Part shown: one piece after another, positions 1-64,000 of the stretch
Layout: the number at the start of each line of letters is the position of its first letter
How positions within the stretch are numbered: position 1 is the first letter of the stretch
Assembly: GCA_035529595.1 (NCBI GenBank)
Contig: DATKWK010000017.1
Coordinates: forward strand, 116,970 to 180,969
Direction of reading: 5' to 3'
Length of the DNA: 64,000 nt
Source: Candidatus Bathyarchaeia archaeon
GTDB lineage: Bacteria; Patescibacteriota; Microgenomatia; PFEM01; JAFGMK01
Translations under genes and position numbers: made by a program
Notes under the pieces: generated by a model
What the model was told of the DNA's origin: nothing
Database searches by the model: none
What the model saw: only the letters and a program-made list of their open reading frames with translations

Positions 1-2466
1 TCTTCAAAAAGAATTGACGAAATTCAGGTGGGTGACATAATTCTAACCCGTGAGGATATTGAATCAACCAGGTTGGTTGAGGCGCGAGTCGAAAAGGTTT
101 TTGTTCATCAGGTTAACGAATATTTATTGGTTAATGGAAATCTGAGAGTAACCCCGGTTCACCGTCTGTTTGTGAATAATCGGTGGCAGATTGCCGGCGA
201 TTTAAAAGTCGGGGATAAACTGGTGGATTATACTGGACAGGCGGTTGAGGTTTTCTCGATCGAGGAAAAGTATGGTTCCTTTAAGGTTTATAACCTGCAA
301 ATTGCCGATTACCGAACTTATTTTGCCAATGGTTTTTGGGTTCACAACCAAAAAGGAAACGGTTTTGAAACGGCCAGAACTGACTTTCCGGCGACCGCTT
401 ATTGGAATCCTCACCTGGAAACTAACGACCAGGGAGAGGTCGAAATTGAAGTTGATTTGCCGGATAATTTGACCACCTGGCGATTGTCGGCAGTGGCGGT
501 TTCCCAAGAAACAGCGGTCGGGTCCGCTGTTCATGAAATTCTAGCTACTAAAGAAGTCTTGATTCGGCCGCTGATGCCGCGGTTTGTAAGCAGCGGTGAT
601 CAGCCTGATTTAGGGGTGATTGTCGTTAATACCAGTGATCAAAACCAAGAGGTGACGGTTAAACTTGAAGGCGAAGGTTTCACCATCGTGGCTAAAAGAG
701 ATCAACAGCAAGTAGTCGGGGTTGGCGGGCAGCAGAAATTTTCCTGGCCGGTTACGGTTACCGCTAAAGATAAAGTCAAGGTTCGATTAAGCGCCGAGGG
801 TAACAGTCAGCAGTTTCAAGATCGGGTTGAACTTGAGCTGCCGGTAGTTAGTTTCAGTACCCCTGAGGTAACGGCGACTTCCGGTGAAGCGGCGGACGTG
901 GCTCAAGAGAAGATTTTTCTTCCGGCTGAGGTCGATCAGACTCAGGGGGCGCTCTCCGTTTCTTTATCGCCTTCGCTTTCAGCCGGCGCCCAGCAGGGGT
1001 TTTCCTACCTGAAGTCTTTTCCTTATGAATGTGCCGAACAAATCGCCAGCCGACTGTTATCAGCCAGTCTTATTTCTCAAGCGATGTCCCAGGCGCAAAC
1101 AGATAAAGCCGGCAATCTGACCCGCCAACAACTGGAAGCAGTTGCCAGTGTGGCCGTCCAGAAGCTTAATAATAGTCAACATCCTGATGGCGGCTGGGGT
1201 TGGTGGATCGAATCAGAAACTGATCCCTTTATCAGCGCTTATGTTTTACAGGCGCTTTGGCAAGCCAACCAAAGTAAGTTTGTTGTTGATCAGTCGACGA
1301 TTGAGAAAACAGCTAACTATCTTCAAGGTCAACTGGCAAGTAGTAGTTCCTACCGATTAACTCTTGATGTCCGGGCTTTTGTCCTTCATGTTCTCAATCT
1401 GACCGGCTTTAAAAACGAAAGTTATCTGACGTCTCTTTATGAAAAACGGTACCAGTTAAACTTGGCCGGCCGGGCTTATCTGGCGATGGCCATGCAGGGG
1501 ACTAATCTTTCCCAGGAGCAAAAAAGAATCTTAGGCGATTTGGTTAGTTTGGTTAAAAAAACCTCAACCGGCAGCCATTGGGAGGAACCAACCCCTGCCT
1601 ATTATTTAATGGGCAGCAACAATACCACCACGGCGGTGATTTTAGAAATGTTGACGATGGTTGATCCTAAGAATCCTTTAATTGATGAGGTGGTTCGTTA
1701 TTTGATGGCTAACAGGTACGAGGGTCATTGGCGCTGTACCCGGGAAACGGCGACAATTATTTTAGGCTTAATGAAACAGTTCTTAACTGCCGGCGAAGGA
1801 AAAATAGATTATGAATATGACGTTACTCTAAATCAAGAAAAAATCTTGTCCGGTAAATTTACCAAGGAAAATCTCTTTGATCTGGTAGAAAAAGAGCTCA
1901 CGATTGGGGAGCTTAAAATCGGTGAAGATAATCCTTTCCAAATCGGTAAAAGCGGTCAGGGGAAACTTTATTACAATTTGGACTTGTCTTATTTCTTGCC
2001 TTTTGAAAAGATTGACGCCCTGGAGCGGGGGATGGTGATTGTCCGGGAGCTGGTCGATAGCCGGGGAAAAGTGCTGAATCAGGAAAAAGTGTCAGCCGGC
2101 CAGGACTACTGGGTTCGGCTTACTGTCGTTGCTCCGCAAGAAAGCCATTACGTGATTATTGAAGATAAATTGCCGGCCGGGTTTGAATCGGTCAATGAAA
2201 GTCTCAAGACGACGAATATTTTAAATGTCGACCGGCCGCCGTTTAAAGAGGAAGCCAACCGTTTCTGGTATTTTAATCACCAGGAGCTGCGTGATGACCG
2301 GACGGTTTTGTTTGCCGATTGGCTGCCCCAGGGAGTTTATGAATACAGCTATCGGGTCCGGGCGACTTTACCGGGCCGCTACCACTATCCGCCGGCTCAA
2401 GTCTACCAGATGTATTTTCCCGATGTCTTCGGCCACTCTTCAGGCGACTGGCTGGTAATCGAATAA
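1..2466 (+). CDS. 5'-truncated alpha-2-macroglobulin family protein with a thioester site, preceded in the same reading frame by a Hint/intein C-terminal domain
   Basis: The reading frame is open from nt 1, so the gene starts upstream of the window. Residues up to nt 348 match intein blocks F/G (KVYNLQIADYRTYFANGFWVHN). Downstream are A2M hallmarks: a TTWRL motif and a thioester-like FPYECAEQ motif, plus beta-sandwich (MG-like) segments. Confidence 0.55.
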   Translation, partial: SSKRIDEIQVGDIILTREDIESTRLVEARVEKVFVHQVNEYLLVNGNLRVTPVHRLFVNNRWQIAGDLKVGDKLVDYTGQAVEVFSIEEKYGSFKVYNLQIADYRTYFANGFWVHNQKGNGFETARTDFPATAYWNPHLETNDQGEVEIEVDLPDNLTTWRLSAVAVSQETAVGSAVHEILATKEVLIRPLMPRFVSSGDQPDLGVIVVNTSDQNQEVTVKLEGEGFTIVAKRDQQQVVGVGGQQKFSWPVTVTAKDKVKVRLSAEGNSQQFQDRVELELPVVSFSTPEVTATSGEAADVAQEKIFLPAEVDQTQGALSVSLSPSLSAGAQQGFSYLKSFPYECAEQIASRLLSASLISQAMSQAQTDKAGNLTRQQLEAVASVAVQKLNNSQHPDGGWGWWIESETDPFISAYVLQALWQANQSKFVVDQSTIEKTANYLQGQLASSSSYRLTLDVRAFVLHVLNLTGFKNESYLTSLYEKRYQLNLAGRAYLAMAMQGTNLSQEQKRILGDLVSLVKKTSTGSHWEEPTPAYYLMGSNNTTTAVILEMLTMVDPKNPLIDEVVRYLMANRYEGHWRCTRETATIILGLMKQFLTAGEGKIDYEYDVTLNQEKILSGKFTKENLFDLVEKELTIGELKIGEDNPFQIGKSGQGKLYYNLDLSYFLPFEKIDALERGMVIVRELVDSRGKVLNQEKVSAGQDYWVRLTVVAPQESHYVIIEDKLPAGFESVNESLKTTNILNVDRPPFKEEANRFWYFNHQELRDDRTVLFADWLPQGVYEYSYRVRATLPGRYHYPPAQVYQMYFPDVFGHSSGDWLVIE

Positions 2467-2497
2467 TCTATTATTGTGTTAGCTTCAGGAGGAGATT

Positions 2498-2749
2498 TCA
2501 CTCTTTGCAAGCTCTTTGCCGGTGAATGATTCGGTAAATAATAATTTTCTTGCTTTTATCGAGTTCGTAAATAATTCGATAAGGCCAGGCACGAAGTGAC
2601 CAAAGACCCTTTAATTTGCCGAGTAATGGTTTACCTGAAAAAGGCTCAGATTGGAGTATTTTTAATTTTTTGATGACTTTTCTTTGTTCTGCTTTGGCAA
2701 GATGAGCGAAGTCGTTTTCAGCTTTTTCGGAAAGAATAATTGTCGGCAT
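2498..2749 (-). CDS. RelE/ParE family type II toxin
   Basis: 83 aa with a C-terminal RAWPYRIIYELDKSKKIIIYRIIHRQ pattern typical of RelE/ParE. It lies immediately downstream of an antitoxin-like gene. Confidence 0.55.
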   Translation of the reverse strand: MPTIILSEKAENDFAHLAKAEQRKVIKKLKILQSEPFSGKPLLGKLKGLWSLRAWPYRIIYELDKSKKIIIYRIIHRQRACKE

Positions 2750-2755
2750 TAGATA

Positions 2756-3022
2756 TTATAGCTGGTATTTTTTCTCAAGTTTCTTAAGAGTAATATACTT
2801 TCCTTTTCTGATTTGCCTCCTGGCTTCTTTAATGGATTTTAAAGCATCAGGAATAGAAAGAACCTCCGCAGTTTCTTCAAGAGATTCAAGTTCTTCAAGA
2901 CTCATAACTACCGCCTTGGGCTTTCCGGAAACGGCAACCACAAACCTTTTTAGTTTCTTTTCTACCTGGCTAATAAAGGTTGGTAAATTGGATCTGAAAT
3001 TAGATATTGCCACTGTTTCCAT
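2756..3022 (-). CDS. Phd/YefM family antitoxin
   Basis: METVAISNFRSNLPTFISQVEKK...VVMSLEELESLEETAEVL is the canonical Phd/YefM N-terminus. The track ORF runs to 3058; the internal Met at 3022 is the more likely start. Confidence 0.5.
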   Translation of the reverse strand: METVAISNFRSNLPTFISQVEKKLKRFVVAVSGKPKAVVMSLEELESLEETAEVLSIPDALKSIKEARRQIRKGKYITLKKLEKKYQL

Positions 3023-3188
3023 TGTCTGTAATGTACGATATTTTGTACAAATTGTCAAGGATTAAATTCTTTACGGACCAAACTTTTGGTTGAAAATATA
3101 AAATACCGCTGTACCGTACCTGTTCCACATTAGGGGTGGAACTTTATTGTCAGTAAAGTAAATTTGACAAAAGCCGTTTTGTATTGTA

Positions 3189-3509
3189 TTGTCATTTACA
3201 ATGAAAGACGCCGCTAAACCTAAACCGGTTAAATTTGATTGGAATGAAGGCAATAAAGAAAAAAATTGGCACAAACACCGGGTTGATTTTCGGGAATGCG
3301 AACAGGTTTTTTTTAATCAGCCGTTAAAAATTTTTTATGATAAAAAGCACTCGCAAAAAGAACCAAGATTTGTCGCTTTCGGGAAAACCGATAAAAACAG
3401 AAAACTGATGATAGTTTTTACTCTCAGAGTAAACAGAATTAGAATTATTTCGGCCAGAAACCAAAGCCGAAAAGAAGGGAAAATCTATGAGCAAAAGCAA
3501 AAAAATTAA
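3189..3509 (+). CDS. brnT: BrnT family (DUF497) ribonuclease toxin
   Basis: FDWNEGNKEKNWHKHRVDFRECEQVF matches the BrnT FEWDxxKxxxNxxKHGVSFEEA signature. It overlaps the downstream antitoxin ORF. Confidence 0.55.
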   Translation: MSFTMKDAAKPKPVKFDWNEGNKEKNWHKHRVDFRECEQVFFNQPLKIFYDKKHSQKEPRFVAFGKTDKNRKLMIVFTLRVNRIRIISARNQSRKEGKIYEQKQKN

Positions 3510-3765
3510 ATCAATTCCCAGATTTGAGAACGAAGATCAGGAAAGGGAATTTTGGGCGAAACATGACGTCACCGATTATCTTGATCAATTCGAACCGATA
3601 GAGTTTGATTTATCGGAATTAAAACCTTCAACGAAGTCGGTAACCATCAGATTGCCTGAGTCTCTTTTGGCCGCCTTAAAAAGTCTAGCTCACCGGAAAG
3701 ATATTCCTTACCAGTCGTTAATGAAGGTTTTTCTGGCAGAAAGAGTTAAGCAAGAATTCCGCTAA
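3487..3765 (+). CDS. brnA: BrnA antitoxin (RHH/CopG-like)
   Basis: A 92-aa protein overlapping brnT by 23 nt. The C-terminal TIRLPESLLAALKSLAHRKDIPYQSLMKVFL is BrnA-like. Confidence 0.5.
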   Translation: MSKSKKIKSIPRFENEDQEREFWAKHDVTDYLDQFEPIEFDLSELKPSTKSVTIRLPESLLAALKSLAHRKDIPYQSLMKVFLAERVKQEFR

Positions 3766-3801
3766 AACAACACCCATCACGAATTAATCTTCAGCCGTAG
3801 C
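3764..3801. repeat. 38-bp direct repeat, copy 1 (aaaacaacacccatcacgaattaatcttcagccgtagc)
   Basis: It starts inside the brnA stop codon. A second copy at 4670..4707 is identical except for a tc/ct dinucleotide swap. Confidence 0.8.
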
Positions 3802-4015
3802 CAGAAATCCATTCCTTTTCTGAAAAAAGACTTGGTAAGTTGACTTGTTTTTTTATCTGAAAGAAAGATTAGATGTCAACCTTTCAAGAAATAATAAATA
3901 CCGGCGTGTCGTATTTGTTCCACATCGGGACGGAAATTGTCTGAGAGTTCTATTTACTTGATCGGGTAATTGTGATTTGAAAAAACTTTGCTATAATAAG
4001 CATCAAGGAGAAAAG

Positions 4016-4255
4016 ATGAATAAACGGATCGAAATCAACCCCCAAGTTTTAGTCGGAAAGCCGGTTATTAAAGGAACCAGAATTCCGGTCTATCTGATTT
4101 TAAATCTTTTAGCTCATGGCTACGACTTCAAACGGATTATCAAGGCCTATCCGATTTTGACCAAGGCCGATATTCGGGCGGCGCTTGAATACAGCGAAAA
4201 GAGACTTAAAAGAGAAAAGGTTTTCCCTTTAAGTTTTAAACCAGTTTCAGGATGA
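4016..4255 (+). CDS. DUF433-family protein (antitoxin-like partner of DUF5615)
   Basis: [30 protein letters not shown] is typical of DUF433. A strong AAGGAG ribosome-binding site precedes the ATG at 4016. Its stop overlaps the next start (ATGA). Confidence 0.5.
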
Positions 4256-4617
4256 TCAAATTTCTTCTTGATGCCAATCTCTCTGTTGAAACAGCCCAAT
4301 TTTTAAGAGACCGGAAATTCAATGTTAAAAGTCTTCTGGAAGAGAATTTAGGCCAAATTTCTGATCAGGAAGTAGCTAAGATTGCTTGTAAAGAAGGTCG
4401 AATTATTATTACTCACGATCTTGATTTTGGGGAAATTTACCACTTCAAGGAAGAAGAAAAGCTAGGTATTTTAATCCTCAGGCTGAAAGACCAAACAGTT
4501 GAAGCCGTTAATAAAATCTTAGGTGAATTTCTTAAAAATAAGATAATTCAAAAACAAAAACTTGATCACTCTTTGATAATTCTTGCTGAAAATTCATATC
4601 GAACCTACAAGTCCTGA
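4252..4617 (+). CDS. DUF5615 / Mut7-C-like PIN-fold putative RNase toxin
   Basis: [11 protein letters not shown]...[11 protein letters not shown] pattern. Translationally coupled to the DUF433 gene. Confidence 0.45.
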
Positions 4618-4669
4618 TAGTAGTATCGCTTTCAGCCTCAATACCGGAGCGGAAGAGACTTAAAAAAAT

Positions 4670-4707
4670 AAAACAACACCCATCACGAATTAATCTCTAG
4701 CCGTAGC
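4670..4707. repeat. 38-bp direct repeat, copy 2
   Basis: Matches 3764..3801. An inverted pair ccggagcgg (4644-4652) / ccgctccgg (4719-4727) flanks it. Confidence 0.8.
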
Positions 4708-4801
4708 TATAAATTAACCCGCTCCGGGTGTTGAGTCTTGTATCCCCTCAGGGTAATTCCTGCCGCAGTTGGCAAGTTTTACCCGTCGGGGAGAAGGTCA
4801 G

Positions 4802-5722
4802 TTAGGGTGGGCAGGGACACCAGTCAGGAAAACTGGTGCCGTAGGTGTCTTCCAGTTCCACGCTGGCCAGATCGGCTTGGGTTGGGCTCGATGCGGTGTG
4901 GAAGAACAGCACTGGCGCCCAGGCCTGGGGGTCGACCACCGTCCAGTGGACATGGAAGTCCACAGCGTCTGCCGGCCTCACGTCCCGGTACCACCCAGAC
5001 ATCATTTGATACTGGAATGGTTGGGATCCGTGAGGGACTTCATCTATCCGTGCCCCTTCCCCGGCTGCGAACCAGACCCTCGTCCAGAGACCGCTCCAGG
5101 GGCCCTCTTCCATTCGAACCGTCAACTTGCCGCCGGTTTCGGAGCCAGACAGCTCTAGATAGTTGGCATTGTCCTGCCAGAAGACCCTCCAGACTAATGT
5201 GTCGCTCCAAGCGGAGGGCGGACCGTCGTCCCACTCACCACGGACCCGAAACCAGAAAGTGCCGAACGGTCGGATTAGGTCGACCCAGTTGTGTCCAACG
5301 AACTGGATTTCCTGCCACGTCTGGCCCTCATCCACCGACTCCTGGAGGCGGAAGTAGTCGAAGATCTCCTCAGTGCTAGGGTCGTAGTACTGCCAGAAAA
5401 GGGATACTTCAGTGGAGCCATTGACATCGTTCCACCACTCCGGCCGCCAGGGGAAGTTCTTTCCCATGAGGGGGAAATAGAGAGTGGTGACTGGCGTAAA
5501 GGTGATAGGCGCGGTGGCGATGGCCACGGGTGTCTCTGATTCGGGCTCCTCTTTGGGACGGACGATCCAGCCTCGCTCAGGATTAACCGCTTCCCATCCT
5601 TCGGGAACGGATGGCGGAGTCGGTTCTTGAGCCGAGGCGTGGGTGCCGCAGAACGCGATGATCACCAGCCCCAGCGGGATGGCGATCGCGGCAACGATGT
5701 TGAGCCATTTTTTCTTGTTCAT
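4802..5722 (-). CDS. secreted Trp-rich FN3-like protein encoded on a GC-rich (foreign-composition) segment
   Basis: The segment ~4740-5720 is visibly GC-rich (~60%) against ~40% flanks. The product MNKKKWLNIVAAIAIPLGLVIIAFCGTHASA looks like a signal peptide, followed by an FN3-like W..Y..YRL/FRV pattern. The start is taken at the Met with the signal peptide. Confidence 0.4.
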   Translation of the reverse strand: MNKKKWLNIVAAIAIPLGLVIIAFCGTHASAQEPTPPSVPEGWEAVNPERGWIVRPKEEPESETPVAIATAPITFTPVTTLYFPLMGKNFPWRPEWWNDVNGSTEVSLFWQYYDPSTEEIFDYFRLQESVDEGQTWQEIQFVGHNWVDLIRPFGTFWFRVRGEWDDGPPSAWSDTLVWRVFWQDNANYLELSGSETGGKLTVRMEEGPWSGLWTRVWFAAGEGARIDEVPHGSQPFQYQMMSGWYRDVRPADAVDFHVHWTVVDPQAWAPVLFFHTASSPTQADLASVELEDTYGTSFPDWCPCPP

Positions 5723-6313
5723 GTGTCTCTCCTGAAGTGGGTTATGTGGCTGACGCTTTCCGGCCAAGCGATTCCTCTTGGAGAATGGGTGACTAGTCCT
5801 TTCCTGATCTTTCCTAAGGATCAAGAAAACGAAATCTCCAAGCTGCCGGAAGCAGAAAGGGTAATATTTAATTAAAAGCCAAAACTGCGACTCACCTCGG
5901 AGGAGCCAAGGTCGTTGCCTTGTCACCGTCCGAGGTGTTTGGGCGCTTTCTTAAAAAGTGCAAAGTTGGAAATTACTCCCTCTGTTTCCGGTAGCTTCAA
6001 AGATTTTTCTCCAAGAAACCCTAGTTAACTGACCATGTCAAAGTGCTTCTTGCCGAAAAGAGCCCTTTTCCGGCTGCTTTAATAGCCGGTCAAGATGATC
6101 TTAACCGCAAGGAAAGAGGGAAATGATTATTCTGTCTTTCCTTATGGTTAAGGCAATCAAAAACAAACCCGGTTTTAGAGGTTTATCTTTTGATCTCTAA
6201 AACAGCCTTATTATAGTTCAAACAAAGCCAAATTACAAGTACTATAGGGTTTTTGAAAACAGCTTTACAATTTATGATATGATATTCTCTAGAATAGAAA
6301 TTCATTTTTTGCT

Positions 6314-6580
6314 ATGGATCAAAAAATAAAACCTGAGAAACCATCCATCAAAGTCGCTGTTCCTGACGTCTTTAAAGCCGGTGTTCATTCCAACGTAGTT
6401 TCCGTGACCTCCACCAGTGATAATGAGGTTATTTTCGATTTTATATTTTCCAATCCCCAAGAAAAGGAAAACGAGATGCGGGTTGGGGTTTTGGTTTCAA
6501 GAGTAGTTTTGCCGACGTCTGTCGCCAATCGTTTATTATCAATTCTTAAAAAACATTTAAAAAAATCTCAAGTTGAGTAA
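6314..6580 (+). CDS. DUF3467-like small protein
   Basis: Resembles the ORF at 17561 (EVIFDF...RVVLP vs LVFDF...RIGMS pattern). The family assignment is from memory. Confidence 0.35.
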   Translation: MDQKIKPEKPSIKVAVPDVFKAGVHSNVVSVTSTSDNEVIFDFIFSNPQEKENEMRVGVLVSRVVLPTSVANRLLSILKKHLKKSQVE

Positions 6581-6585
6581 TATTT

Positions 6586-6813
6586 ATGACCGCTGTTTCT
6601 TATTTCAACATCCAACTTCCAAATTTAAAATTTCATGATCAAACAAGCGATTTTGGTTTAATTATTCAATCAGGTTTTACGCCACCCCAGAAAGAAACCA
6701 AAGATTTATTCGCTCTTATTGAGCATTTAGATATTATTCAAGAATCCCGTGAGTTGATAAAAAAAGGTCAATTTATCACCTGGAAAGATTTTGTTAAAAA
6801 GAATGAGTCTTAA
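6586..6813 (+). CDS. putative antitoxin of a ParE/RelE-type module
   Basis: A 75-aa ORF overlapping the downstream toxin-like gene by 23 nt. No family motif was recognised. Confidence 0.3.
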   Translation: MTAVSYFNIQLPNLKFHDQTSDFGLIIQSGFTPPQKETKDLFALIEHLDIIQESRELIKKGQFITWKDFVKKNES

Positions 6814-7105
6814 AAATGAAGAAAAAACCTATCGAATTATTCTTCCCAGTAAAGGTCGAGGTTTAAAGGAGATAAAAAGGCTTTATAAAAGAAGAGAGAG
6901 ACAAGTAGAAAAGGCGATTAAAAAACTTCAAAAGTTTCCCACAAACATTAGCCAAAAAGGAATTGAAAAACTGAAAAACCCCATTTTTGGCCAATATTCA
7001 ATTCGAGTCGCTGCTGGTGATAGGATATTTTATGATGTTAATAGTCAAACCGGAGAAGTTTATATTTTACGGGCAGGCAAGCACGATATTTACAAGCGAT
7101 TATAG
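6791..7105 (+). CDS. ParE/RelE family toxin
   Basis: KTYRIIL...IKRLYKRRERQVEKAIKKL...NPIFG...YSIRVAAGDRIFYDVNSQTGEVYILRAGKHDIYK matches the ParE/RelE fold pattern. Confidence 0.5.
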   Translation: MLKRMSLKNEEKTYRIILPSKGRGLKEIKRLYKRRERQVEKAIKKLQKFPTNISQKGIEKLKNPIFGQYSIRVAAGDRIFYDVNSQTGEVYILRAGKHDIYKRL

Positions 7106-7717
7106 ATTGATCCTCAAAAGATCGGTGTAAATCGGGCCTTGGGGAGTCAGTTGGCTTTTAATCAAAGCGACTTGGTTGATTTGAAACGACCATTTTCCCG
7201 GCAGTTGGAACTGGCTTAAAAACCGGCCGAACTCCTTTTTTTGCCCTGGCTTTATTTTTCGCAAACGGGCGATAGTTAGATGCGGGATAAAGGGTTTTGA
7301 ATCAAAAGGAATTTTTTCCTGATTAAGTTTTTCTCTTATTTGGCTATTGATCAGATTTATTTTTTCAATTTCTCCGGTCAAGCCGATCCAAATGATTTTG
7401 GGGAAATCCGGGTTGGGAAAGGCGCCTAACGGGGTTAGTTTAAGTTCAATTGAACTATTCACCTCAGAGGAGTCATGGTTTCTCCGCCGACTGGCGGATT
7501 CAGCCTGACACCTACGAGGTGTTAGGGTATTTTTCATAAGCTTGGCAGTTAGCTCCGCTTGTTCAGGGCTGATATCGGCAAAAAAAATCAGGGTCAAATG
7601 CAGATTTTGTCTTTTAACCCAGGTTGCCTTTACTCCTTTCTGCCGGAGCTGATTCTGGATTTTCTCGAGCCGGTCTTTAATTTTTTCCGGGATTTCTAAA
7701 GCAATAAAAGCTCTCAT
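7100..7717 (-). CDS. thpR: RNA 2',3'-cyclic phosphodiesterase (2H phosphoesterase, ThpR/LigT)
   Basis: Two H-x-T-x motifs (HLTLIFF and HLTIARL). A ~25-aa GC-rich insertion lies between the two halves. Confidence 0.6.
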   Translation of the reverse strand: MRAFIALEIPEKIKDRLEKIQNQLRQKGVKATWVKRQNLHLTLIFFADISPEQAELTAKLMKNTLTPRRCQAESASRRRNHDSSEVNSSIELKLTPLGAFPNPDFPKIIWIGLTGEIEKINLINSQIREKLNQEKIPFDSKPFIPHLTIARLRKIKPGQKKEFGRFLSQFQLPGKWSFQINQVALIKSQLTPQGPIYTDLLRINL

Positions 7718-7835
7718 GACAGCTAAACTTAAATTTCAAAGATAAAAACTCAAAACCACAACTCAAAACCGAAAATTTTTTAAAGTTTATAAAATTTTAG
7801 ATGTGGATTTAACATTTGCGTTTTGATTTTTTAGA

Positions 7836-9602
7836 TTAGTCCGGCTTAGTGCCTACCAGGTAGATTGCCTGCCAGGGCCGGTAGTTTGAATAGAAAGTCC
7901 TTTCCTGCAAAACCTGGCCGTCTCGGGTGACTTTCCAATCAAAAGCCGCTTTTGCCCCCCAGGCCGGCCAATCGATTTGTTTGGTCGTGCCGACTGGCAG
8001 ATTGGGATCATCCTGATAAAGAGCCGGCGGCGGAGAGGTTTGCCCCCAGATTCTGGTTTTACCTATTTCTGCCTTTCGACCATCCGGCGTTCCGTAAAGC
8101 TCAAAAGTCAATTTCTGAGCCTTTAGGTCAACTTTGGTTTGGACAAGAAGATGAGTTGGCAGATCGTTTTCAAATACGAGGTTCGCAGTCGGATCATAGA
8201 CAGTGGCATCCAAGCCGACTTGCGAGTTTTGTTCATAATAGGAAACCCGATAAGCATGGGCATGGCGTTCAATAATCGGCAGGCCGGCATTTAGAGCCGC
8301 CCGGAAAAGGGTGGTAGATACTTGGCAAACACCGCCGCCGTCTCCCAGAACTGTTCTGCCTGATCTGATAATGTAGGCCTTTTGGTAACCGGTTGTTTCG
8401 GAAACCTCGCCTAATGATTGGTTAAAAGAAAAAGCTTCTTGAGGCTTAATAAGAATTCCGTTTAAGCGCGATGAGGCCAACTTGATATTATGGATTCGGG
8501 AGGCAATAGAGCCTTTAAACCAAGATTCACCCCTACCGATCATTTCTCTTATTCCCAGATTATTGGCATCAGCGGTGGTAATCATCGGTTCAGTAGAGAC
8601 TACCGGTAAAGTTAAAGTTTGATCTCCGGCTAATTCATTTAAAGAGTTAACAATCATTTCTACCGTTGCCAACTGATTAAGCCTTTGGCCGTTTTTGGCC
8701 GGCCGGAATTCAACCACCCGGCCGTTTTCAAACTGAAAAGCGGCATCTTCCGGAGTCTGGTCAATCGAAGCCGCCAATTGCCCGACGTATTCAGAAATTT
8801 TAAACCGGTCGAAGCCGTTACTGGAAAAGAGGAAATTTACCAATTCTTCTTCTTCAAGACTCCAGCTTTTATTTTCCCAGACCAAAGTCAGTCTTTCCCC
8901 CAATAATTTTTCGGCTTGCTTAGTGATTCTGGTCACCTCTTCTTCAATCAAAGAAGGTGAAATAGTCAATAGGGGAAGACTGACGGGATTAGCATCAAGC
9001 TTTTCTAACTTTTCCATTAAGAGAGAAAATAGAAGACGCGTATTTAGCTGTTTTCCCGGTTCTCCCGGGTGAATGACAATGCGGGAGGTTTGACTGGCTT
9101 CTTTAACGACTTCGATGGAAGGCTCAACTGCCGGTATATAGAGTTCGGCTGCCAGACTGGCAACCTTTTCGTCCAAATAATCTTTATCAAAACTATATTC
9201 TAGCTGAAGGTTAATCCCATTTTTTGCTGCTGCTATTTTTTGCCGGGTATTCTGCCAAATATTGCCGGTCCGGCCAAATAGGTAAGCTTTTTTTATACTT
9301 TCATCGGTTTGATATTCCAGTTTTAAGTCATTCCAACCGATTGTCCAGGATTGTTGATCGGCAGTCAGAAGGAGGCCCTTATGCTTGTTGCGGAGGGCTT
9401 TTATAAGCGTCTCAATTATTTTGTTTGCTTCTTGCCGACTTAAATTACCGATTGGTTGGCCAATCAGCGTAATGCCCGGATATATTTTTCCTTGATAAAT
9501 CAGTTGGTAAGAGGCAAAAACAATCAGCGCTAAGACTAGAACTACGGCCGGAAAAAAAAGAGAATATCGCCAATAACTTTTAAGCTTCTTTTTCATTCTC
9601 AT
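7836..9602 (-). CDS. VanW domain-containing membrane-anchored protein
   Basis: N-terminal transmembrane segment. The C-terminal GGGVCQVSTTLFRAALNAGLPIIERHAHAYRVSYY is the VanW core. Confidence 0.6.
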   Translation of the reverse strand: MRMKKKLKSYWRYSLFFPAVVLVLALIVFASYQLIYQGKIYPGITLIGQPIGNLSRQEANKIIETLIKALRNKHKGLLLTADQQSWTIGWNDLKLEYQTDESIKKAYLFGRTGNIWQNTRQKIAAAKNGINLQLEYSFDKDYLDEKVASLAAELYIPAVEPSIEVVKEASQTSRIVIHPGEPGKQLNTRLLFSLLMEKLEKLDANPVSLPLLTISPSLIEEEVTRITKQAEKLLGERLTLVWENKSWSLEEEELVNFLFSSNGFDRFKISEYVGQLAASIDQTPEDAAFQFENGRVVEFRPAKNGQRLNQLATVEMIVNSLNELAGDQTLTLPVVSTEPMITTADANNLGIREMIGRGESWFKGSIASRIHNIKLASSRLNGILIKPQEAFSFNQSLGEVSETTGYQKAYIIRSGRTVLGDGGGVCQVSTTLFRAALNAGLPIIERHAHAYRVSYYEQNSQVGLDATVYDPTANLVFENDLPTHLLVQTKVDLKAQKLTFELYGTPDGRKAEIGKTRIWGQTSPPPALYQDDPNLPVGTTKQIDWPAWGAKAAFDWKVTRDGQVLQERTFYSNYRPWQAIYLVGTKPD

Positions 9603-9699
9603 AAGAATCGTGACTATGCTTGCAATTTAACTCTACCCTTTGTATGATAACATTAGAATCTAATTTTAAATCGTTAATTTTCTATTTTCAATTTCTTCT

Positions 9700-11901
9700 A
9701 TGGCTGCCCAAGATAATCAGAACAAGCAGGATATTTTTTCGCAGGCAGCGGGTAGTACACAACCTGCTTCCGGAAAAGAGCCGAATTCTTCCCCTGCCGG
9801 CGGGTCGCGGTCATCTCAACCGCTGCCGTCTCCACCTTCAGATAAGCCGGCCCTAACGGTTGAGGAGCTATATGCTCCTTCGGGAACAAAACCGGTTTCT
9901 TCAAAACCCATGGTGTCGGTTTTTGCTCCTCCAAAACTGGCAGCCGTGTCTGCCGGCAATCTTTCTGCCGCTGGTTCCCAGTCGCTGGTGGCTGCGGCAG
10001 CAAAACCAAAGTCTCTGTCTGCCGATTTTTCAGATTCTAAACCGGTTTCAGTGACCGGTAAGCCGGCACCCAGTTTGAGCACTGCGGCTGTTATTGCTTC
10101 AAAGGCAGCGGAAGATTCCAGGCCCGGCCCGGTCAATCCGGCCCAAAGGCCTAAAGTGCCAACGCCGTCCTCAACAAAGATACCGGTCGGAAAACCTTTC
10201 CAGCCTGTACCGCCAAAGCCTGAACCTGCTTTCAAGGTAGAAGAACTTTATGCGCCGTCAGAACCAAAAAAAGACGTATTAAAACCAGCGCCGTTTTCGA
10301 TTCCGGCGGCTCCGGCAAAACTTCAATCGGTGCCGGTGCCGGCGCCGGAAAGAAAAGACGCAATTTTCTCTGGCGTAAAATCAACTGAAGAAGAAAAGGC
10401 TAAGATTGAGTTTCCGGTAAGAGAGACTTTTTCTGTTCCTTCCGTGAAAGAAGTAACCGGGCAAAGACAGATGAATCCTCCGCCTGTTCCTCCTGGTGCA
10501 GTTAGGCCGGAACTACCGGTCCCTGCTGTCGTTCCAGTACCAAAGCCAGTCGGCGGCTTATCATCCGAAAAACCCCCCCTGATTCCTTCCCAACCCAAGA
10601 AATTACCGACGGCTAATATCTTCAAGGTTTTACTTATTTTTTTGGCGGTGGTAATTTTAGCCGGCGGCGGTTACTTGATATTCAAAACCTTCGGTAAGAA
10701 AAAGCCGGATGGAGAGGAAACTTTAGTTTACTGGGGATTATGGGAAGACGTCGATATTCTCGAGACAGTAACCAAGGATTGGGAAAAAGATCATCCGCAG
10801 GTAAAAATTAATTATCTCCGCCAGGCTAAAGAAGAATATCGTGAACGACTGCAGTCGGCTTTAGCCAGAAATGAGGGGCCGGATATCTTCCGTTTTCACA
10901 ATACCTGGCTACCGATGTTGAAAGATGAATTGTCACCGATGCCCGCCAACATTATGACTACGGCTCAATTCGAAGAAACTTTTTACCCGGTAGCTGTTTC
11001 TGATTTAAAAATTGGCACCTCGATCTATGGCGTTCCTTTAGAGATTGATACCTTAGCTTTGTTTTATAATGAAGATATTTTCAGAGCGGCCGGTAAAAAT
11101 CCGCCTACTAATTGGGATGAATTGCGAAGGTTGGCGTCCGAACTGACCGTCCGGGATTCCGGCGGACAGGTACAAATTGCCGGTGCAGCCATGGGAGTAA
11201 CCAGCAATATTGACCACTGGTCGGATATTCTTGGCTTGATGATGCTTCAAAACGGCGTTGATCTGGCCAAACCGCGGGGGAAGCTAGCTGAAGATGCGTT
11301 ACTTTTTTATAGTTACATTAATAAAAGAGATCGAGTATGGAATACTAACTTGCCTAATTCAACCTTGGCTTTTGCCAGCGGTAAAGTGGCAATGTACTTC
11401 GGCTTTTCTTGGGATATATTTGAAATCGAGCGAGTTAACAAGGAGCTGAAATATAAGATTGTCCCCGTACCCCAGCTTCCGGAAAGAGAGCCGGTTGCTT
11501 GGGCTTCCTATTGGGTGGAAGGAGTTTCCCGGAGGAGTAAAAAACAAGAACAAGCTTGGGAATTTTTAAAATATCTATCGAGCGAGGAGACAATGATTAA
11601 ACTTTACAAAGCTCAATCTGATCGTCGTCTTTTCGGGGAACCGTATTCACGAAAGAACTTATCTTCCCAATTAAGTAACGATCCCTTAGTCGGTCCTTTT
11701 ATTAATCAGGCGATTTTTGCCAAAAGTTGGTATCTCTGTTCACGAACCTTTGATAACGGCATTAATGAAATGATAATTAAGTATTTTGAAGATGCGGTTA
11801 ATACTACTGGCGACACCGGGACTTCGGCCGGCGATACCCTTCAAACCGTTGCTAAGGGTGTGAGTCAAGTTTTGTCTCGTTACCGCGTCTCCGCCCAGTA
11901 A
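9700..11901 (+). CDS. ABC transporter substrate-binding protein (family 1) with a ~310-aa Pro/Ala/Ser-rich N-terminal extension
   Basis: A disordered N-terminus with two VEELYAPS repeats, one transmembrane helix (LLIFLAVVILAGGGYLIF), then a MalE-like binding fold (YWGLWEDVD...DIFRFHNTW). Confidence 0.55.
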   Translation: MAAQDNQNKQDIFSQAAGSTQPASGKEPNSSPAGGSRSSQPLPSPPSDKPALTVEELYAPSGTKPVSSKPMVSVFAPPKLAAVSAGNLSAAGSQSLVAAAAKPKSLSADFSDSKPVSVTGKPAPSLSTAAVIASKAAEDSRPGPVNPAQRPKVPTPSSTKIPVGKPFQPVPPKPEPAFKVEELYAPSEPKKDVLKPAPFSIPAAPAKLQSVPVPAPERKDAIFSGVKSTEEEKAKIEFPVRETFSVPSVKEVTGQRQMNPPPVPPGAVRPELPVPAVVPVPKPVGGLSSEKPPLIPSQPKKLPTANIFKVLLIFLAVVILAGGGYLIFKTFGKKKPDGEETLVYWGLWEDVDILETVTKDWEKDHPQVKINYLRQAKEEYRERLQSALARNEGPDIFRFHNTWLPMLKDELSPMPANIMTTAQFEETFYPVAVSDLKIGTSIYGVPLEIDTLALFYNEDIFRAAGKNPPTNWDELRRLASELTVRDSGGQVQIAGAAMGVTSNIDHWSDILGLMMLQNGVDLAKPRGKLAEDALLFYSYINKRDRVWNTNLPNSTLAFASGKVAMYFGFSWDIFEIERVNKELKYKIVPVPQLPEREPVAWASYWVEGVSRRSKKQEQAWEFLKYLSSEETMIKLYKAQSDRRLFGEPYSRKNLSSQLSNDPLVGPFINQAIFAKSWYLCSRTFDNGINEMIIKYFEDAVNTTGDTGTSAGDTLQTVAKGVSQVLSRYRVSAQ

Positions 11902-11929
11902 TTTCGCCTTCTCTGCTATTATTAACTTA

Positions 11930-12865
11930 ATGGATATTCTTGCTGAAAATATCTTAAAGTCCGTTTCTTATGCTGATATTTTCGATTTTCCCTTAACTGC
12001 AGAAGAAATTACCCGTTACTTAATTTCTTCGACTAAGTTCAACCGGCAGGAAGTTGAGTTTACGGCTGGTAGTCTTTATCCTGGTCTTTTAGGAATCCAT
12101 AAAGGGTATTTTTTTTTGAAAAATCGAAAATTAATCATTTCCGGGCGGCTGAGAAGGCAAGAATTTAGTCAGAGAAAATTGGCTCTTGGTCGAAAACTAG
12201 CCTGTCTCTTAAGAATTGTACCTTGGATTCAGGCGGTTTTGCTTACCGGTAATGTTGCTTGGAAAAATGCGGATTCGGGAGATGACATTGATTGGTTGAT
12301 TATTACTGATAAAAATCGGCTTTGGTTGAGTCGGCTTTTCGCGGTTTTGATTTTACAGCTTTTAGGTATCAGGCGGCGGCCAGAGGATAAAGAAGTAAAT
12401 AACAAAATTTGTCTTAACTTGTTTTTGACTAAGGATAATTTAGTGGTTCCCGAAAGCAAACAGGATCTTTTTACCGCCCATGAGATTTTACAGGCCAAAC
12501 CCCTGTGGCAAAGACAACAAGTTTATCTTGACTTCATTCGGGTCAATGCCTGGGCCCAGAAATATCTGGCTAACGCTTATTCCAATATAGTCTGTCGACA
12601 AAGCAGATCAAGCCTAAAGAGCAGAAACAGTCTTTGTTTTAAGGTGTCAGGTGAGTTCTTCCGGCCGTTAAGTAAGATTGGCGGTTGGTTACTGGATTAC
12701 GCAGAGCAGATAGTTTTTAATTGGCAAAAAAAATATATGAGCGGTCGGAGAACAATTGAAACCGTTGAAGTAAGCCGAGCATTTTTCCATCCGGCAAACA
12801 TTCGAAATTGGGTAATGGCTGAATACCGGAAAAGATTAATAACCTTAAAATTAGTAAGAGTTTAG
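11930..12865 (+). CDS. hypothetical protein with a putative nucleotidyltransferase (Pol beta-like) motif
   Basis: GNVAWKNADSGDDIDWLII fits the G[SN]x9-13DxD nucleotidyltransferase pattern. Confidence 0.3.
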   Translation: MDILAENILKSVSYADIFDFPLTAEEITRYLISSTKFNRQEVEFTAGSLYPGLLGIHKGYFFLKNRKLIISGRLRRQEFSQRKLALGRKLACLLRIVPWIQAVLLTGNVAWKNADSGDDIDWLIITDKNRLWLSRLFAVLILQLLGIRRRPEDKEVNNKICLNLFLTKDNLVVPESKQDLFTAHEILQAKPLWQRQQVYLDFIRVNAWAQKYLANAYSNIVCRQSRSSLKSRNSLCFKVSGEFFRPLSKIGGWLLDYAEQIVFNWQKKYMSGRRTIETVEVSRAFFHPANIRNWVMAEYRKRLITLKLVRV

Positions 12866-12984
12866 ACTCTTACTGCTGATAGCCTTAAGACAGCTTCGGG
12901 TGTCTAATATTTTATATTACACCCTGGAGTGTAGAATCTGAATTTTTGGCTTTCAGGTTTTGGTTATGATATTATGGATGGTTA

Positions 12985-13380
12985 ATGTCAAAGTTAGCAG
13001 TAAAACAACTACCGGCTGGTTTCTGGATCCGCCTTCTGGCGATTTTGATTGACGCTCTGGTAATTGCCACCGGTCAGCGAATGTGCCGCTTGATTTTGCA
13101 GCCGCCCTGGCGGGAAGTCTTTTCTTCGGTTTTATCTTTGGCTTATACACCCGTGATGCTTTATTATTATCAAGCGACGCTTGGTAAGCTGGCGCTTGAT
13201 TTAAAAGTAGTTTCTGTCGATGGCAAAAAACTGGGGATTTTTCAAGTACTGCTGCGGGAATGGATCGGTAAATTCATTTCCGCTATTGTTCTGGGTTTGG
13301 GATTTTTATGGGTAGCTTTTGATAAGGATAAACGTGGCTGGCATGATAAACTGGCGGGAACAAAAGTCGTTAAAACATAA
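12985..13380 (+). CDS. RDD family membrane protein
   Basis: GFWIRLLAILIDALVI plus a second transmembrane block and a C-terminal RGWHDKLAGTKVV, typical of the RDD family. Confidence 0.55.
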   Translation: MSKLAVKQLPAGFWIRLLAILIDALVIATGQRMCRLILQPPWREVFSSVLSLAYTPVMLYYYQATLGKLALDLKVVSVDGKKLGIFQVLLREWIGKFISAIVLGLGFLWVAFDKDKRGWHDKLAGTKVVKT

Positions 13381-13481
13381 GTTTGTCGAGATTTTGTAAT
13401 TGGCGGTTTGTAATTTCTCCTTGGAGTTCGGTACTGGTCGAAACTAGATAGGATCGATCTTTTTCCATTTGATTCAGATAA

Positions 13482-14264
13482 TTGAATTGCGGAATTAAAA
13501 ATGACAAAATGGTTTTTATTATGAATTCCTGGCTTTATTCACTGGTCGCAGTCTCTCTTATCAGTCTGATTTCCATGGTCGGTGTTTTTACTTTGGCGAT
13601 AAGCCGAAAAGTTTTGGAAAAGATAATTCTTTTTTTGGTGGCTTTTGCTGCCGGTGGTCTTCTGGGCGATGTTTTTATTCATCTAATTCCCAATCTTGGG
13701 CAGGAATCCGGTTTTAGTCTTTTTGTTTCCGGTTTGATTTTGGCCGGATTTCTGGTCTTTTTTGCCTTTGAAAAATTTTTAAACTGGCGCCATTGTCATG
13801 AGGTGGATTGCCGGAAGCATCAACAGAATCTTGGTACGATGAACTTAGTTGCTGATGGTTTGCACAATTTCATTGACGGTGCTATGATTGCTGCCAGTTT
13901 CCTGGTTTCCCCGGCAGTCGGTATCGCCACCAGTCTGGCTGTGATCCTTCATGAAATACCGCAGGAAATCGGTGATTTTGCGGTTTTGATTCATTCCGGT
14001 TTTACCAGAAGAAAAGCCCTTTTTTATAATCTTCTTTCTGCTTTGACTGCTTTTTTGGGGGCAATCTTGGTTTTATTCACTCAGCAAACCGGAAAAATCT
14101 CCCAGTTTCTCCTACCTTTAACCGCCGGCAGTTTTTTATACATTGCAGCCGCGGATTTGATTCCTCAATTGCATCAGGAACGAGAACTTAAAAGATCCGC
14201 TTTCCAGTTTATTGGATTGTTGTTGGGGATGGCGGTAATGGTACTTTTATTGCTGCTTGAATAA
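13482..14264 (+). CDS. zupT: ZIP family divalent metal transporter (ZupT-like)
   Basis: HEIPQEIGDFAVLIHSG signature with multiple transmembrane helices. Confidence 0.7.
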   Translation: MNCGIKNDKMVFIMNSWLYSLVAVSLISLISMVGVFTLAISRKVLEKIILFLVAFAAGGLLGDVFIHLIPNLGQESGFSLFVSGLILAGFLVFFAFEKFLNWRHCHEVDCRKHQQNLGTMNLVADGLHNFIDGAMIAASFLVSPAVGIATSLAVILHEIPQEIGDFAVLIHSGFTRRKALFYNLLSALTAFLGAILVLFTQQTGKISQFLLPLTAGSFLYIAAADLIPQLHQERELKRSAFQFIGLLLGMAVMVLLLLLE

Positions 14265-14293
14265 AACAATGTTCAAGTGAAAAAGGATCGGCG

Positions 14294-15295
14294 ATGCGAT
14301 TAGGTAAAGCCCTTTTTGTTTATTTCTTGATTTTTATTTGCCTTTTTTTGGCCGGCGTTTACGTTTTTGGCAGAAATTATCTTAAGCGGTTAGAGAGAAA
14401 GAGTGCTCAGGTTATTTTGCCCTTCCCGGCAGCTACGCCGACAACCCGGCCACCGCCGACGGAAATCTCGCTCGTTGTTACCGGTGACGTCATGCTGGCA
14501 CGGTCGGTGACGACAAAAATGCGCGCCCTTGATAATTTTGCTTATCCTTTTACCGAAACCGCCGCTGTCTTAAAGGAAGCTGACTTGACTTTAATTAATC
14601 TTGAGTCGCCCTTTGGCAGTAATTGTTCTTCAACCGATACCGGAATGGTTTTTTGTGCTGACCAGCAGGCGATTGAGGGATTAATTAAAGCCGGAGTCGA
14701 TTTGGTGTCTCTGGCTAATAACCATGTGCTGGATCAAGGCGAGGCGGGATTAAGCGAAACAATCCAATTGATTAAACAAAACTTCATGACCCCTGTCGGC
14801 TTGAGAGATCCGGCCTTTTTGGAAGTCAACGGAGTGAAACTGGTTTTCTTGGCTTATAATGCCGTCAATCCACAGTCAACCCTGGTGTCTTGGGCGGATC
14901 CGGCTGTAATTGAGTCGGAGATAAAACGGTTTAGCCGAGAGGCTGATGTTTTAGTCGTTTATTTCCACTGGGGCCAGGAATATGCCGAAACCCCCAGAAG
15001 CGGCAGCGGTAGCCCTTTTGATCCGAAGAAACTGGCTCATCAGGCGATTGATGCCGGCGCCGATCTGGTTTTAGGCAGCCATCCTCATGTTGTTTGGGAC
15101 AACGAGTGGTATAACGGTAAACTAATTGTCTATTCGTTGGGAAACTTTGTTTTCGACCAAAGTTGGAGCCAGGAAACCCAAAAAGGGACTCTCGGAAAAT
15201 TTATCCTAGATCAGGAGGGTCTGGTCTCGGCTGATTTTTTGCCCGTGGAAATCATCAACTATCAACCGGTATTTACCGATAATTCTTCGAGTTAA
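14294..15295 (+). CDS. CapA/PGA_cap family metallophosphatase-like protein
   Basis: VTGDVMLARSV, NLESPF and ANNHVLDQGEAGL motifs, preceded by an N-terminal transmembrane segment. Confidence 0.6.
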   Translation: MRLGKALFVYFLIFICLFLAGVYVFGRNYLKRLERKSAQVILPFPAATPTTRPPPTEISLVVTGDVMLARSVTTKMRALDNFAYPFTETAAVLKEADLTLINLESPFGSNCSSTDTGMVFCADQQAIEGLIKAGVDLVSLANNHVLDQGEAGLSETIQLIKQNFMTPVGLRDPAFLEVNGVKLVFLAYNAVNPQSTLVSWADPAVIESEIKRFSREADVLVVYFHWGQEYAETPRSGSGSPFDPKKLAHQAIDAGADLVLGSHPHVVWDNEWYNGKLIVYSLGNFVFDQSWSQETQKGTLGKFILDQEGLVSADFLPVEIINYQPVFTDNSSS

Positions 15296-15319
15296 TCTGG
15301 AAACTTCTTGCCTTTCCTC

Positions 15320-15348
15320 TTGACAAACGGTTTTTCCTTTTTTAAAAT
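15320..15348 (+). promoter_or_regulatory. sigma70-type promoter of groESL (TTGACA-17 bp-TAAAAT)
   Basis: A consensus -35 and near-consensus -10 with a 17-bp spacer, ~75 nt upstream of the groES ATG. Confidence 0.55.
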
Positions 15349-15356
15349 AGCAATCG

Positions 15357-15373
15357 TTATCACGGAGTGATAA
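15357..15373 (+). promoter_or_regulatory. perfect palindrome TTATCAC-gga-GTGATAA at the predicted groESL transcription start (candidate operator, not CIRCE)
   Basis: 7-bp inverted repeat arms with a 3-nt spacer, starting ~8 nt after the -10 element. Confidence 0.45.
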
Positions 15374-15424
15374 TAAATTATTTTTAACCAGTTAAATAAG
15401 TTTATATATTAAGGAGGAAATATT

Positions 15425-17420
<1,996 letters not shown>

Positions 17421-17440
17421 TTGACAGATTGAAAATCAAA

Positions 17441-17468
17441 AAAGCCCCGAAAATTCGGGGCTTTTTTG
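17441..17468 (+). terminator. rho-independent terminator after groEL
   Basis: Hairpin gccccgaaaattcggggc followed by tttttt. Confidence 0.7.
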
Positions 17469-17560
17469 ATAGATAAAGAAATTATATTTCAAGTTAAATC
17501 CCTTTTTACCAATGTCAAAATAAAACCAGAAAGCATAATATTTTACAAAGGAGGTAAAAG

Positions 17561-17833
17561 ATGGCTAAAATAACCGATGGGCAAGAAAAGCCTGGTTCGG
17601 CAGTCAAAATTACGGTTCTCGGAGATGTTAAGATTCTTTATTCCGACTCCGTAATCATCCATACTAACCGGTTTGGTCTAGTTTTTGATTTTGCTCAACC
17701 GGTGGGTCCGCGGCAACAGAATGTCGTCTCCCGAATCGGTATGAGTCGGGAACACGCTCGTGTTTTTGCTCAGATTTTGGTCCGACAGTTGGAAAAAGAC
17801 CAAAATAAGCCGAGTAAGACCGTCATTCACTGA
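17561..17833 (+). CDS. DUF3467 family protein
   Basis: A 90-aa protein with FGLVFDFAQP...VSRIGMSREHARVFAQIL, as recalled for DUF3467. It is a paralogue of the ORF at 6314. Confidence 0.4.
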   Translation: MAKITDGQEKPGSAVKITVLGDVKILYSDSVIIHTNRFGLVFDFAQPVGPRQQNVVSRIGMSREHARVFAQILVRQLEKDQNKPSKTVIH

Positions 17834-17891
17834 TAGATTTTATTTTAGGTGATTATTTTACTAGTTTTCTTATTGATTAGTGAAGGAGTTT

Positions 17892-18593
17892 TTATTTCAA
17901 AAGACTCATGGGATTGATTTTTTCACCATTCTGCCAAACTTCCAGATGAAGATGAGGACCGGTTGTCCAGCCGCTCATACCGACAGTACCCAATATTGTT
18001 TTTGATTCAACTTCTTGGTTTTCTGAAACCCGAATGTTTTCCAAGTGAGCATAGAGTGATTTGATTCCGGAGTCATGATTAATAATTAAATGATTGCCGT
18101 AGCCGGCAGTAGAGTAGATCACCGATTCTACGGTACCCCTCATTAAGGGATAAATTAAACTGCCTTTTTTTCCTTTTAAATCAATTGCCCGGTGAAGAGG
18201 ATGATATCCTTGGCTGATTTGCAATGGAGAAAGAGGCGCCTTGATCGATTCTTCGGTCGTGACTTTAATATTTCCGTTGGCATCATAGATGATTGTTTCA
18301 GCGTCTGCTGCAAAATTAAAGGCCGATATTGGTTTACTGACATTGCCAAGAAAGAATAGGGCTAAGGCCAGGTTAAGACCAACAAATTCTTTGATTTTTT
18401 TAAGCTCTAAGATTCTTCTGAAGACGCGACTGATCTTATTACCTTTAAAGCGTTTATCACAATAAACTCTTTTAAGATAAAAATAGAAATTATGACTACG
18501 GGTAAAGAGAGTCTTTTTTGGACGACCCTTTTTCTTACCGAGTTTGACTTGCAGTTCGTTTCTGCCAAAAGAAAAATGAAAGTTGATCATCAT
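17892..18593 (-). CDS. M23 family metallopeptidase (LytM-like)
   Basis: HxxxD-like motif and C-terminal GPHLHLEVWQNG. The true start may be an internal Met. Confidence 0.6.
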   Translation of the reverse strand: MMINFHFSFGRNELQVKLGKKKGRPKKTLFTRSHNFYFYLKRVYCDKRFKGNKISRVFRRILELKKIKEFVGLNLALALFFLGNVSKPISAFNFAADAETIIYDANGNIKVTTEESIKAPLSPLQISQGYHPLHRAIDLKGKKGSLIYPLMRGTVESVIYSTAGYGNHLIINHDSGIKSLYAHLENIRVSENQEVESKTILGTVGMSGWTTGPHLHLEVWQNGEKINPMSLLK

Positions 18594-18769
18594 AAAACGG
18601 GCAATAAAAAAATCTGAGCCTTTTGGCTCAGACTACCAATAGTATATCACAAAAAGTCAAAATTGAGCAAAAATGGAAGTAATCTCAGGATGAGATTTTA
18701 GTGGAACTTGTCTGTTTGACTGACTAGGAAATGACGACTGATTTGGTAAAAACTGACAGATTTAACTTG

Positions 18770-18840
18770 AGGCCTGGGCGGGAATCGCACCCGCGTACGC
18801 GGTTTTGCAGACCGCTCCCTGGCTACTCGGGCACCAGGCC
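18770..18840 (-). tRNA. tRNA-Cys (anticodon GCA)
   Basis: Folded by hand. The 7-bp acceptor stem GGCCTGG/CCAGGCC and the anticodon stem GCGGT/ACCGC frame the loop CTGCAAA. The T-stem is GCGGG/CCCGC. The discriminator is U and no CCA is encoded. The T-loop reads TGCGATT (G at position 55, where U is usual). Confidence 0.6.
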
Positions 18841-18967
18841 GGATAGTTTATTTTACTAATAATTTACCTTATAGTAAAGATAGGGTCTTGAAGGGACAAA
18901 TCCGAGGTTTGGAAAATATTTTTTCCAGGCTATGTTATACTGAATAAAGCGCTATTTAAAATTTTTT

Positions 18968-19597
18968 ATGCCCAAAATTTCCTGTAAATATTTATTCTTG
19001 GCTGTCATTTTATTTTTACTTTGCATTAGCTTAGTCTGCAGATTGATTTCAATGAGATTAAGATTTTTAGGTTGTGGGCCAAGTCTAGTCGTTGCTCGAG
19101 TAATCGATCAGGAATTAAGCTGTCAGTCTTGTCCTACCAGTCCCAGATCCGGCAAGATCAATACTTTTAAGAAGCTGTACTCGATTAAGGGTTCGTTCGA
19201 CAGAATTTTCCGAATTACCAGCGCCAGTTATACTTTTGAAATGAATAAATTATATCTTATTTCGGCCTACCCGGTAAAAGAAGGCGAGGTGGTACCTCCA
19301 GAATACACGACTCCTTGGGAAGACGCGATTGTTGTTAGACTGAACGGATTTTTTGACCCGAGAATAGTCTATTATTACTTTTTAGCTTGGTTTGGTAAGT
19401 CTATATTAAATGTCGGGGCTTATTTTTTTGTTATATTTTTAATAATTTTTGATCATTTCCTTCCGGAATCAGTTTCGGGATTTTTGGCTCTTTTGAGTAT
19501 CCTAATTCTTGCCATTTTTATTTTGTATGCTCTTTATCAATTAATTAAGATTTTTTTTATTAAAATCAGGAAAAAACCTAATCCAGATTCTAAGTGA
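18968..19597 (+). CDS. hypothetical membrane protein
   Basis: Hydrophobic N- and C-terminal segments. No recognisable motifs. Confidence 0.25.
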   Translation: MPKISCKYLFLAVILFLLCISLVCRLISMRLRFLGCGPSLVVARVIDQELSCQSCPTSPRSGKINTFKKLYSIKGSFDRIFRITSASYTFEMNKLYLISAYPVKEGEVVPPEYTTPWEDAIVVRLNGFFDPRIVYYYFLAWFGKSILNVGAYFFVIFLIIFDHFLPESVSGFLALLSILILAIFILYALYQLIKIFFIKIRKKPNPDSK

Positions 19598-19808
19598 CAT
19601 GTTTTTGGGCGCGTTTCAAGCTGAGGTAAAGCAATTTTCACTCTTAAGAAAGAAATTTTAAAAAATTATCTTCGCTCATCACACCTCCGAGGAGTCCGTT
19701 CGGACACTTCGCAGGAGTAATTTCGCTTATTTTCTTTCTAAAGTCTGAACAGATACGAGGTAAAAGGTGTCGTTGACAGGCGAGTGGAAATATTTTAAAG
19801 TTTGAACA

Positions 19809-21377
19809 ATGAGGAAATTTCTTAAATTTTTGCTTCTTGGTATCTTATTTTTTCCCGCTCAAGTTTTGGCTGATGGGATGATTATTTCGCCGTCGGCTTA
19901 CCGGGTGTTTGAAACCGGGCAAAAAGCCGTGGTCTGGTTTGCCAATAATGAAGAGATTTTAATTCTTTCGACTAATTTTGAAGGTGATGCGGCTGATTTC
20001 GGTTGGATCATTCCTGTTCCAGCCCGGCCGGAGGTAGAAAAGGGCAGTGATGAGATTTTTACTGCCTTGGTTGAACTCACCGAACCGGAATATAAAATTC
20101 AGCCGCAGCTCTTAGAAAAAGGTTTCGGTACTCTAGAGTCACCGGGAGCGGAAAAAGTTACCGTGGTTGAAACTAAAAAAGTAGATATTTATGATGTGAG
20201 CGTCGTGACTTCCAGCGAAAGTGAAGCCTTAGCCGAATGGTTTGCTGAAAATAACTACCCTTATCCGGTTTCCCAAGCCTATATTCTAAATGAATATATT
20301 AATAATAAATGGTTTTTTGTGGCGGCCAAAATTAATACCGAGAATCTGGGAGCGAACGTTCAGGGACAATTACACACCGGTCACGCTACACCACTGTTGA
20401 TAAAATTTGAAACCAAAAAAATTGTTTATCCGCTGAAAATTTCTTCAGTAACTGGTGATTTTTACCAGACCGATATTGTTTATCAGGAAGGCTTTAATGA
20501 TTCAGTCAACAACTGGGAAACTTATGGCGGGACGTTTGAATTCGATAGGACAGATGCTTATGAGGGACAAACTTCTTTGCAGATTGTTACTAATCAGGAA
20601 GAAACACCGGTTGAGAGCGGATATCTTTTAGGCGGTCTAGAGAAAGACAAAAACTATGTTTTTTCTGCATATCTTAAGGCAGGAAAAAAAAGCTCTGGTG
20701 CGGTATATCTTAGTGTTAGTCAAAATGGCTTAGACGAAAAATCCGCCTCGTTTGTCTTAGGTGATAACTGGAAAAGGTTAATTATGGCCTTTACTGCTCA
20801 GGCTAAATCCCATCGTTTGAAGATCATTGGTAAAGATTTTATTAAGGGAGAAACTTTTAATATCGATGCCATCCAAGTAGAGGTGGGGACCAAAGCGACT
20901 CCCTTTGAGGATATAAAGCAGGGAAAAATACAGCCGCCCTTTTTTGTCTTAGAAGAAGAGGAGATTCCAGTGAGGAGGATGCTTCCTTCATTATCCTATC
21001 CTTATCCGTCAAACGAGATGATAGAAGTACTTTTATATGTTTTTGATTTCAAAAAGAAAGTCGAAATCCCCGGTTTTACCGCGGAATACGCTGGTTGGGT
21101 TCAGCCGAAACAGATCGAGGATTTGGCCTTAGACACAGTCGGTGATCCTTTGTTGTCCGCAAAAAGAAAAATGTATCTGACTAAACTAAGACGGGTGATG
21201 AGACAGGATGAAATGACCAGTGATCTTTACCCTCGTTACGCGGATCGTAACCAAGCTATCGGTCAAGGTAGCTCGATCTCAATTGATCCATTTATGGTAG
21301 TCTTTGTTTTTGCTATTCCGCTTCTTTTGGAAATCATTTTTGCGGTTTGGTTATTTGGGCGGAGGAAGGAACCCTAG
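19809..21377 (+). CDS. DUF2330-like secreted protein with a central carbohydrate-binding-like beta-sandwich and a C-terminal transmembrane anchor
   Basis: Signal peptide plus a GWIIPVPARPEV block typical of DUF2330. The middle region resembles CBM_4_9. The C-terminal hydrophobic segment is followed by RRKEP. Confidence 0.45.
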   Translation: MRKFLKFLLLGILFFPAQVLADGMIISPSAYRVFETGQKAVVWFANNEEILILSTNFEGDAADFGWIIPVPARPEVEKGSDEIFTALVELTEPEYKIQPQLLEKGFGTLESPGAEKVTVVETKKVDIYDVSVVTSSESEALAEWFAENNYPYPVSQAYILNEYINNKWFFVAAKINTENLGANVQGQLHTGHATPLLIKFETKKIVYPLKISSVTGDFYQTDIVYQEGFNDSVNNWETYGGTFEFDRTDAYEGQTSLQIVTNQEETPVESGYLLGGLEKDKNYVFSAYLKAGKKSSGAVYLSVSQNGLDEKSASFVLGDNWKRLIMAFTAQAKSHRLKIIGKDFIKGETFNIDAIQVEVGTKATPFEDIKQGKIQPPFFVLEEEEIPVRRMLPSLSYPYPSNEMIEVLLYVFDFKKKVEIPGFTAEYAGWVQPKQIEDLALDTVGDPLLSAKRKMYLTKLRRVMRQDEMTSDLYPRYADRNQAIGQGSSISIDPFMVVFVFAIPLLLEIIFAVWLFGRRKEP

Positions 21378-21378
21378 T

Positions 21379-22002
21379 ATGGCCACCTTAATACCCACTC
21401 CTGTCTCGATTATTATTCAGTTACTTATTATTCTCCTTTTTTTTATTTTTTTAGGATCAGTCGTTCTTGGATTGGGACGGGTTTGTGCCAAAAGAGCGGA
21501 GAATAAGACTCAAAAAAAACCCCAAAAGTGGTTTTTTTTGGTTGTCAGTTTTTTCTTCAGTACGATTCTTTACCTGGCTATTGCTGATCTGGCGCGGATT
21601 ATCTTTCGGTATCAACTGGCCGTTAATGATTGGTCTTTTTACCCGTATGATCAATTAATTAAAAAGATTTCGGCGCGGATGGTAGTGATTTTACTTGATT
21701 TCCCCGTTTTTGCCTGGGTTTGGTATCAGGCTACCGTCAAGACTGCTGATAAGACTCAAGAAAAAAGTGAGCTTATGGCTCGCAGTTGTTTCTTGCGGCT
21801 TGAGCTGTTTGTTTTCGGATCGGTTCTCTTTATTTTACTGGGAACTTGCCTTTATAATTTTTTCAACTGGATTTTAGGAGTTGGTGAAATCAATTGGACA
21901 AGTTTCAGTGGCCCCTTCAGTTATGCCATTGTGACTCTGTCATATTCTGTTTTTAAATTAACCGCTTATTTTTCTGCCGGCAAGAGATTGAAACTCCTTT
22001 AG
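21379..22002 (+). CDS. hypothetical polytopic membrane protein
   Basis: Four hydrophobic helices. The start is taken at the ATG at 21379 after the upstream stop. Confidence 0.3.
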   Translation: MATLIPTPVSIIIQLLIILLFFIFLGSVVLGLGRVCAKRAENKTQKKPQKWFFLVVSFFFSTILYLAIADLARIIFRYQLAVNDWSFYPYDQLIKKISARMVVILLDFPVFAWVWYQATVKTADKTQEKSELMARSCFLRLELFVFGSVLFILLGTCLYNFFNWILGVGEINWTSFSGPFSYAIVTLSYSVFKLTAYFSAGKRLKLL

Positions 22003-22061
22003 AGATCGAAACTTGATTGTCAGTTTGTCATTTTTTTTAAGTTATGGTATCATAGTCAACA

Positions 22062-22961
22062 ATGAAGAAGGGATTGATTTTAGCTGGTGTTACCCTGATT
22101 ATTATTGGTGTAGTCGGTTACTTGGTATTTGCTAAAGTTTTCGTTAAACCCGGTAAGGCGGCTCTCCAAATTGCTTCTACTCCCGATACAAAAGTCTTTT
22201 TAAATGATGAGGAATCGGGGATAACTCCTTATTTCAACGATAAGCTTGAGGCGAGTGAATATACGGTTAAGTTAGTTCCTCAGAACGGAGAAGATCTGAT
22301 TAACTGGGAAGGAAAAGTGAGTCTGGTTCCAAATATCGTCACCTCAATTACCTATCAATTGGGAACCAGTGAAGACTTGTCTTCGGGTGAGATTCTATCT
22401 TTGGAAAAGATTACTGATTCTAAGGCCTCTGCTTTGGCAGTCGTCTCTCAGCCCGATGAAGCGTTGGTTAAAATCAATGGGGAGTCAAAGGGATTTGCGC
22501 CCGTTCTGGTTGACGGTTTACCGTCGGGTGAGTATCAAATTACGATTTCTGCGCCTGGTTTTGTAGAAAAGACGATTTCGGCTCAGACGGTCTCCGGATA
22601 TAAATTGACGCTTTCTATCAAACTGGCTCGCGAAGAATTAGGTGATGTTGCCGAGGCAACCGAAAGCGCTGAAGAAGAAACAGAGGAGGAAAAAGAAACC
22701 GAAAATACGGAAGAGGAAGAGACAGAAGTGTCGCCGACGCCGATTTCTTTGGAAAAGCCATATGTAAAAATCCGCTCCACACCGACTGGTTGGTTAAGGG
22801 TCAGAATGGGGCCAAATACTTCGGCGACCGAAGCAGCCAAAGTTAATCCCGGTGAGGCCTTCCCTTATCTCGACGAGGAAGAAAACGGCTGGTATAAGAT
22901 TGAATACGAGAAGGGTGAGGAAGGTTGGGTATCAGGAGTTTATGCTGAGTTAGTAAAGTAG
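22062..22961 (+). CDS. PEGA domain and SH3b domain protein with an acidic linker
   Basis: N-terminal transmembrane segment, a PEGA-like DEALVKINGESKGFAPVLVDGLPSGEYQITISAPGF, and a C-terminal GWLRVRMGPNTSA...NGWYKIEYEKGEEGWVSG SH3_3-like region. Confidence 0.5.
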   Translation: MKKGLILAGVTLIIIGVVGYLVFAKVFVKPGKAALQIASTPDTKVFLNDEESGITPYFNDKLEASEYTVKLVPQNGEDLINWEGKVSLVPNIVTSITYQLGTSEDLSSGEILSLEKITDSKASALAVVSQPDEALVKINGESKGFAPVLVDGLPSGEYQITISAPGFVEKTISAQTVSGYKLTLSIKLAREELGDVAEATESAEEETEEEKETENTEEEETEVSPTPISLEKPYVKIRSTPTGWLRVRMGPNTSATEAAKVNPGEAFPYLDEEENGWYKIEYEKGEEGWVSGVYAELVK

Positions 22962-22986
22962 TTGTGCTTTCTGATAAGACTTCTTC

Positions 22987-23838
22987 TTAATCTTTAAACT
23001 GGATTGACAATAGCATTTGTTTAGCGACTTCATGTTGTGATGGTGTGTATATCATCCCGCTTAATTGTAGCTTGGGAACTATTTCATTTTCGATAGCTTC
23101 ACCTTTTTTTACTTGATCAAAGTAGACGCCAATAATATCTGGGTATACCTGCGGCTCGATCAACTTAGCCTGTCTTTTACCAATTGTCGGGTATGATACG
23201 TTATGAGAGTCTTCATAGCCTTTTAACGAATTAGAATAACTGCCGTAATCGTAAGATAACGAAAAATCCGGACATATTATTTCGCCAACCGAAGAATCGA
23301 TTCCTTGTATTGGCCGGTGGTAACAAAATGCCGGTGACAACATAGAGAAACTTCTTTCTATAGAAATATCTGTTCTTTGCCAAGACTCCAGTGGCTCATA
23401 GCTATACAGTTCAAGCGGTACAGGTGTAGATGTTGTTGTTGGTAACGTGACATGATCGAGGGGTAATGACGGAATTAAGCAGGCTCTGTTTTCACAGCCA
23501 TTTTCGCAAAGTATTATTGTTCTATTCACCCAAATTTCGCCATTGGTATTGGTATGGCATTGTCCTTCCCAAACTGCAGTATTATCTTGGATGCACTCAT
23601 CATTAACAATAATTTGTCTGCCCTCTAATCCGTAATATGTAACCGATCCGGGGAGATATTGTTCATGCTTAAAATTGTAAATATCGTTATCGATGCAAAT
23701 ATCTTGCTTATAAAGTAGAATATCAAAGTTTAACTTCTTGATTTTAGTCTGTTGCCATAAGCAGGTTGCGCTTATTGCCATAATTAGGCTAATTAAAACG
23801 CCGGATAAAATAACTAATTGCCTAACCTTTGGTTTCAC
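22987..23838 (-). CDS. hypothetical secreted Cys-rich protein
   Basis: N-terminal signal/transmembrane segment and many Cys residues. Confidence 0.3.
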   Translation of the reverse strand: MKPKVRQLVILSGVLISLIMAISATCLWQQTKIKKLNFDILLYKQDICIDNDIYNFKHEQYLPGSVTYYGLEGRQIIVNDECIQDNTAVWEGQCHTNTNGEIWVNRTIILCENGCENRACLIPSLPLDHVTLPTTTSTPVPLELYSYEPLESWQRTDISIERSFSMLSPAFCYHRPIQGIDSSVGEIICPDFSLSYDYGSYSNSLKGYEDSHNVSYPTIGKRQAKLIEPQVYPDIIGVYFDQVKKGEAIENEIVPKLQLSGMIYTPSQHEVAKQMLLSIQFKD

Positions 23839-23894
23839 TTTTAGATTAATTCTAAAATTTTTTGAGTAACGTCACTACTGATGATAGTAGTTGT

Positions 23895-24815
23895 TTAATT
23901 AATCTTTTTCAAGATTAGTAACTTTTTTAAGACTCTGGGGATTTCGTCGCATAGGTCTGAGGTGTTGAAATAAATTCCTACTTTCTTTTTCAAAGAGTCG
24001 CCGGCTAGGCCATTAATATACGCACCAGCGCAGGCAGCCAAGAAAAGATCGTTTTCGCAGGCAAGTGATGCCACCAGTCCAGCTAAAACATCACCAGTCC
24101 CTCCTTTAGTCATTCCTTCATTACCGGTGATATTGTATTTCCACTCGGTAGGCGAGGTAATGATATCGATTGGGCCTTTAAGTAAAATGACGCAGCCGTA
24201 TTGCTTTGAATATTTTTGGACCAGCTTGGCTCTTCTTTTATTTTTTTGATAATTGAAACTGGCGCTTTTGTGGTTATTCTGAGTTGATTTTAGAATTTCT
24301 ATCTCCTCTTTGGCAGGATTGAAAAGATTGACAAACTCACCCAAATGAGGAGTAATAACTTGCTTTTGATTCAAAGCCCTTTTATTAATAGTCTGAAGGC
24401 TGCAAGCGTCAATTATCCAGCACTGGTTAGGATGTTGAGCTAGAAGTTGCTCGGTTAAGTTCTTGGTAGTGGCGTTTTTTTCAAGACCCGGTCCGATAAG
24501 AACAGCTTCTGACTTCTTAAGATAAGCATGAACCTGATTTTTAGGAACGGCAATAAAGTCAAAGAGTAACGCTTTGTGGGCAATCTTTAAATTTTCAGGA
24601 ATTGAGCAGTAATAGACAAGATCAACGATTCGCGAAGCTATTTTAACTGCCCAAAGCGAGGCGCCATGGAAAAGACGAGAGCCGCCAATAATCAGTAATT
24701 TTCCGTTTTCTCCCTTATACGACTGTTTAGCTGGTTTATAGAGAGCTTTTATATCGCCAACATCGACGCGCTGAGCGAGTTCTTCTGAAATATATTTGCT
24801 TTTATCCCAATCCAT
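23895..24815 (-). CDS. nnrD: NAD(P)H-hydrate dehydratase (YjeF C-terminal domain / carbohydrate-kinase fold)
   Basis: GGSRLFHGA...GGTGDVLAGLVASL motifs. Confidence 0.65.
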   Translation of the reverse strand: MDWDKSKYISEELAQRVDVGDIKALYKPAKQSYKGENGKLLIIGGSRLFHGASLWAVKIASRIVDLVYYCSIPENLKIAHKALLFDFIAVPKNQVHAYLKKSEAVLIGPGLEKNATTKNLTEQLLAQHPNQCWIIDACSLQTINKRALNQKQVITPHLGEFVNLFNPAKEEIEILKSTQNNHKSASFNYQKNKRRAKLVQKYSKQYGCVILLKGPIDIITSPTEWKYNITGNEGMTKGGTGDVLAGLVASLACENDLFLAACAGAYINGLAGDSLKKKVGIYFNTSDLCDEIPRVLKKLLILKKIN

Positions 24816-25746
24816 AAATAATGAAAATCAGCAAGAATCCCCAAATCAAGACGCTAGTCAGAAGCGGTTTATCAGAAAGAAGAACTCTTTCCGGCGCCTC
24901 GGCTTTGCCTCCTTCATAAATGATTTTTGTGTAGCGCATGATTCCAAAAATAACAATCGGAATTGTGATCATCAACCACTTATTGGTTCCTGCCAGAGTC
25001 AGAGGTATTTTGGCAAAAATACCGGCTAGGGAAGGAAATTTATAAGTAATTAAAGGTGGAGGTTCAAAAAAGGTAAAGAGAGCATAAGATATCCAAGTTG
25101 AGGTAGAAAACATAGCCAAATAGTTATCTAGAATTTCTTCGCAGTAGTGAGTCAAAGTTTCGCGGTGCTTGCGGGCAATTGTCTTACTTAGGACAGTTAA
25201 CTCGGCACGCCGTTTGCCAACGGCTAAAAAAAGAGATAAGGAAATTACGCAAAGGAGAAACCAAACTGACATGTGAACGCCCAACGCAAAGGCACCGGCA
25301 TAGACTCGTAACACAAAACCACTGGCAATAGTGATTACATCAATAATAACGACCTTTTTAAGATAAAAGGTATAAAAAAACTGGGTAATCAAGTAAATTA
25401 GACAGGTGGAAAAAAAGAAAAAATTATTAAGGAGGGCTAAATATAAAGCGATAAAGGCGATTAGGATGGCGGAAAAAAGGGCGGCCGGGACACTTAGTTG
25501 GCCAGCCGCAATCGGCCGTTTGCTTTTATAAGGATGAATTTGGTCTGAAGGCAGGTCGATAACATCGTTAAAGATATAAACAGCAGCGGTAAGAAGAGAA
25601 AAAGCGATTAGGCAATAAATGATGGTGATAATTTCGGGTAAGAGAAACAGGTTACCTGAAAAAATTAAAGGAGCCAAGAGAGCAAGGTTTTTTAATGATT
25701 GTCTAGGCCTTGCCGACTTGACCAGGTTAATAAGAAACGAAGCCAT
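24802..25746 (-). CDS. UbiA family prenyltransferase (decaprenyl-phosphate phosphoribosyltransferase-like)
   Basis: NDVIDLPSDQIHPYKSKRPIAAG is the UbiA Asp-rich motif. Polytopic. Confidence 0.6.
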   Translation of the reverse strand: MASFLINLVKSARPRQSLKNLALLAPLIFSGNLFLLPEIITIIYCLIAFSLLTAAVYIFNDVIDLPSDQIHPYKSKRPIAAGQLSVPAALFSAILIAFIALYLALLNNFFFFSTCLIYLITQFFYTFYLKKVVIIDVITIASGFVLRVYAGAFALGVHMSVWFLLCVISLSLFLAVGKRRAELTVLSKTIARKHRETLTHYCEEILDNYLAMFSTSTWISYALFTFFEPPPLITYKFPSLAGIFAKIPLTLAGTNKWLMITIPIVIFGIMRYTKIIYEGGKAEAPERVLLSDKPLLTSVLIWGFLLIFIIYGLG

Positions 25747-26798
25747 AAAAGAATGCCTCCGATAATAATAACCAACATAATGATTGTATAAAATTTTTGC
25801 TGGCTATTCAAATATAGAGCGATTGTTCCCAATAGAGCCGTTGAGAGCCAATAAAAGTAGGCCGTTTTTCTTTTACTCCAGCCCAAGTCAAGAAGTCGGT
25901 GATGAAGATGGCCACGGTCAGCCCAGACTGGGGAGTGACCAGAGAGAATTCTTCGGATAATGGTATAGAATGCATCAATCATCGGGATACCGAGGACCAC
26001 GATCGCGGTACCTACTTTTGTAGTTGACAAAATCGCCAGCACCGCTAGCATGAAGCCGGCTAAGGTTCCTCCTCCATAACCGGGCATAATTTTTTGTGGA
26101 TAAAAGTTAAATGGTAAAAAACCTAAGTAGGCCCCGGCGGTAATCGAAGCTAAGATTGCTACTGGCCATTGAGTTATGTCAGCGGAAAAGCGAAAAGATA
26201 AAAGAGCAACTGTTAAAGCAGCGATGGTGACTACTCCCGGCAATTGCCCGTCAAATCCTTTGGCCCAATTGACAATATTGGTAAGCCAGACAATCCAGAT
26301 TAAAGCCAGAATGTCTGCCATAATCCAGATACTGCGTCTTTCTCCGAAGAGTGAAAAACTAATCTGCAGTTGATCAAGGCGGATTACATTAGATCTAAGC
26401 GGGTTATTGATAAAAGCGATACCTATTCCTGAAGCGACCACCATACCGGCGGCTAAAAAACAGGTAACTACCCGCAAGTAAGGATTTAGATCCAGTCGAT
26501 CATCCAGCAGGCCAACAAAAGTCAAAATTGTTGCCCCGCTGATAATTCCCGTAATATGTTTATCGAGAGGCAGGAGGACCACCGTGGTTAGAATAAGACT
26601 TAAATAAATCGGTAAACCTCCGGCGCGAGGTATGATTCCTTGGTGGGTATGGGCCGGATGTTTTCTTCTCTTTTTATCAGTAACTAAGTTGAATTTCCTG
26701 GCCAGATAAATTGCTGGTGGTGTAGCCAGAAAACTAATTAGGGCTGAAAAGAGAAGGGGCTTGAAAATCAGTTTTAAAAATAAGGACTCGCTAATCAT
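25692..26798 (-). CDS. polyprenyl-phosphate N-acetylhexosamine-1-phosphate transferase (GT4, MraY/WecA family)
   Basis: IPRAGGLP, GLLDDRLDL, NIVNWAKGFDGQ and DRGHLHHRLL motifs. Confidence 0.7.
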   Translation of the reverse strand: MISESLFLKLIFKPLLFSALISFLATPPAIYLARKFNLVTDKKRRKHPAHTHQGIIPRAGGLPIYLSLILTTVVLLPLDKHITGIISGATILTFVGLLDDRLDLNPYLRVVTCFLAAGMVVASGIGIAFINNPLRSNVIRLDQLQISFSLFGERRSIWIMADILALIWIVWLTNIVNWAKGFDGQLPGVVTIAALTVALLSFRFSADITQWPVAILASITAGAYLGFLPFNFYPQKIMPGYGGGTLAGFMLAVLAILSTTKVGTAIVVLGIPMIDAFYTIIRRILSGHSPVWADRGHLHHRLLDLGWSKRKTAYFYWLSTALLGTIALYLNSQQKFYTIIMLVIIIGGILLWLRFLLTWSSRQGLDNH

Positions 26799-26801
26799 TT
26801 T

Positions 26802-27188
26802 TTAGGTTATTAAGCTGGTTATTTTGTAGGCAGCGATAGAACAAAGAAGGGTAACTATCAATGCTGTTGCTGCCAGAACCCGCCTGATTAAAATATCTTT
26901 TTTGAGCGTAAAAATTGCCAGGAAAGTATTTAAGGTAAGGATTCCAAAAGAAAAAGCTGGTAAAAGCCAGAGTTCTAATGGAGAAGCAAGCTGTTTTTCT
27001 CCCCAGGGTCGACTGTAAAAAAGAGGTATTTGGGGGGGTAATCGATTCCAGCTATAAAAGATCAGTAGGGAGGTTAAAATGATCAAGCAAAGAGATGCCA
27101 GCGAAGAAAACCAGACAAAAGAATCATCTCTTAATAACGCTAGTTCCTTTTTATTAATGGGGATTTTTAAGAGCCTTCTCTGATTCAT
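26802..27188 (-). CDS. small hypothetical membrane protein
   Basis: Three hydrophobic helices. No motif. Confidence 0.3.
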   Translation of the reverse strand: MNQRRLLKIPINKKELALLRDDSFVWFSSLASLCLIILTSLLIFYSWNRLPPQIPLFYSRPWGEKQLASPLELWLLPAFSFGILTLNTFLAIFTLKKDILIRRVLAATALIVTLLCSIAAYKITSLIT

Positions 27189-27218
27189 TTGAGGCTTATT
27201 ATAACATTCCTCTTTCAG

Positions 27219-28715
27219 TTATCTTTGTGAATCCCGATGATAAATTTCAATCTCTCCGAAAGTTTCAATTAAGGAGTAGTTTTGGTGAAGGAAATAAAAA
27301 AGTTTGCCTAAGGATTCTTTTTCGTTTTTAAAAACAACAAAAAGACGAGGTGGTTTGAGAGAAAGAGCGGCAAGTGTCTTTATGAAATCCTTATCAAAAT
27401 CTTTAATGTGGTAGGCGGCAGCATAGCGGCCGACAGGCAATCTTTCCGCTAAAGGGTAAAGGCAAGTCTGGTCTCCCCAGACGAAAATCTTCTCGTTTGG
27501 AGCAGAATGAGTCTTGATGAAGTTAGCAGTTTGGTAAAGGCTTAAGATCTGGTTACTCCAGAATGTAGAATACTCTTCATGGCTTTTTATGCCTATCAGA
27601 TACTGATAGAAATTTTGGTAATAGGGCCAGACTGGGTAACGGTAATAATCGAAGTGGGTGAAAATTAAACTCAAGATTAGGACAAAAATGATTGGAATTA
27701 GTTTGAGTGCTCTATATGAAGAAAAAAGTAAGCCTAGCGAAAGACAAAATGCCGGCAGAGCTTGATATAAGTAGTGGGGGTAAGGACGAGAAGAAAGCAG
27801 GGCGGCAAAAATATTAAGAAAAAACCAACCAATGATCAGGTTAAATGTTGTCGAAGAGGGTTTTTTTCTTCTTAAAACAAACAGGGAAATGACAACTGAG
27901 AGTACGAGTAGCGCCCTTAGGGGCAGAGAGAAAGGTAGCGGAGAAGTTTTAATCACGCTCGGCGTCCAGGAAGAAAGATAGGGAATATTTTGGGCAAAAG
28001 CGGCATTAAAATAATCGCTCCCGGCGCCTTTAAGGCTGTAATATATTATACTTGAGGCAATTGGTGCCAAAAAACCAAAAACCAAAGACCAAAACTCTGG
28101 CTTGGTAAAAGAGATAATGATTTTTCTAAAGCTTTCTTTTTGAAGTACAAAGAAAACGATTATCGCTGTGACAAAGTCAAAGACTGCCGGTACTTTAAAA
28201 AGAGTTGAGAGGGAAAAAAGGCAGCCGGCAAAGAAAAAACCCGATTTTAAATTTTTTTTACGCAGCAGTATTAAAAAACCGGCAATCGAGGTATAAATCA
28301 GGAAATTTTCGGCGTTGGCAATTGTTCCTTCGAATAAGGGAATTGGTGCCAAGATCGAAAAAGCCAAAATAGAGATTCTGACCGATCTTTTTTCTTTAGG
28401 AAAAAGTTTTTGGGCTAAGTTGTGAAAAAAGAAAAAACCTACCCCTGTCCAAAGAAAGTAAAGCAGTCGGTAAGTCTTGAAATTACCGGCGATTGCCGCT
28501 ATTAGATAAAGAAGCGGTGGTTTGTTGTCATGAATATCGCGGTAAAAAACTAAACCTTTCCGAAGGGCTTGCCCTAGGGTTAGATAGACACCTTCGTCGC
28601 CATAAACAAGGGGTTCAAATAGCGAGGGGAGACGCAAGAGCAGAAAAATAATAAAACTGAGATAAAGATAGTTTTCTTTTTGAGAGAGGATAGCTTTAAA
28701 TTTCGCGCTTTTCAT
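27219..28715 (-). CDS. GT-C fold membrane glycosyltransferase (ArnT/PMT-like, GT39/GT83-type)
   Basis: YGDEGVY motif in the first extracytoplasmic loop, with more than 10 transmembrane helices. Confidence 0.5.
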   Translation of the reverse strand: MKSAKFKAILSQKENYLYLSFIIFLLLRLPSLFEPLVYGDEGVYLTLGQALRKGLVFYRDIHDNKPPLLYLIAAIAGNFKTYRLLYFLWTGVGFFFFHNLAQKLFPKEKRSVRISILAFSILAPIPLFEGTIANAENFLIYTSIAGFLILLRKKNLKSGFFFAGCLFSLSTLFKVPAVFDFVTAIIVFFVLQKESFRKIIISFTKPEFWSLVFGFLAPIASSIIYYSLKGAGSDYFNAAFAQNIPYLSSWTPSVIKTSPLPFSLPLRALLVLSVVISLFVLRRKKPSSTTFNLIIGWFFLNIFAALLSSRPYPHYLYQALPAFCLSLGLLFSSYRALKLIPIIFVLILSLIFTHFDYYRYPVWPYYQNFYQYLIGIKSHEEYSTFWSNQILSLYQTANFIKTHSAPNEKIFVWGDQTCLYPLAERLPVGRYAAAYHIKDFDKDFIKTLAALSLKPPRLFVVFKNEKESLGKLFYFLHQNYSLIETFGEIEIYHRDSQR

Positions 28716-28814
28716 TTATAGGGAACGAAACTAGTAAGTCTTTAATAATCTTAAACATATTAACTCAGTTTAGCAGATACGGACAAATTTACTCAAGAGG
28801 GCAATATCTTTTAA

Positions 28815-30308
28815 TTAGACTTTCTCTGTTACCCGATATTCCAGGTACTTTCCGAGCATTAATCGCGTTTGGGCATCAAGTCCCGGTAAGGCGGTAAAGA
28901 AAAAACCGGCTATCGGCATAAGAATAAACTCTAAAGGGATTAACCAGACTCGCCAGCGAGGAAATTCTTTGGGACGCGGTGGTCGTTGTTTGGCATCGAT
29001 AATTAAAATTATCACCATAAAAATTAGCGTAAAACTGAGTATGGTCGAGGAAAGTCTGGGTAGCGTGTAACCCATAATAGTTCTTGAAAAACGGCGGTTA
29101 AAGATCGATGGCAGCGTAATGCCTAAAGTAATAAAAAACCAGTTCACGGGCCATAGAAAGTGATCTTCGACAATTCTTACAACACGGATGGTTTTGTTCC
29201 AAAAAGAAACACCTGGCGTTAAGAAGTAATTCTTAATAATGTAAGGATCATCGGAAACTCCCCAAGCCCATCTTTTAAACTGTTCGTATTGGTTCTTGAA
29301 GGTTTTTAAAAAAGTGGTTGATTCGGCAGCGTCCACTTGTAGGGGGAGGAAAATCGGCTCGACTTCAACTTGGCCCTTAAATTTGTAAAAACACTTAAAA
29401 AAAATTCGGTAGTCTTCCGGAATGATATCAGGATCCCAATAACCGACCTGGTCAATCATTTTTAAAGAAGTGGAGTAATTTTGGAAATTAACTAATCGAT
29501 CAGTCCGCGTTAAAACGGCCATATTCCAAATCCCACCAATAGTATTGGCGACTCGGGAAAGAGCCGGTAACCGCCAGAAATTATTGTAGTATTGAATGGC
29601 CGGCTGCCAAAAGCGGCGATAGCGGTGAGGGTTATCTAAAAAGGCATAAGCCAGATAAGAAAAGTGCTTCGGGTGATATTTATGATCGGCGTCACAGCTA
29701 CTGATGGTTAGGTAATTAATATCCATGCCTCGCCTGTTGACCAACTCTTGTTTGGCCCAACGGGCGGCATAATTCTCGTTGGAGGCCTTCCCGATTATTT
29801 CTCCAGAAGCCAGTTTATGGACGGTGATAAAAAAATTGCCAAATTTTTTTCCACAGTCTTTTTCTAAAATTTTGGCGTTTTGTTGGCCTAGTTCAGCTCT
29901 TGCTTCAGTAGCAATAACCACGGTGATTTGTTTGAGGGGAAAGTCTTGCTCAGCCAAGGCTTTCAGATTTCGGCGGAGGATATGAAGCGGCTCATTGACG
30001 GTAACGATGATAATTAGGTGGTGAACTCTTCGCCAATCTTCAAAAAACTTGACTTCGCCCAGCCAGTCCATTTTTTTGGCAGCCTCAATTCTTAAATGAG
30101 CCAAAATTCCGGTAATTGCAATACTAACTGATTTGTAGAGCCAGAAAATGTCATATGCCAGAACTGTGTAAGCAACAGTAGTGGGAATAAGAAAACCGCC
30201 GATTAGTAAAAAAAGGATCATCGAATAAGCTACTACTCCCGGGAGAATTTCTAGAGCTCGATGAATTTTTCTGTCGTGGTCAACAATAAATTTTCTGATT
30301 TTACCCAT
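28815..30308 (-). CDS. processive family 2 glycosyltransferase (cellulose/chitin-synthase-like) with flanking transmembrane helices
   Basis: DAD plus the QFKRWAWG (QxxRW) motif, with transmembrane segments at the N- and C-termini. Confidence 0.6.
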   Translation of the reverse strand: MGKIRKFIVDHDRKIHRALEILPGVVAYSMILFLLIGGFLIPTTVAYTVLAYDIFWLYKSVSIAITGILAHLRIEAAKKMDWLGEVKFFEDWRRVHHLIIIVTVNEPLHILRRNLKALAEQDFPLKQITVVIATEARAELGQQNAKILEKDCGKKFGNFFITVHKLASGEIIGKASNENYAARWAKQELVNRRGMDINYLTISSCDADHKYHPKHFSYLAYAFLDNPHRYRRFWQPAIQYYNNFWRLPALSRVANTIGGIWNMAVLTRTDRLVNFQNYSTSLKMIDQVGYWDPDIIPEDYRIFFKCFYKFKGQVEVEPIFLPLQVDAAESTTFLKTFKNQYEQFKRWAWGVSDDPYIIKNYFLTPGVSFWNKTIRVVRIVEDHFLWPVNWFFITLGITLPSIFNRRFSRTIMGYTLPRLSSTILSFTLIFMVIILIIDAKQRPPRPKEFPRWRVWLIPLEFILMPIAGFFFTALPGLDAQTRLMLGKYLEYRVTEKV

Positions 30309-30503
30309 ATTTCTTCAGTAATTTCCTGACGGTATTCCATCAATAACGGTTTTTTTCTTTTAAACAGCCGTACCAAAATTCGGCTCCCCAGAGAATGGTT
30401 TTAAAACCGATACTGTTTAATTTATTAAAGTAATTTATTATATCATCAGGTTGACAAGACCGATTAGCTTTAGGGTTATAAATATTTACTAAATCATTAG
30501 TTT

Positions 30504-31313
30504 TTAAATATTGAAGAGATTTTGTGCATTCTGAGTTGTTTGACGAGCAACCTCTTTTAAAGGAATATTTTTAAGCCTGCTTAAATATTCGGCGATAATT
30601 TTGATATTTTTCGGTTCGTTTCTTTGGTTTCGGAATGGCACCGGAGAAAGAAAAGGACAATCAGTTTCCAGAATAATCTTATCAAAGGGGATTTGGCAGA
30701 AGATATTTTGCAAGCCTGGATCATAGGTCAAATTGCCATTGGTCCCAAAATAAAAACCCAGTTGGGTAACTTTACTGATTCTCTTCTTGCCGGCCGAATA
30801 GCAGTGAAAGACTCCCTGTAGTAAGTTTTCGGTTGTTGATTGAGGGTTATTAGTGAACGATTCAATAAGTTGGACCGTTTCCATAAATGCTTTTCGGGTA
30901 TGGATTATTAAAGGAAGCTTTAAATCTTGAGCGATTTTTATTTGTTGCTGGAAAAGAAATATTTGCTCTTTCCGGGTTCGGTCTTTTTCTCCGGGAGGCG
31001 CCGGAGAAAAATCCAGGCCGCACTCGCCCACGGCGACCACTTCTTGGTATGCGGCTAATTTTGCCAGCCGATCAGTTTGTTCTTTTAAAGGTTGGCTGTT
31101 TTCCGGATCGGTTTGTTGAGGGTGAATGCCTACCGCTGCATAAATAACACCTGGGTATTTCTTGGCCAAAGTAATTGCTTTTTCCGAATCATCAAGATTA
31201 CTACCGACACAGATTATTTTGGTTACCTTATTTTCCAATGACCGCTTAATAATCTGATCAATATCTTTAGCATATTCAGAAAAATTTAAATGTGCGTGAG
31301 TATCAACAAGCAT
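30504..31313 (-). CDS. tatD: TatD family metal-dependent hydrolase
   Basis: MLVDTHAHLNF..., VGECGLDF and HCYSAG motifs. Confidence 0.75.
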   Translation of the reverse strand: MLVDTHAHLNFSEYAKDIDQIIKRSLENKVTKIICVGSNLDDSEKAITLAKKYPGVIYAAVGIHPQQTDPENSQPLKEQTDRLAKLAAYQEVVAVGECGLDFSPAPPGEKDRTRKEQIFLFQQQIKIAQDLKLPLIIHTRKAFMETVQLIESFTNNPQSTTENLLQGVFHCYSAGKKRISKVTQLGFYFGTNGNLTYDPGLQNIFCQIPFDKIILETDCPFLSPVPFRNQRNEPKNIKIIAEYLSRLKNIPLKEVARQTTQNAQNLFNI

Positions 31314-31322
31314 AAATTTAAA

Positions 31323-32864
31323 CTATTTAATCCGGGGGAATAATGGTTTTTTGAATGTAATTTTTGTTCCCGGTTTAAGATTTGTCCAGCTGTCTTTATT
31401 AAGAGGATTTACAGCCAGTAGTTTATTAATTCCTAGTCTATCGGCAATTTCCAGGGATGTTTCTGGCAGAAATGGATAAATCTGCCAGGCAACTTGATGA
31501 AGACTGTCCAAAAGACCATAAATAACCCAGTTAAACTTCTTTTTGTCTTTTTTAGCCAGTTCCCAAGGTCTGTTTTCATCAATATATCTGTCTGCTTCGC
31601 TGATAAATTTCCAGATTGACTCCAACGCCTCGTTGAATCGGTATTGGGGCAAGAGTTTATCAATATCCTGCCAAGATTTTTTCCAATTATAGATTTTTTG
31701 GTTGGCCCTTAATGGATGAGAGTCGGGGTTTAGATCTATTTGAGGGACTTGGTGGCCACAGTTTTTCTCGACTAGAGCAAGAACCCGAGCTAGCAAGTTA
31801 CCTAACCCGTTAGCCAGATCGGCATTATAGAGTTGTTCAAAGCGCGAATAAGAAAAGTCGCCATCATGATAAGGCGGAATTTCTCTTAAAAGGTAGTAGC
31901 GGACGGCATCAGTCCCATATTTTTCAACCACTTCGAAGGGCGATATCACATTACCTAGAGATTTACTCATCTTTTGTCCCTCCACAGTGATGTATCCATG
32001 AACAAAGATTTCCTTGGGAATAGGCAAGTGAGCGCTTTGAAGCATCGCCGGCCAATAAATCGAATGAAACCGATTGACTCCTTTGCCAATGACGTGAAGA
32101 TCAGCCGGCCAGTATTTTCTAAATAGGGGTCCATTGTCGGCATAATCAAGGGCGGTGATATAGTTAGAGAGGGCATCAACCCAAACATACATTACTTGAG
32201 CCGGATCACCGGGAACCGGAACCCCCCAGCCTTTAGTTCTTTTGCTTGGTCGGGAGATACTGAAATCTTTAAGGCCCCTTTCTATAAAAGCCAGTGTTTC
32301 ATTTTTGCGGATACCAGGAACAATTTCAAGTTCATCTCTTTCAATTAAACTTTTAAGCCATTTTTCGTATCGGGACAATCGGAAGAAATAGTTTCCCTCT
32401 TCAATGATTTCCAGTTTGTCTTTGGGGTGTTCAGGACAGAAACCACCGACTAGGTCCTCGGGCTCATAGAATGCTTCGCAGCCCACGCAGTAAAGCCCAC
32501 GGTATTTTTTTTTATAGACATCGCTTTTTTTGAAATTTCTCCAAAGTTTTTGAGCGCCGGCAAAATGCCGTTTTTCAGTTGTTCGAATGAAATCATTAAA
32601 AGATAGATTAAGAAGCTTTTTTAGTTTATAGAAAAGTTGAGCGTTTTGGTCAACAAAAGTAGTAACAGGGACGCCGGCTTTTTCTGCTGCCTGGACGTTT
32701 TTTTGAGCATTTTCGTCCGTTCCCGTGAGAAAGAAGACATCTTCTCCCATTAGCCTATGATAGCGGGCGATGGCATCGGTTTCGACAACTTCCTGAGCAA
32801 AACCAATATGCGGAGCGGCATTAACGTAGGGAATGGCCGTTGTAACATAAAATTTTTTGTCCAT
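31323..32864 (-). CDS. metG: methionyl-tRNA synthetase
   Basis: HIGF(A) and KMSKS class I signatures. MetRS-like overall. Confidence 0.9.
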   Translation of the reverse strand: MDKKFYVTTAIPYVNAAPHIGFAQEVVETDAIARYHRLMGEDVFFLTGTDENAQKNVQAAEKAGVPVTTFVDQNAQLFYKLKKLLNLSFNDFIRTTEKRHFAGAQKLWRNFKKSDVYKKKYRGLYCVGCEAFYEPEDLVGGFCPEHPKDKLEIIEEGNYFFRLSRYEKWLKSLIERDELEIVPGIRKNETLAFIERGLKDFSISRPSKRTKGWGVPVPGDPAQVMYVWVDALSNYITALDYADNGPLFRKYWPADLHVIGKGVNRFHSIYWPAMLQSAHLPIPKEIFVHGYITVEGQKMSKSLGNVISPFEVVEKYGTDAVRYYLLREIPPYHDGDFSYSRFEQLYNADLANGLGNLLARVLALVEKNCGHQVPQIDLNPDSHPLRANQKIYNWKKSWQDIDKLLPQYRFNEALESIWKFISEADRYIDENRPWELAKKDKKKFNWVIYGLLDSLHQVAWQIYPFLPETSLEIADRLGINKLLAVNPLNKDSWTNLKPGTKITFKKPLFPRIK

Positions 32865-32878
32865 AAGACTATTTTAAA

Positions 32879-32904
32879 CGAAAAAACCTCCTTTTTAAAG
32901 GAGG
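32879..32904 (-). terminator. intrinsic terminator (cctcctttaaaaaggagg + T-run) between the yerC-like gene and metG
   Basis: Near-perfect palindrome followed by TTTTTT on the minus strand, ~15 nt upstream of the metG start. Confidence 0.4.
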
Positions 32905-33025
32905 CTGGCTTTTCTAATTTCTGATTTTTTAATCTGACTACTAGCCTCCTCGCCTTCTAGATAGGCATCATGATTCTTGTCAATACGGAGGTTAGAGATT
33001 TTACCATTGGTGCCATTTTAGCAAA

Positions 33026-33388
33026 TTATGCCTTAATTGACAACATTTTTTTTATCTTCCTTGTCCAGCGGTCAGCCCACTCGTCAGCTTCAATTTTTTT
33101 TAAACCGATTTTGAAACCTCTTCCTTTTTTAATTTGGTCAGCGACCACCGAAATTGTCGCGCTGGAGATCTTCAGGGTATCTTTAATTTCCCGGTAATTT
33201 TTGCCTTTATTTAATAGGTAAGCTGTTCCAAGGCGCTTAGTTACTACCGAAATTTCTGTTTCAGTAAGGAGGTCTTTTAGAAAAACTTCGACTTCTTGGG
33301 GATTCTTGATATCGGCTATAGTTTGATAAAAAAGCTCGCCGATCTTTTTTTCTAATTTCTTGTTAATTTTCTTTTTGGAAACTTGCAT
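33026..33388 (-). CDS. TrpR-like DNA-binding protein (YerC/YecD family)
   Basis: EISVVTKRLGTAYLLNKGKNYREIKDTLKISSATISVV helix-turn-helix region typical of YerC/YecD. Confidence 0.5.
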   Translation of the reverse strand: MQVSKKKINKKLEKKIGELFYQTIADIKNPQEVEVFLKDLLTETEISVVTKRLGTAYLLNKGKNYREIKDTLKISSATISVVADQIKKGRGFKIGLKKIEADEWADRWTRKIKKMLSIKA

Positions 33389-33492
33389 AATAAAAACCCA
33401 TTCTAAATCAGAATGGGCAGGTAATCAAAATTTAATTAATTAAAGCATATCTTGCTTGGGATGTCAATTAAGTTTTTAAAGAAGAGAAGAAA

Positions 33493-33813
33493 TTAGCGGC
33501 GGGAAAAGTAAATTTCTATACTGAAAAAAGAAGCGGTTAGAAAAATCAGACTAAGAACACTGGTCAGTTTAAACTGTCTGAGGAGTAAGAAAATAATCGT
33601 GAATACCGAAATCAGCAGCCCTCGTCGGCTATTGCCAAGAAGAAGTGCGAGAGTTAAGAAATTAGCTAGAAAGAAAGAAATGTAAAAGATTAAAAAGGCA
33701 AGGAAACCACTGGGCGCGACTTTTAAAAAAACCAGTAACCATGCCGTCCAGGATAGTAGGGTGATCAATAAAGCCGGCAAAAAATTCTTTCTCTTTCTGG
33801 TGCTCTTTTTCAT
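33493..33813 (-). CDS. small hypothetical membrane protein
   Basis: Three transmembrane helices. Confidence 0.3.
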   Translation of the reverse strand: MKKSTRKRKNFLPALLITLLSWTAWLLVFLKVAPSGFLAFLIFYISFFLANFLTLALLLGNSRRGLLISVFTIIFLLLRQFKLTSVLSLIFLTASFFSIEIYFSRR

Positions 33814-33861
33814 CTGATCCTAAAATTAGTAGTGTTATAATTAATAATAGCAGATTCCAAC

Positions 33862-34926
33862 TTGGATTTAATGTTAAACGAAATATATATACTAATTGTT
33901 GCCTTCTTGGTTATTTTAGCCCTGGTACTTTGGTTTATTAATTGGCGATTGAAGCAGATTAATAAAGAGGGCCAGGTCGATGAAAAGCTTTTAAGGGTAA
34001 TCGAAACCCTGCAGAAAGGGACTTCTGATCTGCAAAAAGGCCTTCAAGACCAGAGTCGACACATTTCCGACACCCTCCAGAGCTCAACCAAAACCTTAAA
34101 TGAGAGATTAGATAACGCCGCTCGCTATATTTCTCAGGTGGCTAAAGAAGTCGGGCAAATGAGCGAAATTGGCCGGTCAATGAAGGATTTGCAGGAATTT
34201 TTAAAAAGTCCAAAATTAAGAGGTAATATCGGGGAAGAAGTCTTAAAAGATTTGATCAGCCAAATGTTTCCCAAAAATAGTTTTTACTTGCAATATGGCT
34301 TTAAAAGCGGAGAGAAAGTCGATGCGGCTTTAAGAACCGAGGCCGGTCTGTTGCCGATTGACTCGAAATTTCCGATGGAGAACTTCCAAAGAATGGTCAA
34401 GGCACAAACTGAAGAAGAAAGAAACAAAATCAGAAAAACCTTTATCGCTGACGTCAAAAAACATCTTAAAAATGTTGCCGGTAAATATATACTTCCGGGA
34501 GAAGGAACCATGGATTTTGCCTTAATGTATATCCCTTCGGAGTCAGTTTATTATGAAATTGTCAACCTGCCTGAACTGACTGAATTTGCCCGGCAATTGC
34601 GGGTTTATCCGGTTTCACCGACAACTCTTTATGCCTCATTACGGATGATTCTTTTATCTTTTGAAGGGAAGAAGATTGAGGTTCGCTCGCGGCAAGTCTT
34701 CCAGCTTCTCAGAGCAATCCAAAGAGACTACCAGAAGACCGAGGGCGTCTTGTCTGTTTTGGGTAAGCATATCAGTAATACCTACAACCAAATGGCTAAG
34801 GTAACGCAAGCCTTTTCGCTGTTAGGTCAAAAACTTACCTCTACTCAAACCCTGGAAGCAGGAGAGGAAAAAACGGATGAAACCGGCGATATTAAACAAG
34901 ATTCTAGCCTCCACCAGCAGGCATAA
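33862..34926 (+). CDS. rmuC: DNA recombination protein RmuC
   Basis: N-terminal transmembrane segment, coiled coil, and an LPIDSKFPMENF block typical of RmuC. Confidence 0.6.
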   Translation: MDLMLNEIYILIVAFLVILALVLWFINWRLKQINKEGQVDEKLLRVIETLQKGTSDLQKGLQDQSRHISDTLQSSTKTLNERLDNAARYISQVAKEVGQMSEIGRSMKDLQEFLKSPKLRGNIGEEVLKDLISQMFPKNSFYLQYGFKSGEKVDAALRTEAGLLPIDSKFPMENFQRMVKAQTEEERNKIRKTFIADVKKHLKNVAGKYILPGEGTMDFALMYIPSESVYYEIVNLPELTEFARQLRVYPVSPTTLYASLRMILLSFEGKKIEVRSRQVFQLLRAIQRDYQKTEGVLSVLGKHISNTYNQMAKVTQAFSLLGQKLTSTQTLEAGEEKTDETGDIKQDSSLHQQA

Positions 34927-34953
34927 TTTTTCAACCTCCAGTTTGATGGTAAA

Positions 34954-37890
34954 ATGATTTCGATGTTAAGTCAAGATAAAAAAACTTTAAATCGGGAACA
35001 AAAAGATGCGGTGCGCTATGGCAGGGGTCCGCTCCTGGTTATCGCCGGTGCCGGAACCGGCAAAACCACTGTTATTGTCGAAAGAATCAGGTATTTGATC
35101 ACTAAGAGAAATATCAAGCCTGCAGAAATTTTGGCGCTGACTTTTACTGATAAAGCTGCTCGGGAAATGGAAGAAAGGGTTGATCAAGTGCTTCCCTACG
35201 GTTATGTTGACATGTGGATTTCTACCTTTCATGCCTTTTGCGACCGAATTTTAAGAGATGAGTCAATCCATATTGGCTTGGATCCGGGTTACAAACTGAT
35301 GGGTCAAGCAGAGGCGATTCAGTTTTTGATTAAAAACCTTTTTAAGCTGGATCTTGATTATTTTCGGCCACTGGGTAATCCGACTAAATTTATCCACGGT
35401 TTAATTGGCCACTTTTCCCGATTGAAAGATGAAGACGTATCGCCCAGTGAATACCTTCGCTGGGCTCAAGCTCAAAACTCAAAAATCAAAACTCAAAATT
35501 CTACAGAAAAAAAACAGGAAGCGGAAAAGTACTTAGAGCTGGCAAAAGCTTACCAAAAATATGAAGAATTTAAAATTAAAGAGGGTTTAATGGATTTTGG
35601 CGATTTGATTACCAATGTTTTGAGATTGTTCCGGAATCGGAAGAATGTTTTAACTCAGTACCAGAAGAAGTTTAAATATATTCTGGTGGATGAATTCCAG
35701 GACACTAATATTGCCCAAAATGAATTAGTGATGCTTTTAGCTGGCCAAAAAGCCAATTTAACAGTTGTCGCTGACGATGATCAATCAATTTACAAGTGGC
35801 GCGGCGCTGCCGTCTCTAATGTTTTACAGCTTAGAAAAAATTATCCCCAGATGAAGGTAATTACTTTGACGTGTAATTACCGTTCGACACAGAAAATTCT
35901 TAATCATGCTTACCGGTTAATTCAATATAATAATCCTGATCGATTGGAGGTTAAAGAAAAAATTAATAAACATCTTGAAGCTATCCGGCAGGAAAAAGGT
36001 AATCCGGTCGAGCTTATCTTTACCAACCGGGTTGAGGAAGAAGCTGATAGGGTGGCAGAAACAATAAAAAGTTTAAAGCTGAAAAATGAGAGCTATTCCT
36101 GGCAGGATTTTGCGATTTTAGTTCGGGCTAATAATCACGCCGAGCCGTTTATCCGGGCTTTGGTCCGGTTGGGGATTCCTTATCAGTTTTTGGGTCCGGG
36201 GCAACTTTTTCGATGCGAGGAGGTAAAAGATTTAATTGCTTATTTGAAACTGCTTTATAACTTTGAAGATAATGTCGCTGCTTATCGGCTGCTGTCGATG
36301 GCTGTTTTTAATCTTTCCGCCCGAGATTTGGCGGCAATTGTTAATTTTAGCCGCAAGATGAATTTGTCTTTGTTTGAAGCCTGCGAAAAGATAGAAGAAA
36401 TTCTTGTTTCTGCTGAAACTAAAGACAAAATAAGAAATTTTGTCGGGATGGTTTATCGCCACTTAAAGTTGGTCAGTAAAAAAACGGCCGGTCAAATTGC
36501 CTATTATTTCTTGGAAGACAGCGGCCTCTTAAAAAGGTTATCCGATTATAAGACGGTCGAGGAAGAGAATAAGGCACAGAATATAGCCAAGTTTTTTGAC
36601 CGCTTGAAAACTTATGAATCTGACCATGAAGATGCTTCGATTCAAGCAGTCGTTGACTGGATAAATTTATCTTTGGAGTTGGGTGAGTCGCCGCTTGCCA
36701 ATAACTTCGACTGGAGCCAAGAGGACCGGGTAAATCTCTTAACGGTTCACTCAAGTAAAGGCTTAGAATTTCCGGTTGTTTTCCTGGTCAACCTAGTCTC
36801 AGCCCGATTTCCGACTTATAAGCGGCAGGAACAAATTCCCTTACCGGAAGAATTGATCAAAGAGACGTTGCCTGAGGGCGATTATCATCTTCAGGAAGAG
36901 CGTCGGCTTTTCTATGTCGGGATGACCCGGGCTAAAGATTATTTATTTCTGGCGGCGGCTAAATACTACGGCGAGGGAAAGAGAGAAAAAAAAGTCTCTC
37001 CTTTCGTCTTTGAATCACTGGGTGAGGATGTGGCGCAGAAGATAATCAGTCAAAGAACCCCGATTGAGGACTTGCGGCAATTAAGTATTCTTGATTTCGC
37101 CCCTCAATCTGAACTTAAGCAACAACTTGATAGCCGATCCGGCAGACAAGAAATAACTTATTTGTCATTTTCGCAAATTGAGACTTTTGACACTTGCCCT
37201 TTGCAATACCGCTACCGCTATATTCAGCGGATTCCGATTCCATCTTCGGGAGCACAAAGTTTCGGTAACAGTATCCATAACACCTTACGAAAGTTTTATC
37301 AAAAGATCAAAGAGGGTCAAAAACCTTCTCCAAAAAAGTTGATTAGTTTGCTGGATAAGAATTGGTCTTCGGTTGGATATCTGAGTAAAGCTCATGAGAG
37401 ACGAATGAAAAATCACGGGAAGCGGCTGCTGGCTGATTTTTACCAGAAGGGTTTTAATCCCCAAGATAAAATTAAAGACTTGGAGCGGTTGTTTAAGATT
37501 AAACTCGTGTCCGATTTTAGCGTCGGGGGAAAGATTGACCGGATTGATGAAGTGACCGGCGGCATTGAGATATACGATTATAAAACCGGTAAGGTTTGGG
37601 ATCAGCAGAAAGTTGATGCCTCCTTACAAATGACTCTTTATACGCTGGCAGTCGTCAGTCATCAATCAAGTCTTTTTGCCAATATAGAACCTGAAAATAT
37701 AACTTTGTCATTTTATTTTTTGGAGACCGGCGAGAAAAAAACCACCCGTCGGAATAGAGAAAGTCTCCAAAAAGCACGGAAGGAAATACTGGCGAAAAGG
37801 AAAGAGATCGGGTCATCTGATTTTCCTCCTACTCCCGGATTATGGTGTGATTTTTGCGATTTTAAACTGATCTGTGAAGCCTGGAGTTAG
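34954..37890 (+). CDS. UvrD-like SF1 helicase fused to a C-terminal PD-(D/E)xK (Cas4/AddB-like, 4-Cys) nuclease
   Basis: Walker A AGAGTGKTT and UvrD motifs. The C-terminus has DTCPLQYRY, an IDRIDE...YDYKTG block and CDFCDFKLIC, giving four Cys as in Fe-S RecB-family nucleases. Confidence 0.65.
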   Translation: MISMLSQDKKTLNREQKDAVRYGRGPLLVIAGAGTGKTTVIVERIRYLITKRNIKPAEILALTFTDKAAREMEERVDQVLPYGYVDMWISTFHAFCDRILRDESIHIGLDPGYKLMGQAEAIQFLIKNLFKLDLDYFRPLGNPTKFIHGLIGHFSRLKDEDVSPSEYLRWAQAQNSKIKTQNSTEKKQEAEKYLELAKAYQKYEEFKIKEGLMDFGDLITNVLRLFRNRKNVLTQYQKKFKYILVDEFQDTNIAQNELVMLLAGQKANLTVVADDDQSIYKWRGAAVSNVLQLRKNYPQMKVITLTCNYRSTQKILNHAYRLIQYNNPDRLEVKEKINKHLEAIRQEKGNPVELIFTNRVEEEADRVAETIKSLKLKNESYSWQDFAILVRANNHAEPFIRALVRLGIPYQFLGPGQLFRCEEVKDLIAYLKLLYNFEDNVAAYRLLSMAVFNLSARDLAAIVNFSRKMNLSLFEACEKIEEILVSAETKDKIRNFVGMVYRHLKLVSKKTAGQIAYYFLEDSGLLKRLSDYKTVEEENKAQNIAKFFDRLKTYESDHEDASIQAVVDWINLSLELGESPLANNFDWSQEDRVNLLTVHSSKGLEFPVVFLVNLVSARFPTYKRQEQIPLPEELIKETLPEGDYHLQEERRLFYVGMTRAKDYLFLAAAKYYGEGKREKKVSPFVFESLGEDVAQKIISQRTPIEDLRQLSILDFAPQSELKQQLDSRSGRQEITYLSFSQIETFDTCPLQYRYRYIQRIPIPSSGAQSFGNSIHNTLRKFYQKIKEGQKPSPKKLISLLDKNWSSVGYLSKAHERRMKNHGKRLLADFYQKGFNPQDKIKDLERLFKIKLVSDFSVGGKIDRIDEVTGGIEIYDYKTGKVWDQQKVDASLQMTLYTLAVVSHQSSLFANIEPENITLSFYFLETGEKKTTRRNRESLQKARKEILAKRKEIGSSDFPPTPGLWCDFCDFKLICEAWS

Positions 37891-37916
37891 TCAAGGGATT
37901 CAGGTCTAATCTGAAT

Positions 37917-38306
37917 ATGCTGAAAATTTCTAGAAGATTAAATAAAAAAGCCCTGATTCTTTCTTTGATTCTGGATGGATTTTTGATATTATTTGCCAGC
38001 CAGTGTCTTTCTCTCGGTTTCGTCTTAGACTGTTACGGTCCGGGCTGCAATCGCCAATGGTGCGATCATTGGGCCTTCCTACTCTTTGATTTCTATCTGG
38101 TCATTTACATATTATTAACTGTCATGTTTATAGAATTACCGGGTGGTGAATTGCTTGGTCTGCTGGTTTGTTTGGTGATAATTCTCCCAGCCAACTACTT
38201 AGTTTCCCTTTTAATTATCAAATTAGTAAATCTTACTTTTAGTAGATTTAGGTTGTTATTGGCCAAACGGGGTGACAAATTACGAAAATTACTGCCCAAA
38301 AAGTAA
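37917..38306 (+). CDS. hypothetical membrane protein
   Basis: Hydrophobic. No motif. Confidence 0.25.
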   Translation: MLKISRRLNKKALILSLILDGFLILFASQCLSLGFVLDCYGPGCNRQWCDHWAFLLFDFYLVIYILLTVMFIELPGGELLGLLVCLVIILPANYLVSLLIIKLVNLTFSRFRLLLAKRGDKLRKLLPKK

Positions 38307-39155
38307 GTTTTTCCTATAACATCCCGGGTAACCGATTTCTTTACCGCCGAAAGATTTTTTAAAGTGGGAGAATCCAAGCCAGGACTTTTGGGGAAATCGT
38401 AGATCAAAGATACCTTCAAAGTCAAAATTCCGGCAGCCTTTATTTTTGGCGATTTTAATTGCTTCCCAAACCAGACCGTATTGGGCCAGGAGCCGGCGGC
38501 CTTTTTTGGAAGTAAAAGCATAAAAATAATAAGCGGTTTGGCCGGCCAGAAGAATAATCGTTCCGGCAATGATATTCGATTGTTTGTTTTGATAAGCAGC
38601 CAAGAAGATTGCCTTTTCCGAAAAGGAAGATTTCAGAGATCCGATGGTTTTAAAAGCAGGAATAATCAGCTGCCAGCCGGCGGCTTTTTTCCAGGAGCGG
38701 TAAAAACTTAATATTTCATCATCTTGACTGCAAATTAAGGTTTTAAGATCAGGTTTTTGCCGGAGTTTTTTTAAGACTAACCGGGTATCCTTTTTCAACT
38801 GACGAGTAAGTTTATAGTCACTTTGGTTTAGATCAAGAACAACTGTTTTAGTCGGTAAAAAAGGTGATTTGGAAATTTTATAACCGTATTTTTTATAGAG
38901 ACTGGTTTCTGGTTCTTGGTCAAGATCAGGTTCGATATAGGCAAAAAGCGCTCGGTATTTACGGCTGATTTTTCCGATTGTTTCAGGAGAAGGTAAATGT
39001 TTCGGCCGTTGAAGCTTCAGGATGGAAAAAGGGGTGAGGGGGATCTTGCGGATAAATACCTGGACTCCTTCTGTCTTTTCCACCTGCCAGCCGATTTTTT
39101 CTAAATAAACAGCGTAGTTTGGGGATTGTCTTAGGTCAAGGGGGTTGGAAATCAT
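38289..39155 (-). CDS. FemAB family peptidyltransferase (FemX-like)
   Basis: Shared blocks with the ORF at 42921: KNKGCRNFDFEGI / KRNGCKSFDLWGS and FKKSFGGK / FKTGFGGQ. Length and pattern fit FemAB. Confidence 0.5.
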   Translation of the reverse strand: MISNPLDLRQSPNYAVYLEKIGWQVEKTEGVQVFIRKIPLTPFSILKLQRPKHLPSPETIGKISRKYRALFAYIEPDLDQEPETSLYKKYGYKISKSPFLPTKTVVLDLNQSDYKLTRQLKKDTRLVLKKLRQKPDLKTLICSQDDEILSFYRSWKKAAGWQLIIPAFKTIGSLKSSFSEKAIFLAAYQNKQSNIIAGTIILLAGQTAYYFYAFTSKKGRRLLAQYGLVWEAIKIAKNKGCRNFDFEGIFDLRFPQKSWLGFSHFKKSFGGKEIGYPGCYRKNLLFGQ

Positions 39156-39305
39156 CGGGATAAATTTGCCCTTTCTTTATTTCTAAAGTAACCTATGCTT
39201 AGGAAATAATAGCATGGTTTGGATGTTACGCCAAAACTAGCATTAAACGAAGTCGATTCGCCTAAAAAAGAATTATCGGAGAAATTTGTACAGTAATAAG
39301 CTAAT

Positions 39306-39737
39306 ATGAATTGCCCATTCTGCGATCCTAAAGTAATTGAGAAGCAATCCTTGTATGAAACTGAAAACATTCGGATTATTTATAATATTTGTCCAGCAAA
39401 TAAAGGCCAGTGTTTAGTTGTGCCTAAAAGGCATGTTTTAAACATTCGCGAATTGACAAAAGATGAGTTGGTAGACTTAATTTTCTCAATTCAGCTGGTT
39501 TCTTTAAGGTACGATCAGTATTTTAAACCTGCTGGCTTCAATTATGGCTTCAATGAGGGCAGATATGCCGGACAGATGGTAGATCATTTCCACTTTCACA
39601 TTATGCCTCGTGTCGATGGTGATAAAAATCGATTGCCTGAACATCACCTTTTCCATAGAGACCCCAAAACTAGGCGAAACCTAACATTCGAAGAAATAGA
39701 GCCTTTTGTTACCGAGCTTAAAAAACTATTTCGTTAA
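39306..39737 (+). CDS. HIT family hydrolase
   Basis: HFHFHIMPR histidine triad. Confidence 0.75.
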   Translation: MNCPFCDPKVIEKQSLYETENIRIIYNICPANKGQCLVVPKRHVLNIRELTKDELVDLIFSIQLVSLRYDQYFKPAGFNYGFNEGRYAGQMVDHFHFHIMPRVDGDKNRLPEHHLFHRDPKTRRNLTFEEIEPFVTELKKLFR

Positions 39738-39765
39738 ATCTACGGACAATTCATCTGCGTTTTTT

Positions 39766-39785
39766 CACACCCGATGTGGTTTTCT
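39766..39785. repeat. 20-bp direct repeat R1 (cacacccgatgtggttttct)
   Basis: Identical copies at 40651..40670 and 41561..41580. Confidence 0.8.
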
Positions 39786-39997
39786 CCTTATATGTAGTTC
39801 ACTTACTTGTATTACTTTACCCAAATTGTTTACTTCGCTTTGTTGTTAAGGTAATACCACAAAGTTCGTTTAGAACTTTGTATGTACTGGGGCGTTATAA
39901 GATATGAATTATTGCTATTTAGATTTTTCAGCAAACTTTTTGTGAAATAAAAAGTAGAAGAGGGGCGCCAGAAACGGAACTATAGATATTTATCTTT

Positions 39998-40549
39998 TTA
40001 AAGCAAATCTCTAGGTTGAAAATAAATAACTGAAGCAGCTATAAACATAAAACAACCCATAACGAAAAACATTAAATCAAAACTATTTAAGGTTACCAGA
40101 AAACCTCCCATTAAGGCTCCAAGACCAGTTATAAAACTGGCCATCATTTCCCAACTTCCCCAACCAGACGCTGCTTTACCTTTACTTAGGTGATTAGAAT
40201 AAAGACCATCGTATGCTGGACTACCAATAGCACTGGCAACAGCTAAAATAAGTTGAATAGACAATAAATGAACAAACGAAGAAACAAAAATATAACCGAT
40301 ATAGGCAAGTCCGGTTAGTATATAGCCGATTACCATGGCAATTTCTGGTTCTTTCATTAAATCTTCTTTTTTTCCAAAAAAGTACATTAAAATACCAGTT
40401 GCAAAGGCATATAGAGCAACTGCATATCCTGCCTCTAATATTCCTCCTCCAATATCTTCAATAAAGATTGCATAAATTGGGCTAAACATCATTGCTGCAA
40501 TCTTGCTAAAAGCGCCTGCTACTAGCATTATCTTTAAAGCCTTATTCAT
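39998..40549 (-). CDS. 6-TM membrane protein resembling half of an MFS transporter
   Basis: Six hydrophobic helices. The 183-aa length is about half of a 12-TM MFS protein. Confidence 0.3.
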   Translation of the reverse strand: MNKALKIMLVAGAFSKIAAMMFSPIYAIFIEDIGGGILEAGYAVALYAFATGILMYFFGKKEDLMKEPEIAMVIGYILTGLAYIGYIFVSSFVHLLSIQLILAVASAIGSPAYDGLYSNHLSKGKAASGWGSWEMMASFITGLGALMGGFLVTLNSFDLMFFVMGCFMFIAASVIYFQPRDLL

Positions 40550-40650
40550 GTCAGTATCAGTTTATCATAATTTATTAAAATATTAATTTTTACAGTACAG
40601 AAATTTACCATCAAGCTCTCTTTCTTCGCTGAAAATTTATAATATTACCC

Positions 40651-40670
40651 CACACCCGATGTGGTTTTCT
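40651..40670. repeat. 20-bp direct repeat R2
   Basis: Lies immediately upstream of the HIT 3' fragment. Confidence 0.8.
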
Positions 40671-40677
40671 TTTAGAA

Positions 40678-40833
40678 CATCTTCACTTTCATGTCATTCC
40701 TCGCTATCAAGATGATGGGCTGTCCAGCATTCACTTGTTTCATAGAGGTCCTGAAACTAAAGATAAGTTAAATCTCTCTAATGGAGAACTGCGACCTATT
40801 GTAGAAGAATTTAAAAAGCTGTTTCGAAAATAA
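40678..40833 (+). pseudogene. 3' fragment of a second, divergent HIT gene (about the last 50 codons, no start)
   Basis: Translates to HLHFHVIPRYQDDGLSSIHLFHRGPETKDKL...FKKLFRK*, collinear with the C-terminus of the intact HIT gene. DNA identity is only moderate. Confidence 0.55.
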
Positions 40834-41005
40834 TGCAGTGAGTTATACTCTGCGCTCCTGTTAGTCGCTTGCCGCGCTGCGCTTTCACAAAAATGCTAAT
40901 TTTGAAATTTTAGTATTTTTGTTCAGGTCATCTAACACGGTATATCTAGCTCGCTTGTTGCACTCGCTCGACCCGAATTAGCCAATGTTGTAAAATAGAA
41001 GACAA

Positions 41006-41596
41006 ATGAGTTTTTTTGATTTTCTAGTTTCTGGTTCTGTATTCCTAAGCCTTTTAGCGCTAATTTTTTATGGTTCTGTGTGGTTGCTAAAAGAAAGCAC
41101 CAAAAAGTTATTAGAGAAAGAACTTGAGAAGCATAAAAATAATCTGTCCAAAGAGCTAGAAGTTTACAAAAAAGAAATTGATCTTAGCTATCGACATCAG
41201 TTAAGTCTTCAAGATAGAAGCAGAAAGCTTTTTGAAGAGTTTTCAAACTCACTAGAGGAAATTTACAAAACGAAAGGGGATGAATTATCACTCAGGTTAA
41301 ACAAGCTCTTTGGACTTTTGGCCCTTTACGCACCTGACAAAGTTTATAGGGTCTTGAGAAAATCCTTGGACGGGAAGGCACTACCTAATGAAGTAAAGCC
41401 TCCGATATATTTTGCTTTAAGAAAATCACTTTTTGGTGCCAAGTCAAAGCTAAAAGAGGGCGATTTGATTAAACATATTAAGGCTAAAAGATTAATGCTA
41501 AAAGATAGATACTTATTAAGTAGACATTGGCTAACTTCAGATATACCGATAAGATTTTTCCACACCCGATGTGGTTTTCTCAATACCGATGTATAG
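41006..41596 (+). CDS. hypothetical membrane-anchored coiled-coil protein
   Basis: N-terminal transmembrane segment and a Lys/Glu-rich coiled coil. The ORF reads through repeat R3. Confidence 0.3.
   Translation: MSFFDFLVSGSVFLSLLALIFYGSVWLLKESTKKLLEKELEKHKNNLSKELEVYKKEIDLSYRHQLSLQDRSRKLFEEFSNSLEEIYKTKGDELSLRLNKLFGLLALYAPDKVYRVLRKSLDGKALPNEVKPPIYFALRKSLFGAKSKLKEGDLIKHIKAKRLMLKDRYLLSRHWLTSDIPIRFFHTRCGFLNTDV
41561..41580. repeat. 20-bp direct repeat R3
   Basis: Followed 40 bp downstream by an inverted partial copy, ccacatcgg. Confidence 0.8.
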
Positions 41597-41732
41597 TATC
41601 TGCGCCACATCGGCTGTGGAGACGCTTAAGTTCGGCTAACATACAATTTATTGCACTATGACACAAAAAATTCGAATATACACTAGTTAGGCGATATATT
41701 ACTTAAGAAATTATCGAGATGTTAATGTAAAG

Positions 41733-42011
41733 ATGAGGAAAAAGCTTGCTGTAGCAATTCTTATGTTAATAATTGCAACTCTTTTATTCCTACTGTATAT
41801 GCGATTTGGAGAGGAATTGTATATTAAATACAGATATCCGGATCCTGAATCGTATTGGCATGATTACGACGTGCATTACCAGTTTTGCAATTCTAAAGGA
41901 TATGAGCGATGTCAACCATCAATTATTTGCAAGCAGGAGATGTCGGATTGCCTCTCAGGGTGTATCCGGTCTTGCCTGCCAAAACAAGATAATACGTTTG
42001 GACTGAAATAG
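41733..42011 (+). CDS. small membrane-anchored Cys-rich protein (7 Cys)
   Basis: One transmembrane helix followed by a Cys-rich ~60-aa domain. Confidence 0.3.
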   Translation: MRKKLAVAILMLIIATLLFLLYMRFGEELYIKYRYPDPESYWHDYDVHYQFCNSKGYERCQPSIICKQEMSDCLSGCIRSCLPKQDNTFGLK

Positions 42012-42155
42012 CATTTTTTATAATACATCGCCTAATACGGGCTATACGGTCCTTCGACTCTACTCCGGACCCAAATCCTAGTAGAATTAGGATCGGGACT
42101 TTTTATAGCCCGAAACGTTAAATGAAATAGAAAAAATTTATTATCTGAGTAATTT

Positions 42156-42743
42156 ATGAAAATCACGAAGCTAGAAAAGGTCTACTATTTTACTACAGAC
42201 TTAGTTCTTATTGTTATAGTGCTAATTGGGATTATAGTCAGCTTAATTTCAATAAACAGAAAGGTATCAACGCTTTCTTTCGACTTAGCCAGACATATTC
42301 ATCTGCCGGCATCTCCGACTCCAAAGCCAGATGTTAGGTTCAATCCAATGAATTGGAAAAAATATACGAGCAAGTTATATGGCATTACTCTAAGGTACCC
42401 TCGTGATGTCGAATTTACAGCCTCGCCTCTGTTTGACAAAGAATTTTTAAGCGTAAAAAACGAAAATGGCTATATGACTCTTCAGTCGGGGTGTCGACTG
42501 AGCCAGTTCCCAAACTTTGAAGATCGTGTTTCAGTAGGTGGGATTATGGTTGACAGGTTTTGGTTTTTAAAATCAGGGAGACATAATATATACAAAGCTG
42601 AAGTGGTGATTAAGGAATCACCGAATATTGATAAAAAGGAGTGTATTGATATTTCAATGGGATTAAAACCAGAAAAAGAGGAGGAAACGAGACAGTTATT
42701 TGACTTTATTCTGAACCTTATAGAATACAGGAAGGTAAAGTAA
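42156..42743 (+). CDS. hypothetical membrane-anchored protein
   Basis: N-terminal transmembrane helix. No motif. Confidence 0.3.
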   Translation: MKITKLEKVYYFTTDLVLIVIVLIGIIVSLISINRKVSTLSFDLARHIHLPASPTPKPDVRFNPMNWKKYTSKLYGITLRYPRDVEFTASPLFDKEFLSVKNENGYMTLQSGCRLSQFPNFEDRVSVGGIMVDRFWFLKSGRHNIYKAEVVIKESPNIDKKECIDISMGLKPEKEEETRQLFDFILNLIEYRKVK

Positions 42744-42920
42744 GGAGAATATTTTCTACATCACATAAGAGCGTGTATGCGGTTCAGTCACACCGCTGCG
42801 CTGTGTTGCAAAATTCTTATTCATTAACTTTTTTAAATTAAATGAAAAAAATTGCCGCCGTGATTTTGGAAAATAATCGCGGTGAAATTCTTCTACCATA
42901 AAAGATTCTACTGGATCGGT

Positions 42921-43973
42921 CTATAAGGACAGGCCTGATTTTAGACGGAGCAGTTTCCAACGGAGATTTTCTGCCAGGCGCGCCAAATAGTAAAGCTGAG
43001 GGTTAATTACCAAGTCATAAGTGCCTAGAAATTCAACAATTTGGCCGCCGAAGCCGGTTTTAAACCGGTGCCAGCCAAACCAAGGGTCTTTCGGGTCGGG
43101 GCTAGGTCCGAGGCTTCCCCAGAGATCGAAACTTTTACAGCCGTTTCTTTTACCAAACCTGATTGCTTCCCACATCATGGTATAAGCGGGCATCACTTCT
43201 TGATGCTCACGTGAAGAAGCTCCGTATGGGTAGTAAAGTACGTTATTGAAAACAAATAACACCCAAGCCACGAGAACTTTTTTTTGGTATTTAGCCAAGA
43301 ATAAACGGGCAATTCCGGCCGGATTTAAAATTTTCCACATCTTACGGTGATATTCGGAGCTGTGGGCATAAAACTTTTGCCTTTGGGTCGTTTCATTCAT
43401 AAGCTTAAGGTAAGTTTCAAAAGCAGCCGGAGAATTGTCTTCAATTATTTCGACACCTTTCTTTTGCGCCAGGCGGATGTTGTAGCGGGTTTTTTCTTTC
43501 ATAGCATCCAAGAGTTTTTCTTCCGTTTGTTCAAGGTCAATCTTAAAGGTGTAACGGGTAAACAGTGGCCGTCCCGGTCGGCAGCCATGGGCGGTTAGAA
43601 AATCCTTAATCGGTTGATACTTTTTTTCTGCGTTTCCCGGAATTTCCCGAACCGGTGAACCGACATTTGGTTCCAATCTGATAAAAATCGCTTTTTGTTT
43701 TTCGCCCAGGCTTTTAAGCGAAGAAAGCATTGTTCCGTCCGGCATTGGGCCTTTGGGAAAGTAAATCACATTAAGATTTAGTTGAGGGATCGGTAAGGGG
43801 TGAATTGTTAATTGATAGGCGTTTTTAATTTTTTTTTCCTCAAAGGCACCCAGACGAACGACTTTGACTCCGGTTGTTTTTCTGAATTCTCCCCACTCCC
43901 AAGATTGGAGAGGATGGGTTACAATTTCATTAAATTGCTCCTTTTCTTCGCTGTAAACTTCTCGAACGATCAT
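42921..43973 (-). CDS. FemAB family peptidyltransferase (FemX-like), paralogue of 38289..39155
   Basis: Shares the FemAB blocks listed for the first paralogue. 350 aa. Confidence 0.55.
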   Translation of the reverse strand: MIVREVYSEEKEQFNEIVTHPLQSWEWGEFRKTTGVKVVRLGAFEEKKIKNAYQLTIHPLPIPQLNLNVIYFPKGPMPDGTMLSSLKSLGEKQKAIFIRLEPNVGSPVREIPGNAEKKYQPIKDFLTAHGCRPGRPLFTRYTFKIDLEQTEEKLLDAMKEKTRYNIRLAQKKGVEIIEDNSPAAFETYLKLMNETTQRQKFYAHSSEYHRKMWKILNPAGIARLFLAKYQKKVLVAWVLFVFNNVLYYPYGASSREHQEVMPAYTMMWEAIRFGKRNGCKSFDLWGSLGPSPDPKDPWFGWHRFKTGFGGQIVEFLGTYDLVINPQLYYLARLAENLRWKLLRLKSGLSL

Positions 43974-43998
43974 GGTTAATTAATTTAATAAGTTGTAC

Positions 43999-45843
43999 TT
44001 ATATTGTATCAGAGACGAAGTCGTCTTCCGGTGAGTCAACTAAATCAACAGGAATGTCTTTAATAAAACGGGAAACAGGGTTATTTAGCCGTTGGCCAAA
44101 GTAAAGTCGGCGATGAGCGTAGGTTAAGTACAGCCTTTCTTTGGCTCTAGTGATACCGACATAGTAAAGCCGCCTTTCCTCTTCCAAACCTTCCTTATCA
44201 AGAAGACTTCGTGAATGGGGGAAAAGTCCTTCTTCCATTCCGAGGATAAAAACAACCGGAAACTCAGTCCCTTTGGCGGCATGCATAGTCATCAGCGTTA
44301 AGCCTTTTGATGAAATAGGCTGAGACTTGTTTTTAGGGAGACTTTCTTTTTGAATTAAGGCAACATTTTCCAAGAAGTCATTTAAGTTTGGAAATTGGGT
44401 CGCCACCGAACGGAGTTCCTGAATATTTTCGATTCGGCTTAAATCCTCCTCTCTTTGGCGATCATAAGATTCCAGGTAGCTGACGGCTGCCAAAATTTTA
44501 TCAAGGATTTGAATTGTGACCAGCTCTGACATCTTAAGTTGCTTTACCAGCTCTTGAAACTTTTCCAACCTTTTTTTTCCTAATTTTTCGATTCTTTGAT
44601 GGGATATCAGATCGGCAGGATTGGCCAGAAGTCTTAAATAAGCTAAACAGTCTTTAATTTCCTTTCTTTCGTAAAAACGGGTGCCGCCGACTAGGACATA
44701 AGGAAGGCCGCTGCGAAGAAGAGTTTCTTCGATGACCCTTGATTGGGCATTAGTTCGGTAAAGAATGGCAAATTGGTCGAAAGATCGATTGCCGTCAAGA
44801 GTCAGTGATTGAATAGTATTGACTGTAAAGAGAGCTTCATCCAGCTCGTCTGCTGCATGGTAGAGCGTGATTTTCTCTCCTTCTCTCTTTTCAGTCCATA
44901 GTTTTAAAATGGGGTGTGAGGTGTTTTTTTTGATCACTTCATTGGCTGCCTGAAGGATTGTCTTGGTTGAACGGTAATTTTGTTCAAAGTTGATAATTTT
45001 TAAGTCCGTATAATCTGAACGGAGGTTAAGGATGTTGCGATAATTAGCTCCCCGCCACGAATAGATTGATTGGCTGGCATCTCCGACAACACAAAGCCGG
45101 CGATATTTTTTGCTCAGAAGTTTAGTCAGCCGGTATTGGGCGCGATTAGTATCCTGGTATTCGTCAACTAAAAGGTAGTGGAATTTATCCTGATAGAAGG
45201 TTAATACTTTCTTTTCAGTTTCCAAAAGCCTGACTGCTTCTAGCAACAGATCATCGAAATCAAGGGCATTATATTCTCTAAGCATTTTTTGATAGATGAC
45301 AAAAATTCCGGCGACGGTTTTTTGAAATGGCCCACGAACATACTGCTGATACTCGCTGGGTGTAATGAGTTCGTTTTTTGCCTGAGAGATAGTAGCCAAA
45401 ACTGAGGCAGGATTGAATTTTTTGGGAGAGATATCTAATTTAACCATGGCTTGTTTCACTGTTTGTAACTGGTCTTGTTCGTCAAAGATGCTAAAGCCGG
45501 CCGGTAAGCCGAGATATTTACCCTCTTTTCTTAGAAGGCGGGCACAGAAGGAATGAAAGGTACCGGTCCATGGAAGGGTAGATATTGAAGAATCCGTTCC
45601 CGGGCCAAGTAAGGCTTTGATTCGTTTCTTCATTTCTTCAGCCGCTTTGTTAGTAAAAGTTACCAGGAGTATCTTATCGGGATCGACACCTGTTGCCTTA
45701 ATTAAGTAAACAACTTTGTAAATAAGGGCACGTGTTTTACCGGAACCGGCTCCAGCTAATATAAGCAGCGGTCCTTGGTTATAGACAACTGCCTCTTGTT
45801 GGTGAGGATTAAGTTGGGATAGAATACCGTCAAGATTTGACAT
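43999..45843 (-). CDS. pcrA: ATP-dependent DNA helicase PcrA/UvrD
   Basis: AGAGSGKT Walker A and collinear UvrD motifs. 614 aa. Confidence 0.8.
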   Translation of the reverse strand: MSNLDGILSQLNPHQQEAVVYNQGPLLILAGAGSGKTRALIYKVVYLIKATGVDPDKILLVTFTNKAAEEMKKRIKALLGPGTDSSISTLPWTGTFHSFCARLLRKEGKYLGLPAGFSIFDEQDQLQTVKQAMVKLDISPKKFNPASVLATISQAKNELITPSEYQQYVRGPFQKTVAGIFVIYQKMLREYNALDFDDLLLEAVRLLETEKKVLTFYQDKFHYLLVDEYQDTNRAQYRLTKLLSKKYRRLCVVGDASQSIYSWRGANYRNILNLRSDYTDLKIINFEQNYRSTKTILQAANEVIKKNTSHPILKLWTEKREGEKITLYHAADELDEALFTVNTIQSLTLDGNRSFDQFAILYRTNAQSRVIEETLLRSGLPYVLVGGTRFYERKEIKDCLAYLRLLANPADLISHQRIEKLGKKRLEKFQELVKQLKMSELVTIQILDKILAAVSYLESYDRQREEDLSRIENIQELRSVATQFPNLNDFLENVALIQKESLPKNKSQPISSKGLTLMTMHAAKGTEFPVVFILGMEEGLFPHSRSLLDKEGLEEERRLYYVGITRAKERLYLTYAHRRLYFGQRLNNPVSRFIKDIPVDLVDSPEDDFVSDTI

Positions 45844-46940
45844 CGGTTAATCTTAGCATTCTTATGGTAAAGAAAAAAGACAAATTCTTAAGTAAGGTAA
45901 GAAGAAAATTATCAAGAAATATCTATCTATTTCGTTTTCTGTTTTTTTCTCTAATAGGCGGTGCCGTAATATTTGCCTTAAATTTCATACTGCCGACTTC
46001 GTTGCGTCTAGTCAGGAGCTTATTTAAAGAGCCCCTGCTTTTAGCTTCTCATTCTTTTGAAGACTTAAGGTCTACAGACGGCCGAATCAATATTTTGTTT
46101 CTAGGAGCCGGGGGTAGTAATCATCAAGGTGCTGATTTAACCGATTCCATAATATTTGTTTCGCTTGGGTTAGAGAATCAAGATATTTTAATGCTTTCTT
46201 TGCCTCGGGATATATGGATTCCTTCAATGAGGGCCAAGATTAATACTGCCTATCATTACGGTGAGAAAAAAAGACCGGGCGGTGGTTTGGTTTTGGCAAA
46301 ATCGGCGGTCAGTGAAATCTTGGACCAGCCGGTCCATTACGCGGTTTTGGTAAATTTCCAGGGATTTATAAAGGCGATTGATCTTCTGGGAGGGGTGGAT
46401 ATCGAAGTCGAGCGGAGTTTTGATGATTATAAATACCCGATTCCGGGTATGGAAAATGCCCAGCCGGAAGAGTTGCGTTTCGAGCAGCTGCATTTTGATG
46501 TCGGTTGGCAGCACTTGGATGGCGACAGGGCGTTAAAATATGCGCGTTCCCGTTACGCTGATGGTGAAGAAGGAACCGATTTTGCCCGTTCAAAAAGACA
46601 ACAAAAATTGATTCTGGCCTTGATGAAAAAAGTCTTTTCTTCTAAAACCTTCTTGAGTCCTCAGCGGATTTTCGAACTGGGCAAAATTTTAAAAGAATAT
46701 CTTGATACTGATCTTTACCAGGAAGACTATCTCTCGTTCCTTGAACTGGCTCTCAGATTTAGACAAGGAGAAATTAGGTCAGCGATACTGGATGGGATAA
46801 CTGGAGTCGAAGAAGGCTATTTAATTAATCCACCCCAGAGTGAAAAGTATGATCAGCAGTGGGTTTTGGTTCCCAGAACCGGCGACTGGCAGGAAATCCA
46901 AAAATACGTTGTTTCCTTGATAGAAAAAAAAGATAAATGA
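45837..46940 (+). CDS. LCP (LytR-CpsA-Psr) family cell-envelope polymer transferase
   Basis: N-terminal transmembrane segment plus INILFLGAGG...DSIIFVSL...LSLPRDIWIP, the LCP core. Confidence 0.7.
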   Translation: MTSVNLSILMVKKKDKFLSKVRRKLSRNIYLFRFLFFSLIGGAVIFALNFILPTSLRLVRSLFKEPLLLASHSFEDLRSTDGRINILFLGAGGSNHQGADLTDSIIFVSLGLENQDILMLSLPRDIWIPSMRAKINTAYHYGEKKRPGGGLVLAKSAVSEILDQPVHYAVLVNFQGFIKAIDLLGGVDIEVERSFDDYKYPIPGMENAQPEELRFEQLHFDVGWQHLDGDRALKYARSRYADGEEGTDFARSKRQQKLILALMKKVFSSKTFLSPQRIFELGKILKEYLDTDLYQEDYLSFLELALRFRQGEIRSAILDGITGVEEGYLINPPQSEKYDQQWVLVPRTGDWQEIQKYVVSLIEKKDK

Positions 46941-46965
46941 AGCCTGTAAGATTACTTCAATAACT

Positions 46966-49122
46966 TTAAATCTGGTAGATTTCGTAAATTTTAGTATTGC
47001 CCGAGCTAAAGATTACCTTCCCAAGAGAACTAAGGACTTCTTCACTTAAGTCAGGATAAGCTTCTTTTTCCAAAGTGCCGACGAAAATATATCTGACTTG
47101 ATATTTTTGCAGTAGTTCTTTGACTTCTTCCAGATTTTGAGAAGTGTAGATTTTTTTCACCTCTTCGGTTCTGGCGGCGGAAATATCGAAGGTTCCCCGC
47201 CACAGCCACTCGTGAACACGCCAGCCTAAGATAGTTGGCAGACCGGTATTGGCACTAACCCGGGCGTAGTCAGTATAGCTTTCTCCAACAGCTTCAACGA
47301 TAACCGGGTCGTCCTTCACATTTTCATTAAGCCAGGTAATCGCCTGATAGTCGTTCGGGTAGGTAGCGGAGAGATATTTCGTACCGTCCAGACCGCGAGA
47401 GGTTTTTAGATCGCCGTAGTAAGATCTGATAGCAAACCGGGGATAGGATATAATTACCGCTGCTCCGGCGGCAAATAAAAAGAAGAAAGCTTTTTTAAAT
47501 CCTTTATTCGCCGAGCCGGTTAAGATTCTGACGAAAATATAACCGCTTAATAAGTAAAATACAACAAAGGCTTGATAAGTAAGCTTAAACATGGTATTGG
47601 CTCGCTGGTGGTTATGAGCGTAGATATCTTTAACGCGCAAGATTTCGGGAAAAGCAATTAAAAGCCAGGAGACGATAATCAGTGTCAGAACCAAATAATC
47701 CGCCGGCTCAACCTTTTTATTTTTTCTGATTAGGGCAACGAAACAGATGGAATTAAAAAGAGGAAAACCCCAAAGAAATAAGAGCATCCATGGTGGTGAG
47801 TGAAAGTCTACCAGGGCAATTCCCTGAGCAATATTTTTAAAATTTAGGTGAAACGGTAAACTGGCAATAATACTGACCAGCACTAACCAAGAACAGAAAC
47901 CGACAGTATCTATCCAGACTTTTTCCCGTTTGCCGGTCAAGTAATTAAAAGACAATATCGCTGCCCCGGCATAGAGGAGATAGATAGGATAATCCCAGGC
48001 ATTAGTCATAAAGGCAATCCCTAACATAAGGGCTAAAAAAGTAAGTAAGGGTAGCTGGTTTAAAGTTGTGTTGATAGTACTGGTAATCAGCGATAAATAA
48101 GGAATTTGCCCCAGTTCATCTTTCAGAACAGAAACGATCTTTTTGCCGATTTTTTGCAATTTTTCTCCAGCTTTAGCCGGTTGTTTATTTTCTTCGCTAA
48201 ATTGATAGAGGCGCTGGAGTAGAGTAATAATTAAGGCAATCATCAAAAGAGCAGTCGGAAGATTAAGGAAATGTCCATGCAGATCAGAAACTACTAAGCT
48301 GTAGCTGGGAAATTCGTGGATAGTGTTATCGGCAGCGCCGAATTTGTCGACAATAAATCTGGTAGCGTCGGGATACCAATAGGTCTTAAGGGTTTTTTCC
48401 GTAAACCAGTGATAAAGAATCTGCCAATTACCGCCGAAGGTAAGCATGAAAGCGGAAAGCAGGCCGCCTATTAATAAGGGCAAGTGGGTTTTTTTCTTTC
48501 CCTGGGACCATTTAATTAAGTTCGAGGTAATCGAGAAACCAGCTGAAAGAGCTTGACCACAGATAGTCGCCAGCATGAGATTATAGGTAATGGCTGAAGC
48601 AATTCCGGAAATCCGGGTTAAAAGGGCGGTTTGGTAGTGGCCGAAGTAATAGTAATTGATGGAATTACCGGCTAACCACATATCATTGGGAGGAAAGAAG
48701 CGGCTTCGTAGAATGGCATTAACAAATCCAAAGTCCATGAATTTTTCCAGACCATTAATGTCAGGTTGAAAAGACCGGATGTGAGCCCAGAAGAAAAGAC
48801 CGAAAACAAAGAGACATTCTTCAAAAATAATTACTCGCCAACCCTTAATAAATTCTACTAAAAGCTGTTTCCGGCGTTTGATTAAATAGAGATTTAAAAG
48901 AATAATTAATGCGATTGAGAGGGAGATTGAAATTCGGGTGAAAGGCAATAGCTTTAAAATTGCCAATAACCAAACTAAATAAGAAACAAGTACCAGGGAG
49001 ATAATTTTGGCAAAAGCATATCCCCGATCGTAAAATTTAACAAACAGTGTCCAAGTTAAAGGAAGGTTGATTAAACCGAGGACAAAGATTATCAACCACC
49101 AATAAAAAGTCGGATTAAGCAT
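46966..49122 (-). CDS. large polytopic membrane protein with a C-terminal extracytoplasmic domain, putative GT-C-like glycosyl/oligosaccharyl transferase
   Basis: About 13 transmembrane helices followed by a ~170-aa soluble domain. AWDYPIY is loosely reminiscent of the STT3 WWDYG motif. Confidence 0.3.
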   Translation of the reverse strand: MLNPTFYWWLIIFVLGLINLPLTWTLFVKFYDRGYAFAKIISLVLVSYLVWLLAILKLLPFTRISISLSIALIILLNLYLIKRRKQLLVEFIKGWRVIIFEECLFVFGLFFWAHIRSFQPDINGLEKFMDFGFVNAILRSRFFPPNDMWLAGNSINYYYFGHYQTALLTRISGIASAITYNLMLATICGQALSAGFSITSNLIKWSQGKKKTHLPLLIGGLLSAFMLTFGGNWQILYHWFTEKTLKTYWYPDATRFIVDKFGAADNTIHEFPSYSLVVSDLHGHFLNLPTALLMIALIITLLQRLYQFSEENKQPAKAGEKLQKIGKKIVSVLKDELGQIPYLSLITSTINTTLNQLPLLTFLALMLGIAFMTNAWDYPIYLLYAGAAILSFNYLTGKREKVWIDTVGFCSWLVLVSIIASLPFHLNFKNIAQGIALVDFHSPPWMLLFLWGFPLFNSICFVALIRKNKKVEPADYLVLTLIIVSWLLIAFPEILRVKDIYAHNHQRANTMFKLTYQAFVVFYLLSGYIFVRILTGSANKGFKKAFFFLFAAGAAVIISYPRFAIRSYYGDLKTSRGLDGTKYLSATYPNDYQAITWLNENVKDDPVIVEAVGESYTDYARVSANTGLPTILGWRVHEWLWRGTFDISAARTEEVKKIYTSQNLEEVKELLQKYQVRYIFVGTLEKEAYPDLSEEVLSSLGKVIFSSGNTKIYEIYQI

Positions 49123-49388
49123 TTAAGAATATCCCCTTTTTTACTTTACTACATCACAATTTTAATTTAAAGAAAACCGATGAATATTTAAGATTCGCTC
49201 TTTATCAATTATAATAACAAAAAGTGACAGTTCAAACTACTGGTACAGATAGCCTCAAGACAATGGGGTGAGATCACCAACAGATACTGACGTAAGTCAT
49301 GCAGGCTGGCTTGGCGTTACGGGCGGGAAGACACCCCGAGGATGGAAGGATTTTGAACTATTACAGCAAAAACAGGAGCTTTGAAAAA

Positions 49389-51050
49389 ATGAAGCAGCAG
49401 AAAAAAATACGCCTCGGTTTTGATCTAGATGGAATAATTGTTGATAAACCTCCGTTAGTTCCAAAAAAAATGATCGAAAGGTTGTTTAAGGGGTCTAAAG
49501 AAAGTCTTTCCTATCGTTTTCCCAAGTCCAAACTAGAACAATTCATCCGTAAGCTTTCCCACTTTTATCTTTTCCGGCCGGCTATTAGAAGAAATATCGT
49601 TTTAATTAGAAATCTTAAGCAACTCAAGAACTACCAGGTTTTCCTTATTTCCTCTCGTTATTCTTTTTTAGCTAAAGAGACAAAATTATGGCTGAAAAAA
49701 AGAAGAATAGCAAATATTTTTAAAGAGATTTATCTCAATACTGAAAACGAGGCGCCGCATCTTTTTAAAGAAAAAATGATCAATAAGTTGAGAATTAACT
49801 ATTTTTTTGAAGATGACCATGACATCGTCAATTATTTAAGAAAGAAGCTGCAAAAAACAGAAGTTCTTTTAGTTGGTCAAAACAGTGAGGGCATGATTGA
49901 AAAGTACATCCGTATCCCAAAGTTAAGAATGCTATTCCTCTTAACCTATTATTACCCTTATTGGACAGGTTTGACTGCTTATGCCCAAAGAACAGCCGAA
50001 GGCTTAGTTGCCAGAGATCATCAAGTTACTGTTTTAACTTCCCGTCATCAGAAAGAATTGCCTTTTTGGGAGACTTTCCGCCACGTAAAGATAATCAGGC
50101 TTAAACCTCTTTTTAGAGTTAGTCGCTCGTTTTTTATTCCTTCGCTTCTTCCGAAGCTGTGGCGTCAATTGAATGAAATTGATGTGCTGATTATCTATTT
50201 ACCTTTTGCCGAAGTTTTACCTGCTGTAATTTTAGCCAAAATTAGAAGAAAAAAAGTATTTTTGATTCATAACGGTGATTTGCTTCTCCCCCGAGGGTTT
50301 TTGAATCGTATTATTGAGAAAACCTATCTTTGGCTGACCAAAATAGCTATCCCCCTGGCTGATAAAACAGTTGTTCAAACTTGGGACTTCGCCTCTCACT
50401 CTCCACTTTTGTCTAAAGTTAAACCAAAACTAATTCAAATTTATCCTCCTGCAGAAATCTTAAAACCCAATCCTCAGGATGTGGCTAATTGGCAAAAAGA
50501 ATTAAATCTTAAAGATAAAAAAGTCATTGGTCTTGTTGGCCGTTTCGTTAAAGAGAAGGGTTTTGACTATTTATTTAAGGCTATACCTTTGATTCTGAAA
50601 ACTTTTCCCCAGGCGGTTATTCTTTTTGCTGGACCGCGGCAAATGGCTTATGAAAATTTTTATCGAGAATGTATTCCTTATATAAAAAAATATCGGGATA
50701 AAGTGATTTTTACAGGCTTGATTCTTGATCGTCAGAAAATGGCTAACTTCTATAAGCTTTTAGATGTTTTTGTTATTTCTTCGCGCCAAGATTGTTTTCC
50801 AGCTACTCAGGTTGAAGCTATGATTTGTCAAGTACCTGTTGTTGCTACCAACATTCCTGGAACAAGAGAGGCCATTAAAAAAACAGGCATGGGTCTTTTA
50901 GTAAAACCGAACTCTCCCAAAGCTCTCGCTAAAGGAATAATTAAGGTTCTTAGAAATCCCACAAAATATATTAAACCGATAAGTAAAAATGAAATTTTTG
51001 ATTCCCAAGAAGCCATAGTTAAATACGAAAGGCTATTTCGGGATGATTAG
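49389..51050 (+). CDS. fusion of an N-terminal HAD-like domain and a C-terminal GT4 (GT-B) glycosyltransferase
   Basis: LGFDLDGIIVD near the N-terminus. The C-terminus has GRFVKEKGFDYL...FAGP and EAMICQVPVVATNIPGTREA (E-x7-E). Confidence 0.5.
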   Translation: MKQQKKIRLGFDLDGIIVDKPPLVPKKMIERLFKGSKESLSYRFPKSKLEQFIRKLSHFYLFRPAIRRNIVLIRNLKQLKNYQVFLISSRYSFLAKETKLWLKKRRIANIFKEIYLNTENEAPHLFKEKMINKLRINYFFEDDHDIVNYLRKKLQKTEVLLVGQNSEGMIEKYIRIPKLRMLFLLTYYYPYWTGLTAYAQRTAEGLVARDHQVTVLTSRHQKELPFWETFRHVKIIRLKPLFRVSRSFFIPSLLPKLWRQLNEIDVLIIYLPFAEVLPAVILAKIRRKKVFLIHNGDLLLPRGFLNRIIEKTYLWLTKIAIPLADKTVVQTWDFASHSPLLSKVKPKLIQIYPPAEILKPNPQDVANWQKELNLKDKKVIGLVGRFVKEKGFDYLFKAIPLILKTFPQAVILFAGPRQMAYENFYRECIPYIKKYRDKVIFTGLILDRQKMANFYKLLDVFVISSRQDCFPATQVEAMICQVPVVATNIPGTREAIKKTGMGLLVKPNSPKALAKGIIKVLRNPTKYIKPISKNEIFDSQEAIVKYERLFRDD

Positions 51051-52743
51051 TAACAAATTCTTTTTTTCCAAAATCAGTCTTTTAGCTATAGCTATAATTT
51101 GTTGCTCTGTTTCTATATTTATTTACGCTTCAGATAATAAGTTGGTTTTTTACCGGTTAACTTTCTTTCTTTGGATAGCTAGCCTTCTTCTGATATTTTT
51201 TTTTGTTGTCTTTTCTTCTCACCGTCAGTCTATTTCCTATAAAAAGTCCCCAAAAGAGGTCCTTTTTCTCTTTATCTTGATTCTTTTTTCTGGCTTTATT
51301 AGGTTTTATCGACTCACTGAAATTCCTCTTCTTAGTGGCGATGAAGTTCGAGATGCTGGTTTTTTACCAGAAGCTTTTTTAAGAGGGGAGATAAAAGATC
51401 TTTTCGGTCACGGAATTTACGGGATTCCCAATCTCTTTTTTGCTCTAGCCTCAATTCCTCATCTTTTATTTGGCCATTCAGTTTTGTCAATTAGATTCTT
51501 TGCGGCTTTCTTTGGTGTTCTAGCAGTAGTTTTGACCTATTTTCTAGGTAAAGAACTTTTTAATTCCCAAGTTGGTAAAATTGCTTCTATCTTAATGGTT
51601 ACCTATCATGTTCATGTTCATTTTAGTCGCAGTGAATTTATCAATAATTTAGATTCCTTTTGGGCTCCCCTAGTGGCAATTTTGCTTTTGAAAACGTTTA
51701 GCAATCCATCTGCTTCTCTAATCTTTGGCCTCTTTTTAGGACTGGGCTTTCATCTTTATCAAGGAATTAGAGCCTTTTTGATTTACTCATTCATCTATTT
51801 TATATTTTGGACTGTTAATAATTGCTACCGGAACACTAGACGGTTTTTGGTTAGATTCGGTTATTTATTATCCGGAATAATTTTAGGTTTAGGACCTTCA
51901 GTTGTGGTTATTCTGAAGAGACCTAAGGAATTCTTTAATACAGGCACTGCTGGAGGGTTACTACCATTTCAGATAGGGATCCAAGATTTTCTGTCGGTTT
52001 TTCCTGAGCGTCTTTTGAATTCTTTTGGTGCGCTAATTCGTTATCCTATTGATTTTCATTATCGTTATGGCGGTCCCTTTTTAGAAGCCCCTCTTAACTT
52101 ATTTTTTTTGGTCGGTTTTCTTGTTTGCTTCCAGAAGCTGTCAAAGAAAGAATATAACTTCATAATTTTTTGGCTTTTCTTTGTAATTCTTATTAATAGT
52201 ACTTTTCTTAGAGGTATGAATTTTACCCATCGGCTTCTCAGTCTGGTTCCAGCCATTATGCTTACAGTTTCTTTGGGAATAATCCGCTTTGCGACTTTCT
52301 TTAATAAGCAACCCAGGCTCTATCGGGTGTTCTTGGTTTTAGTAATGGTAATTTCTCTTTTTTATAACCTGAAAAGATATTTTTACGACTTGGTTTGGAG
52401 AAATGCCTACGATTCCAATACTAAAGTGAGTACCACTGCTGGTTTTTTCACTGCTGAATTACCTGCTCAAACAAAGATATTTTTTTTAAACTCTCCTCGA
52501 ATGAGCTGGGAAAGTTGTCCTAGCTGGAAATATCTTGCGCCTCACGCCTATATAGAGGATTTGACAGAAGAAAATTTTACCTCGGTTTTAGCCTCTTTGT
52601 CACCAGACAGTCGTCTGGTATTTATCGCCCTCCCTGAAAGGATTAATGATCTAGAAAAGATAGAGAAACTTTGGCCGCTGGGGATTAAGAAAAAAAAGTC
52701 GTATGGAGGAGAATTGCTTTTTGTCAGCTACAAGCTTAATTGA
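51043..52743 (+). CDS. GT-C fold membrane glycosyltransferase (ArnT/PMT-like)
   Basis: LSGDEVRD motif in the first loop. Polytopic. Confidence 0.5.
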   Translation: MISNKFFFSKISLLAIAIICCSVSIFIYASDNKLVFYRLTFFLWIASLLLIFFFVVFSSHRQSISYKKSPKEVLFLFILILFSGFIRFYRLTEIPLLSGDEVRDAGFLPEAFLRGEIKDLFGHGIYGIPNLFFALASIPHLLFGHSVLSIRFFAAFFGVLAVVLTYFLGKELFNSQVGKIASILMVTYHVHVHFSRSEFINNLDSFWAPLVAILLLKTFSNPSASLIFGLFLGLGFHLYQGIRAFLIYSFIYFIFWTVNNCYRNTRRFLVRFGYLLSGIILGLGPSVVVILKRPKEFFNTGTAGGLLPFQIGIQDFLSVFPERLLNSFGALIRYPIDFHYRYGGPFLEAPLNLFFLVGFLVCFQKLSKKEYNFIIFWLFFVILINSTFLRGMNFTHRLLSLVPAIMLTVSLGIIRFATFFNKQPRLYRVFLVLVMVISLFYNLKRYFYDLVWRNAYDSNTKVSTTAGFFTAELPAQTKIFFLNSPRMSWESCPSWKYLAPHAYIEDLTEENFTSVLASLSPDSRLVFIALPERINDLEKIEKLWPLGIKKKKSYGGELLFVSYKLN

Positions 52744-53825
52744 TTTGGCGAACCAAAGATTTTTAAAGTTAGTAAACTATTGATAATACTCTGATAAGCT
52801 TCACAGGGTGTCCAGCAATTAGGACAGTATCCGGCCTTAATTAATTTTCGGGTTTTTAAAATTTCTTGTTTTCTTTTTGTAGAGAACCTTTTTAAATCTA
52901 GATTAAAGTCTCGAATGTTACCAAGAATTCTATTCCACATAAAGCAGGGTGTAATATTTCCCTTTGCGTCGATTGCTATCGAGCTTTCTAAAGCAATACA
53001 AGTCAATGGTTGTATCCGTGGTTTCCGGTAAAATTCGGAAATCCGTTCCAGATATATTCTTTCGACAAGATCAATAACTGAGCTTATTTTCAAATTTTTT
53101 TTGATTATGTCGATGACCCTGTTTAGGGTTTTACTGTCGTGATTAAGTCCGGTAAAACTCTTGTTGTCTTCTAGATTTTGATATAAATAACCTTTATGGG
53201 CAATTGTCACTGTTATTTTATGTCCTTCAGTAGTCAGTTTTCTAAAAAAACTTTCCAAATATTTTAAGTTATATTTAGAAATAGTTGTTTCAAGATTCAC
53301 TGCTAAGCGAGGTTCCTTTCCAGAAAGAGCTAGGATATTTTGATAAGTCGACCAGGTTTTCTTGTAAGCTCCAGAAATTCCGCGTATTTTGTCATGGATT
53401 TTTTCGGGGCCGTCGAGAGAAAAATTAATAAAGAGATTAGCTAAAGGTAAGCTTAGGATTTCCTGAACCTTTTTAATTACCGTATCTTGCAGTAAACCAT
53501 TAGTGGGAATGCTGATCAGAGAGAGGGAAGGAAGATTTTGCAATGCAATATTACAGATTTCAACTAAATCTTTCCTTAAAAAAGGTTCGCCACCGGAAAG
53601 GCTTAGCCAAACAAAGGATTTTGGAGCACTGATAAATATCTTCTCGATTTCACGAAGACTGAGATCTTTTTTTTGCAGATTAGAGTTGCTGTTGTATCCA
53701 CGCCAAACATTACAAGTTTTACAGCGGGAATTACAGGCAGAAGTAACGGCGAAATTTAATTTATAGGGATGTTTCTTTAGTTTGGAAACAATGATCGACC
53801 TAATAATTCCTGTTTTTTTTCTCAT
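52728..53825 (-). CDS. radical SAM protein with a Cys-rich C-terminal (SPASM/twitch-like) region
   Basis: CNSRCKTC (CX3CX2C) at the N-terminus. The C-terminus has CFMW...CPNCWTPCEAY. Confidence 0.6.
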   Translation of the reverse strand: MRKKTGIIRSIIVSKLKKHPYKLNFAVTSACNSRCKTCNVWRGYNSNSNLQKKDLSLREIEKIFISAPKSFVWLSLSGGEPFLRKDLVEICNIALQNLPSLSLISIPTNGLLQDTVIKKVQEILSLPLANLFINFSLDGPEKIHDKIRGISGAYKKTWSTYQNILALSGKEPRLAVNLETTISKYNLKYLESFFRKLTTEGHKITVTIAHKGYLYQNLEDNKSFTGLNHDSKTLNRVIDIIKKNLKISSVIDLVERIYLERISEFYRKPRIQPLTCIALESSIAIDAKGNITPCFMWNRILGNIRDFNLDLKRFSTKRKQEILKTRKLIKAGYCPNCWTPCEAYQSIINSLLTLKIFGSPNQLSL

Positions 53826-55534
53826 TGTTTTCTGGCAAAGATTATTACTTTCGGGTGGTCGTAAACCGTAAAAGATTCATCAGCATCCTGGTCCGGAAAA
53901 CAAAAAAGCGGTTTTCCCACAGGTGGAAAGCAGGGATAAGAAACAAATTCAGCTACCCTTATAAAATCTAGTTTTTCCTCAAATAATTCTTGATAGTATT
54001 TACTAGTTTGCGGATATATCTCCGGCAGTTTCGGTATTGAGCCTGATAATCGGTTGGAAGATAGAATAAGATAATCTGTCTTCTCAAGTATTTTATTAAT
54101 CTCTTTCCATTTTTCTTGATTTTCTTGATTGTAGAGAGGTAGTTGCTCTCCTTTATAGATACTGGCAGGGTTTCCCTTAAATGAAATTGGTAACCAATCG
54201 TCCCAATGTTCACCGGCTAAGAATGAGTCCGCGGGAATATTTTTATAGATCCAGTAAGAGGCAGTTATTCTCGAATGAGGGTGTAGATAGATCGACAAGA
54301 AAGAAAGGGGATAAATTAATACCAAGATTCCCAAAATCCATCGCCAAATAATTAGCTTCGAAGTGTTCCTTTGAAAAAAAGCTGCTGTCAGAATAGCTAA
54401 AAAAGGATAAATAGGGTAGAAATAACGCATTCCTTTAGCGAACTGAATTCCCTGATAAAAGAATGTTCCGGTAACGAAGGTTACTGTTAAAAAAAGGTTT
54501 ATGTCGCTTGTTCCAATCAGTTTCATCGATTTTTTTTGAACCAATTTTTTTATCTTTTTTACTATCCTAAGAGATTGTTCAATCAGGGCTAAAATAGCCA
54601 GCACTCCAAGGGGCAATCCTAAACCTCTGAGGATCAGATTTTTGAGGGGGAAAATAATCGGCTTAGTTTTGATCCACTGAATTGCAGGAGGAAAAAGTGA
54701 CTCCGGTCGGTTAAAAGAAGCAAGTTCTTTTAGATTATTAATGAACTGCTGATTCAGCGATAGGTCAAAAAAATTTCTGGAAGAAAATATTCGAGGATCG
54801 CCGATTCTTAAGAATAAATAGGTAAAGATAATAAAGATCAGTATAGAACTGGTAGCTTGAAGTGGTTTTCTTTCTTTAATAAGCATAAATATTAGTCCTA
54901 AGAGGATTGTTGCTATACCAAAGATAGCCGTAACTTTGGAGGCTAGCGCCAGTCCGATTACGACACCCATTAAGGCGGAAATGATAGCGTTGTTTTTGGG
55001 ATGATTGATGAGATGAAATAAAAGATAAAGTCCGAGAGTATTGCCAAAAACCAAAAAAGGTTCAACCGCAAAAAAATGGGCTAGTTGGATCGGTAGAACG
55101 CTTATGGCATAAAAAAATAAGGCCCAGAGGGCAATTTTGTTTCTTTGTCTGTCTTTTTCAAAAAGTTCACGACTGACAAAGAAAACCAGAATGAGAACAG
55201 CTGTTTCAAGCAGGGCGGAAATTGCCCGGCCAACTATAGTGAAGCGGTTGTAATCAGCCAGCTTAAAGGATTCAGCAACCAGTTTGACAAAATTTAAAGG
55301 AAAGGTGCCGTAAACAAAGAAGTTATAATTATTGTTGTAGGGATTTAGAGAAGAGATAGACGGATCTAAATAATCACTAAAGCTTGCCGGAAATTTTATT
55401 TGCACGCCTACCATTGTTAAAAAGCGTTCGTCCGGATGTAAATGCTGGTTCTCGTCCCAATTAAGGTTAAGGGTCCTAATCGATAAACCAAGAAGAAGAA
55501 TAATAATGAAAGTCAGTTTCTCTTTACCGTTCAT
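53822..55534 (-). CDS. GT-C fold membrane glycosyltransferase (ArnT/PMT-like)
   Basis: HPDERFL motif in the first loop. Polytopic. Confidence 0.5.
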   Translation of the reverse strand: MNGKEKLTFIIILLLGLSIRTLNLNWDENQHLHPDERFLTMVGVQIKFPASFSDYLDPSISSLNPYNNNYNFFVYGTFPLNFVKLVAESFKLADYNRFTIVGRAISALLETAVLILVFFVSRELFEKDRQRNKIALWALFFYAISVLPIQLAHFFAVEPFLVFGNTLGLYLLFHLINHPKNNAIISALMGVVIGLALASKVTAIFGIATILLGLIFMLIKERKPLQATSSILIFIIFTYLFLRIGDPRIFSSRNFFDLSLNQQFINNLKELASFNRPESLFPPAIQWIKTKPIIFPLKNLILRGLGLPLGVLAILALIEQSLRIVKKIKKLVQKKSMKLIGTSDINLFLTVTFVTGTFFYQGIQFAKGMRYFYPIYPFLAILTAAFFQRNTSKLIIWRWILGILVLIYPLSFLSIYLHPHSRITASYWIYKNIPADSFLAGEHWDDWLPISFKGNPASIYKGEQLPLYNQENQEKWKEINKILEKTDYLILSSNRLSGSIPKLPEIYPQTSKYYQELFEEKLDFIRVAEFVSYPCFPPVGKPLFCFPDQDADESFTVYDHPKVIIFARKQ

Positions 55535-55554
55535 AATGGTCTCCGAAATTTCAA

Positions 55555-57288
55555 TTATTTTATAAAATTAATATTTAGGCAGAGATTAAGTAAATCCTTA
55601 TATTTCTTTTCTGAGTAGAAGAGGGTTTTTTTATATAGCCGGATAACCGGGTGGTCAAAAACCGACCAGGTTTCTTCGGCTAATTCGTCAGGAATTTCCC
55701 ATTTCCAGTCGTACATATCAATTGATGGGTAGGAGGTAAATTCTTTAATTTTAGCATATCCTAACCGGTCGGAAAAAAGAAGTCGGTAGTAACAAGCTAC
55801 TTTCGGGTATTGGCCAGCCGGATGGTCGGCAAAAATTCGCCTTGAGGGAATTAAAAGATACTGACTGTCGGCTAAAGTGTCAAACAGCTTATCAAAGAGA
55901 ACTTTTTCCTGGTCAAGATTGTAAAAATCAAGATTAACAACGCGGAAATTCCCCTTCAGGGGAATATCAACCACGTTGCCACCCTCACTTAAGATTTTGC
56001 TTTCCGGAGGAAGATTATCTCTCATCCATTCCGAGGCTGTAATTCTAATATCCGGTTGAAGATAAATTGAAAAAAAAGCCAGACCGTAGATAAAGCTGAC
56101 GGTAATTAGCAAGATAATAAATGCATTTCGGAAAATTATAATTTTTTTGGATTGATATCGTGCAGAGTCGCTTTGCTGCCTAAATTTAACTTGAATCCTA
56201 TTCTCAAAAAATTCAATTATTTCCAAGGAGAATATAACAAAAAAGGGTAATAGGGGCGTGACAAATCTGGTCCATTTGGCAAATATCAGGCCGCTGGTAG
56301 TAAAATAACTTGCAAAAGCCCAGATTAAAAGAATCTTTTCCGGTTGTTTTCTGATCCTTTTCCGGATGATGTTTATCAGGGTTAGAAATAACCCAAGAAG
56401 ACCGGTGATTTCCATAAATGGATTGAGACTAAAAGGAAAGATCTGAACAAGTTGAAAGATAACTGGCTGGGTATTAATAAATTGGCGGGTATAAAAAACC
56501 GGGATTTTGCCACGAGCGACGTTAATTTCATACTGAGCGACACGCCAAAACTCGGAAAAATCAAGCACCTGGTATGGTGAAGTGAGAAAAGAAACCAAAA
56601 AAGCCCCCAGCAGAGATATGCTTAATAAGAGAAAAAGCTTTTTCTGCCGCCAAATTTTCTTTAAGGAGAAATTTGCCTCAAGTAAAGCGATAAAAGGGAA
56701 ACTAAAAAAGACTAAAGCATTAAGCTTAGTGGAAAGCCCGATCCCCAAGATGATGGCTAAGAATAAAAATATTTTTTTATTGGGTGTTTTTTTAAGCAGT
56801 TCAAGCGAATGGTAAAGAGTGGTAAAAAAAAGCAGAGTCAGGACTGATTCAGTTGTTCCGAAATGGCTTGCCTGGATTAATCCCGGGATAAAACTGGTCA
56901 GAATGGCAGCTAAAAGCCCGTATTGTTTATTAAAAACCCTTTGACCGATCAGATAAACTACCCAAATAGTTAATGTCGAGGCAAACGCTGCCCATAGACG
57001 AAGGCTGCTGATTGCTTCCGGGAAAGACACCGGACTTAAGGAAAAGTGATTGATCAAATTCGGTAGTTGTTTGGTCAGATAAACCCAATAAATTGGAAAA
57101 TGCCCATAGGCAAAAAAATGAGGATGAAAATCCGGCGGTTTGAGTTGGCTGATGCTGCTGGCAATGTTATTCTCATCCGGGTGAAAAAATAAACCCTCGC
57201 CCCAATCTAGGCGATAGAAGCGAAAAAAAGCACCTAAAAGAAGCGTCACAAATAGAGCTGTCTTGTGAAATCTGTCTTTTTTACTCAT
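55555..57288 (-). CDS. GT-C fold membrane glycosyltransferase (ArnT/PMT-like), paralogue of 53822..55534
   Basis: HPDENNI motif. Polytopic. Confidence 0.5.
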   Translation of the reverse strand: MSKKDRFHKTALFVTLLLGAFFRFYRLDWGEGLFFHPDENNIASSISQLKPPDFHPHFFAYGHFPIYWVYLTKQLPNLINHFSLSPVSFPEAISSLRLWAAFASTLTIWVVYLIGQRVFNKQYGLLAAILTSFIPGLIQASHFGTTESVLTLLFFTTLYHSLELLKKTPNKKIFLFLAIILGIGLSTKLNALVFFSFPFIALLEANFSLKKIWRQKKLFLLLSISLLGAFLVSFLTSPYQVLDFSEFWRVAQYEINVARGKIPVFYTRQFINTQPVIFQLVQIFPFSLNPFMEITGLLGLFLTLINIIRKRIRKQPEKILLIWAFASYFTTSGLIFAKWTRFVTPLLPFFVIFSLEIIEFFENRIQVKFRQQSDSARYQSKKIIIFRNAFIILLITVSFIYGLAFFSIYLQPDIRITASEWMRDNLPPESKILSEGGNVVDIPLKGNFRVVNLDFYNLDQEKVLFDKLFDTLADSQYLLIPSRRIFADHPAGQYPKVACYYRLLFSDRLGYAKIKEFTSYPSIDMYDWKWEIPDELAEETWSVFDHPVIRLYKKTLFYSEKKYKDLLNLCLNINFIK

Positions 57289-57296
57289 TCTTATGC

Positions 57297-58559
57297 TTAA
57301 CTTTCTTTATTTTCCTTTAAAACAAGGCCGGCAATTTTTCTGCCCAACTCGATCGAGTAGTTTAATCCCCGATCCCACGGATAAATTTGTTGGAGATTTG
57401 CCAAATAAACATTCGGAATTGGCGTTACGTGATCGGGGATCATTTCAGCGTAGTTAACTGAAACAACCGGTTGAGCGCATAAACTTTTATGGCAAATAAT
57501 ATCGATAATATCAGTATCAAACTTAAATTCAGGGTTAATTCTCTTTAAGAAAGGCAAAAATTCCTTCAAAATCAGTTTTTTTTCCATTTTAAAATAACGA
57601 TGATTTTGAGGATAATAACCGCCGACATAGAGAAGACGGTGATTACCATAAAATTGAGTGCCAATAAAATTAGTATGTTCATCAACAAAAACAAAAGGGA
57701 ATTCCCGTTCGTTGATATTAAGCCAGTAACTACCATCCCGCAAAAAGCTTTTTTTAAGAATCAGCAGTAAGTTAAGAGCACCGACCAGGTGTAATTTTTT
57801 AAGAGCTCTTCGGTAATTGTTCGGCAAGTCATTGGTGATTTTCAAAAATATATCGGTTGGACAAGTAACGATTACCTTGTCAAAATTGCGGGCAATGTTA
57901 TCAAGGCTGGTGACCTCGGTGTTTAATATAACCCTGCCCCCATTACTTTTGATGTGATTGATTAATTCATTAAGTAAAATATTGAATCCGCCTCTTAAAT
58001 ATCCGAGTTTTATGCTTCTTTTCTTAATTCTTGCCCATAACCAACTCATAGAAATTTTACTGGCATCACAGCCAAATTTACTTTTAAGAAGCGGCTGCCA
58101 GAGTAATTCCGAAACTCTTTTTCCATAATAGCGCTCAGTCCAGGTAAAAGCAGTCTGTTTTTCCAGTTTTTGCCAGGAGGAAGTAGCTTTCAAATGAAAA
58201 GTACTCGATCCAATCCGGGCTTTCTCTGTCCAGGAAAAAATAGGAGCCTTAAGGATGGAAAAGGGGGAGTCGAATTGAAAAAGCCGTTCTCTAAGATAAA
58301 TTGAAGTTTTTGGTCTGACAAAGAAAAGTCTATCGTTTAGTTTAAGCTCACCGATTAGTTTACAAGCCTCATGATCCGAAGTAAAAAGATGGTGCGGAAA
58401 GTATTCAAGCGGCCAATTCCAATTCTTATATTGATAACTGGCAGCCAATCCACCGGCAAATTTTTCCTTTTCAAAAACCGTGACTTTCTGATTCCGTTGC
58501 GACAGATATAGTCCGGCGGTTAGTCCGCAAATGCCAGCACCGATAATGGCAATTTCCAT
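57297..58559 (-). CDS. FAD/NAD(P)-binding oxidoreductase (amine-oxidase / PPOX / UGM-like Rossmann fold)
   Basis: IAIIGAGICGLTAGLYL...VFEKEKFAGGLA dinucleotide-binding motif. Confidence 0.5.
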   Translation of the reverse strand: MEIAIIGAGICGLTAGLYLSQRNQKVTVFEKEKFAGGLAASYQYKNWNWPLEYFPHHLFTSDHEACKLIGELKLNDRLFFVRPKTSIYLRERLFQFDSPFSILKAPIFSWTEKARIGSSTFHLKATSSWQKLEKQTAFTWTERYYGKRVSELLWQPLLKSKFGCDASKISMSWLWARIKKRSIKLGYLRGGFNILLNELINHIKSNGGRVILNTEVTSLDNIARNFDKVIVTCPTDIFLKITNDLPNNYRRALKKLHLVGALNLLLILKKSFLRDGSYWLNINEREFPFVFVDEHTNFIGTQFYGNHRLLYVGGYYPQNHRYFKMEKKLILKEFLPFLKRINPEFKFDTDIIDIICHKSLCAQPVVSVNYAEMIPDHVTPIPNVYLANLQQIYPWDRGLNYSIELGRKIAGLVLKENKES

Positions 58560-58589
58560 AAGATTATTTTAATTCAGAGAAGTAATTTT

Positions 58590-59201
58590 TTAAATAGGGA
58601 GGAGTAATCCGAACAGAAGGATGAAAAGACCGGCGACGATAAAAACGCTGGTTTCAATTGCGCCCCCAGCCTTGGGTAGTTCGCTGATTGACGTCGGTGT
58701 TGGACTCAAGGTAGGTTTTGGAGTTGAAGTCGGCCCCGGAGTTGGAGTCGGTGTTGACGACGGTTGTCCGGTTGGGGTTGGAGTCTGGGTACTGGTGGGT
58801 GTCGGAGTAGGACTCGGGCAAACACAATCTTCCTCTCTTGGGCAGTCCGAGCTAACGCAGCGTTTTGAAGTATCGTTGGCGCTCGGTTTCTGACAGACTA
58901 GAGTATCCGGGCAATCAGAATCACTATCACAGGTATCCCAGCATTCGGGTATTGGCGTCGGAGTTGGAGTCGGTGTTTGAGAAACTGGCGGCGTCGGAGT
59001 TGGAGTCGGTGTTGGTGTCGGGATATCAAATTCTAAAATACATTCAGGAGCTACCGCCCCCGGTTGACTTTCCGGTTGTGTGGGCGCTACCGGCCTTTTT
59101 CCTACTTGGTAAAGTTTCCAGGCAGTAACAACAGCAGCAACTCCCAAAACTAAAGTCAGACAAATAAGTGCCGCTAGATACCAATTTTTCTTTAGATTCA
59201 T
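58590..59201 (-). CDS. secreted Pro/Thr-repeat protein with a Cys-rich module and a C-terminal LPKAG + hydrophobic tail
   Basis: Signal anchor, PTPTPTPTP linkers, a cluster of about 10 Cys, and a terminal ELPKAGG followed by a hydrophobic stretch. Confidence 0.4.
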   Translation of the reverse strand: MNLKKNWYLAALICLTLVLGVAAVVTAWKLYQVGKRPVAPTQPESQPGAVAPECILEFDIPTPTPTPTPTPPVSQTPTPTPTPIPECWDTCDSDSDCPDTLVCQKPSANDTSKRCVSSDCPREEDCVCPSPTPTPTSTQTPTPTGQPSSTPTPTPGPTSTPKPTLSPTPTSISELPKAGGAIETSVFIVAGLFILLFGLLLPI

Positions 59202-59210
59202 ATATTTATC

Positions 59211-60524
59211 CTAGAGCCAGCCTAATGATGAATGATGGACTTCGGCTTCCACTCGGAAATGATAAGTTGCCGTCGGAATCGTGTAACTAATATAATAAAT
59301 GGTCTCGTTGCCGATTGTTCTCTGTTCAGCCGTCGTTAGCCATTCACCACCATTGATCCTGAACCGGGCACCATCGATATTTCCCTGGCTAAAAGAGGCG
59401 CTAACGCCAAAATAAATTATCTCTCCAGCTTGAAGGGAAGAATAATTGGTGATTGCTTCCCATTCCTCGTTATAGGCATGGATCCAATCACAACTGGCCG
59501 AGGGAGTCGGAGTCGGGGTCGGTGTCGGGACCCCAGTTGGGGTAGGAGTTGGAGTAATGGTTGCAGTTTCGCCACACCACTCTACTTTGACAATTGCTAG
59601 ATGAGAACCCGGAGAACTAGTGTCTCCGGTAAAATTAACAGTTACTGATAATTCGTTTTCGGTAAAGGATCCATGAACAGAGCCGCAACAAAATGTCTGG
59701 CCTTCCAGTTCTTCGTTTCCAAAATCGGGACAATTGACAGTACCTAAAGGCGTCACTAATTCGTGGACTTCATTGCTCTGAAATTGGTTTGGGTCGCCGC
59801 TCCACTGCCAAGAATTGTGGATAACAACATGGGTAGCATTTTCTGGCCTGGTAAAGGTATGCTGGAAAGATGGTTTTTGCGGTTGCCAAACTTCAGTGCT
59901 CCAGGTTTCATCATCAATTAATGGCTTACCGATTATTGTTTCGCAGTCAGGACATTCCCCCTGAGCCGGAGTCGGTGTTGGTGTCGGAACCCCAGTTGGG
60001 GTAGGAGTTGGAGTCGGCACCGACGTGGGAGTCGGAGTTGTCGTCGGACAATTGAAAACTTGGTATCGTCCCGAAGCATTGGGATTACCGTTTTGATAAA
60101 CTTCCCATTCTACCCAATCTTCGCTTACCAGAGGGAAATCGTAAGAAAAATAGTCGGAATACTGACAAGTACTCTCAGTAGTAGTAAATTCTTGTTCTTG
60201 CCATTCAGTAGTGCCTTCTTTACGAACTTTCCCCAGCCACGTACCTATGTCGCAAACATATATTCTCCAGCTATAACAGTCGCCTTCATTATGGCAGGCA
60301 GCCGTTCTAATATCTTGACGTTCCCTGATAAAAAAAAGAGTAGCAACCAGGGAGCCGGCAGTGAGTCCCATTCCGAGAAAAAGTCCTAATTTCTTTAAAT
60401 TTAAGCGCCTTTTTTCATTCGGTACAATCGCCTTTGTCTCCGCCACTGGCTCACTGAGTTTGTCTGGATCCTGTGGGTTAACTTGGCTTTGATTATTCTG
60501 ATTTTCCATTCTATTTTTTAACAA
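59211..60524 (-). CDS. membrane-anchored surface protein with PT-linkers and beta-sandwich-like domains
   Basis: N-terminal transmembrane segment and two (TPTPTP)n linkers. Confidence 0.35.
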   Translation of the reverse strand: MLKNRMENQNNQSQVNPQDPDKLSEPVAETKAIVPNEKRRLNLKKLGLFLGMGLTAGSLVATLFFIRERQDIRTAACHNEGDCYSWRIYVCDIGTWLGKVRKEGTTEWQEQEFTTTESTCQYSDYFSYDFPLVSEDWVEWEVYQNGNPNASGRYQVFNCPTTTPTPTSVPTPTPTPTGVPTPTPTPAQGECPDCETIIGKPLIDDETWSTEVWQPQKPSFQHTFTRPENATHVVIHNSWQWSGDPNQFQSNEVHELVTPLGTVNCPDFGNEELEGQTFCCGSVHGSFTENELSVTVNFTGDTSSPGSHLAIVKVEWCGETATITPTPTPTGVPTPTPTPTPSASCDWIHAYNEEWEAITNYSSLQAGEIIYFGVSASFSQGNIDGARFRINGGEWLTTAEQRTIGNETIYYISYTIPTATYHFRVEAEVHHSSLGWL

Positions 60525-61929
60525 TCTCTATAAATGAACCGCAAGCAACAAGAATTAGACCCATTATGAGACTAACTAATGTTGGAGTCAAGACCCCAGG
60601 TTTTATCTCCATAGCTGAAGGAGTAGTTGTTGGAGATGGGCTAAGGGCACCAGTTGGCTTTGTGGTCGGGGCAGGCGGAGTAGCAGTTGGACTAATGCTT
60701 GGGGTTGGCATCCCTGTTGGGCTAATAGTTACTGTCGGTTCAACGGCAGCGGGAGTTGGTGTTAATGCGGGTTGGCTGGTAGGACTAGCGGACGGTGTCG
60801 CGGTAAAAGCGGGCAGGTCACTCTCATCGGCTGCCAGAACAATAAATTGATGAGAAATCTCATGTTTTTTTCCCTGATCATCAATGTAGTTTAAAGTAAT
60901 TTTATGCTCGCCCGGTTCCAAGTTATTCGTTATCGACCAATTCCAATCTCCCCATTCGTTGGGAATTGTTTTTCCGGTAAATAAGGGCGACTCAACTTGG
61001 ATGGTAATTTCTTCGCCTGCCGGGCCTTTACCCAAAAATTCCGGTTTTTGAGTAGAGACAGCTTCGCCCGGTTTTGGATTAAGAATAATTAAGGAGTATG
61101 AAGGGGTGGAAACTGGGAGGTCTTCAAGAGAAAATCCGGAATCAGAAAGGCTGTCTTCTTCCGCTGACTTCGCTACAGTCTTTTGGCGAAAATCTAAGCT
61201 TTCTCCAAGAGTAATTGGGGGTACCGGACTGTTATTGCTCGTTGTTGTCACGGCGCTGGCCGTAAGATCTTTTCCCTGAACAAAGATTTCGATTGCCGAT
61301 GCTTCGGAATCGTAGGAAACAAAACTTGAAAGATCCTCACTTCTGGCTAAATTTAAAGGAATAGCCCAGTTTCCGGAGGAGCTAACTAAGGAAGACTGCA
61401 ACGATGAATTTGCCATGTTTAAATAGACAATAGCCTCCTCAGCGGGTTGACCGTTAATGTCGAGAATTATCCCGTAAGCCAAATCATTGGCAAGTTCCGC
61501 TTGCTTAATTTCCGGGGCGGTAGTCGTCTGATATGGAATGCCATTATCATCGTATTTTTGGGAATCGCAGTAGACTTCAAAGTAATAAGTGACCGCCGGG
61601 TCAAGACCGGTAATATTAATATAATGTACGAGATAGGCTTCTTCCTTTTCTGACTCTGTATTTCTTTCGTCTGGCCATTGCTGGTCAAATGAATTAGGCG
61701 CTTTCCCTATCTTGATCCAGCCGATTGTCGGCTTGGCAGTAACCCAGGAGACAACAAATGAGTTACTGCTAATATTACTAATTTTTAGTTGATTAGGATT
61801 ATTTTCCGCTTTTGCTTTTAGGAATATATTTTGGCTTCTTTTGATAAAGAAGACGCTGATTCCCAGGCCAATCAGTATGATAATTAGGCCGATTAGAGTA
61901 GGGATTTTCTTGTTTTGTCGGGATTCCAT
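60511..61929 (-). CDS. surface protein with an FN3-like N-terminal domain, a PT/PA-rich stalk and a C-terminal transmembrane anchor
   Basis: N-terminal transmembrane segment, ISNISSNSFVVSWVT...TYYFEV (FN3), a PT-rich tail and a C-terminal hydrophobic helix. Confidence 0.4.
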   Translation of the reverse strand: MESRQNKKIPTLIGLIIILIGLGISVFFIKRSQNIFLKAKAENNPNQLKISNISSNSFVVSWVTAKPTIGWIKIGKAPNSFDQQWPDERNTESEKEEAYLVHYINITGLDPAVTYYFEVYCDSQKYDDNGIPYQTTTAPEIKQAELANDLAYGIILDINGQPAEEAIVYLNMANSSLQSSLVSSSGNWAIPLNLARSEDLSSFVSYDSEASAIEIFVQGKDLTASAVTTTSNNSPVPPITLGESLDFRQKTVAKSAEEDSLSDSGFSLEDLPVSTPSYSLIILNPKPGEAVSTQKPEFLGKGPAGEEITIQVESPLFTGKTIPNEWGDWNWSITNNLEPGEHKITLNYIDDQGKKHEISHQFIVLAADESDLPAFTATPSASPTSQPALTPTPAAVEPTVTISPTGMPTPSISPTATPPAPTTKPTGALSPSPTTTPSAMEIKPGVLTPTLVSLIMGLILVACGSFIEIVKK

Positions 61930-61983
61930 AGGTCGATAAACATTTCCCGGTTATTGAATTAGTAGACTTAATAAAAAGATACT

Positions 61984-62292
61984 TTATTCTCTTGTTGCAG
62001 ATCCTGTCGATTGTTTTACTTCTTCCTCTATCTTTTCTTCTGTTTCTTCCGCTTCAAGTTGCGGTACGGCCTGTTTTATTTCTTCTAGAGAAATTTGCCT
62101 TTTTCCTGACAATAAGTCAATAACTTCTATATCCAACTTAGGATTAAGAGGATTAAGTTGTTGGCGAACATCTAGTTTTACCTTTGTCTCAGTATAAGCA
62201 CGATAGATATCAAAACCAGCCCAGACTAATACTGTGATTAAGGTAATGATCGCTAAGTTTAGTGTCTCTTGACTAATCCTTTTCTTTTTCAT
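61984..62292 (-). CDS. small membrane protein (possible pilus-assembly accessory)
   Basis: One transmembrane helix and an acidic C-terminus. It overlaps the PilO-like gene. Confidence 0.25.
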   Translation of the reverse strand: MKKKRISQETLNLAIITLITVLVWAGFDIYRAYTETKVKLDVRQQLNPLNPKLDIEVIDLLSGKRQISLEEIKQAVPQLEAEETEEKIEEEVKQSTGSATRE

Positions 62293-62935
62293 TTTCAGAT
62301 AAAGGTAGATAAAAAGTCTCTAATTCTAGCTTCGTACTTAATATTTTTGCAGATGATGCCCTTTTTCCTTTTTGGATAGATAGATTGTTTACATTAATTA
62401 TTCGTCTTAATTTTAAGAGAGATTCTAAAAACTTTTGCATATCTTCATAATTCCCGTTAAGTGAAAGCGTAGCCTTAAAAGTCGGATAAGGATTTTTTTC
62501 TCGCAGAACTTTCTCTTTAACATTTTGGCCTTTTTCTTGTAAAACAGCGTCTCGGCTTTGGGCGGAAGAGAATTCGAGATTATTTTCTTTAGCGATCACC
62601 TCAAGTTGGCCAAAGAAGACTGCCGGTTCGGAAGCTGGTGGTAAAGCTTCATCAATGAGAGACAACTTCGGTTTTAAAGAAGAGTATTCTTTTTGAGCAA
62701 GTGATAGATCTTTGATTTTCCCATCTAATTTATTGGTAATTTCTTTTTGATCTTTTATCTCTTTACTTAACGAAGCAATCGTTACTGTAGTGGGCTTGAT
62801 CGCGAAGAGGGCAAAAAATGAAGTTGTCACTAGCGAAAGAATAAGACTAGTGTAAATTTTTACCTGTTTTTTTTGGTAAAAATCGGCAACTTTATTTAAA
62901 TAGTTGGAATAAAGGCTATTTCCTGGTCTGAACAT
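62273..62935 (-). CDS. PilO-like type IV pilus assembly protein
   Basis: Transmembrane helix, coiled coil and C-terminal domain architecture. The gene overlaps the PilN-like gene. Confidence 0.4.
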   Translation of the reverse strand: MFRPGNSLYSNYLNKVADFYQKKQVKIYTSLILSLVTTSFFALFAIKPTTVTIASLSKEIKDQKEITNKLDGKIKDLSLAQKEYSSLKPKLSLIDEALPPASEPAVFFGQLEVIAKENNLEFSSAQSRDAVLQEKGQNVKEKVLREKNPYPTFKATLSLNGNYEDMQKFLESLLKLRRIINVNNLSIQKGKRASSAKILSTKLELETFYLPLSENEKEKD

Positions 62936-63479
62936 TTAGGTTAGAATTTAACATTACTTCTAATGAGAAACTGATTTCCATTTCCGGTTCTTTAGAGATG
63001 TTTTCTATCTTGATTTCCGTGAAATAGGGTGACTGTTTAAGATTGTTAATTAAAGTCGCTATTCCCGACTCAGATAATGACATCCCTTCAATTGCCAGTT
63101 TGTCTTTGTTAATTTCGAGATTGTCCAAAGTTACGTTTAAGGGAACCAGGCGAGCGAAGTTAGTCAAGGCCATACTGGGATCATTTATCATACCAGTTAA
63201 TTCTTTAATAACTTTAAGGTTTTTTTGGGTTAAACGAAATTCTTTTTCGAATTGCTGGGATGACCTTATTCGTGCTTGTTTAATTTCAATCTCCTCGTAG
63301 AGATCAGAGAGATCCCGATCGAGTTTGAACCGGGAGATAAAAGCGATAATCACGATCAGTTCCGTAGTAACAACGATATAACGGCCAACAGTTAAAGCCC
63401 ATTTGATTAACCTGCCAGTTGGTTTTTTTTCCCAATCTTCTTGGGGTAAAAGATTGATTTCTTTCTTGAGGGCAGCCAT
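62916..63479 (-). CDS. PilN-like type IV pilus assembly protein
   Basis: Conserved N-terminal INLLP motif, followed by a transmembrane helix and a coiled coil. The start is taken at the internal Met (MAALKKEINLLP). Confidence 0.5.
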   Translation of the reverse strand: MAALKKEINLLPQEDWEKKPTGRLIKWALTVGRYIVVTTELIVIIAFISRFKLDRDLSDLYEEIEIKQARIRSSQQFEKEFRLTQKNLKVIKELTGMINDPSMALTNFARLVPLNVTLDNLEINKDKLAIEGMSLSESGIATLINNLKQSPYFTEIKIENISKEPEMEISFSLEVMLNSNLNVQTRK

Positions 63480-63565
63480 TGAACAATAAAAAGTGATTGT
63501 TAAACTGATTTCTAGAATACAATAAAGAAGCGGCTGATTGCAATAGAGAGGAATAATATTTTGGA

Positions 63566-63850
63566 TCAACCAGTTTTTTTCTTCCTCTTCGGGGGAGATT
63601 TTTTGGCCAAGCTGGCTTTATTGATTAGCTTAGTTAGCCTGGATTTTAGACGGGCAGCCTTGTTTTTATGAATGACCCCTTTTTTAGCCGCCCGATCAAT
63701 AATCCGGCTTGCGTCAGCCTGTATAGACAGGTTGGGTTGCTTGAGGGTTGACTTCAAAACCTTCTTTAATTTATTGCGGATCAAAAGGTTCTTTAACTTT
63801 TTCCTTCGGTCGCGGCGAAGGGCTTTCTTGGCTGATTTAGTGATTGGCAT
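63566..63850 (-). CDS. rpsT: 30S ribosomal protein S20
   Basis: Basic 94-aa protein with KSAKKALRR...KGVIHKNKAARLKSRL, typical of S20. Confidence 0.8.
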   Translation of the reverse strand: MPITKSAKKALRRDRRKKLKNLLIRNKLKKVLKSTLKQPNLSIQADASRIIDRAAKKGVIHKNKAARLKSRLTKLINKASLAKKSPPKRKKKTG

Positions 63851-64000
63851 ATTTTACCGACTTAATTTTTTTAACTAAACTTAGATATTACTTTCTTGCA
63901 GCTTTTAATTATAGCAGATATAATACACGCCAGGCAATCGTTAGTTTGTCTTCTGAAGGATGGTTGAACATTTTTTTAAAAATAATTCGCGAATTTTGAC

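Follow-up and report, generated by a model that had tools for sequence, protein, structure and literature searches.

What brought a mosaic of small genes, punctuated by three identical 20-mers, into the space between two FemAB-family genes, and what are these 20-mers? The stretch of DNA analysed here (the window) is 64 kb long. Its host is an uncultured ultra-small (CPR) bacterium, and both FemAB genes are cell-wall genes. In the relatives L007 and L009, the orthologue of the 288 aa FemAB gene directly follows the other FemAB gene, with 1–4 bp separating the two and no island present (synteny is also seen in L009/L010), and in L008 a different single gene occupies the same spot. From this adjacency in L007 and L009 we conclude that the 3.77 kb (~3.8 kb) between the two genes (Table 1) is an insertion, and that the intact HIT gene is part of its cargo. 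On the right, orthologues of the 350 aa gene (FemAB350) at 63–68% identity, together with synteny, support the border. The composition profile sets the island (G+C 0.30–0.37) apart from its flanks (0.40–0.48), and no repeat bounding the whole island, direct or inverted, was found. The comparison with related genomes bears out the variable, cassette-like island of the original prediction, which is absent from L007 and L009 and has other cargo in its place in L008.

Table 1. Features of the island and its borders (positions in the window)
Feature	Position	Strand	Basis or remarks
FemAB-family gene, 288 aa	38289–39155	-	backbone, left island border; Pfam FemAB, E 3.5e-11
Inserted island	39156–42920	.	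synteny with L007 and L009/L010; composition
Intact HIT-family gene, 143 aa	39306–39737	+	island cargo; Pfam HIT, E 3.4e-20
20-mer copy 1, solo left arm	39766–39785	+	CACA-CCCGA-TGTG hairpin plus GTTTTCT
MFS transporter N-terminal half, 183 aa, 6 TM	39998–40549	-	Pfam MFS_1, E 1.9e-15
20-mer copy 2, solo left arm	40651–40670	+	exact match to the 20-mer
Start-less HIT 3′ fragment, 53 aa plus stop	40672–40833	+	truncated at most ~3 nt from the 3′ end of copy 2
Structured spacer (d), after HIT fragment	40846–40895	+	read from sequence; like spacer (vi)
Element (iii), left half of attC-like site	40930–40983	+	ATCTAAC-A-CGGTATATCTA-GCTCGC...
ORF196	41006–41596	+	N-terminal TM segment, all-helical body; mobile CPR gene family, ~167 aa
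R″-like box GGCTAAC of ORF196 cassette	41529–41535	+	recurs at 41634–41640
Imperfect hairpin, ~90 nt	41546–41636	+	20-mer copy 3 (41561–41580) is the left arm; inverted core 41605–41619 is the right arm
R′-type box GTTAGGC, ORF92 cassette start	41686–41692	+	complementarity to the cassette's own end
ORF92	41733–42011	+	small Cys-rich protein, N-terminal hydrophobic segment
Complete attC-like site (v)	42030–42123	+	GCCTAAT-A-CGGGCTATACG...TTTATAGCCCG-AAAC-GTTAAAT
ORF195	42156–42743	+	membrane-anchored near-orphan
Spacer (vi), degenerate left arm	42762–42815	+	ACATAAG-A-GCGTGTATGCG-GTTCAGTCAC...; compact hairpin
FemAB-family gene (FemAB350), 350 aa	42921–43973	-	backbone, right island border; Pfam FemAB, E 4.3e-40

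The cargo consists of the intact HIT gene, the N-terminal half of an MFS transporter gene, a HIT 3′ fragment and three orphan, membrane-anchored ORFs. The MFS half, a 183 aa ORF previously thought to belong to no recognisable family, matches only positions 2–172 of the 347 in the MFS_1 profile of Pfam, and no MFS-like reading frame continues downstream of it; it is most likely a truncated gene. Profile searches on the cargo ORFs gave this identification but no family for ORF92 or ORF195 (Pfam, NCBIfam, PHROG and PADLOC). The exact ORF92 sequence is absent from the protein collection, while among 1.84 billion representatives ORF195 has four relatives at E below 1e-10 (33–38% identity) and 15 at E up to 0.001. 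With no PHROG or PADLOC matches to the orphan ORFs, the suggested exclusion, immunity or toxin-like role of the cargo finds no support.

ORF196 is mobile. Its homologues, which are 58–73% identical, were found in at least six different contexts in genomes labelled Microgenomates, Saccharibacteria and Nomurabacteria, and the homologue in contig L012 is an array cassette beside a divergent Xer-type tyrosine recombinase. The homologues are ~167 aa long and homology ends near position 41490; the final ~30 aa of ORF196, where the third 20-mer copy falls, are read-through. In the AF2 model (mean pLDDT 62), the tail from residue 161 to 196 falls below 50.

All three exact copies of the 20-mer CACACCCGATGTGGTTTTCT lie on the + strand, as predicted, with start-to-start distances of 885 and 910 nt. 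They are the only copies in the window, where none was added at 3 mismatches (0 expected in shuffles) and only unrelated sequence at up to 6 mismatches. A wider search for the repeat had been proposed; extended from the window to three public collections, it returned no further copy, the 20-mer being absent from all three. Between copies 2 and 3, identity extends to 21 nt, with 28/32 positions shared over 32 nt (40639–40670 for copy 2); further out, the flanks resemble each other no more than shuffled sequences do. The 20-mer contains a palindrome with 5 nt arms and a 5 nt centre, its outer arm bases are not inverted repeats, and all three copies stop at exactly the same base, one of them abutting a gene truncation. 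Their gene contexts are those originally described: copy 1 starts 28 nt past the HIT stop codon, copy 2 abuts the start-less HIT fragment and copy 3 falls within the last part of ORF196.

Copies 1 and 2 have no hairpin of their own and no right arm, and no right-arm partner was found downstream of copy 1. Copy 3 is part of an imperfect hairpin (RNA dG −34.9, z −4.0) that none of 200 shuffles equalled in folding and that also folds as DNA, with 16 nt arms that are 94% complementary. The inverted partial copy reported after copy 3 is present and is longer than first described, at 15 nt with 14/15 matching. The HIT fragment and the intact HIT share 47% identity over 57 aa (BLASTP, E 4e-14), and nucleotide homology to the intact gene begins at base 2 past the repeat; no 20-mer-like sequence is present in the intact gene at the position where the fragment starts. 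The 5′ region of the intact gene (39295–39316) is 73% complementary to 39744–39765, just before copy 1.

Contigs L012 and L021 contain arrays with which the island can be compared. In both, cassettes that start TTxxxx lie head to tail beside a divergently transcribed Xer-type tyrosine recombinase (79% identical between the two contigs). The recombinase-side sequences align up to CGTCGCCAAGTxACTAG|TT and are followed by different cassettes, giving a conserved attI-like insertion point next to the recombinase; no such junction was found in the window. A cassette ends in RYYYAAC-A-11 nt stem...stem-NNAC-GTTRRRY, with G|TT leading into the next cassette, and four sites have this design (R″-A-11 nt...11 nt-NNAC-GTT). 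The cassette start complements its own end, not the box after its hairpin, with own and next matches over 16 nt of 13 v 10, 14 v 6, 13 v 8 and 14 v 10. Positions 4092–4241 of L012 fold with a z of −8.1, and L021 includes repeated junction segments with sharp ends, 571 nt apart, that are identical at 31/34 nt (33/37 with the next three bases). The L012 recombinase scores 217.8 bits on TIGR02249, for which the cut-off is 265, and when it is compared with VchIntIA (2A3V) residues 179–197 stand opposite IntI residues 183–244, with ~43 residues missing. The best PDB match of the L012-type recombinase is archaeal XerA (4A8E). Its family is present in thousands of Patescibacteria, and it may simply be the chromosomal Xer.

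The same site design recurs in the island. As derived from four sites in two contigs, with AAC relaxed to AA[CT] after inspection of the window, it is complete only at site (v), which folds as a hairpin; full-design sites arose in 0/400 shuffles, and looser site scans were not above background. Left-arm elements of the same design are at 40930 and 42766. Within 2 kb there are one full site, the copy 3 hairpin and three left-arm elements, a count that depends on accepting non-canonical sites. Element (iii), which shares its design with the sites after ORF167 in L011 and L012, ends at A|TTAGCC, the start of the ORF196 cassette. Spacers (d) and (vi) have in common the motif GTTAGTCGC...CCGCGCTGCGCT...CAAAAAT, which is the cgctgcgct-type motif predicted to be shared by 40850–40890 and 42790–42815. 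Rfam returned no match.

Complementarity between cassette ends was also seen. The segment TTAGCCAATGT (40978–40988) is perfectly complementary to 41524–41534 over 11 nt, and the ORF92 cassette start, GTTAGGCGATATATTA, can pair at 14/16 positions with the cassette's own end, TAATACATCGCCTAAT (42021–42036), compared with 8/16, counted by hand, between that end and the start of the next cassette. The ORF196 cassette gives 11 (own) v 10 (next), which does not discriminate, and the ORF195 cassette is weak (8/16). Elsewhere in the window, a 46 nt repeat flanks a DUF433/DUF5615 toxin–antitoxin unit; only the second repeat copy forms a hairpin, which ends in GTTGAGT, and the unit shows own and next complementarities of 13 v 6 of 16.

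We give a probability of about one-half to the island being an integrase-less, partly decayed array of small mobile, integron-like gene cassettes. This was one of the original suggestions, and it is the best fit, in agreement with the L012/L021 architecture found again in the window. Overall, the original prediction is partly supported: the variable island stands and the integrase-less array is favoured, whereas integration at the HIT 3′ end and an exclusion, immunity or toxin-like cargo find no support. The statement that no recombinase is visible also holds, as tblastn found no tyrosine recombinase in the 64 kb window. Under the cassette-array reading, the ORF196, ORF92 and ORF195 cassettes would have accumulated between the two FemAB genes, and the HIT gene and the remains of a second HIT gene and of an MFS gene are probably cassettes too. 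The three 20-mers would be copies of the left arm of one hairpin site, each comprising a CAC-A box, CCCGATGTGG as the stem and the loop's first six bases; the right arm persists only at the third copy. The copies would then mark joins between modules made by recombination supplied in trans, two of which would have cut genes. We infer that a Xer-type recombinase did the joining, and the position at which strands crossed is likewise a deduction; the canonical G|TT crossover at R′ does not yield duplicated left arms with identity ending in the loop.

The 20-mers could instead be the remains of a MITE- or REP-like palindromic element unrelated to the arrival of the cargo, with a ~98 nt copy at 41536–41633, a 7 nt duplication and two truncated copies. 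The direct repeat GGCTAAC lies on either side of the hairpin (at 41529 and 41634), removal of the hairpin leaves a plausible short site of 59 nt (GGCTAAC...GTTAGGC) and solo arms are common when such elements decay. However, elements of this kind are normally numerous and no other copies were found in the 64 kb at any stringency or in the public collections. As the ends of the 98 nt unit are only loosely inverted repeats, and three copies ending at exactly the same base, one at a gene truncation, also speak against it, we regard this origin as unlikely. Serial integration of small circles at a 20 bp core, via an integrase encoded elsewhere, is a more doubtful source. This attL/attR picture, which includes the HIT 3′ end, accommodates the n + 1 identical direct repeats with unrelated DNA between them, the original downstream partner found only at the last copy, as in tandem IMEX-type arrays, and the displaced HIT 3′ end adjoining copy 2. 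Against it, HIT lies inside the insertion and is not the backbone target that had been proposed, and where the fragment begins, the intact HIT gene shows no core, the 20-mer lying past its stop codon instead. The 865 and 890 nt units encode no integrase, none is present within 64 kb, and the other attC-like spacers are left unexplained. GC skew is positive across the whole window, which is therefore not at a replication terminus, and a dif-type site is thus unlikely.

Little credence is likewise due to a hotspot of illegitimate or short-homology recombination, at which the host, perhaps following DNA uptake, patched pieces together at a 20 nt microhomology. The two truncated genes, the mosaic of unrelated pieces, the different insertion at the same spot in L008 and the lack of a recombinase nearby would all suit it, but three identical junctions with the same endpoint and the pattern at the toxin–antitoxin unit are unlikely without a specific site, and other spacers follow a design common to recombinase-adjacent arrays. 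It is very improbable that the 20-mer is a functional signal, such as an intrinsic terminator or an operator, kept by selection. Although copies 2 and 3 pass a loose terminator consensus (5 bp stem, three G–C pairs, T run) and copies 1 and 3 come just past the ends of genes, terminator-like matches in the window are not enriched (5 found, 5.8 expected in shuffles), loop and tail bases that a terminator does not require are identical too, no + strand gene precedes copy 2, the hairpin is a weak one and the 20-mer is missing from the other 60 kb. Chimeric assembly joins at a common 20- or 21-mer are scarcely credible even though the repeat length is close to k−1 for k = 21: HIT and FemAB350 are each found on five contigs of two size classes with the same neighbouring genes (sizes on record 385,069 and 385,351 bp; proteins listed from JGI, NCBI, ENA and Logan), final assembly k values are far above 21, and the three copies all run in the same direction in coherent contexts at gene ends. 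An HUH element with hairpin ends was considered and rejected. TnpA, TnpB or Rep-type genes of IS200/IS605 or other HUH elements were not found in the island, and the sequences 3′ of the three 20-mer copies are not significantly alike.

A broader proposal, tentative and rather doubtful at present, extends the cassette array to an integron-like capture system that CPR bacteria may have of their own. In it, a recombinase of Xer type that has no IntI domain would recombine a conserved attI-like junction and a distinct class of folded sites (RYYYAAC-A-11 bp...11 bp-NNAC-GTT), its cassettes would cross CPR phyla and seed integrase-less arrays like the island, and a second, non-canonical joining within the loop would leave duplicated left arms, namely the 20-mers and the 46 nt repeat. 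CPR genomes are tiny, and their gene acquisition and exchange are poorly understood; in the literature searched, we found no description of integrons or attC sites in CPR genomes. If functional, the L012/L021 arrays would be a gene-cassette platform driven by a Xer-like enzyme. They would bear on the long-standing idea that integron integrases derived from Xer recombinases, and would explain variable islands of small membrane or secreted proteins in these episymbionts.

Three kinds of known system resemble the island. Tandem islands at gene 3′ ends (tRNA, tmRNA or protein-coding) also show direct repeats and a displaced, divergent 3′ end with an intact copy upstream; here, unlike there, the supposed target gene was itself inserted, the intact gene lacks the repeat at the matching position, there is no integrase and the units are far smaller. 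An island targeting the 3′ end of HIT was rejected, as HIT is itself inserted and lacks the core and no integrase is present. IMEX and Xer-dependent dif modules include the CTX/TLC arrays at dif and the pdif modules of Acinetobacter plasmids. A dif-like site has two ~11 bp arms around a 6–8 bp centre and is normally at the replication terminus. The likeness to these is that the modules are small and carry no recombinase of their own, the repeated sites are short and centred on a palindrome, a single complete site closes the tandem array, and the associated enzyme is a Xer-type recombinase. The 20-mer, a candidate site by sequence, differs in its 5 nt arms from the 11-6-11 arrangement, and the sites in the window are direct whereas pdif modules are bounded by inverted sites. 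A Xer/dif-dependent element was rejected on the 5 nt arms and 5 nt centre of the 20-mer and on the lack of a terminus in the window.

The source contig is filed under Bathyarchaeia at NCBI, yet it carries genes typical of Microgenomates. Where contigs are mis-binned in this way, cassette arrays could pass for archaeal integrons, and integrons and CALINs have been reported for Archaea (Ghaly 2022, PMC9668308). IntegronFinder (Cury 2016; Néron 2022) uses the term CALIN for a cluster of attC sites that lacks an integrase, the criterion being two or more attC sites separated by less than 4 kb and the absence of an integrase in the vicinity. A complete integron requires an IntI integrase, a tyrosine recombinase recognised by an IntI-specific addition around patch III, and was rejected for the window, which has no tyrosine recombinase; the L012 recombinase has no such domain. 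The recombinases of L012 and L021 differ from integron integrases in being of Xer type, lacking ~43 IntI-domain residues and falling below the TIGR02249 cut-off. The sites differ in having one unpaired A against four bases (NNAC) and an 11 bp inner stem, end complementarity is 20–33 nt rather than 7, and left arms recur on their own, the junctions lying in the loop. In common with integrons and CALINs, the cassettes are ~0.5–0.9 kb long, head to tail and usually have one small gene each, and arrays without an integrase are common. As in integrons, the cassettes appear to terminate in imperfect hairpins between ...AAC and GTT..., a G|TT crossover would make the cassette start match its own inverse box, toxin–antitoxin cassettes occur elsewhere in the window, and the L012/L021 array begins at a conserved junction beside a divergent tyrosine recombinase.

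In the relatives L007 and L009/L010, which carry the same FemAB locus, the gene order is UvrD-type helicase, FemAB (~350 aa), FemAB (~275 aa), UvrD/PD-(D/E)XK helicase-nuclease (on the opposite strand) and RmuC. As the two FemAB genes are near-adjacent there, with gaps of 4 bp in L007 and 1 bp in L009/L010, but are 3,765 bp apart in the window, we conclude that the intervening segment (see table) is an insertion. Its G+C content is below that of its flanks, and no direct or inverted repeats bounding the whole island were found. At the same spot in a third relative, L008 (4676-6150), there is a single different gene, on the opposite strand, whose product is a Cys-rich protein of 176 aa. Of the two FemAB genes in L008, the second contains an in-frame TAA, and an apparent attC-like sequence in L008, TAATACGG, proved to be FemAB coding sequence with an in-frame stop. 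The original prediction had proposed serial integration into the 3' end of the HIT gene. This was not borne out, as the intact HIT gene falls within the inserted segment and lacks a core at the corresponding position.

The window belongs to a 385-kb metagenome contig (JGI 3300031539, Ga0307380_10000013), and the neighbourhood of the locus is conserved among CPR contigs. The closest homologues of its FemAB gene share at most 68% identity and come from genomes named Pacebacteria, Shapirobacteria and Microgenomates, and a metagenome search anchored on proteins returned three distant loci only. The NCBI label for the proteins and bin of the source contig is Bathyarchaeia; gene content, synteny and nearest homologues are those of Microgenomates-group CPR, and the contig is probably mis-binned.

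Features of the island, the toxin-antitoxin cluster and the recombinase-linked arrays
Feature	Contig	Coordinates	Strand	Remarks
FemAB gene	window	38289..39155	-	
Island	window	39156-42920		
HIT gene	window			intact; Pfam E 3.4e-20
MFS transporter N-terminal half	window		opposite	profile positions 2-172 of 347, E 1.9e-15
HIT 3' fragment	window			start-less; 47% identity to intact HIT over 57 residues, E 4e-14
20-mer copy 1	window	39766-39785	+	
20-mer copy 2	window	40651-40670	+	
ORF196	window	41006..41596	+	
20-mer copy 3	window	41561-41580	+	
ORF92	window	41733..42011	+	
Full-design site	window	42030-42123		between ORF92 and ORF195
ORF195	window	42156..42743	+	
FemAB gene	window	42921..43973	-	
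Type II toxin-antitoxin cluster	window	2498-4736		
Recombinase and small-gene array	L012	2698-5803		
Recombinase and small-gene array	L021	1-2320		

The three exact copies of the 20-mer CACACCCGATGTGGTTTTCT were confirmed, and they are the only ones in the 64-kb window. No further copies were found there at up to 3 mismatches (0 expected by chance), and a scan at up to 6 mismatches combined with a k-mer scan added none. Exact matches in the genome, viral and metagenome public collections numbered 0 in each, and no comparable repeats were found in the relatives. Between copies 2 and 3, 21 bases are identical, and 28/32 match over a longer stretch (repeat family D4); beyond the shared stretch, similarity between the flanks of the three copies is not above that of shuffled sequence. 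As had been noted from the sequence, copy 1 starts 28 nt past the stop codon of the intact HIT gene and copy 2 lies directly 5' of the start-less HIT fragment, whose nucleotide homology to the intact gene starts at base 2 after the copy. An inverted match of 13/14 nt to the HIT 3' coding region (39689-39702) is found at 40606-40628, 22 nt left of copy 2; as a third, inverted HIT remnant, it was rejected as too weak (p ~0.008 in one test, ~4/500 shuffles).

An inverted fourth copy of the 15-nt core CCACA-CCCGA-TGTGG (41605-41619, 14/15 match) forms with copy 3 an imperfect ~90-nt hairpin (41546-41636; dG -34.9 kcal/mol, z -4.0), and no shuffle was as stable. Copies 1 and 2 are without a right-arm partner and have no fold of their own. 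A 7-nt GGCTAAC flanks a 98-nt hairpin segment on both sides.

The original prediction that the cargo belongs to no recognisable family held for ORF196, ORF92 and ORF195, for which Pfam, NCBIfam, PHROG and PADLOC all gave no family, but not for the MFS half, which matches a profile. Rfam returned nothing relevant, whether at gathering score or with E allowed up to 1. At 90% identity, each island protein is a singleton. A search of 1.84 billion representatives gave ORF195 four relatives with E below 1e-10 (33-38% identity) and 15 with E up to 0.001. The homologues of ORF196 (~167 aa, 58-73% identity) occur in at least six unrelated neighbourhoods, under genome labels that include Saccharibacteria and Nomurabacteria, and ORF196 is thus a mobile gene. 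Its homology ends at about 41490, and the last ~30 residues, with copy 3, fall past that end; they are disordered in an AF2 model of low confidence (mean pLDDT 62).

In the CPR contig L012, the ORF196 homologue is gene 3 of four small same-strand genes, in an array that starts 115 nt upstream of a divergent 270-aa tyrosine recombinase. A second contig, L021, has the same layout with other small genes, and its recombinase is 79% identical to that of L012. The recombinase-proximal regions of the two align closely as far as CGTCGCCAAGTxACTAG|TT and are unrelated beyond. Downstream of every array gene in both contigs there is RYYYAAC, A, an 11-nt segment, a loop, the complement of the segment, four bases ending AC, and GTTRRRY; one such hairpin has a z of -8.1. 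The first 16 bases past each G|TT complement the end of their own unit rather than the box after its hairpin (own versus next, of 16: 13 v 10, 14 v 6, 13 v 8 and 14 v 10). This register shift is the expected product of crossover at G|TT between cassettes. Taken with the junction conserved beside the recombinase, it gives the layout of an integron. Repeated junction segments with sharp ends are also found in L021, 571 nt apart, and are identical at 31/34 nt (33/37 with the next three bases).

The cassette coding regions of L012 (3740-5710) contain perfect inverted repeats, 14-19 nt long and concentric, e.g. 4263-4281 with 4629-4647, and ORF196 has counterparts of 12-20 nt at 41051-41504 with 85-100% complementarity. 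These are far above chance, as if entire cassettes could fold end to end. Two spacers, window 40957-40977 just before the ORF196 cassette start and L012 5775-5793 after the Cys-rich unit, have the motif CTCGCTC(G)ACCC(R)AATT in common.

When the window was scanned with the full design of the L012 and L021 sites, allowing AA[CT] in place of AAC, a single site was returned (0/400 shuffles). The ORF92 unit opens with GTTAGGCGATATATTA (41686), 14/16 complementary to the unit's own end (42021-42036); the figure for the next start, a hand count, is 8/16. The start of the ORF196 unit, TTAGCCAATGT (40978), is the perfect complement of ACATTGGCTAA at the GGCTAAC box (41524-41534). A left-arm element lies at 40930 (ATCTAAC-A-CGGTATATCTA-GCTCGC) and a degenerate one at 42766, and left arms of identical style are found 3' of the ORF196 homologues in L012 and in another contig, L011. 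The spacers at 40846-40895 and 42762-42815, picked out earlier for a common motif, are two related elements of the set. The 40930 element also has its 11-nt segment complemented at 41539-41548, beyond ORF196. Against the family design, the 20-mer comprises the CAC-A box, the stem (CCCGATGTGG) and six loop bases, and a right arm, CCACATCGG-CT-GTGGAGA, closes copy 3 as a 65-nt hairpin. As looser scans (GTT/AAC end complementarity, loose hairpin) were not above background and specificity was confined to the full-design scan, the integron-like assignment rests on the full design and its context. Strong hairpins with ...TAAC / GTTA... bounds at 7424-7527 (104 nt, GCCTAAC...GTTAGGG, inside ORF 7100-7717) and 6099-6153 (55 nt) may be further sites or small insertions.

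The toxin-antitoxin cluster (ParE/Phd, BrnT/CopG-type antitoxin, DUF433/DUF5615) appears to be a further cassette array of this type. At the antitoxin stop codon (3763) begins a direct repeat of 46 nt (42/46; family D6), which recurs 906 nt away, after DUF5615 (4669). Only the second copy carries a right arm, in a 66-nt hairpin (4671-4736; AACACCC...GGGTGTTGAGT) that ends GTTGAGT and is like the copy-3 hairpin in size and in the xACACCC motif. The start of this unit (3839) is complementary to its end (4677) at 13/16 positions. Three units in all are bounded in the repeated left-arm fashion, with lengths of 865, 890 and 860 nt. As shared arms at successive junctions are seen at the 20-mers, in the toxin-antitoxin unit and in L021, they are a property of the arrays. 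Directly after the terminal hairpin of this cluster, 4738-5930 is a G+C-rich patch in a region of ~40% G+C, with a minus-strand 374-aa ORF that has no Pfam match. Elsewhere, 58590-60740 holds many degenerate GGAGTYGG-type repeats in consecutive minus-strand ORFs, which suggests low-complexity coding for repetitive protein.

An integron-like array without an integrase, one of the options in the original prediction, is the best-supported explanation of the island given the full-design site and the arrays of L012 and L021, and we put its probability at roughly one half. The 20-mers would be repeated left arms of one site type, left at junctions by a recombinase acting in trans, and two of these junctions would cut genes. 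The window encodes no tyrosine recombinase, in line with the earlier observation that none was visible. An array with crossover at G|TT accounts neither for identity that stops within the loop nor for the two copies that lack a right arm. Tandem integration by an unseen integrase, with the 20 bp as its core, was given lower weight; identical direct repeats with unrelated DNA between them speak for it, and it leaves the other attC-like spacers unexplained.

The 20-mer includes a small palindrome, CCACA-CCCGA-TGTGG, and might be what remains of a small palindromic element, a reading also given lower weight. Unspecific patching at a hotspot, for which the different gene in L008 could be cited, is conceivable but less favoured. 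A terminator or operator likewise ranks lower, as does an assembly artefact. Xer/dif at the terminus was ruled out by GC skew, and retro-insertion of terminated transcripts was rejected, as was targeting by class C group II introns; neither a reverse transcriptase nor intron sequence is present.

The recombinase-linked arrays of L012 and L021 are a larger prize than the window. In the literature searched, neither integrons nor attC sites were described for CPR genomes. Archaeal integrons are reported to carry IntI enzymes that possess the additional domain (PMC9668308). The L012-type recombinase, whose family extends to thousands of Patescibacteria, is closest to archaeal XerA (PDB 4A8E), falls below the TIGR02249 cut-off and lacks ~43 residues at the place of the IntI-specific domain; judged on its sequence, it is Xer-type and not an IntI.

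Follow-up and report, generated by a model that had tools for sequence, protein, structure and literature searches.

The window, the whole 64,000-nucleotide stretch of DNA that we analyzed, contains a genuine gene cluster of a Microgenomates-type (CPR) bacterium that serves extracytoplasmic sugar decoration of the cell surface. The clustering is not due to chance, because the same gene order was seen again in dozens of related contigs. We assigned families by Pfam and NCBIfam profile scores and corrected start positions with public gene calls for the source contig. An open reading frame was found at each of the coordinates listed in an earlier note on this DNA, as were the three motifs it had quoted, LSGDEVRD, HPDERFL, and HPDENNI. 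The features are as follows.

24802–25746, minus strand: UbiA-family protein, DPPRS/PPPRS-like (polyprenyl-phosphate 5-phosphoribosyltransferase), candidate lipid-linked pentose donor synthase
25692–30308, minus strand: second glycan cluster beside the UbiA gene, from Pfam, NCBIfam, and transmembrane (TM) and motif analysis
45864–46940, plus strand: LCP (LytR-CpsA-Psr) glycopolymer ligase, 358 amino acids, convergent with the DUF2298 gene (Pfam LytR_cpsA_psr, 8e-31)
46966–49122, minus strand: DUF2298/TIGR03662 ("Chlor_Arch_YYY") protein, 718 amino acids, GT-C-fold transferase with an AglB-like COOH-terminal globular domain
49123–49388, no strand: divergent intergenic region between the DUF2298 and HAD-GT4 genes, likely promoter region and one edge of a variable cassette
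49389–51050, plus strand: fusion of HAD-like phosphatase and GT4 (Glycos_transf_1, 3e-32; Glyco_transf_4, 1e-12)
51043–52743, plus strand: third GT-C protein, PMT_2 type, 566 amino acids, GDE after TM3 (PMT_2, 2.6e-9)
52728–53825, minus strand: radical-SAM enzyme, 365 amino acids, partial SPASM/twitch COOH-terminus (Radical_SAM, 6e-12; SPASM, 7e-4)
53822–55534, minus strand: GT-C protein, 570 amino acids, HPDE after TM1, paralog of the protein at 55555 (PMT_2 and PMT over cutoffs)
55555–57288, minus strand: GT-C protein, 577 amino acids, HPDE after TM1, next gene behind the FAD gene (PMT_2, 9e-14; PMT, 3e-8)
57297–58559, minus strand: cytoplasmic FAD oxidoreductase, 420 amino acids, similar to phytoene desaturase (PDS) and PPO (Amino_oxidase, 6e-27; PRK07233, an uncharacterized family)
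58590–59201, minus strand: Pro/Thr-rich surface protein (PT203), 203 amino acids, with a Cys-rich module and a COOH-terminal LPKAG sorting-signal-like tail, candidate glycosylation acceptor
59211–61929, minus strand: two conserved surface proteins (Pfam), one PT-rich of 437 amino acids and one fn3/Big_13 protein of 472 amino acids with a PT-rich COOH-terminus

The locus thus encodes four GT-C-fold transferases with outward-facing acidic motifs (at 55555, 53822, and 51043, and DUF2298), an LCP ligase, and three cytoplasmic proteins: the GT4 enzyme fused to a HAD-like phosphatase, a PDS-like flavoprotein, and the radical-SAM enzyme. The membrane proteins did match GT-C models, with Pfam scores of 52.4 bits (PMT_2) and 34.1 bits (PMT) for the protein at 55555, 27.8 and 26.4 bits for that at 53822, and 37.9 bits (PMT_2) for that at 51043, the gathering cutoffs being 26.1 bits for PMT_2 and 22.7 bits for PMT. 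The earlier description of these three as paralogs holds for the proteins at 53822 and 55555, which align over their full length with 25% identity (E 8e-35), but the protein at 51043 is only a distant GT-C relative, with a BLASTP match to one of them (E 7e-11) and none to the other; hhalign gave 99.1% and 98.8% against the other two families. Residues H36, P37, D38, and E39 of the protein at 55555 are invariant in a set of seven orthologs and paralogs. Topology prediction placed the D-E motif just past TM1 in the proteins at 53822 and 55555 and past TM3 in that at 51043, and these positions, together with K/R-rich NH2-termini, indicate that all three motifs face outward, as had been proposed. 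The DUF2298 protein, previously a weak fourth candidate, can be raised to the GT-C fold (DUF2298, 318 bits; TIGR03662, 487 bits). A further GT-C-like protein, suspected at 27219, has YGDE after TM1 and reached 93.5% against the 53822 family in hhalign, despite having no Pfam match. This protein of 498 amino acids (27219–28715) belongs to the second glycan cluster, along with a WecA/MraY-like phosphotransferase, a small membrane protein of 128 amino acids, and a GT2 protein of 497 amino acids.

The LCP assignment was borne out (LytR_cpsA_psr, 107.7 bits; TIGR00350 over cutoff); the public gene call starts at 45864, and the open reading frame beginning at 45837, the coordinate given previously, starts with TTG. 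The GT4 fusion likewise stood, with a Glycos_transf_1 score of 112 bits for the GT4 part (approximately 49910–51050) and an NH2-terminal HAD-like domain of about 200 amino acids (approximately 49389–49900) with conserved HAD motifs (DLDG, S-S/G-R, K, and DD), although all its HAD-superfamily matches were sub-threshold. Its start is probably 49389 (553 amino acids), as in the public gene call; the first-ATG reading frame begins at 49299. The HAD-like domain is a separate gene beside GT4 in four related loci (L003, L097, L120, L169). Upstream of the fusion, back-to-back promoter-like sites at 49188–49215 (plus) and 49235–49208 (minus) came from a scan that was overall not above chance.

For the UbiA-family protein, the NCBIfam model PRK12324 gave 1.4e-57 and 195 bits, just below the cutoff of 207, and the sole matches in PDB were Mtb DPPRS structures (8j8j and 8j8k, E 3e-30). 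The catalytic motifs NDxxDxxxD and KRxAE are conserved. The gene lies about 22–30 kb from the cluster in the window and is inside the cluster in only 6–7 of about 60 loci. Orthologs sit between the FAD gene and a GT-C gene in L112, L117, L122, L167, and others, as well as in L002, where the UbiA gene overlaps both neighbors; in L169 the UbiA gene leads a cluster that contains SDR epimerase, HAD, and GT4 genes and in which the FAD gene is absent. The UbiA protein may thus be a sign that the donors are lipid-linked pentofuranoses, like those of the DPA and "three-component" pathways.

Both enzymes from which the earlier note had argued for an unusual sugar modification were recognized. The flavoprotein scored 95.4 bits with Amino_oxidase and 386.7 bits with PRK07233 (cutoff, 252), and its sequence contains no signal peptide or TM segment. 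Its AF2 model (pLDDT 94) matched rice PDS best (5mog, TM-score 0.85) and then PPO, and HpnE and CrtI/CrtD were also matched in NCBIfam. Enzymes with the amine-oxidase/PDS/PPO fold usually carry out C-C or C-N dehydrogenation, alcohol oxidation not being typical, and phytoene desaturase is an enzyme of membrane-bound isoprenoid substrates. The radical-SAM enzyme scored 46.4 bits with Radical_SAM and 20.2 bits with SPASM, marginally under the cutoff of 21.5. In 33 homologs, C31, C35, and C38 are invariant, as are C276, C294, C334, C337, and C341 of the Cys-rich COOH-terminus (CX12GX4C...CX2CX3C). It fell far below all curated family cutoffs, the best being the PTO1314 family (75 bits versus 306).

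We compared about 90 related loci, of which roughly 60 were informative. Gene order recurred in these contigs, as the earlier note had suggested checking, and a core is conserved in Microgenomates that consists of a PT-rich LPxAG-anchored protein, the FAD enzyme, one to four GT-C proteins, DUF2298, and LCP. In all 61 loci the next gene after the FAD gene is either GT-C (55 loci) or UbiA (6 loci), and the FAD gene thus belongs to the core as a constant companion of the GT-C genes; one to four GT-C genes precede DUF2298 (36 loci), and DUF2298 is followed by LCP in 24 of 25. Genes of the locus overlap or lie no more than 30 nucleotides apart. Between the first GT-C gene and DUF2298 lies a variable cassette, which here comprises the second paralog, the radical-SAM gene, the third GT-C gene, and HAD-GT4. 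Orthologs of the gene at 53822 occur in 16 of 36 loci. The makeup of the window's cassette is rare, given that the radical-SAM gene is present in 3 of 36 CPR loci and is therefore, unlike the core flavoprotein gene, a rare accessory. Orthologs of the gene at 51043 adjoin it in L002, L003, and L169; in the window the two genes are convergent, with a 16-nucleotide overlap of their ends. On the other side of the FAD gene, the adjoining upstream gene in 41 of 50 loci encodes a PT203 homolog with the conserved ELPxAG tail, although Gram_pos_anchor and LPXTG matches of PT203 itself were weak. The upstream PT-rich proteins contain 30–54% P+T+S, and the genes for the 437- and 472-residue proteins follow PilN/PilO and share their strand, in the conserved order PilN, PilO, p102, fn3, PT437, PT203, FAD.

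Several known systems resemble the locus. A PPPRS, a HAD phosphatase, a GT-C enzyme, and auxiliary epimerases that act on a lipid-linked pentose have been described together (PMC11127046). These three-component pentofuranose systems for extracytoplasmic glycosylation (Citrobacter youngae O1/O2 ORF15-ORF14-ORF12, with optional epimerase ORF13; PMC11127046) have in common with the window a UbiA-family PRPP-dependent polyprenyl-phosphoribose synthase with NDxxDxxxD, a HAD-family phosphatase module, GT-C enzymes that work outside the membrane, and optional cytoplasmic modifiers of the lipid-linked pentose, such as the SDR epimerase in L169. They differ in that the window UbiA gene is remote from the cluster, in that no MATE, SMR, or other flippase gene was recognized in the cluster, and in that the GT-C proteins are of the PMT_2 and DUF2298 types. 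The tailoring candidates here, a PDS-like flavoprotein and a radical-SAM enzyme, are likewise not known there. Here the HAD module has GT4 and not UbiA as its fused or neighboring partner, and may therefore serve a two-step GT4 reaction of the sucrose-phosphate-synthase or MshA type.

The mycobacterial decaprenyl-phospho-arabinose/arabinan pathway comprises DPPRS (Rv3806c), Rv3807c, DprE1/DprE2, the GT-C enzymes AftA-D and Emb, and the ligase Lcp1. However, DprE1 has a VAO fold, in contrast to the PDS/PPO fold of the window flavoprotein, which no DprE2-like reductase accompanies; the window also lacks a PAP2 phosphatase, and its host is an anaerobic, Gram-positive-like CPR bacterium, for which we know of no arabinan or galactan chemistry. 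In the ArnC-ArnD-ArnE/F-ArnT pathway for lipid A L-Ara4N, a donor is made on undecaprenyl phosphate, modified by ArnD while lipid-linked, flipped, and transferred by ArnT, a PMT_2-family GT-C enzyme. The same logic (loading, modification of the lipid-linked sugar in the cytoplasm, flipping, GT-C transfer) underlies our proposal, and ArnT was the only GT-C protein in PDB touched by the HPDE-family profile (E 0.25); the Arn donor synthase is, however, a GT2 enzyme rather than UbiA, the modifier is a deformylase, and transfer is to lipid A. GT39 PMT proteins and the pilin arabinosyltransferase TfpW match Pfam PMT/PMT_2 and have D-E in the first outer loop, as do the window proteins, whose PMT/PMT_2 scores are, however, just over threshold, which lack a MIR domain, and whose COOH-terminal soluble domain is unrelated in sequence to anything solved. 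In contrast to STT3, AglB, and PglB, DUF2298 has neither an STT3 Pfam match nor a WWDYG motif, an invariant GWxVHEWLWRG being present in its COOH-terminal domain instead, and has three extra NH2-terminal TM helices ahead of the catalytic loop.

Considering the locus as a whole, we lean toward a surface glycosylation system at the outer face of the membrane that uses a donor built on polyprenyl phosphate. On the basis of what is known of these families, sugars would be loaded onto polyprenyl phosphate in the cytoplasm, and the lipid-linked sugar would be flipped to the outer face, where the GT-C enzymes would transfer it. The acceptor would be either a wall glycopolymer linked by LCP to peptidoglycan or the upstream Pro/Thr-rich LPxAG-anchored proteins. 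With less certainty, the donor may be a polyprenyl-phospho-pentofuranose, which the DPPRS-like UbiA protein would produce from PRPP.

That the locus is mainly a protein O-glycosylation machine rather than a builder of wall polysaccharide is possible but somewhat unlikely. The targets of the PMT-like GT-C enzymes and of the AglB-like DUF2298 would then be Thr/Ser-rich linkers in co-transcribed proteins of the surface and the pilus (the fn3/Big_13 protein, PT437, and LPxAG-anchored PT203), a scheme that agrees with what we favor for the donor. Pro/Thr-rich secreted proteins are plausible acceptors in common with the GT39 PMT/TfpW enzymes, and the window cluster lies beside type IV pilus genes. 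However, the FAD-GT-C module of L003 directly follows S20, with neither PilNO nor PT-rich genes, LCP is the more constant neighbor, DUF2298 lacks the STT3 hallmarks, and the acceptor is not readable from sequence. Rather doubtful is the possibility that the flavoprotein alters the lipid carrier instead of the sugar by saturating or desaturating an isoprene unit of polyprenyl phosphate, for example to provide a dolichol-like alpha-saturated carrier reserved for PMT/STT3-like GT-C enzymes. PDS, PPO, HpnE, and CrtI/CrtD all act on isoprenoid chains or hydrophobic macrocycles, the flavoprotein pairs with GT-C genes whatever sugar-related genes the cassette contains, and the GT-C proteins resemble the dolichol-dependent PMT, STT3, and ALG enzymes. 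Unsaturated carriers (undecaprenyl or decaprenyl) generally suffice for bacterial GT-C enzymes, however, and the position of UbiA between the FAD and GT-C genes, when it is in the cluster, fits action on the UbiA product as well. Moreover, the polyprenol reductases described belong to the SRD5A3/DFG10 family, with no PDS-like one in the review (PMC13586052).

The ring contraction of the UDP-galactopyranose mutase (UGM) type put forward in the earlier note, by which the flavoprotein would convert pyranose to furanose on a nucleotide sugar or lipid-linked sugar, is very unlikely. UGM shares the superfamily fold (TM-score 0.73–0.78), and one homolog (P0174, 55% identical) carries a precomputed GLF-domain match, but the window flavoprotein has no GLF (PF03275) match at E≤0.01, UGM structures rank only from position 20, after PDS, PPO, and amino-acid oxidase and with 13–14% identity, and a PDB sequence search returned no UGM. 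C-methylation by the radical-SAM enzyme, also suggested before, is unlikely because no B12 domain was detected. It is also very unlikely that this enzyme matures peptides or proteins, forming thioether crosslinks or epimerizing residues in Cys/Asp-rich modules of the neighboring surface proteins. Its nearest solved and curated relatives are indeed peptide maturases (SkfB, 1e-16; CteB; YydG; PqqE; PapB type), to which it is closer in sequence than to the sugar enzymes, and PT203 has Cys/Asp-rich stretches of the CWDTCDSDSDCPD type, with up to 37 Cys in its homologs. Yet Cys-rich PT203-type proteins are common and the radical-SAM gene is not, and the enzyme is cytoplasmic, whereas its proposed substrate is a secreted protein of at least 200 amino acids. 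Outside CPR, across bacterial and archaeal phyla, the family occurs in glycan clusters beside a small GT2 gene (43 of 84 loci), SDR epimerase, GT4, carbamoyltransferase, and PMT_2 genes rather than small Cys-rich peptides. Radical-SAM sugar epimerases and dehydrogenases are known in NeoN, HygY, and BtrN (PMC10991966). These and SkfB, CteB, and PapB have a CX3CX2C core and a COOH-terminal auxiliary-cluster domain, as does the window enzyme, which differs in having five auxiliary Cys rather than seven or three; its twitch region has a weak alignment with BtrN (E 0.003), and its gene lies in a glycan-pathway setting. Most improbable is the absence of any functional link, with the FAD and radical-SAM genes being unrelated housekeeping or cofactor genes kept adjacent only by regional synteny. 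The region from MurJ, S20, and PilNO as far as UvrD and FemAB forms one syntenic block in the lineage. Conserved adjacency taken by itself thus exaggerates functional links, a caveat that extends to the system that we favor; JGI labels the FAD homologs protoporphyrinogen oxidase. The cassette varies widely, however, yet only UbiA ever separates the FAD gene from GT-C; genes of the locus overlap, no heme or carotenoid genes were found near the FAD gene, neither gene belonged to an unrelated operon in relatives, and the radical-SAM family recurs in glycan clusters of unrelated phyla.

For the surface glycosylation system with a polyprenyl-linked donor, the earlier idea of an unusual sugar modification before polyprenyl-linked transfer appears reasonable, and it gains support because the window contains a DPPRS-like UbiA gene, which in relatives is found within the cluster. 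The constant flavoprotein and the optional radical-SAM enzyme might act on the lipid-linked donor before flipping, in the role of DprE1/DprE2, the SDR ORF13, or ArnD, for instance by oxidizing or epimerizing a ribose hydroxyl. If the flavoprotein instead acts on the carrier, the carrier pool of the GT-C enzymes would be kept apart from that of peptidoglycan. Speculatively, the flavoprotein and the radical-SAM enzyme are possible new donor-tailoring enzymes, and the variable cassette might give rise to glycan diversity between strains.

The window contains a multi-GT-C locus, with catalytic motifs predicted to face outward, an LCP ligase, and cytoplasmic accessory enzymes, which is composed of a conserved core and a variable cassette. 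The genes proposed in an earlier note on the basis of the sequence were all present as open reading frames at the coordinates it had named, and their predicted families were confirmed by Pfam or NCBIfam. They are referred to here by their start positions:

45837/45864, LCP protein
46966, DUF2298/TIGR03662 protein
49299/49389, N-terminal domain of approximately 200 aa joined to a GT4 domain
51043, 53822, and 55555, PMT_2-type GT-C proteins, all exceeding the Pfam gathering score
52728, radical-SAM protein with a Cys-rich COOH-terminus
57297, flavoprotein of the amine-oxidase type, belonging over its full length to PRK07233, an uncharacterised NCBIfam family (386.7 bits; cutoff, 252)

The GT-C assignment of 51043, 53822, and 55555 was borne out by Pfam, with PMT_2 scores of 37.9, 27.8, and 52.4 bits, respectively, all above the curated threshold of 26.1; PMT was also matched by 53822 (26.4 bits) and 55555 (34.1 bits; cutoff, 22.7). 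Their description as three paralogs held for 53822 and 55555, which are related over their full length (25% identity, E = 8e-35), but 51043 proved to be a distant relative: its BLASTP match was to the N-terminal core of one paralog only, whereas profile comparison with hhalign clearly connected it to the other two GT-C families (99.1% and 98.8%). In a simple hydropathy scan, each protein showed 8 to 10 TM segments. The same scan and the positive-inside rule located the HPDE motif just past TM1 and the GDE motif past TM3, both on the outer side, so that the acidic motifs are predicted to be extracytoplasmic, the orientation anticipated in the earlier note. The HPDE residues (H36, P37, D38, and E39) were invariant across seven orthologs and paralogs. 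From knowledge of the family, the donors of these enzymes would be polyprenyl-phosphate-linked sugars. The GT-C-like protein encoded at 27219 (498 aa) carries YGDE past TM1 and scored 93.5% in profile comparison with the 53822 family; it had no Pfam match. None of 51043, 53822, and 55555 matched TIGR03663, the PMT-like partner family of TIGR03662, at E ≤ 0.01. When the PDB was searched by sequence with the 55555 protein, an HPDE profile, and a DUF2298 profile, nothing significant emerged, and among the PDB comparisons for the GT-C proteins, structure comparison alone was informative, for DUF2298 only.

The 46966 protein, initially regarded as a weaker fourth GT-C-like candidate, scored above the cutoff of the DUF2298/TIGR03662 HMM, and its model showed a GT-C fold; it was thus classified as a GT-C-fold enzyme. 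It has three extra N-terminal helices, and the equivalent outer loop, with invariant E126 and D130 and a YYY motif, follows TM4. When it was examined as an oligosaccharyltransferase of the STT3/AglB/PglB type, neither an STT3 HMM match nor a C-terminal WWDYG motif was found, although its C-terminal domain resembles that of AglB. According to its TIGRFAM description, Chloroflexi and archaea share the family. The assignment of 45864 to the LCP family was supported by both Pfam (107.7 bits versus 24.6) and TIGR00350 (89.4 bits versus 62.3). The LCP gene and a gene for a UvrD-like helicase diverge at 45843–45864, with start codons approximately 20 nt apart, so that separate promoters for the two have almost no room.

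We compared about 90 related loci (approximately 60 of them informative), which were found with the radical-SAM and FAD proteins and annotated with locus-built profiles. The recurrent order was PilN, PilO, a small protein, an fn3/Big_13 protein, one or two Pro/Thr-rich proteins, the FAD gene, one or more GT-C genes, a variable block, DUF2298, LCP (convergent), UvrD, and FemAB, with adjacent genes overlapping or separated by ≤30 nt. A promoter and terminator scan of the window gave no excess over shuffled expectation, and statements about operons are therefore based on gene spacing only. In every one of the 61 loci for which sequence beyond FAD was available, the very next gene was either GT-C-like (55 loci) or UbiA (6 loci), and in the latter six a GT-C gene came next wherever the contig reaches that far. 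Between FAD and DUF2298, one GT-C gene was present in 21, two in 11, three in 3, and four in 1 of the 36 loci that reach DUF2298, and LCP followed DUF2298 in 24 of 25. The variable block can contain extra GT-C genes, genes for a methyltransferase, GT4, HAD-like module, DUF362, UbiA, or SDR epimerase, or the radical-SAM gene; the cassette in the window is among the most elaborate versions. The radical-SAM gene was present in 3 of 36 loci and in a rearranged locus, L169, in all four of which a 51043-type GT-C gene adjoins it and a HAD module is nearby. Given these frequencies, the flavoprotein is a core component of the locus and the radical-SAM enzyme an accessory one. Because the whole region is syntenic in the lineage, adjacency overstates linkage.

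The gene most often found directly after FAD (23/61 loci; for example, L086:11253–12893, L087:11399–13042, and 21 others) encodes a polytopic protein of approximately 546 aa. This protein had no Pfam or NCBIfam match, but hhalign related it to DUF2298 (97.7% over 473 columns), with a weaker relation to the HPDE GT-C proteins (94%), and by these profiles it probably represents another unannotated GT-C family.

The flavoprotein 57297 shows the features of the amine-oxidase, phytoene desaturase (PDS), and protoporphyrinogen oxidase (PPO) flavoproteins in its family HMMs (Amino_oxidase, 95.4 bits versus 19.8), its GxGxxG dinucleotide motif, and its fold. The best fold match of its model (pLDDT of 94) was plant phytoene desaturase (5mog; TM of 0.85, E = 3e-25), followed by protoporphyrinogen oxidases; sequence search of the PDB returned PDS, PPO, and PF1083, and the next NCBIfam matches were HpnE and CrtI/CrtD. 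UDP-galactopyranose mutase (UGM)-type ring contraction, put forward in the earlier note, was abandoned as the leading idea: GLF (PF03275) was not matched at E ≤ 0.01, and UGM structures appeared from rank 20 at 13–14% identity, with PDS and PPO fitting the fold better. A DprE1 identity was rejected, given that the Pfam matches were all to Rossmann-type GR2 families and that the fold is that of PDS/PPO, not VAO-type FAD_binding_4. Protoporphyrinogen oxidase, the name assigned by JGI, or a carotenoid enzyme was likewise rejected, with no heme or carotenoid genes in the context and UbiA motifs those of a polyprenyl-phosphate 5-phosphoribosyltransferase (DPPRS), not lycopene elongase. The protein lacks both a signal peptide and TM segments and therefore acts on the cytoplasmic side. 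The family shows 47–58% identity across Microgenomates. Literature searches for functional work on PRK07233-type flavoproteins and on a PDS-like polyprenol reductase found none, and we know of no alcohol oxidation by a PDS/PPO fold.

The radical-SAM identity of 52728 and its Cys-rich C-terminus were both upheld. Radical_SAM was matched at 46.4 bits (threshold, 29.5), and the CX3CX2C cysteines C31, C35, and C38 were invariant in 33 sequences. Alignment of the 33 homologs revealed five conserved C-terminal Cys residues, in CX12GX4C followed only by CX2CX3C, whereas a SPASM domain was defined by the seven-Cys pattern CX9-15GX4C...CX2CX5CX3C...C together with an HMM score above threshold. The SPASM score of 52728 was 20.2 bits, against a cutoff of 21.5, and many homologs had SPASM matches; judged from these sequences, the C-terminus is a partial SPASM/twitch arrangement. 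The radical-SAM and 51043 GT-C genes are convergent and share a 16-nt overlap (52728–52743).

The 52728 family is large (3022 matches at E ≤ 1e-10) and ranges across DPANN archaea, Chloroflexota, Cloacimonadota, Desulfobacterota, Planctomycetota, and Bacillota; among the reference-genome loci (L006–L085), members come from Micrarchaeota, Woesearchaeota, Aenigmatarchaeota, and Bathyarchaeia, as well as from four of these bacterial phyla (Chloroflexota, Cloacimonadota, Desulfobacterota, and Planctomycetota). We characterized its context in 84 loci by unbiased clustering of neighbours, TM counts, Pfam searches with representatives, and locus-derived HMMs, a combination that replaced single-sequence phmmer, too insensitive for GT-C neighbours.

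Table. Recurrent neighbours of the 52728 radical-SAM family (84 loci)
Small GT2 (219–310 aa): 43/84, mostly immediately upstream
SDR sugar epimerase/dehydratase: 17/84
GT4: 10/84
B12-radical SAM: 10/84
Methyltransferase: 8/84
Carbamoyltransferase: 8/84

In 29 loci, large polytopic proteins were encoded within two genes of the family member; in 20 loci, PMT_2-like GT-C genes that profiles could detect lay no more than five genes away. On the strength of these recurrent glycan-gene neighbours, the 52728 family is a glycan-pathway enzyme family. A specific pairing of the radical-SAM enzyme with a 51043-type GT-C outside CPR bacteria was not supported, with 51043-type the best match in 6 of 84 loci and adjacent in only 3. 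Cloacimonadota showed a fixed order of a 142- to 157-aa protein, GT2, radical SAM, and a single-TM protein with a weak PQQ_2/BamB-type repeat match. The nearest solved relatives of 52728 by sequence were the peptide maturases SkfB and CteB, with weaker matches to the lipid-acting GDGT-MAS and the sugar-acting BlsE and BtrN; given this mixture of peptide, lipid, and sugar enzymes, its chemistry is not fixed by sequence alone. There is established precedent for radical-SAM enzymes that epimerise or dehydrogenate sugars, as exemplified by NeoN, HygY, and BtrN (PMC10991966).

On the donor side, the only PDB match of the UbiA protein encoded at 24802–25746 was Mycobacterium tuberculosis DPPRS (E = 2.8e-30). 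The catalytic motifs NDxxDxxxD (loop II) and KRxAE (loop IV) are kept, as FNDVIDLPSD and GKRRAEL in alignment with the M. tuberculosis enzyme, and the protein scored just below the cutoffs of two NCBIfam equivalogs: 195.1 bits versus 207 for the decaprenyl-phosphate phosphoribosyltransferase model, and 193.7 versus 234. Its neighbours in the window are a WecA-like gene, a gene for a small membrane protein, the GT-C-like gene at 27219, and GT2. Among related loci, L002 has a UbiA ortholog in overlap with both FAD and the first GT-C gene, and in L112, L122, and L167 the ortholog has FAD on one side and a GT-C gene on the other; in the short contigs L117, L140, and L165, a UbiA match or FAD-UbiA adjacency alone is visible. 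The direct UbiA link is confined to a minority of loci. In the rearranged L169 (JGI 3300079517 Ga0671557_0004), DUF2298 is divergent from a cluster led by UbiA, which continues with two GT-C genes and radical SAM, followed by a 51043-type GT-C gene, SDR epimerase, methyltransferase, GT4, a HAD module, and three genes resembling PT203, a Pro/Thr-rich surface protein of the window. No FAD gene was found within 17 kb in L169, a hint, from a single case, that FAD and SDR enzymes might stand in for one another.

The gene set seen here recalls that of the pathway recently defined for adding pentofuranoses outside the cytoplasm, which combines a polyprenyl-phosphoribose synthase that depends on PRPP with a HAD phosphatase, a flippase, and a GT-C enzyme, auxiliary cytoplasmic enzymes (the SDR ORF13 or DprE1/E2) converting lipid-linked ribofuranose into other pentofuranoses (PMC11127046). 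In its three-component form, the phosphoribosyltransferase PPPRS, a dedicated MATE/SMR flippase, and a GT136 GT-C are encoded together (PMC11127046). PPPRS-like and GT-C genes are adjacent in L002 and L169. No flippase gene, of the MATE/SMR type or otherwise, was recognised in the cluster; in relatives the locus is bordered by a MurJ gene. The N-terminal domain of 49389 carries HAD motifs (DLDG, S-S/G-R, K157, and D172-D173) conserved in seven family members; HMM searches with it gave only sub-threshold HAD-superfamily matches (LNS2, 0.006; HAD_2, 0.07), with none in NCBIfam. By analogy with the published pentofuranose systems, this module may strip ribose 5-phosphate; its fusion or adjacency to GT4 equally suggests that it serves a two-step GT4/phosphatase reaction instead.

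Family knowledge suggests a scheme in which sugars would be loaded onto polyprenyl phosphate, flipped, and then transferred outside the membrane. With moderate confidence, at least one donor would be a polyprenyl-phosphate-pentofuranose generated by the UbiA enzyme. More speculatively, the PDS-like flavoprotein and the radical-SAM enzyme might tailor the lipid-linked donor by acting on its sugar or on its lipid. We regard as rather improbable the full combination in which a PDS-fold flavoprotein, as an obligate GT-C partner (a non-homologous, quinone-independent DprE1 analog or the first prokaryotic PDS-type polyprenol saturase), and an oxygen-independent twitch/SPASM radical-SAM epimerase or dehydrogenase, both new to glycan-donor pathways, would tailor polyprenyl-phosphate-linked sugars ahead of the GT-C enzymes, with DUF2298 as an unrecognised AglB-like transferase acting on sortase-anchored Pro/Thr-rich surface proteins. 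The Pro/Thr-rich proteins encoded directly upstream contain 30–54% P+T+S and have a conserved ELPxAG sorting-signal-like tail (41/50 loci). On sequence grounds, two acceptors are plausible, an LCP-ligated wall glycopolymer or these proteins.

Upstream of FAD, at 58590–63569 and in loci L086–L168, lies a conserved co-directional block encoding PilN, PilO, a protein of approximately 100 aa, an fn3/Big_13 protein, a Pro/Thr-rich protein, and a second such protein with ELPxAG. In this last protein the ELPxAG tail is followed by a hydrophobic segment, and some versions contain 17–37 Cys residues. The block may be a component of the type IV pilus apparatus that spans the wall and is specific to CPR bacteria, or a sortase-anchored glycoprotein set.

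The window sequence was found within a 385-kb metagenome contig (JGI 3300031539, Ga0307380_10000013). It carries bacterial genes, for FemAB, LCP, PilN/PilO, ribosomal protein S20, GroEL, VanW, and an M23 peptidase, and the nearest homologs of three of its proteins belong to Pacebacteria, Shapirobacteria, and "Microgenomates group" genomes; the host is therefore a Microgenomates-type CPR bacterium. Proteins at NCBI identical to the products of 46966–49122, 52728–53825, and 57297–58559 are labelled "MAG TPA: Candidatus Bathyarchaeia archaeon." In view of this bacterial gene content and these homologs, the contig was probably mis-binned in an archaeal MAG. Elsewhere in the window, 28–2466 encodes an alpha-2-macroglobulin-like protein (A2M, TED, bMG10) with an N-terminal stretch matching Pretoxin-HINT and intein-splicing domains; its reading frame begins close to the edge of the window, and the gene may therefore extend further or contain an intein. 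A 183-aa frame at 39998–40549 aligns with the first half of the MFS_1 model alone (profile 2–172 of 347), possibly a transporter gene that is truncated or split. Two envelope-related genes encode a CapA/PGA_cap-type protein (14294–15295), a type associated with the synthesis of poly-gamma-glutamate capsules, and a DUF2330 protein that includes a carbohydrate-binding domain, CBM_4_9 (19809–21377).

Extracytoplasmic glycosylation by GT-C enzymes, drawing on lipid-linked donors and on enzymes that tailor them, is of an already known kind. The composition appears undescribed in its obligate PDS-like flavoprotein partner, in DUF2298 as a GT-C protein with an AglB-like domain, in the optional radical-SAM enzyme, and in its placement beside pilus and Pro/Thr-rich surface-protein genes; a literature search on DUF2298 and CPR glycosylation found no functional study. 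The locus acquires a clear anatomy, with a conserved PDS-like flavoprotein/GT-C/DUF2298/LCP core beside pilus and surface-protein genes and a hypervariable cassette that recalls the loci behind O-antigen or teichoic-acid diversity, and is tied to the recently defined lipid-linked pentofuranose pathways. The structure model also gives DUF2298/TIGR03662 a predicted fold and hence a probable activity, and two uncharacterised families, the PRK07233 flavoproteins and the widespread radical-SAM family with its GT2 neighbour (43/84 loci, from bacteria and archaea), are nominated as candidate donor-tailoring enzymes. CPR bacteria are ultrasmall, mostly uncultured, and attached to other cells, and their surface chemistry therefore probably governs host recognition and phage susceptibility.
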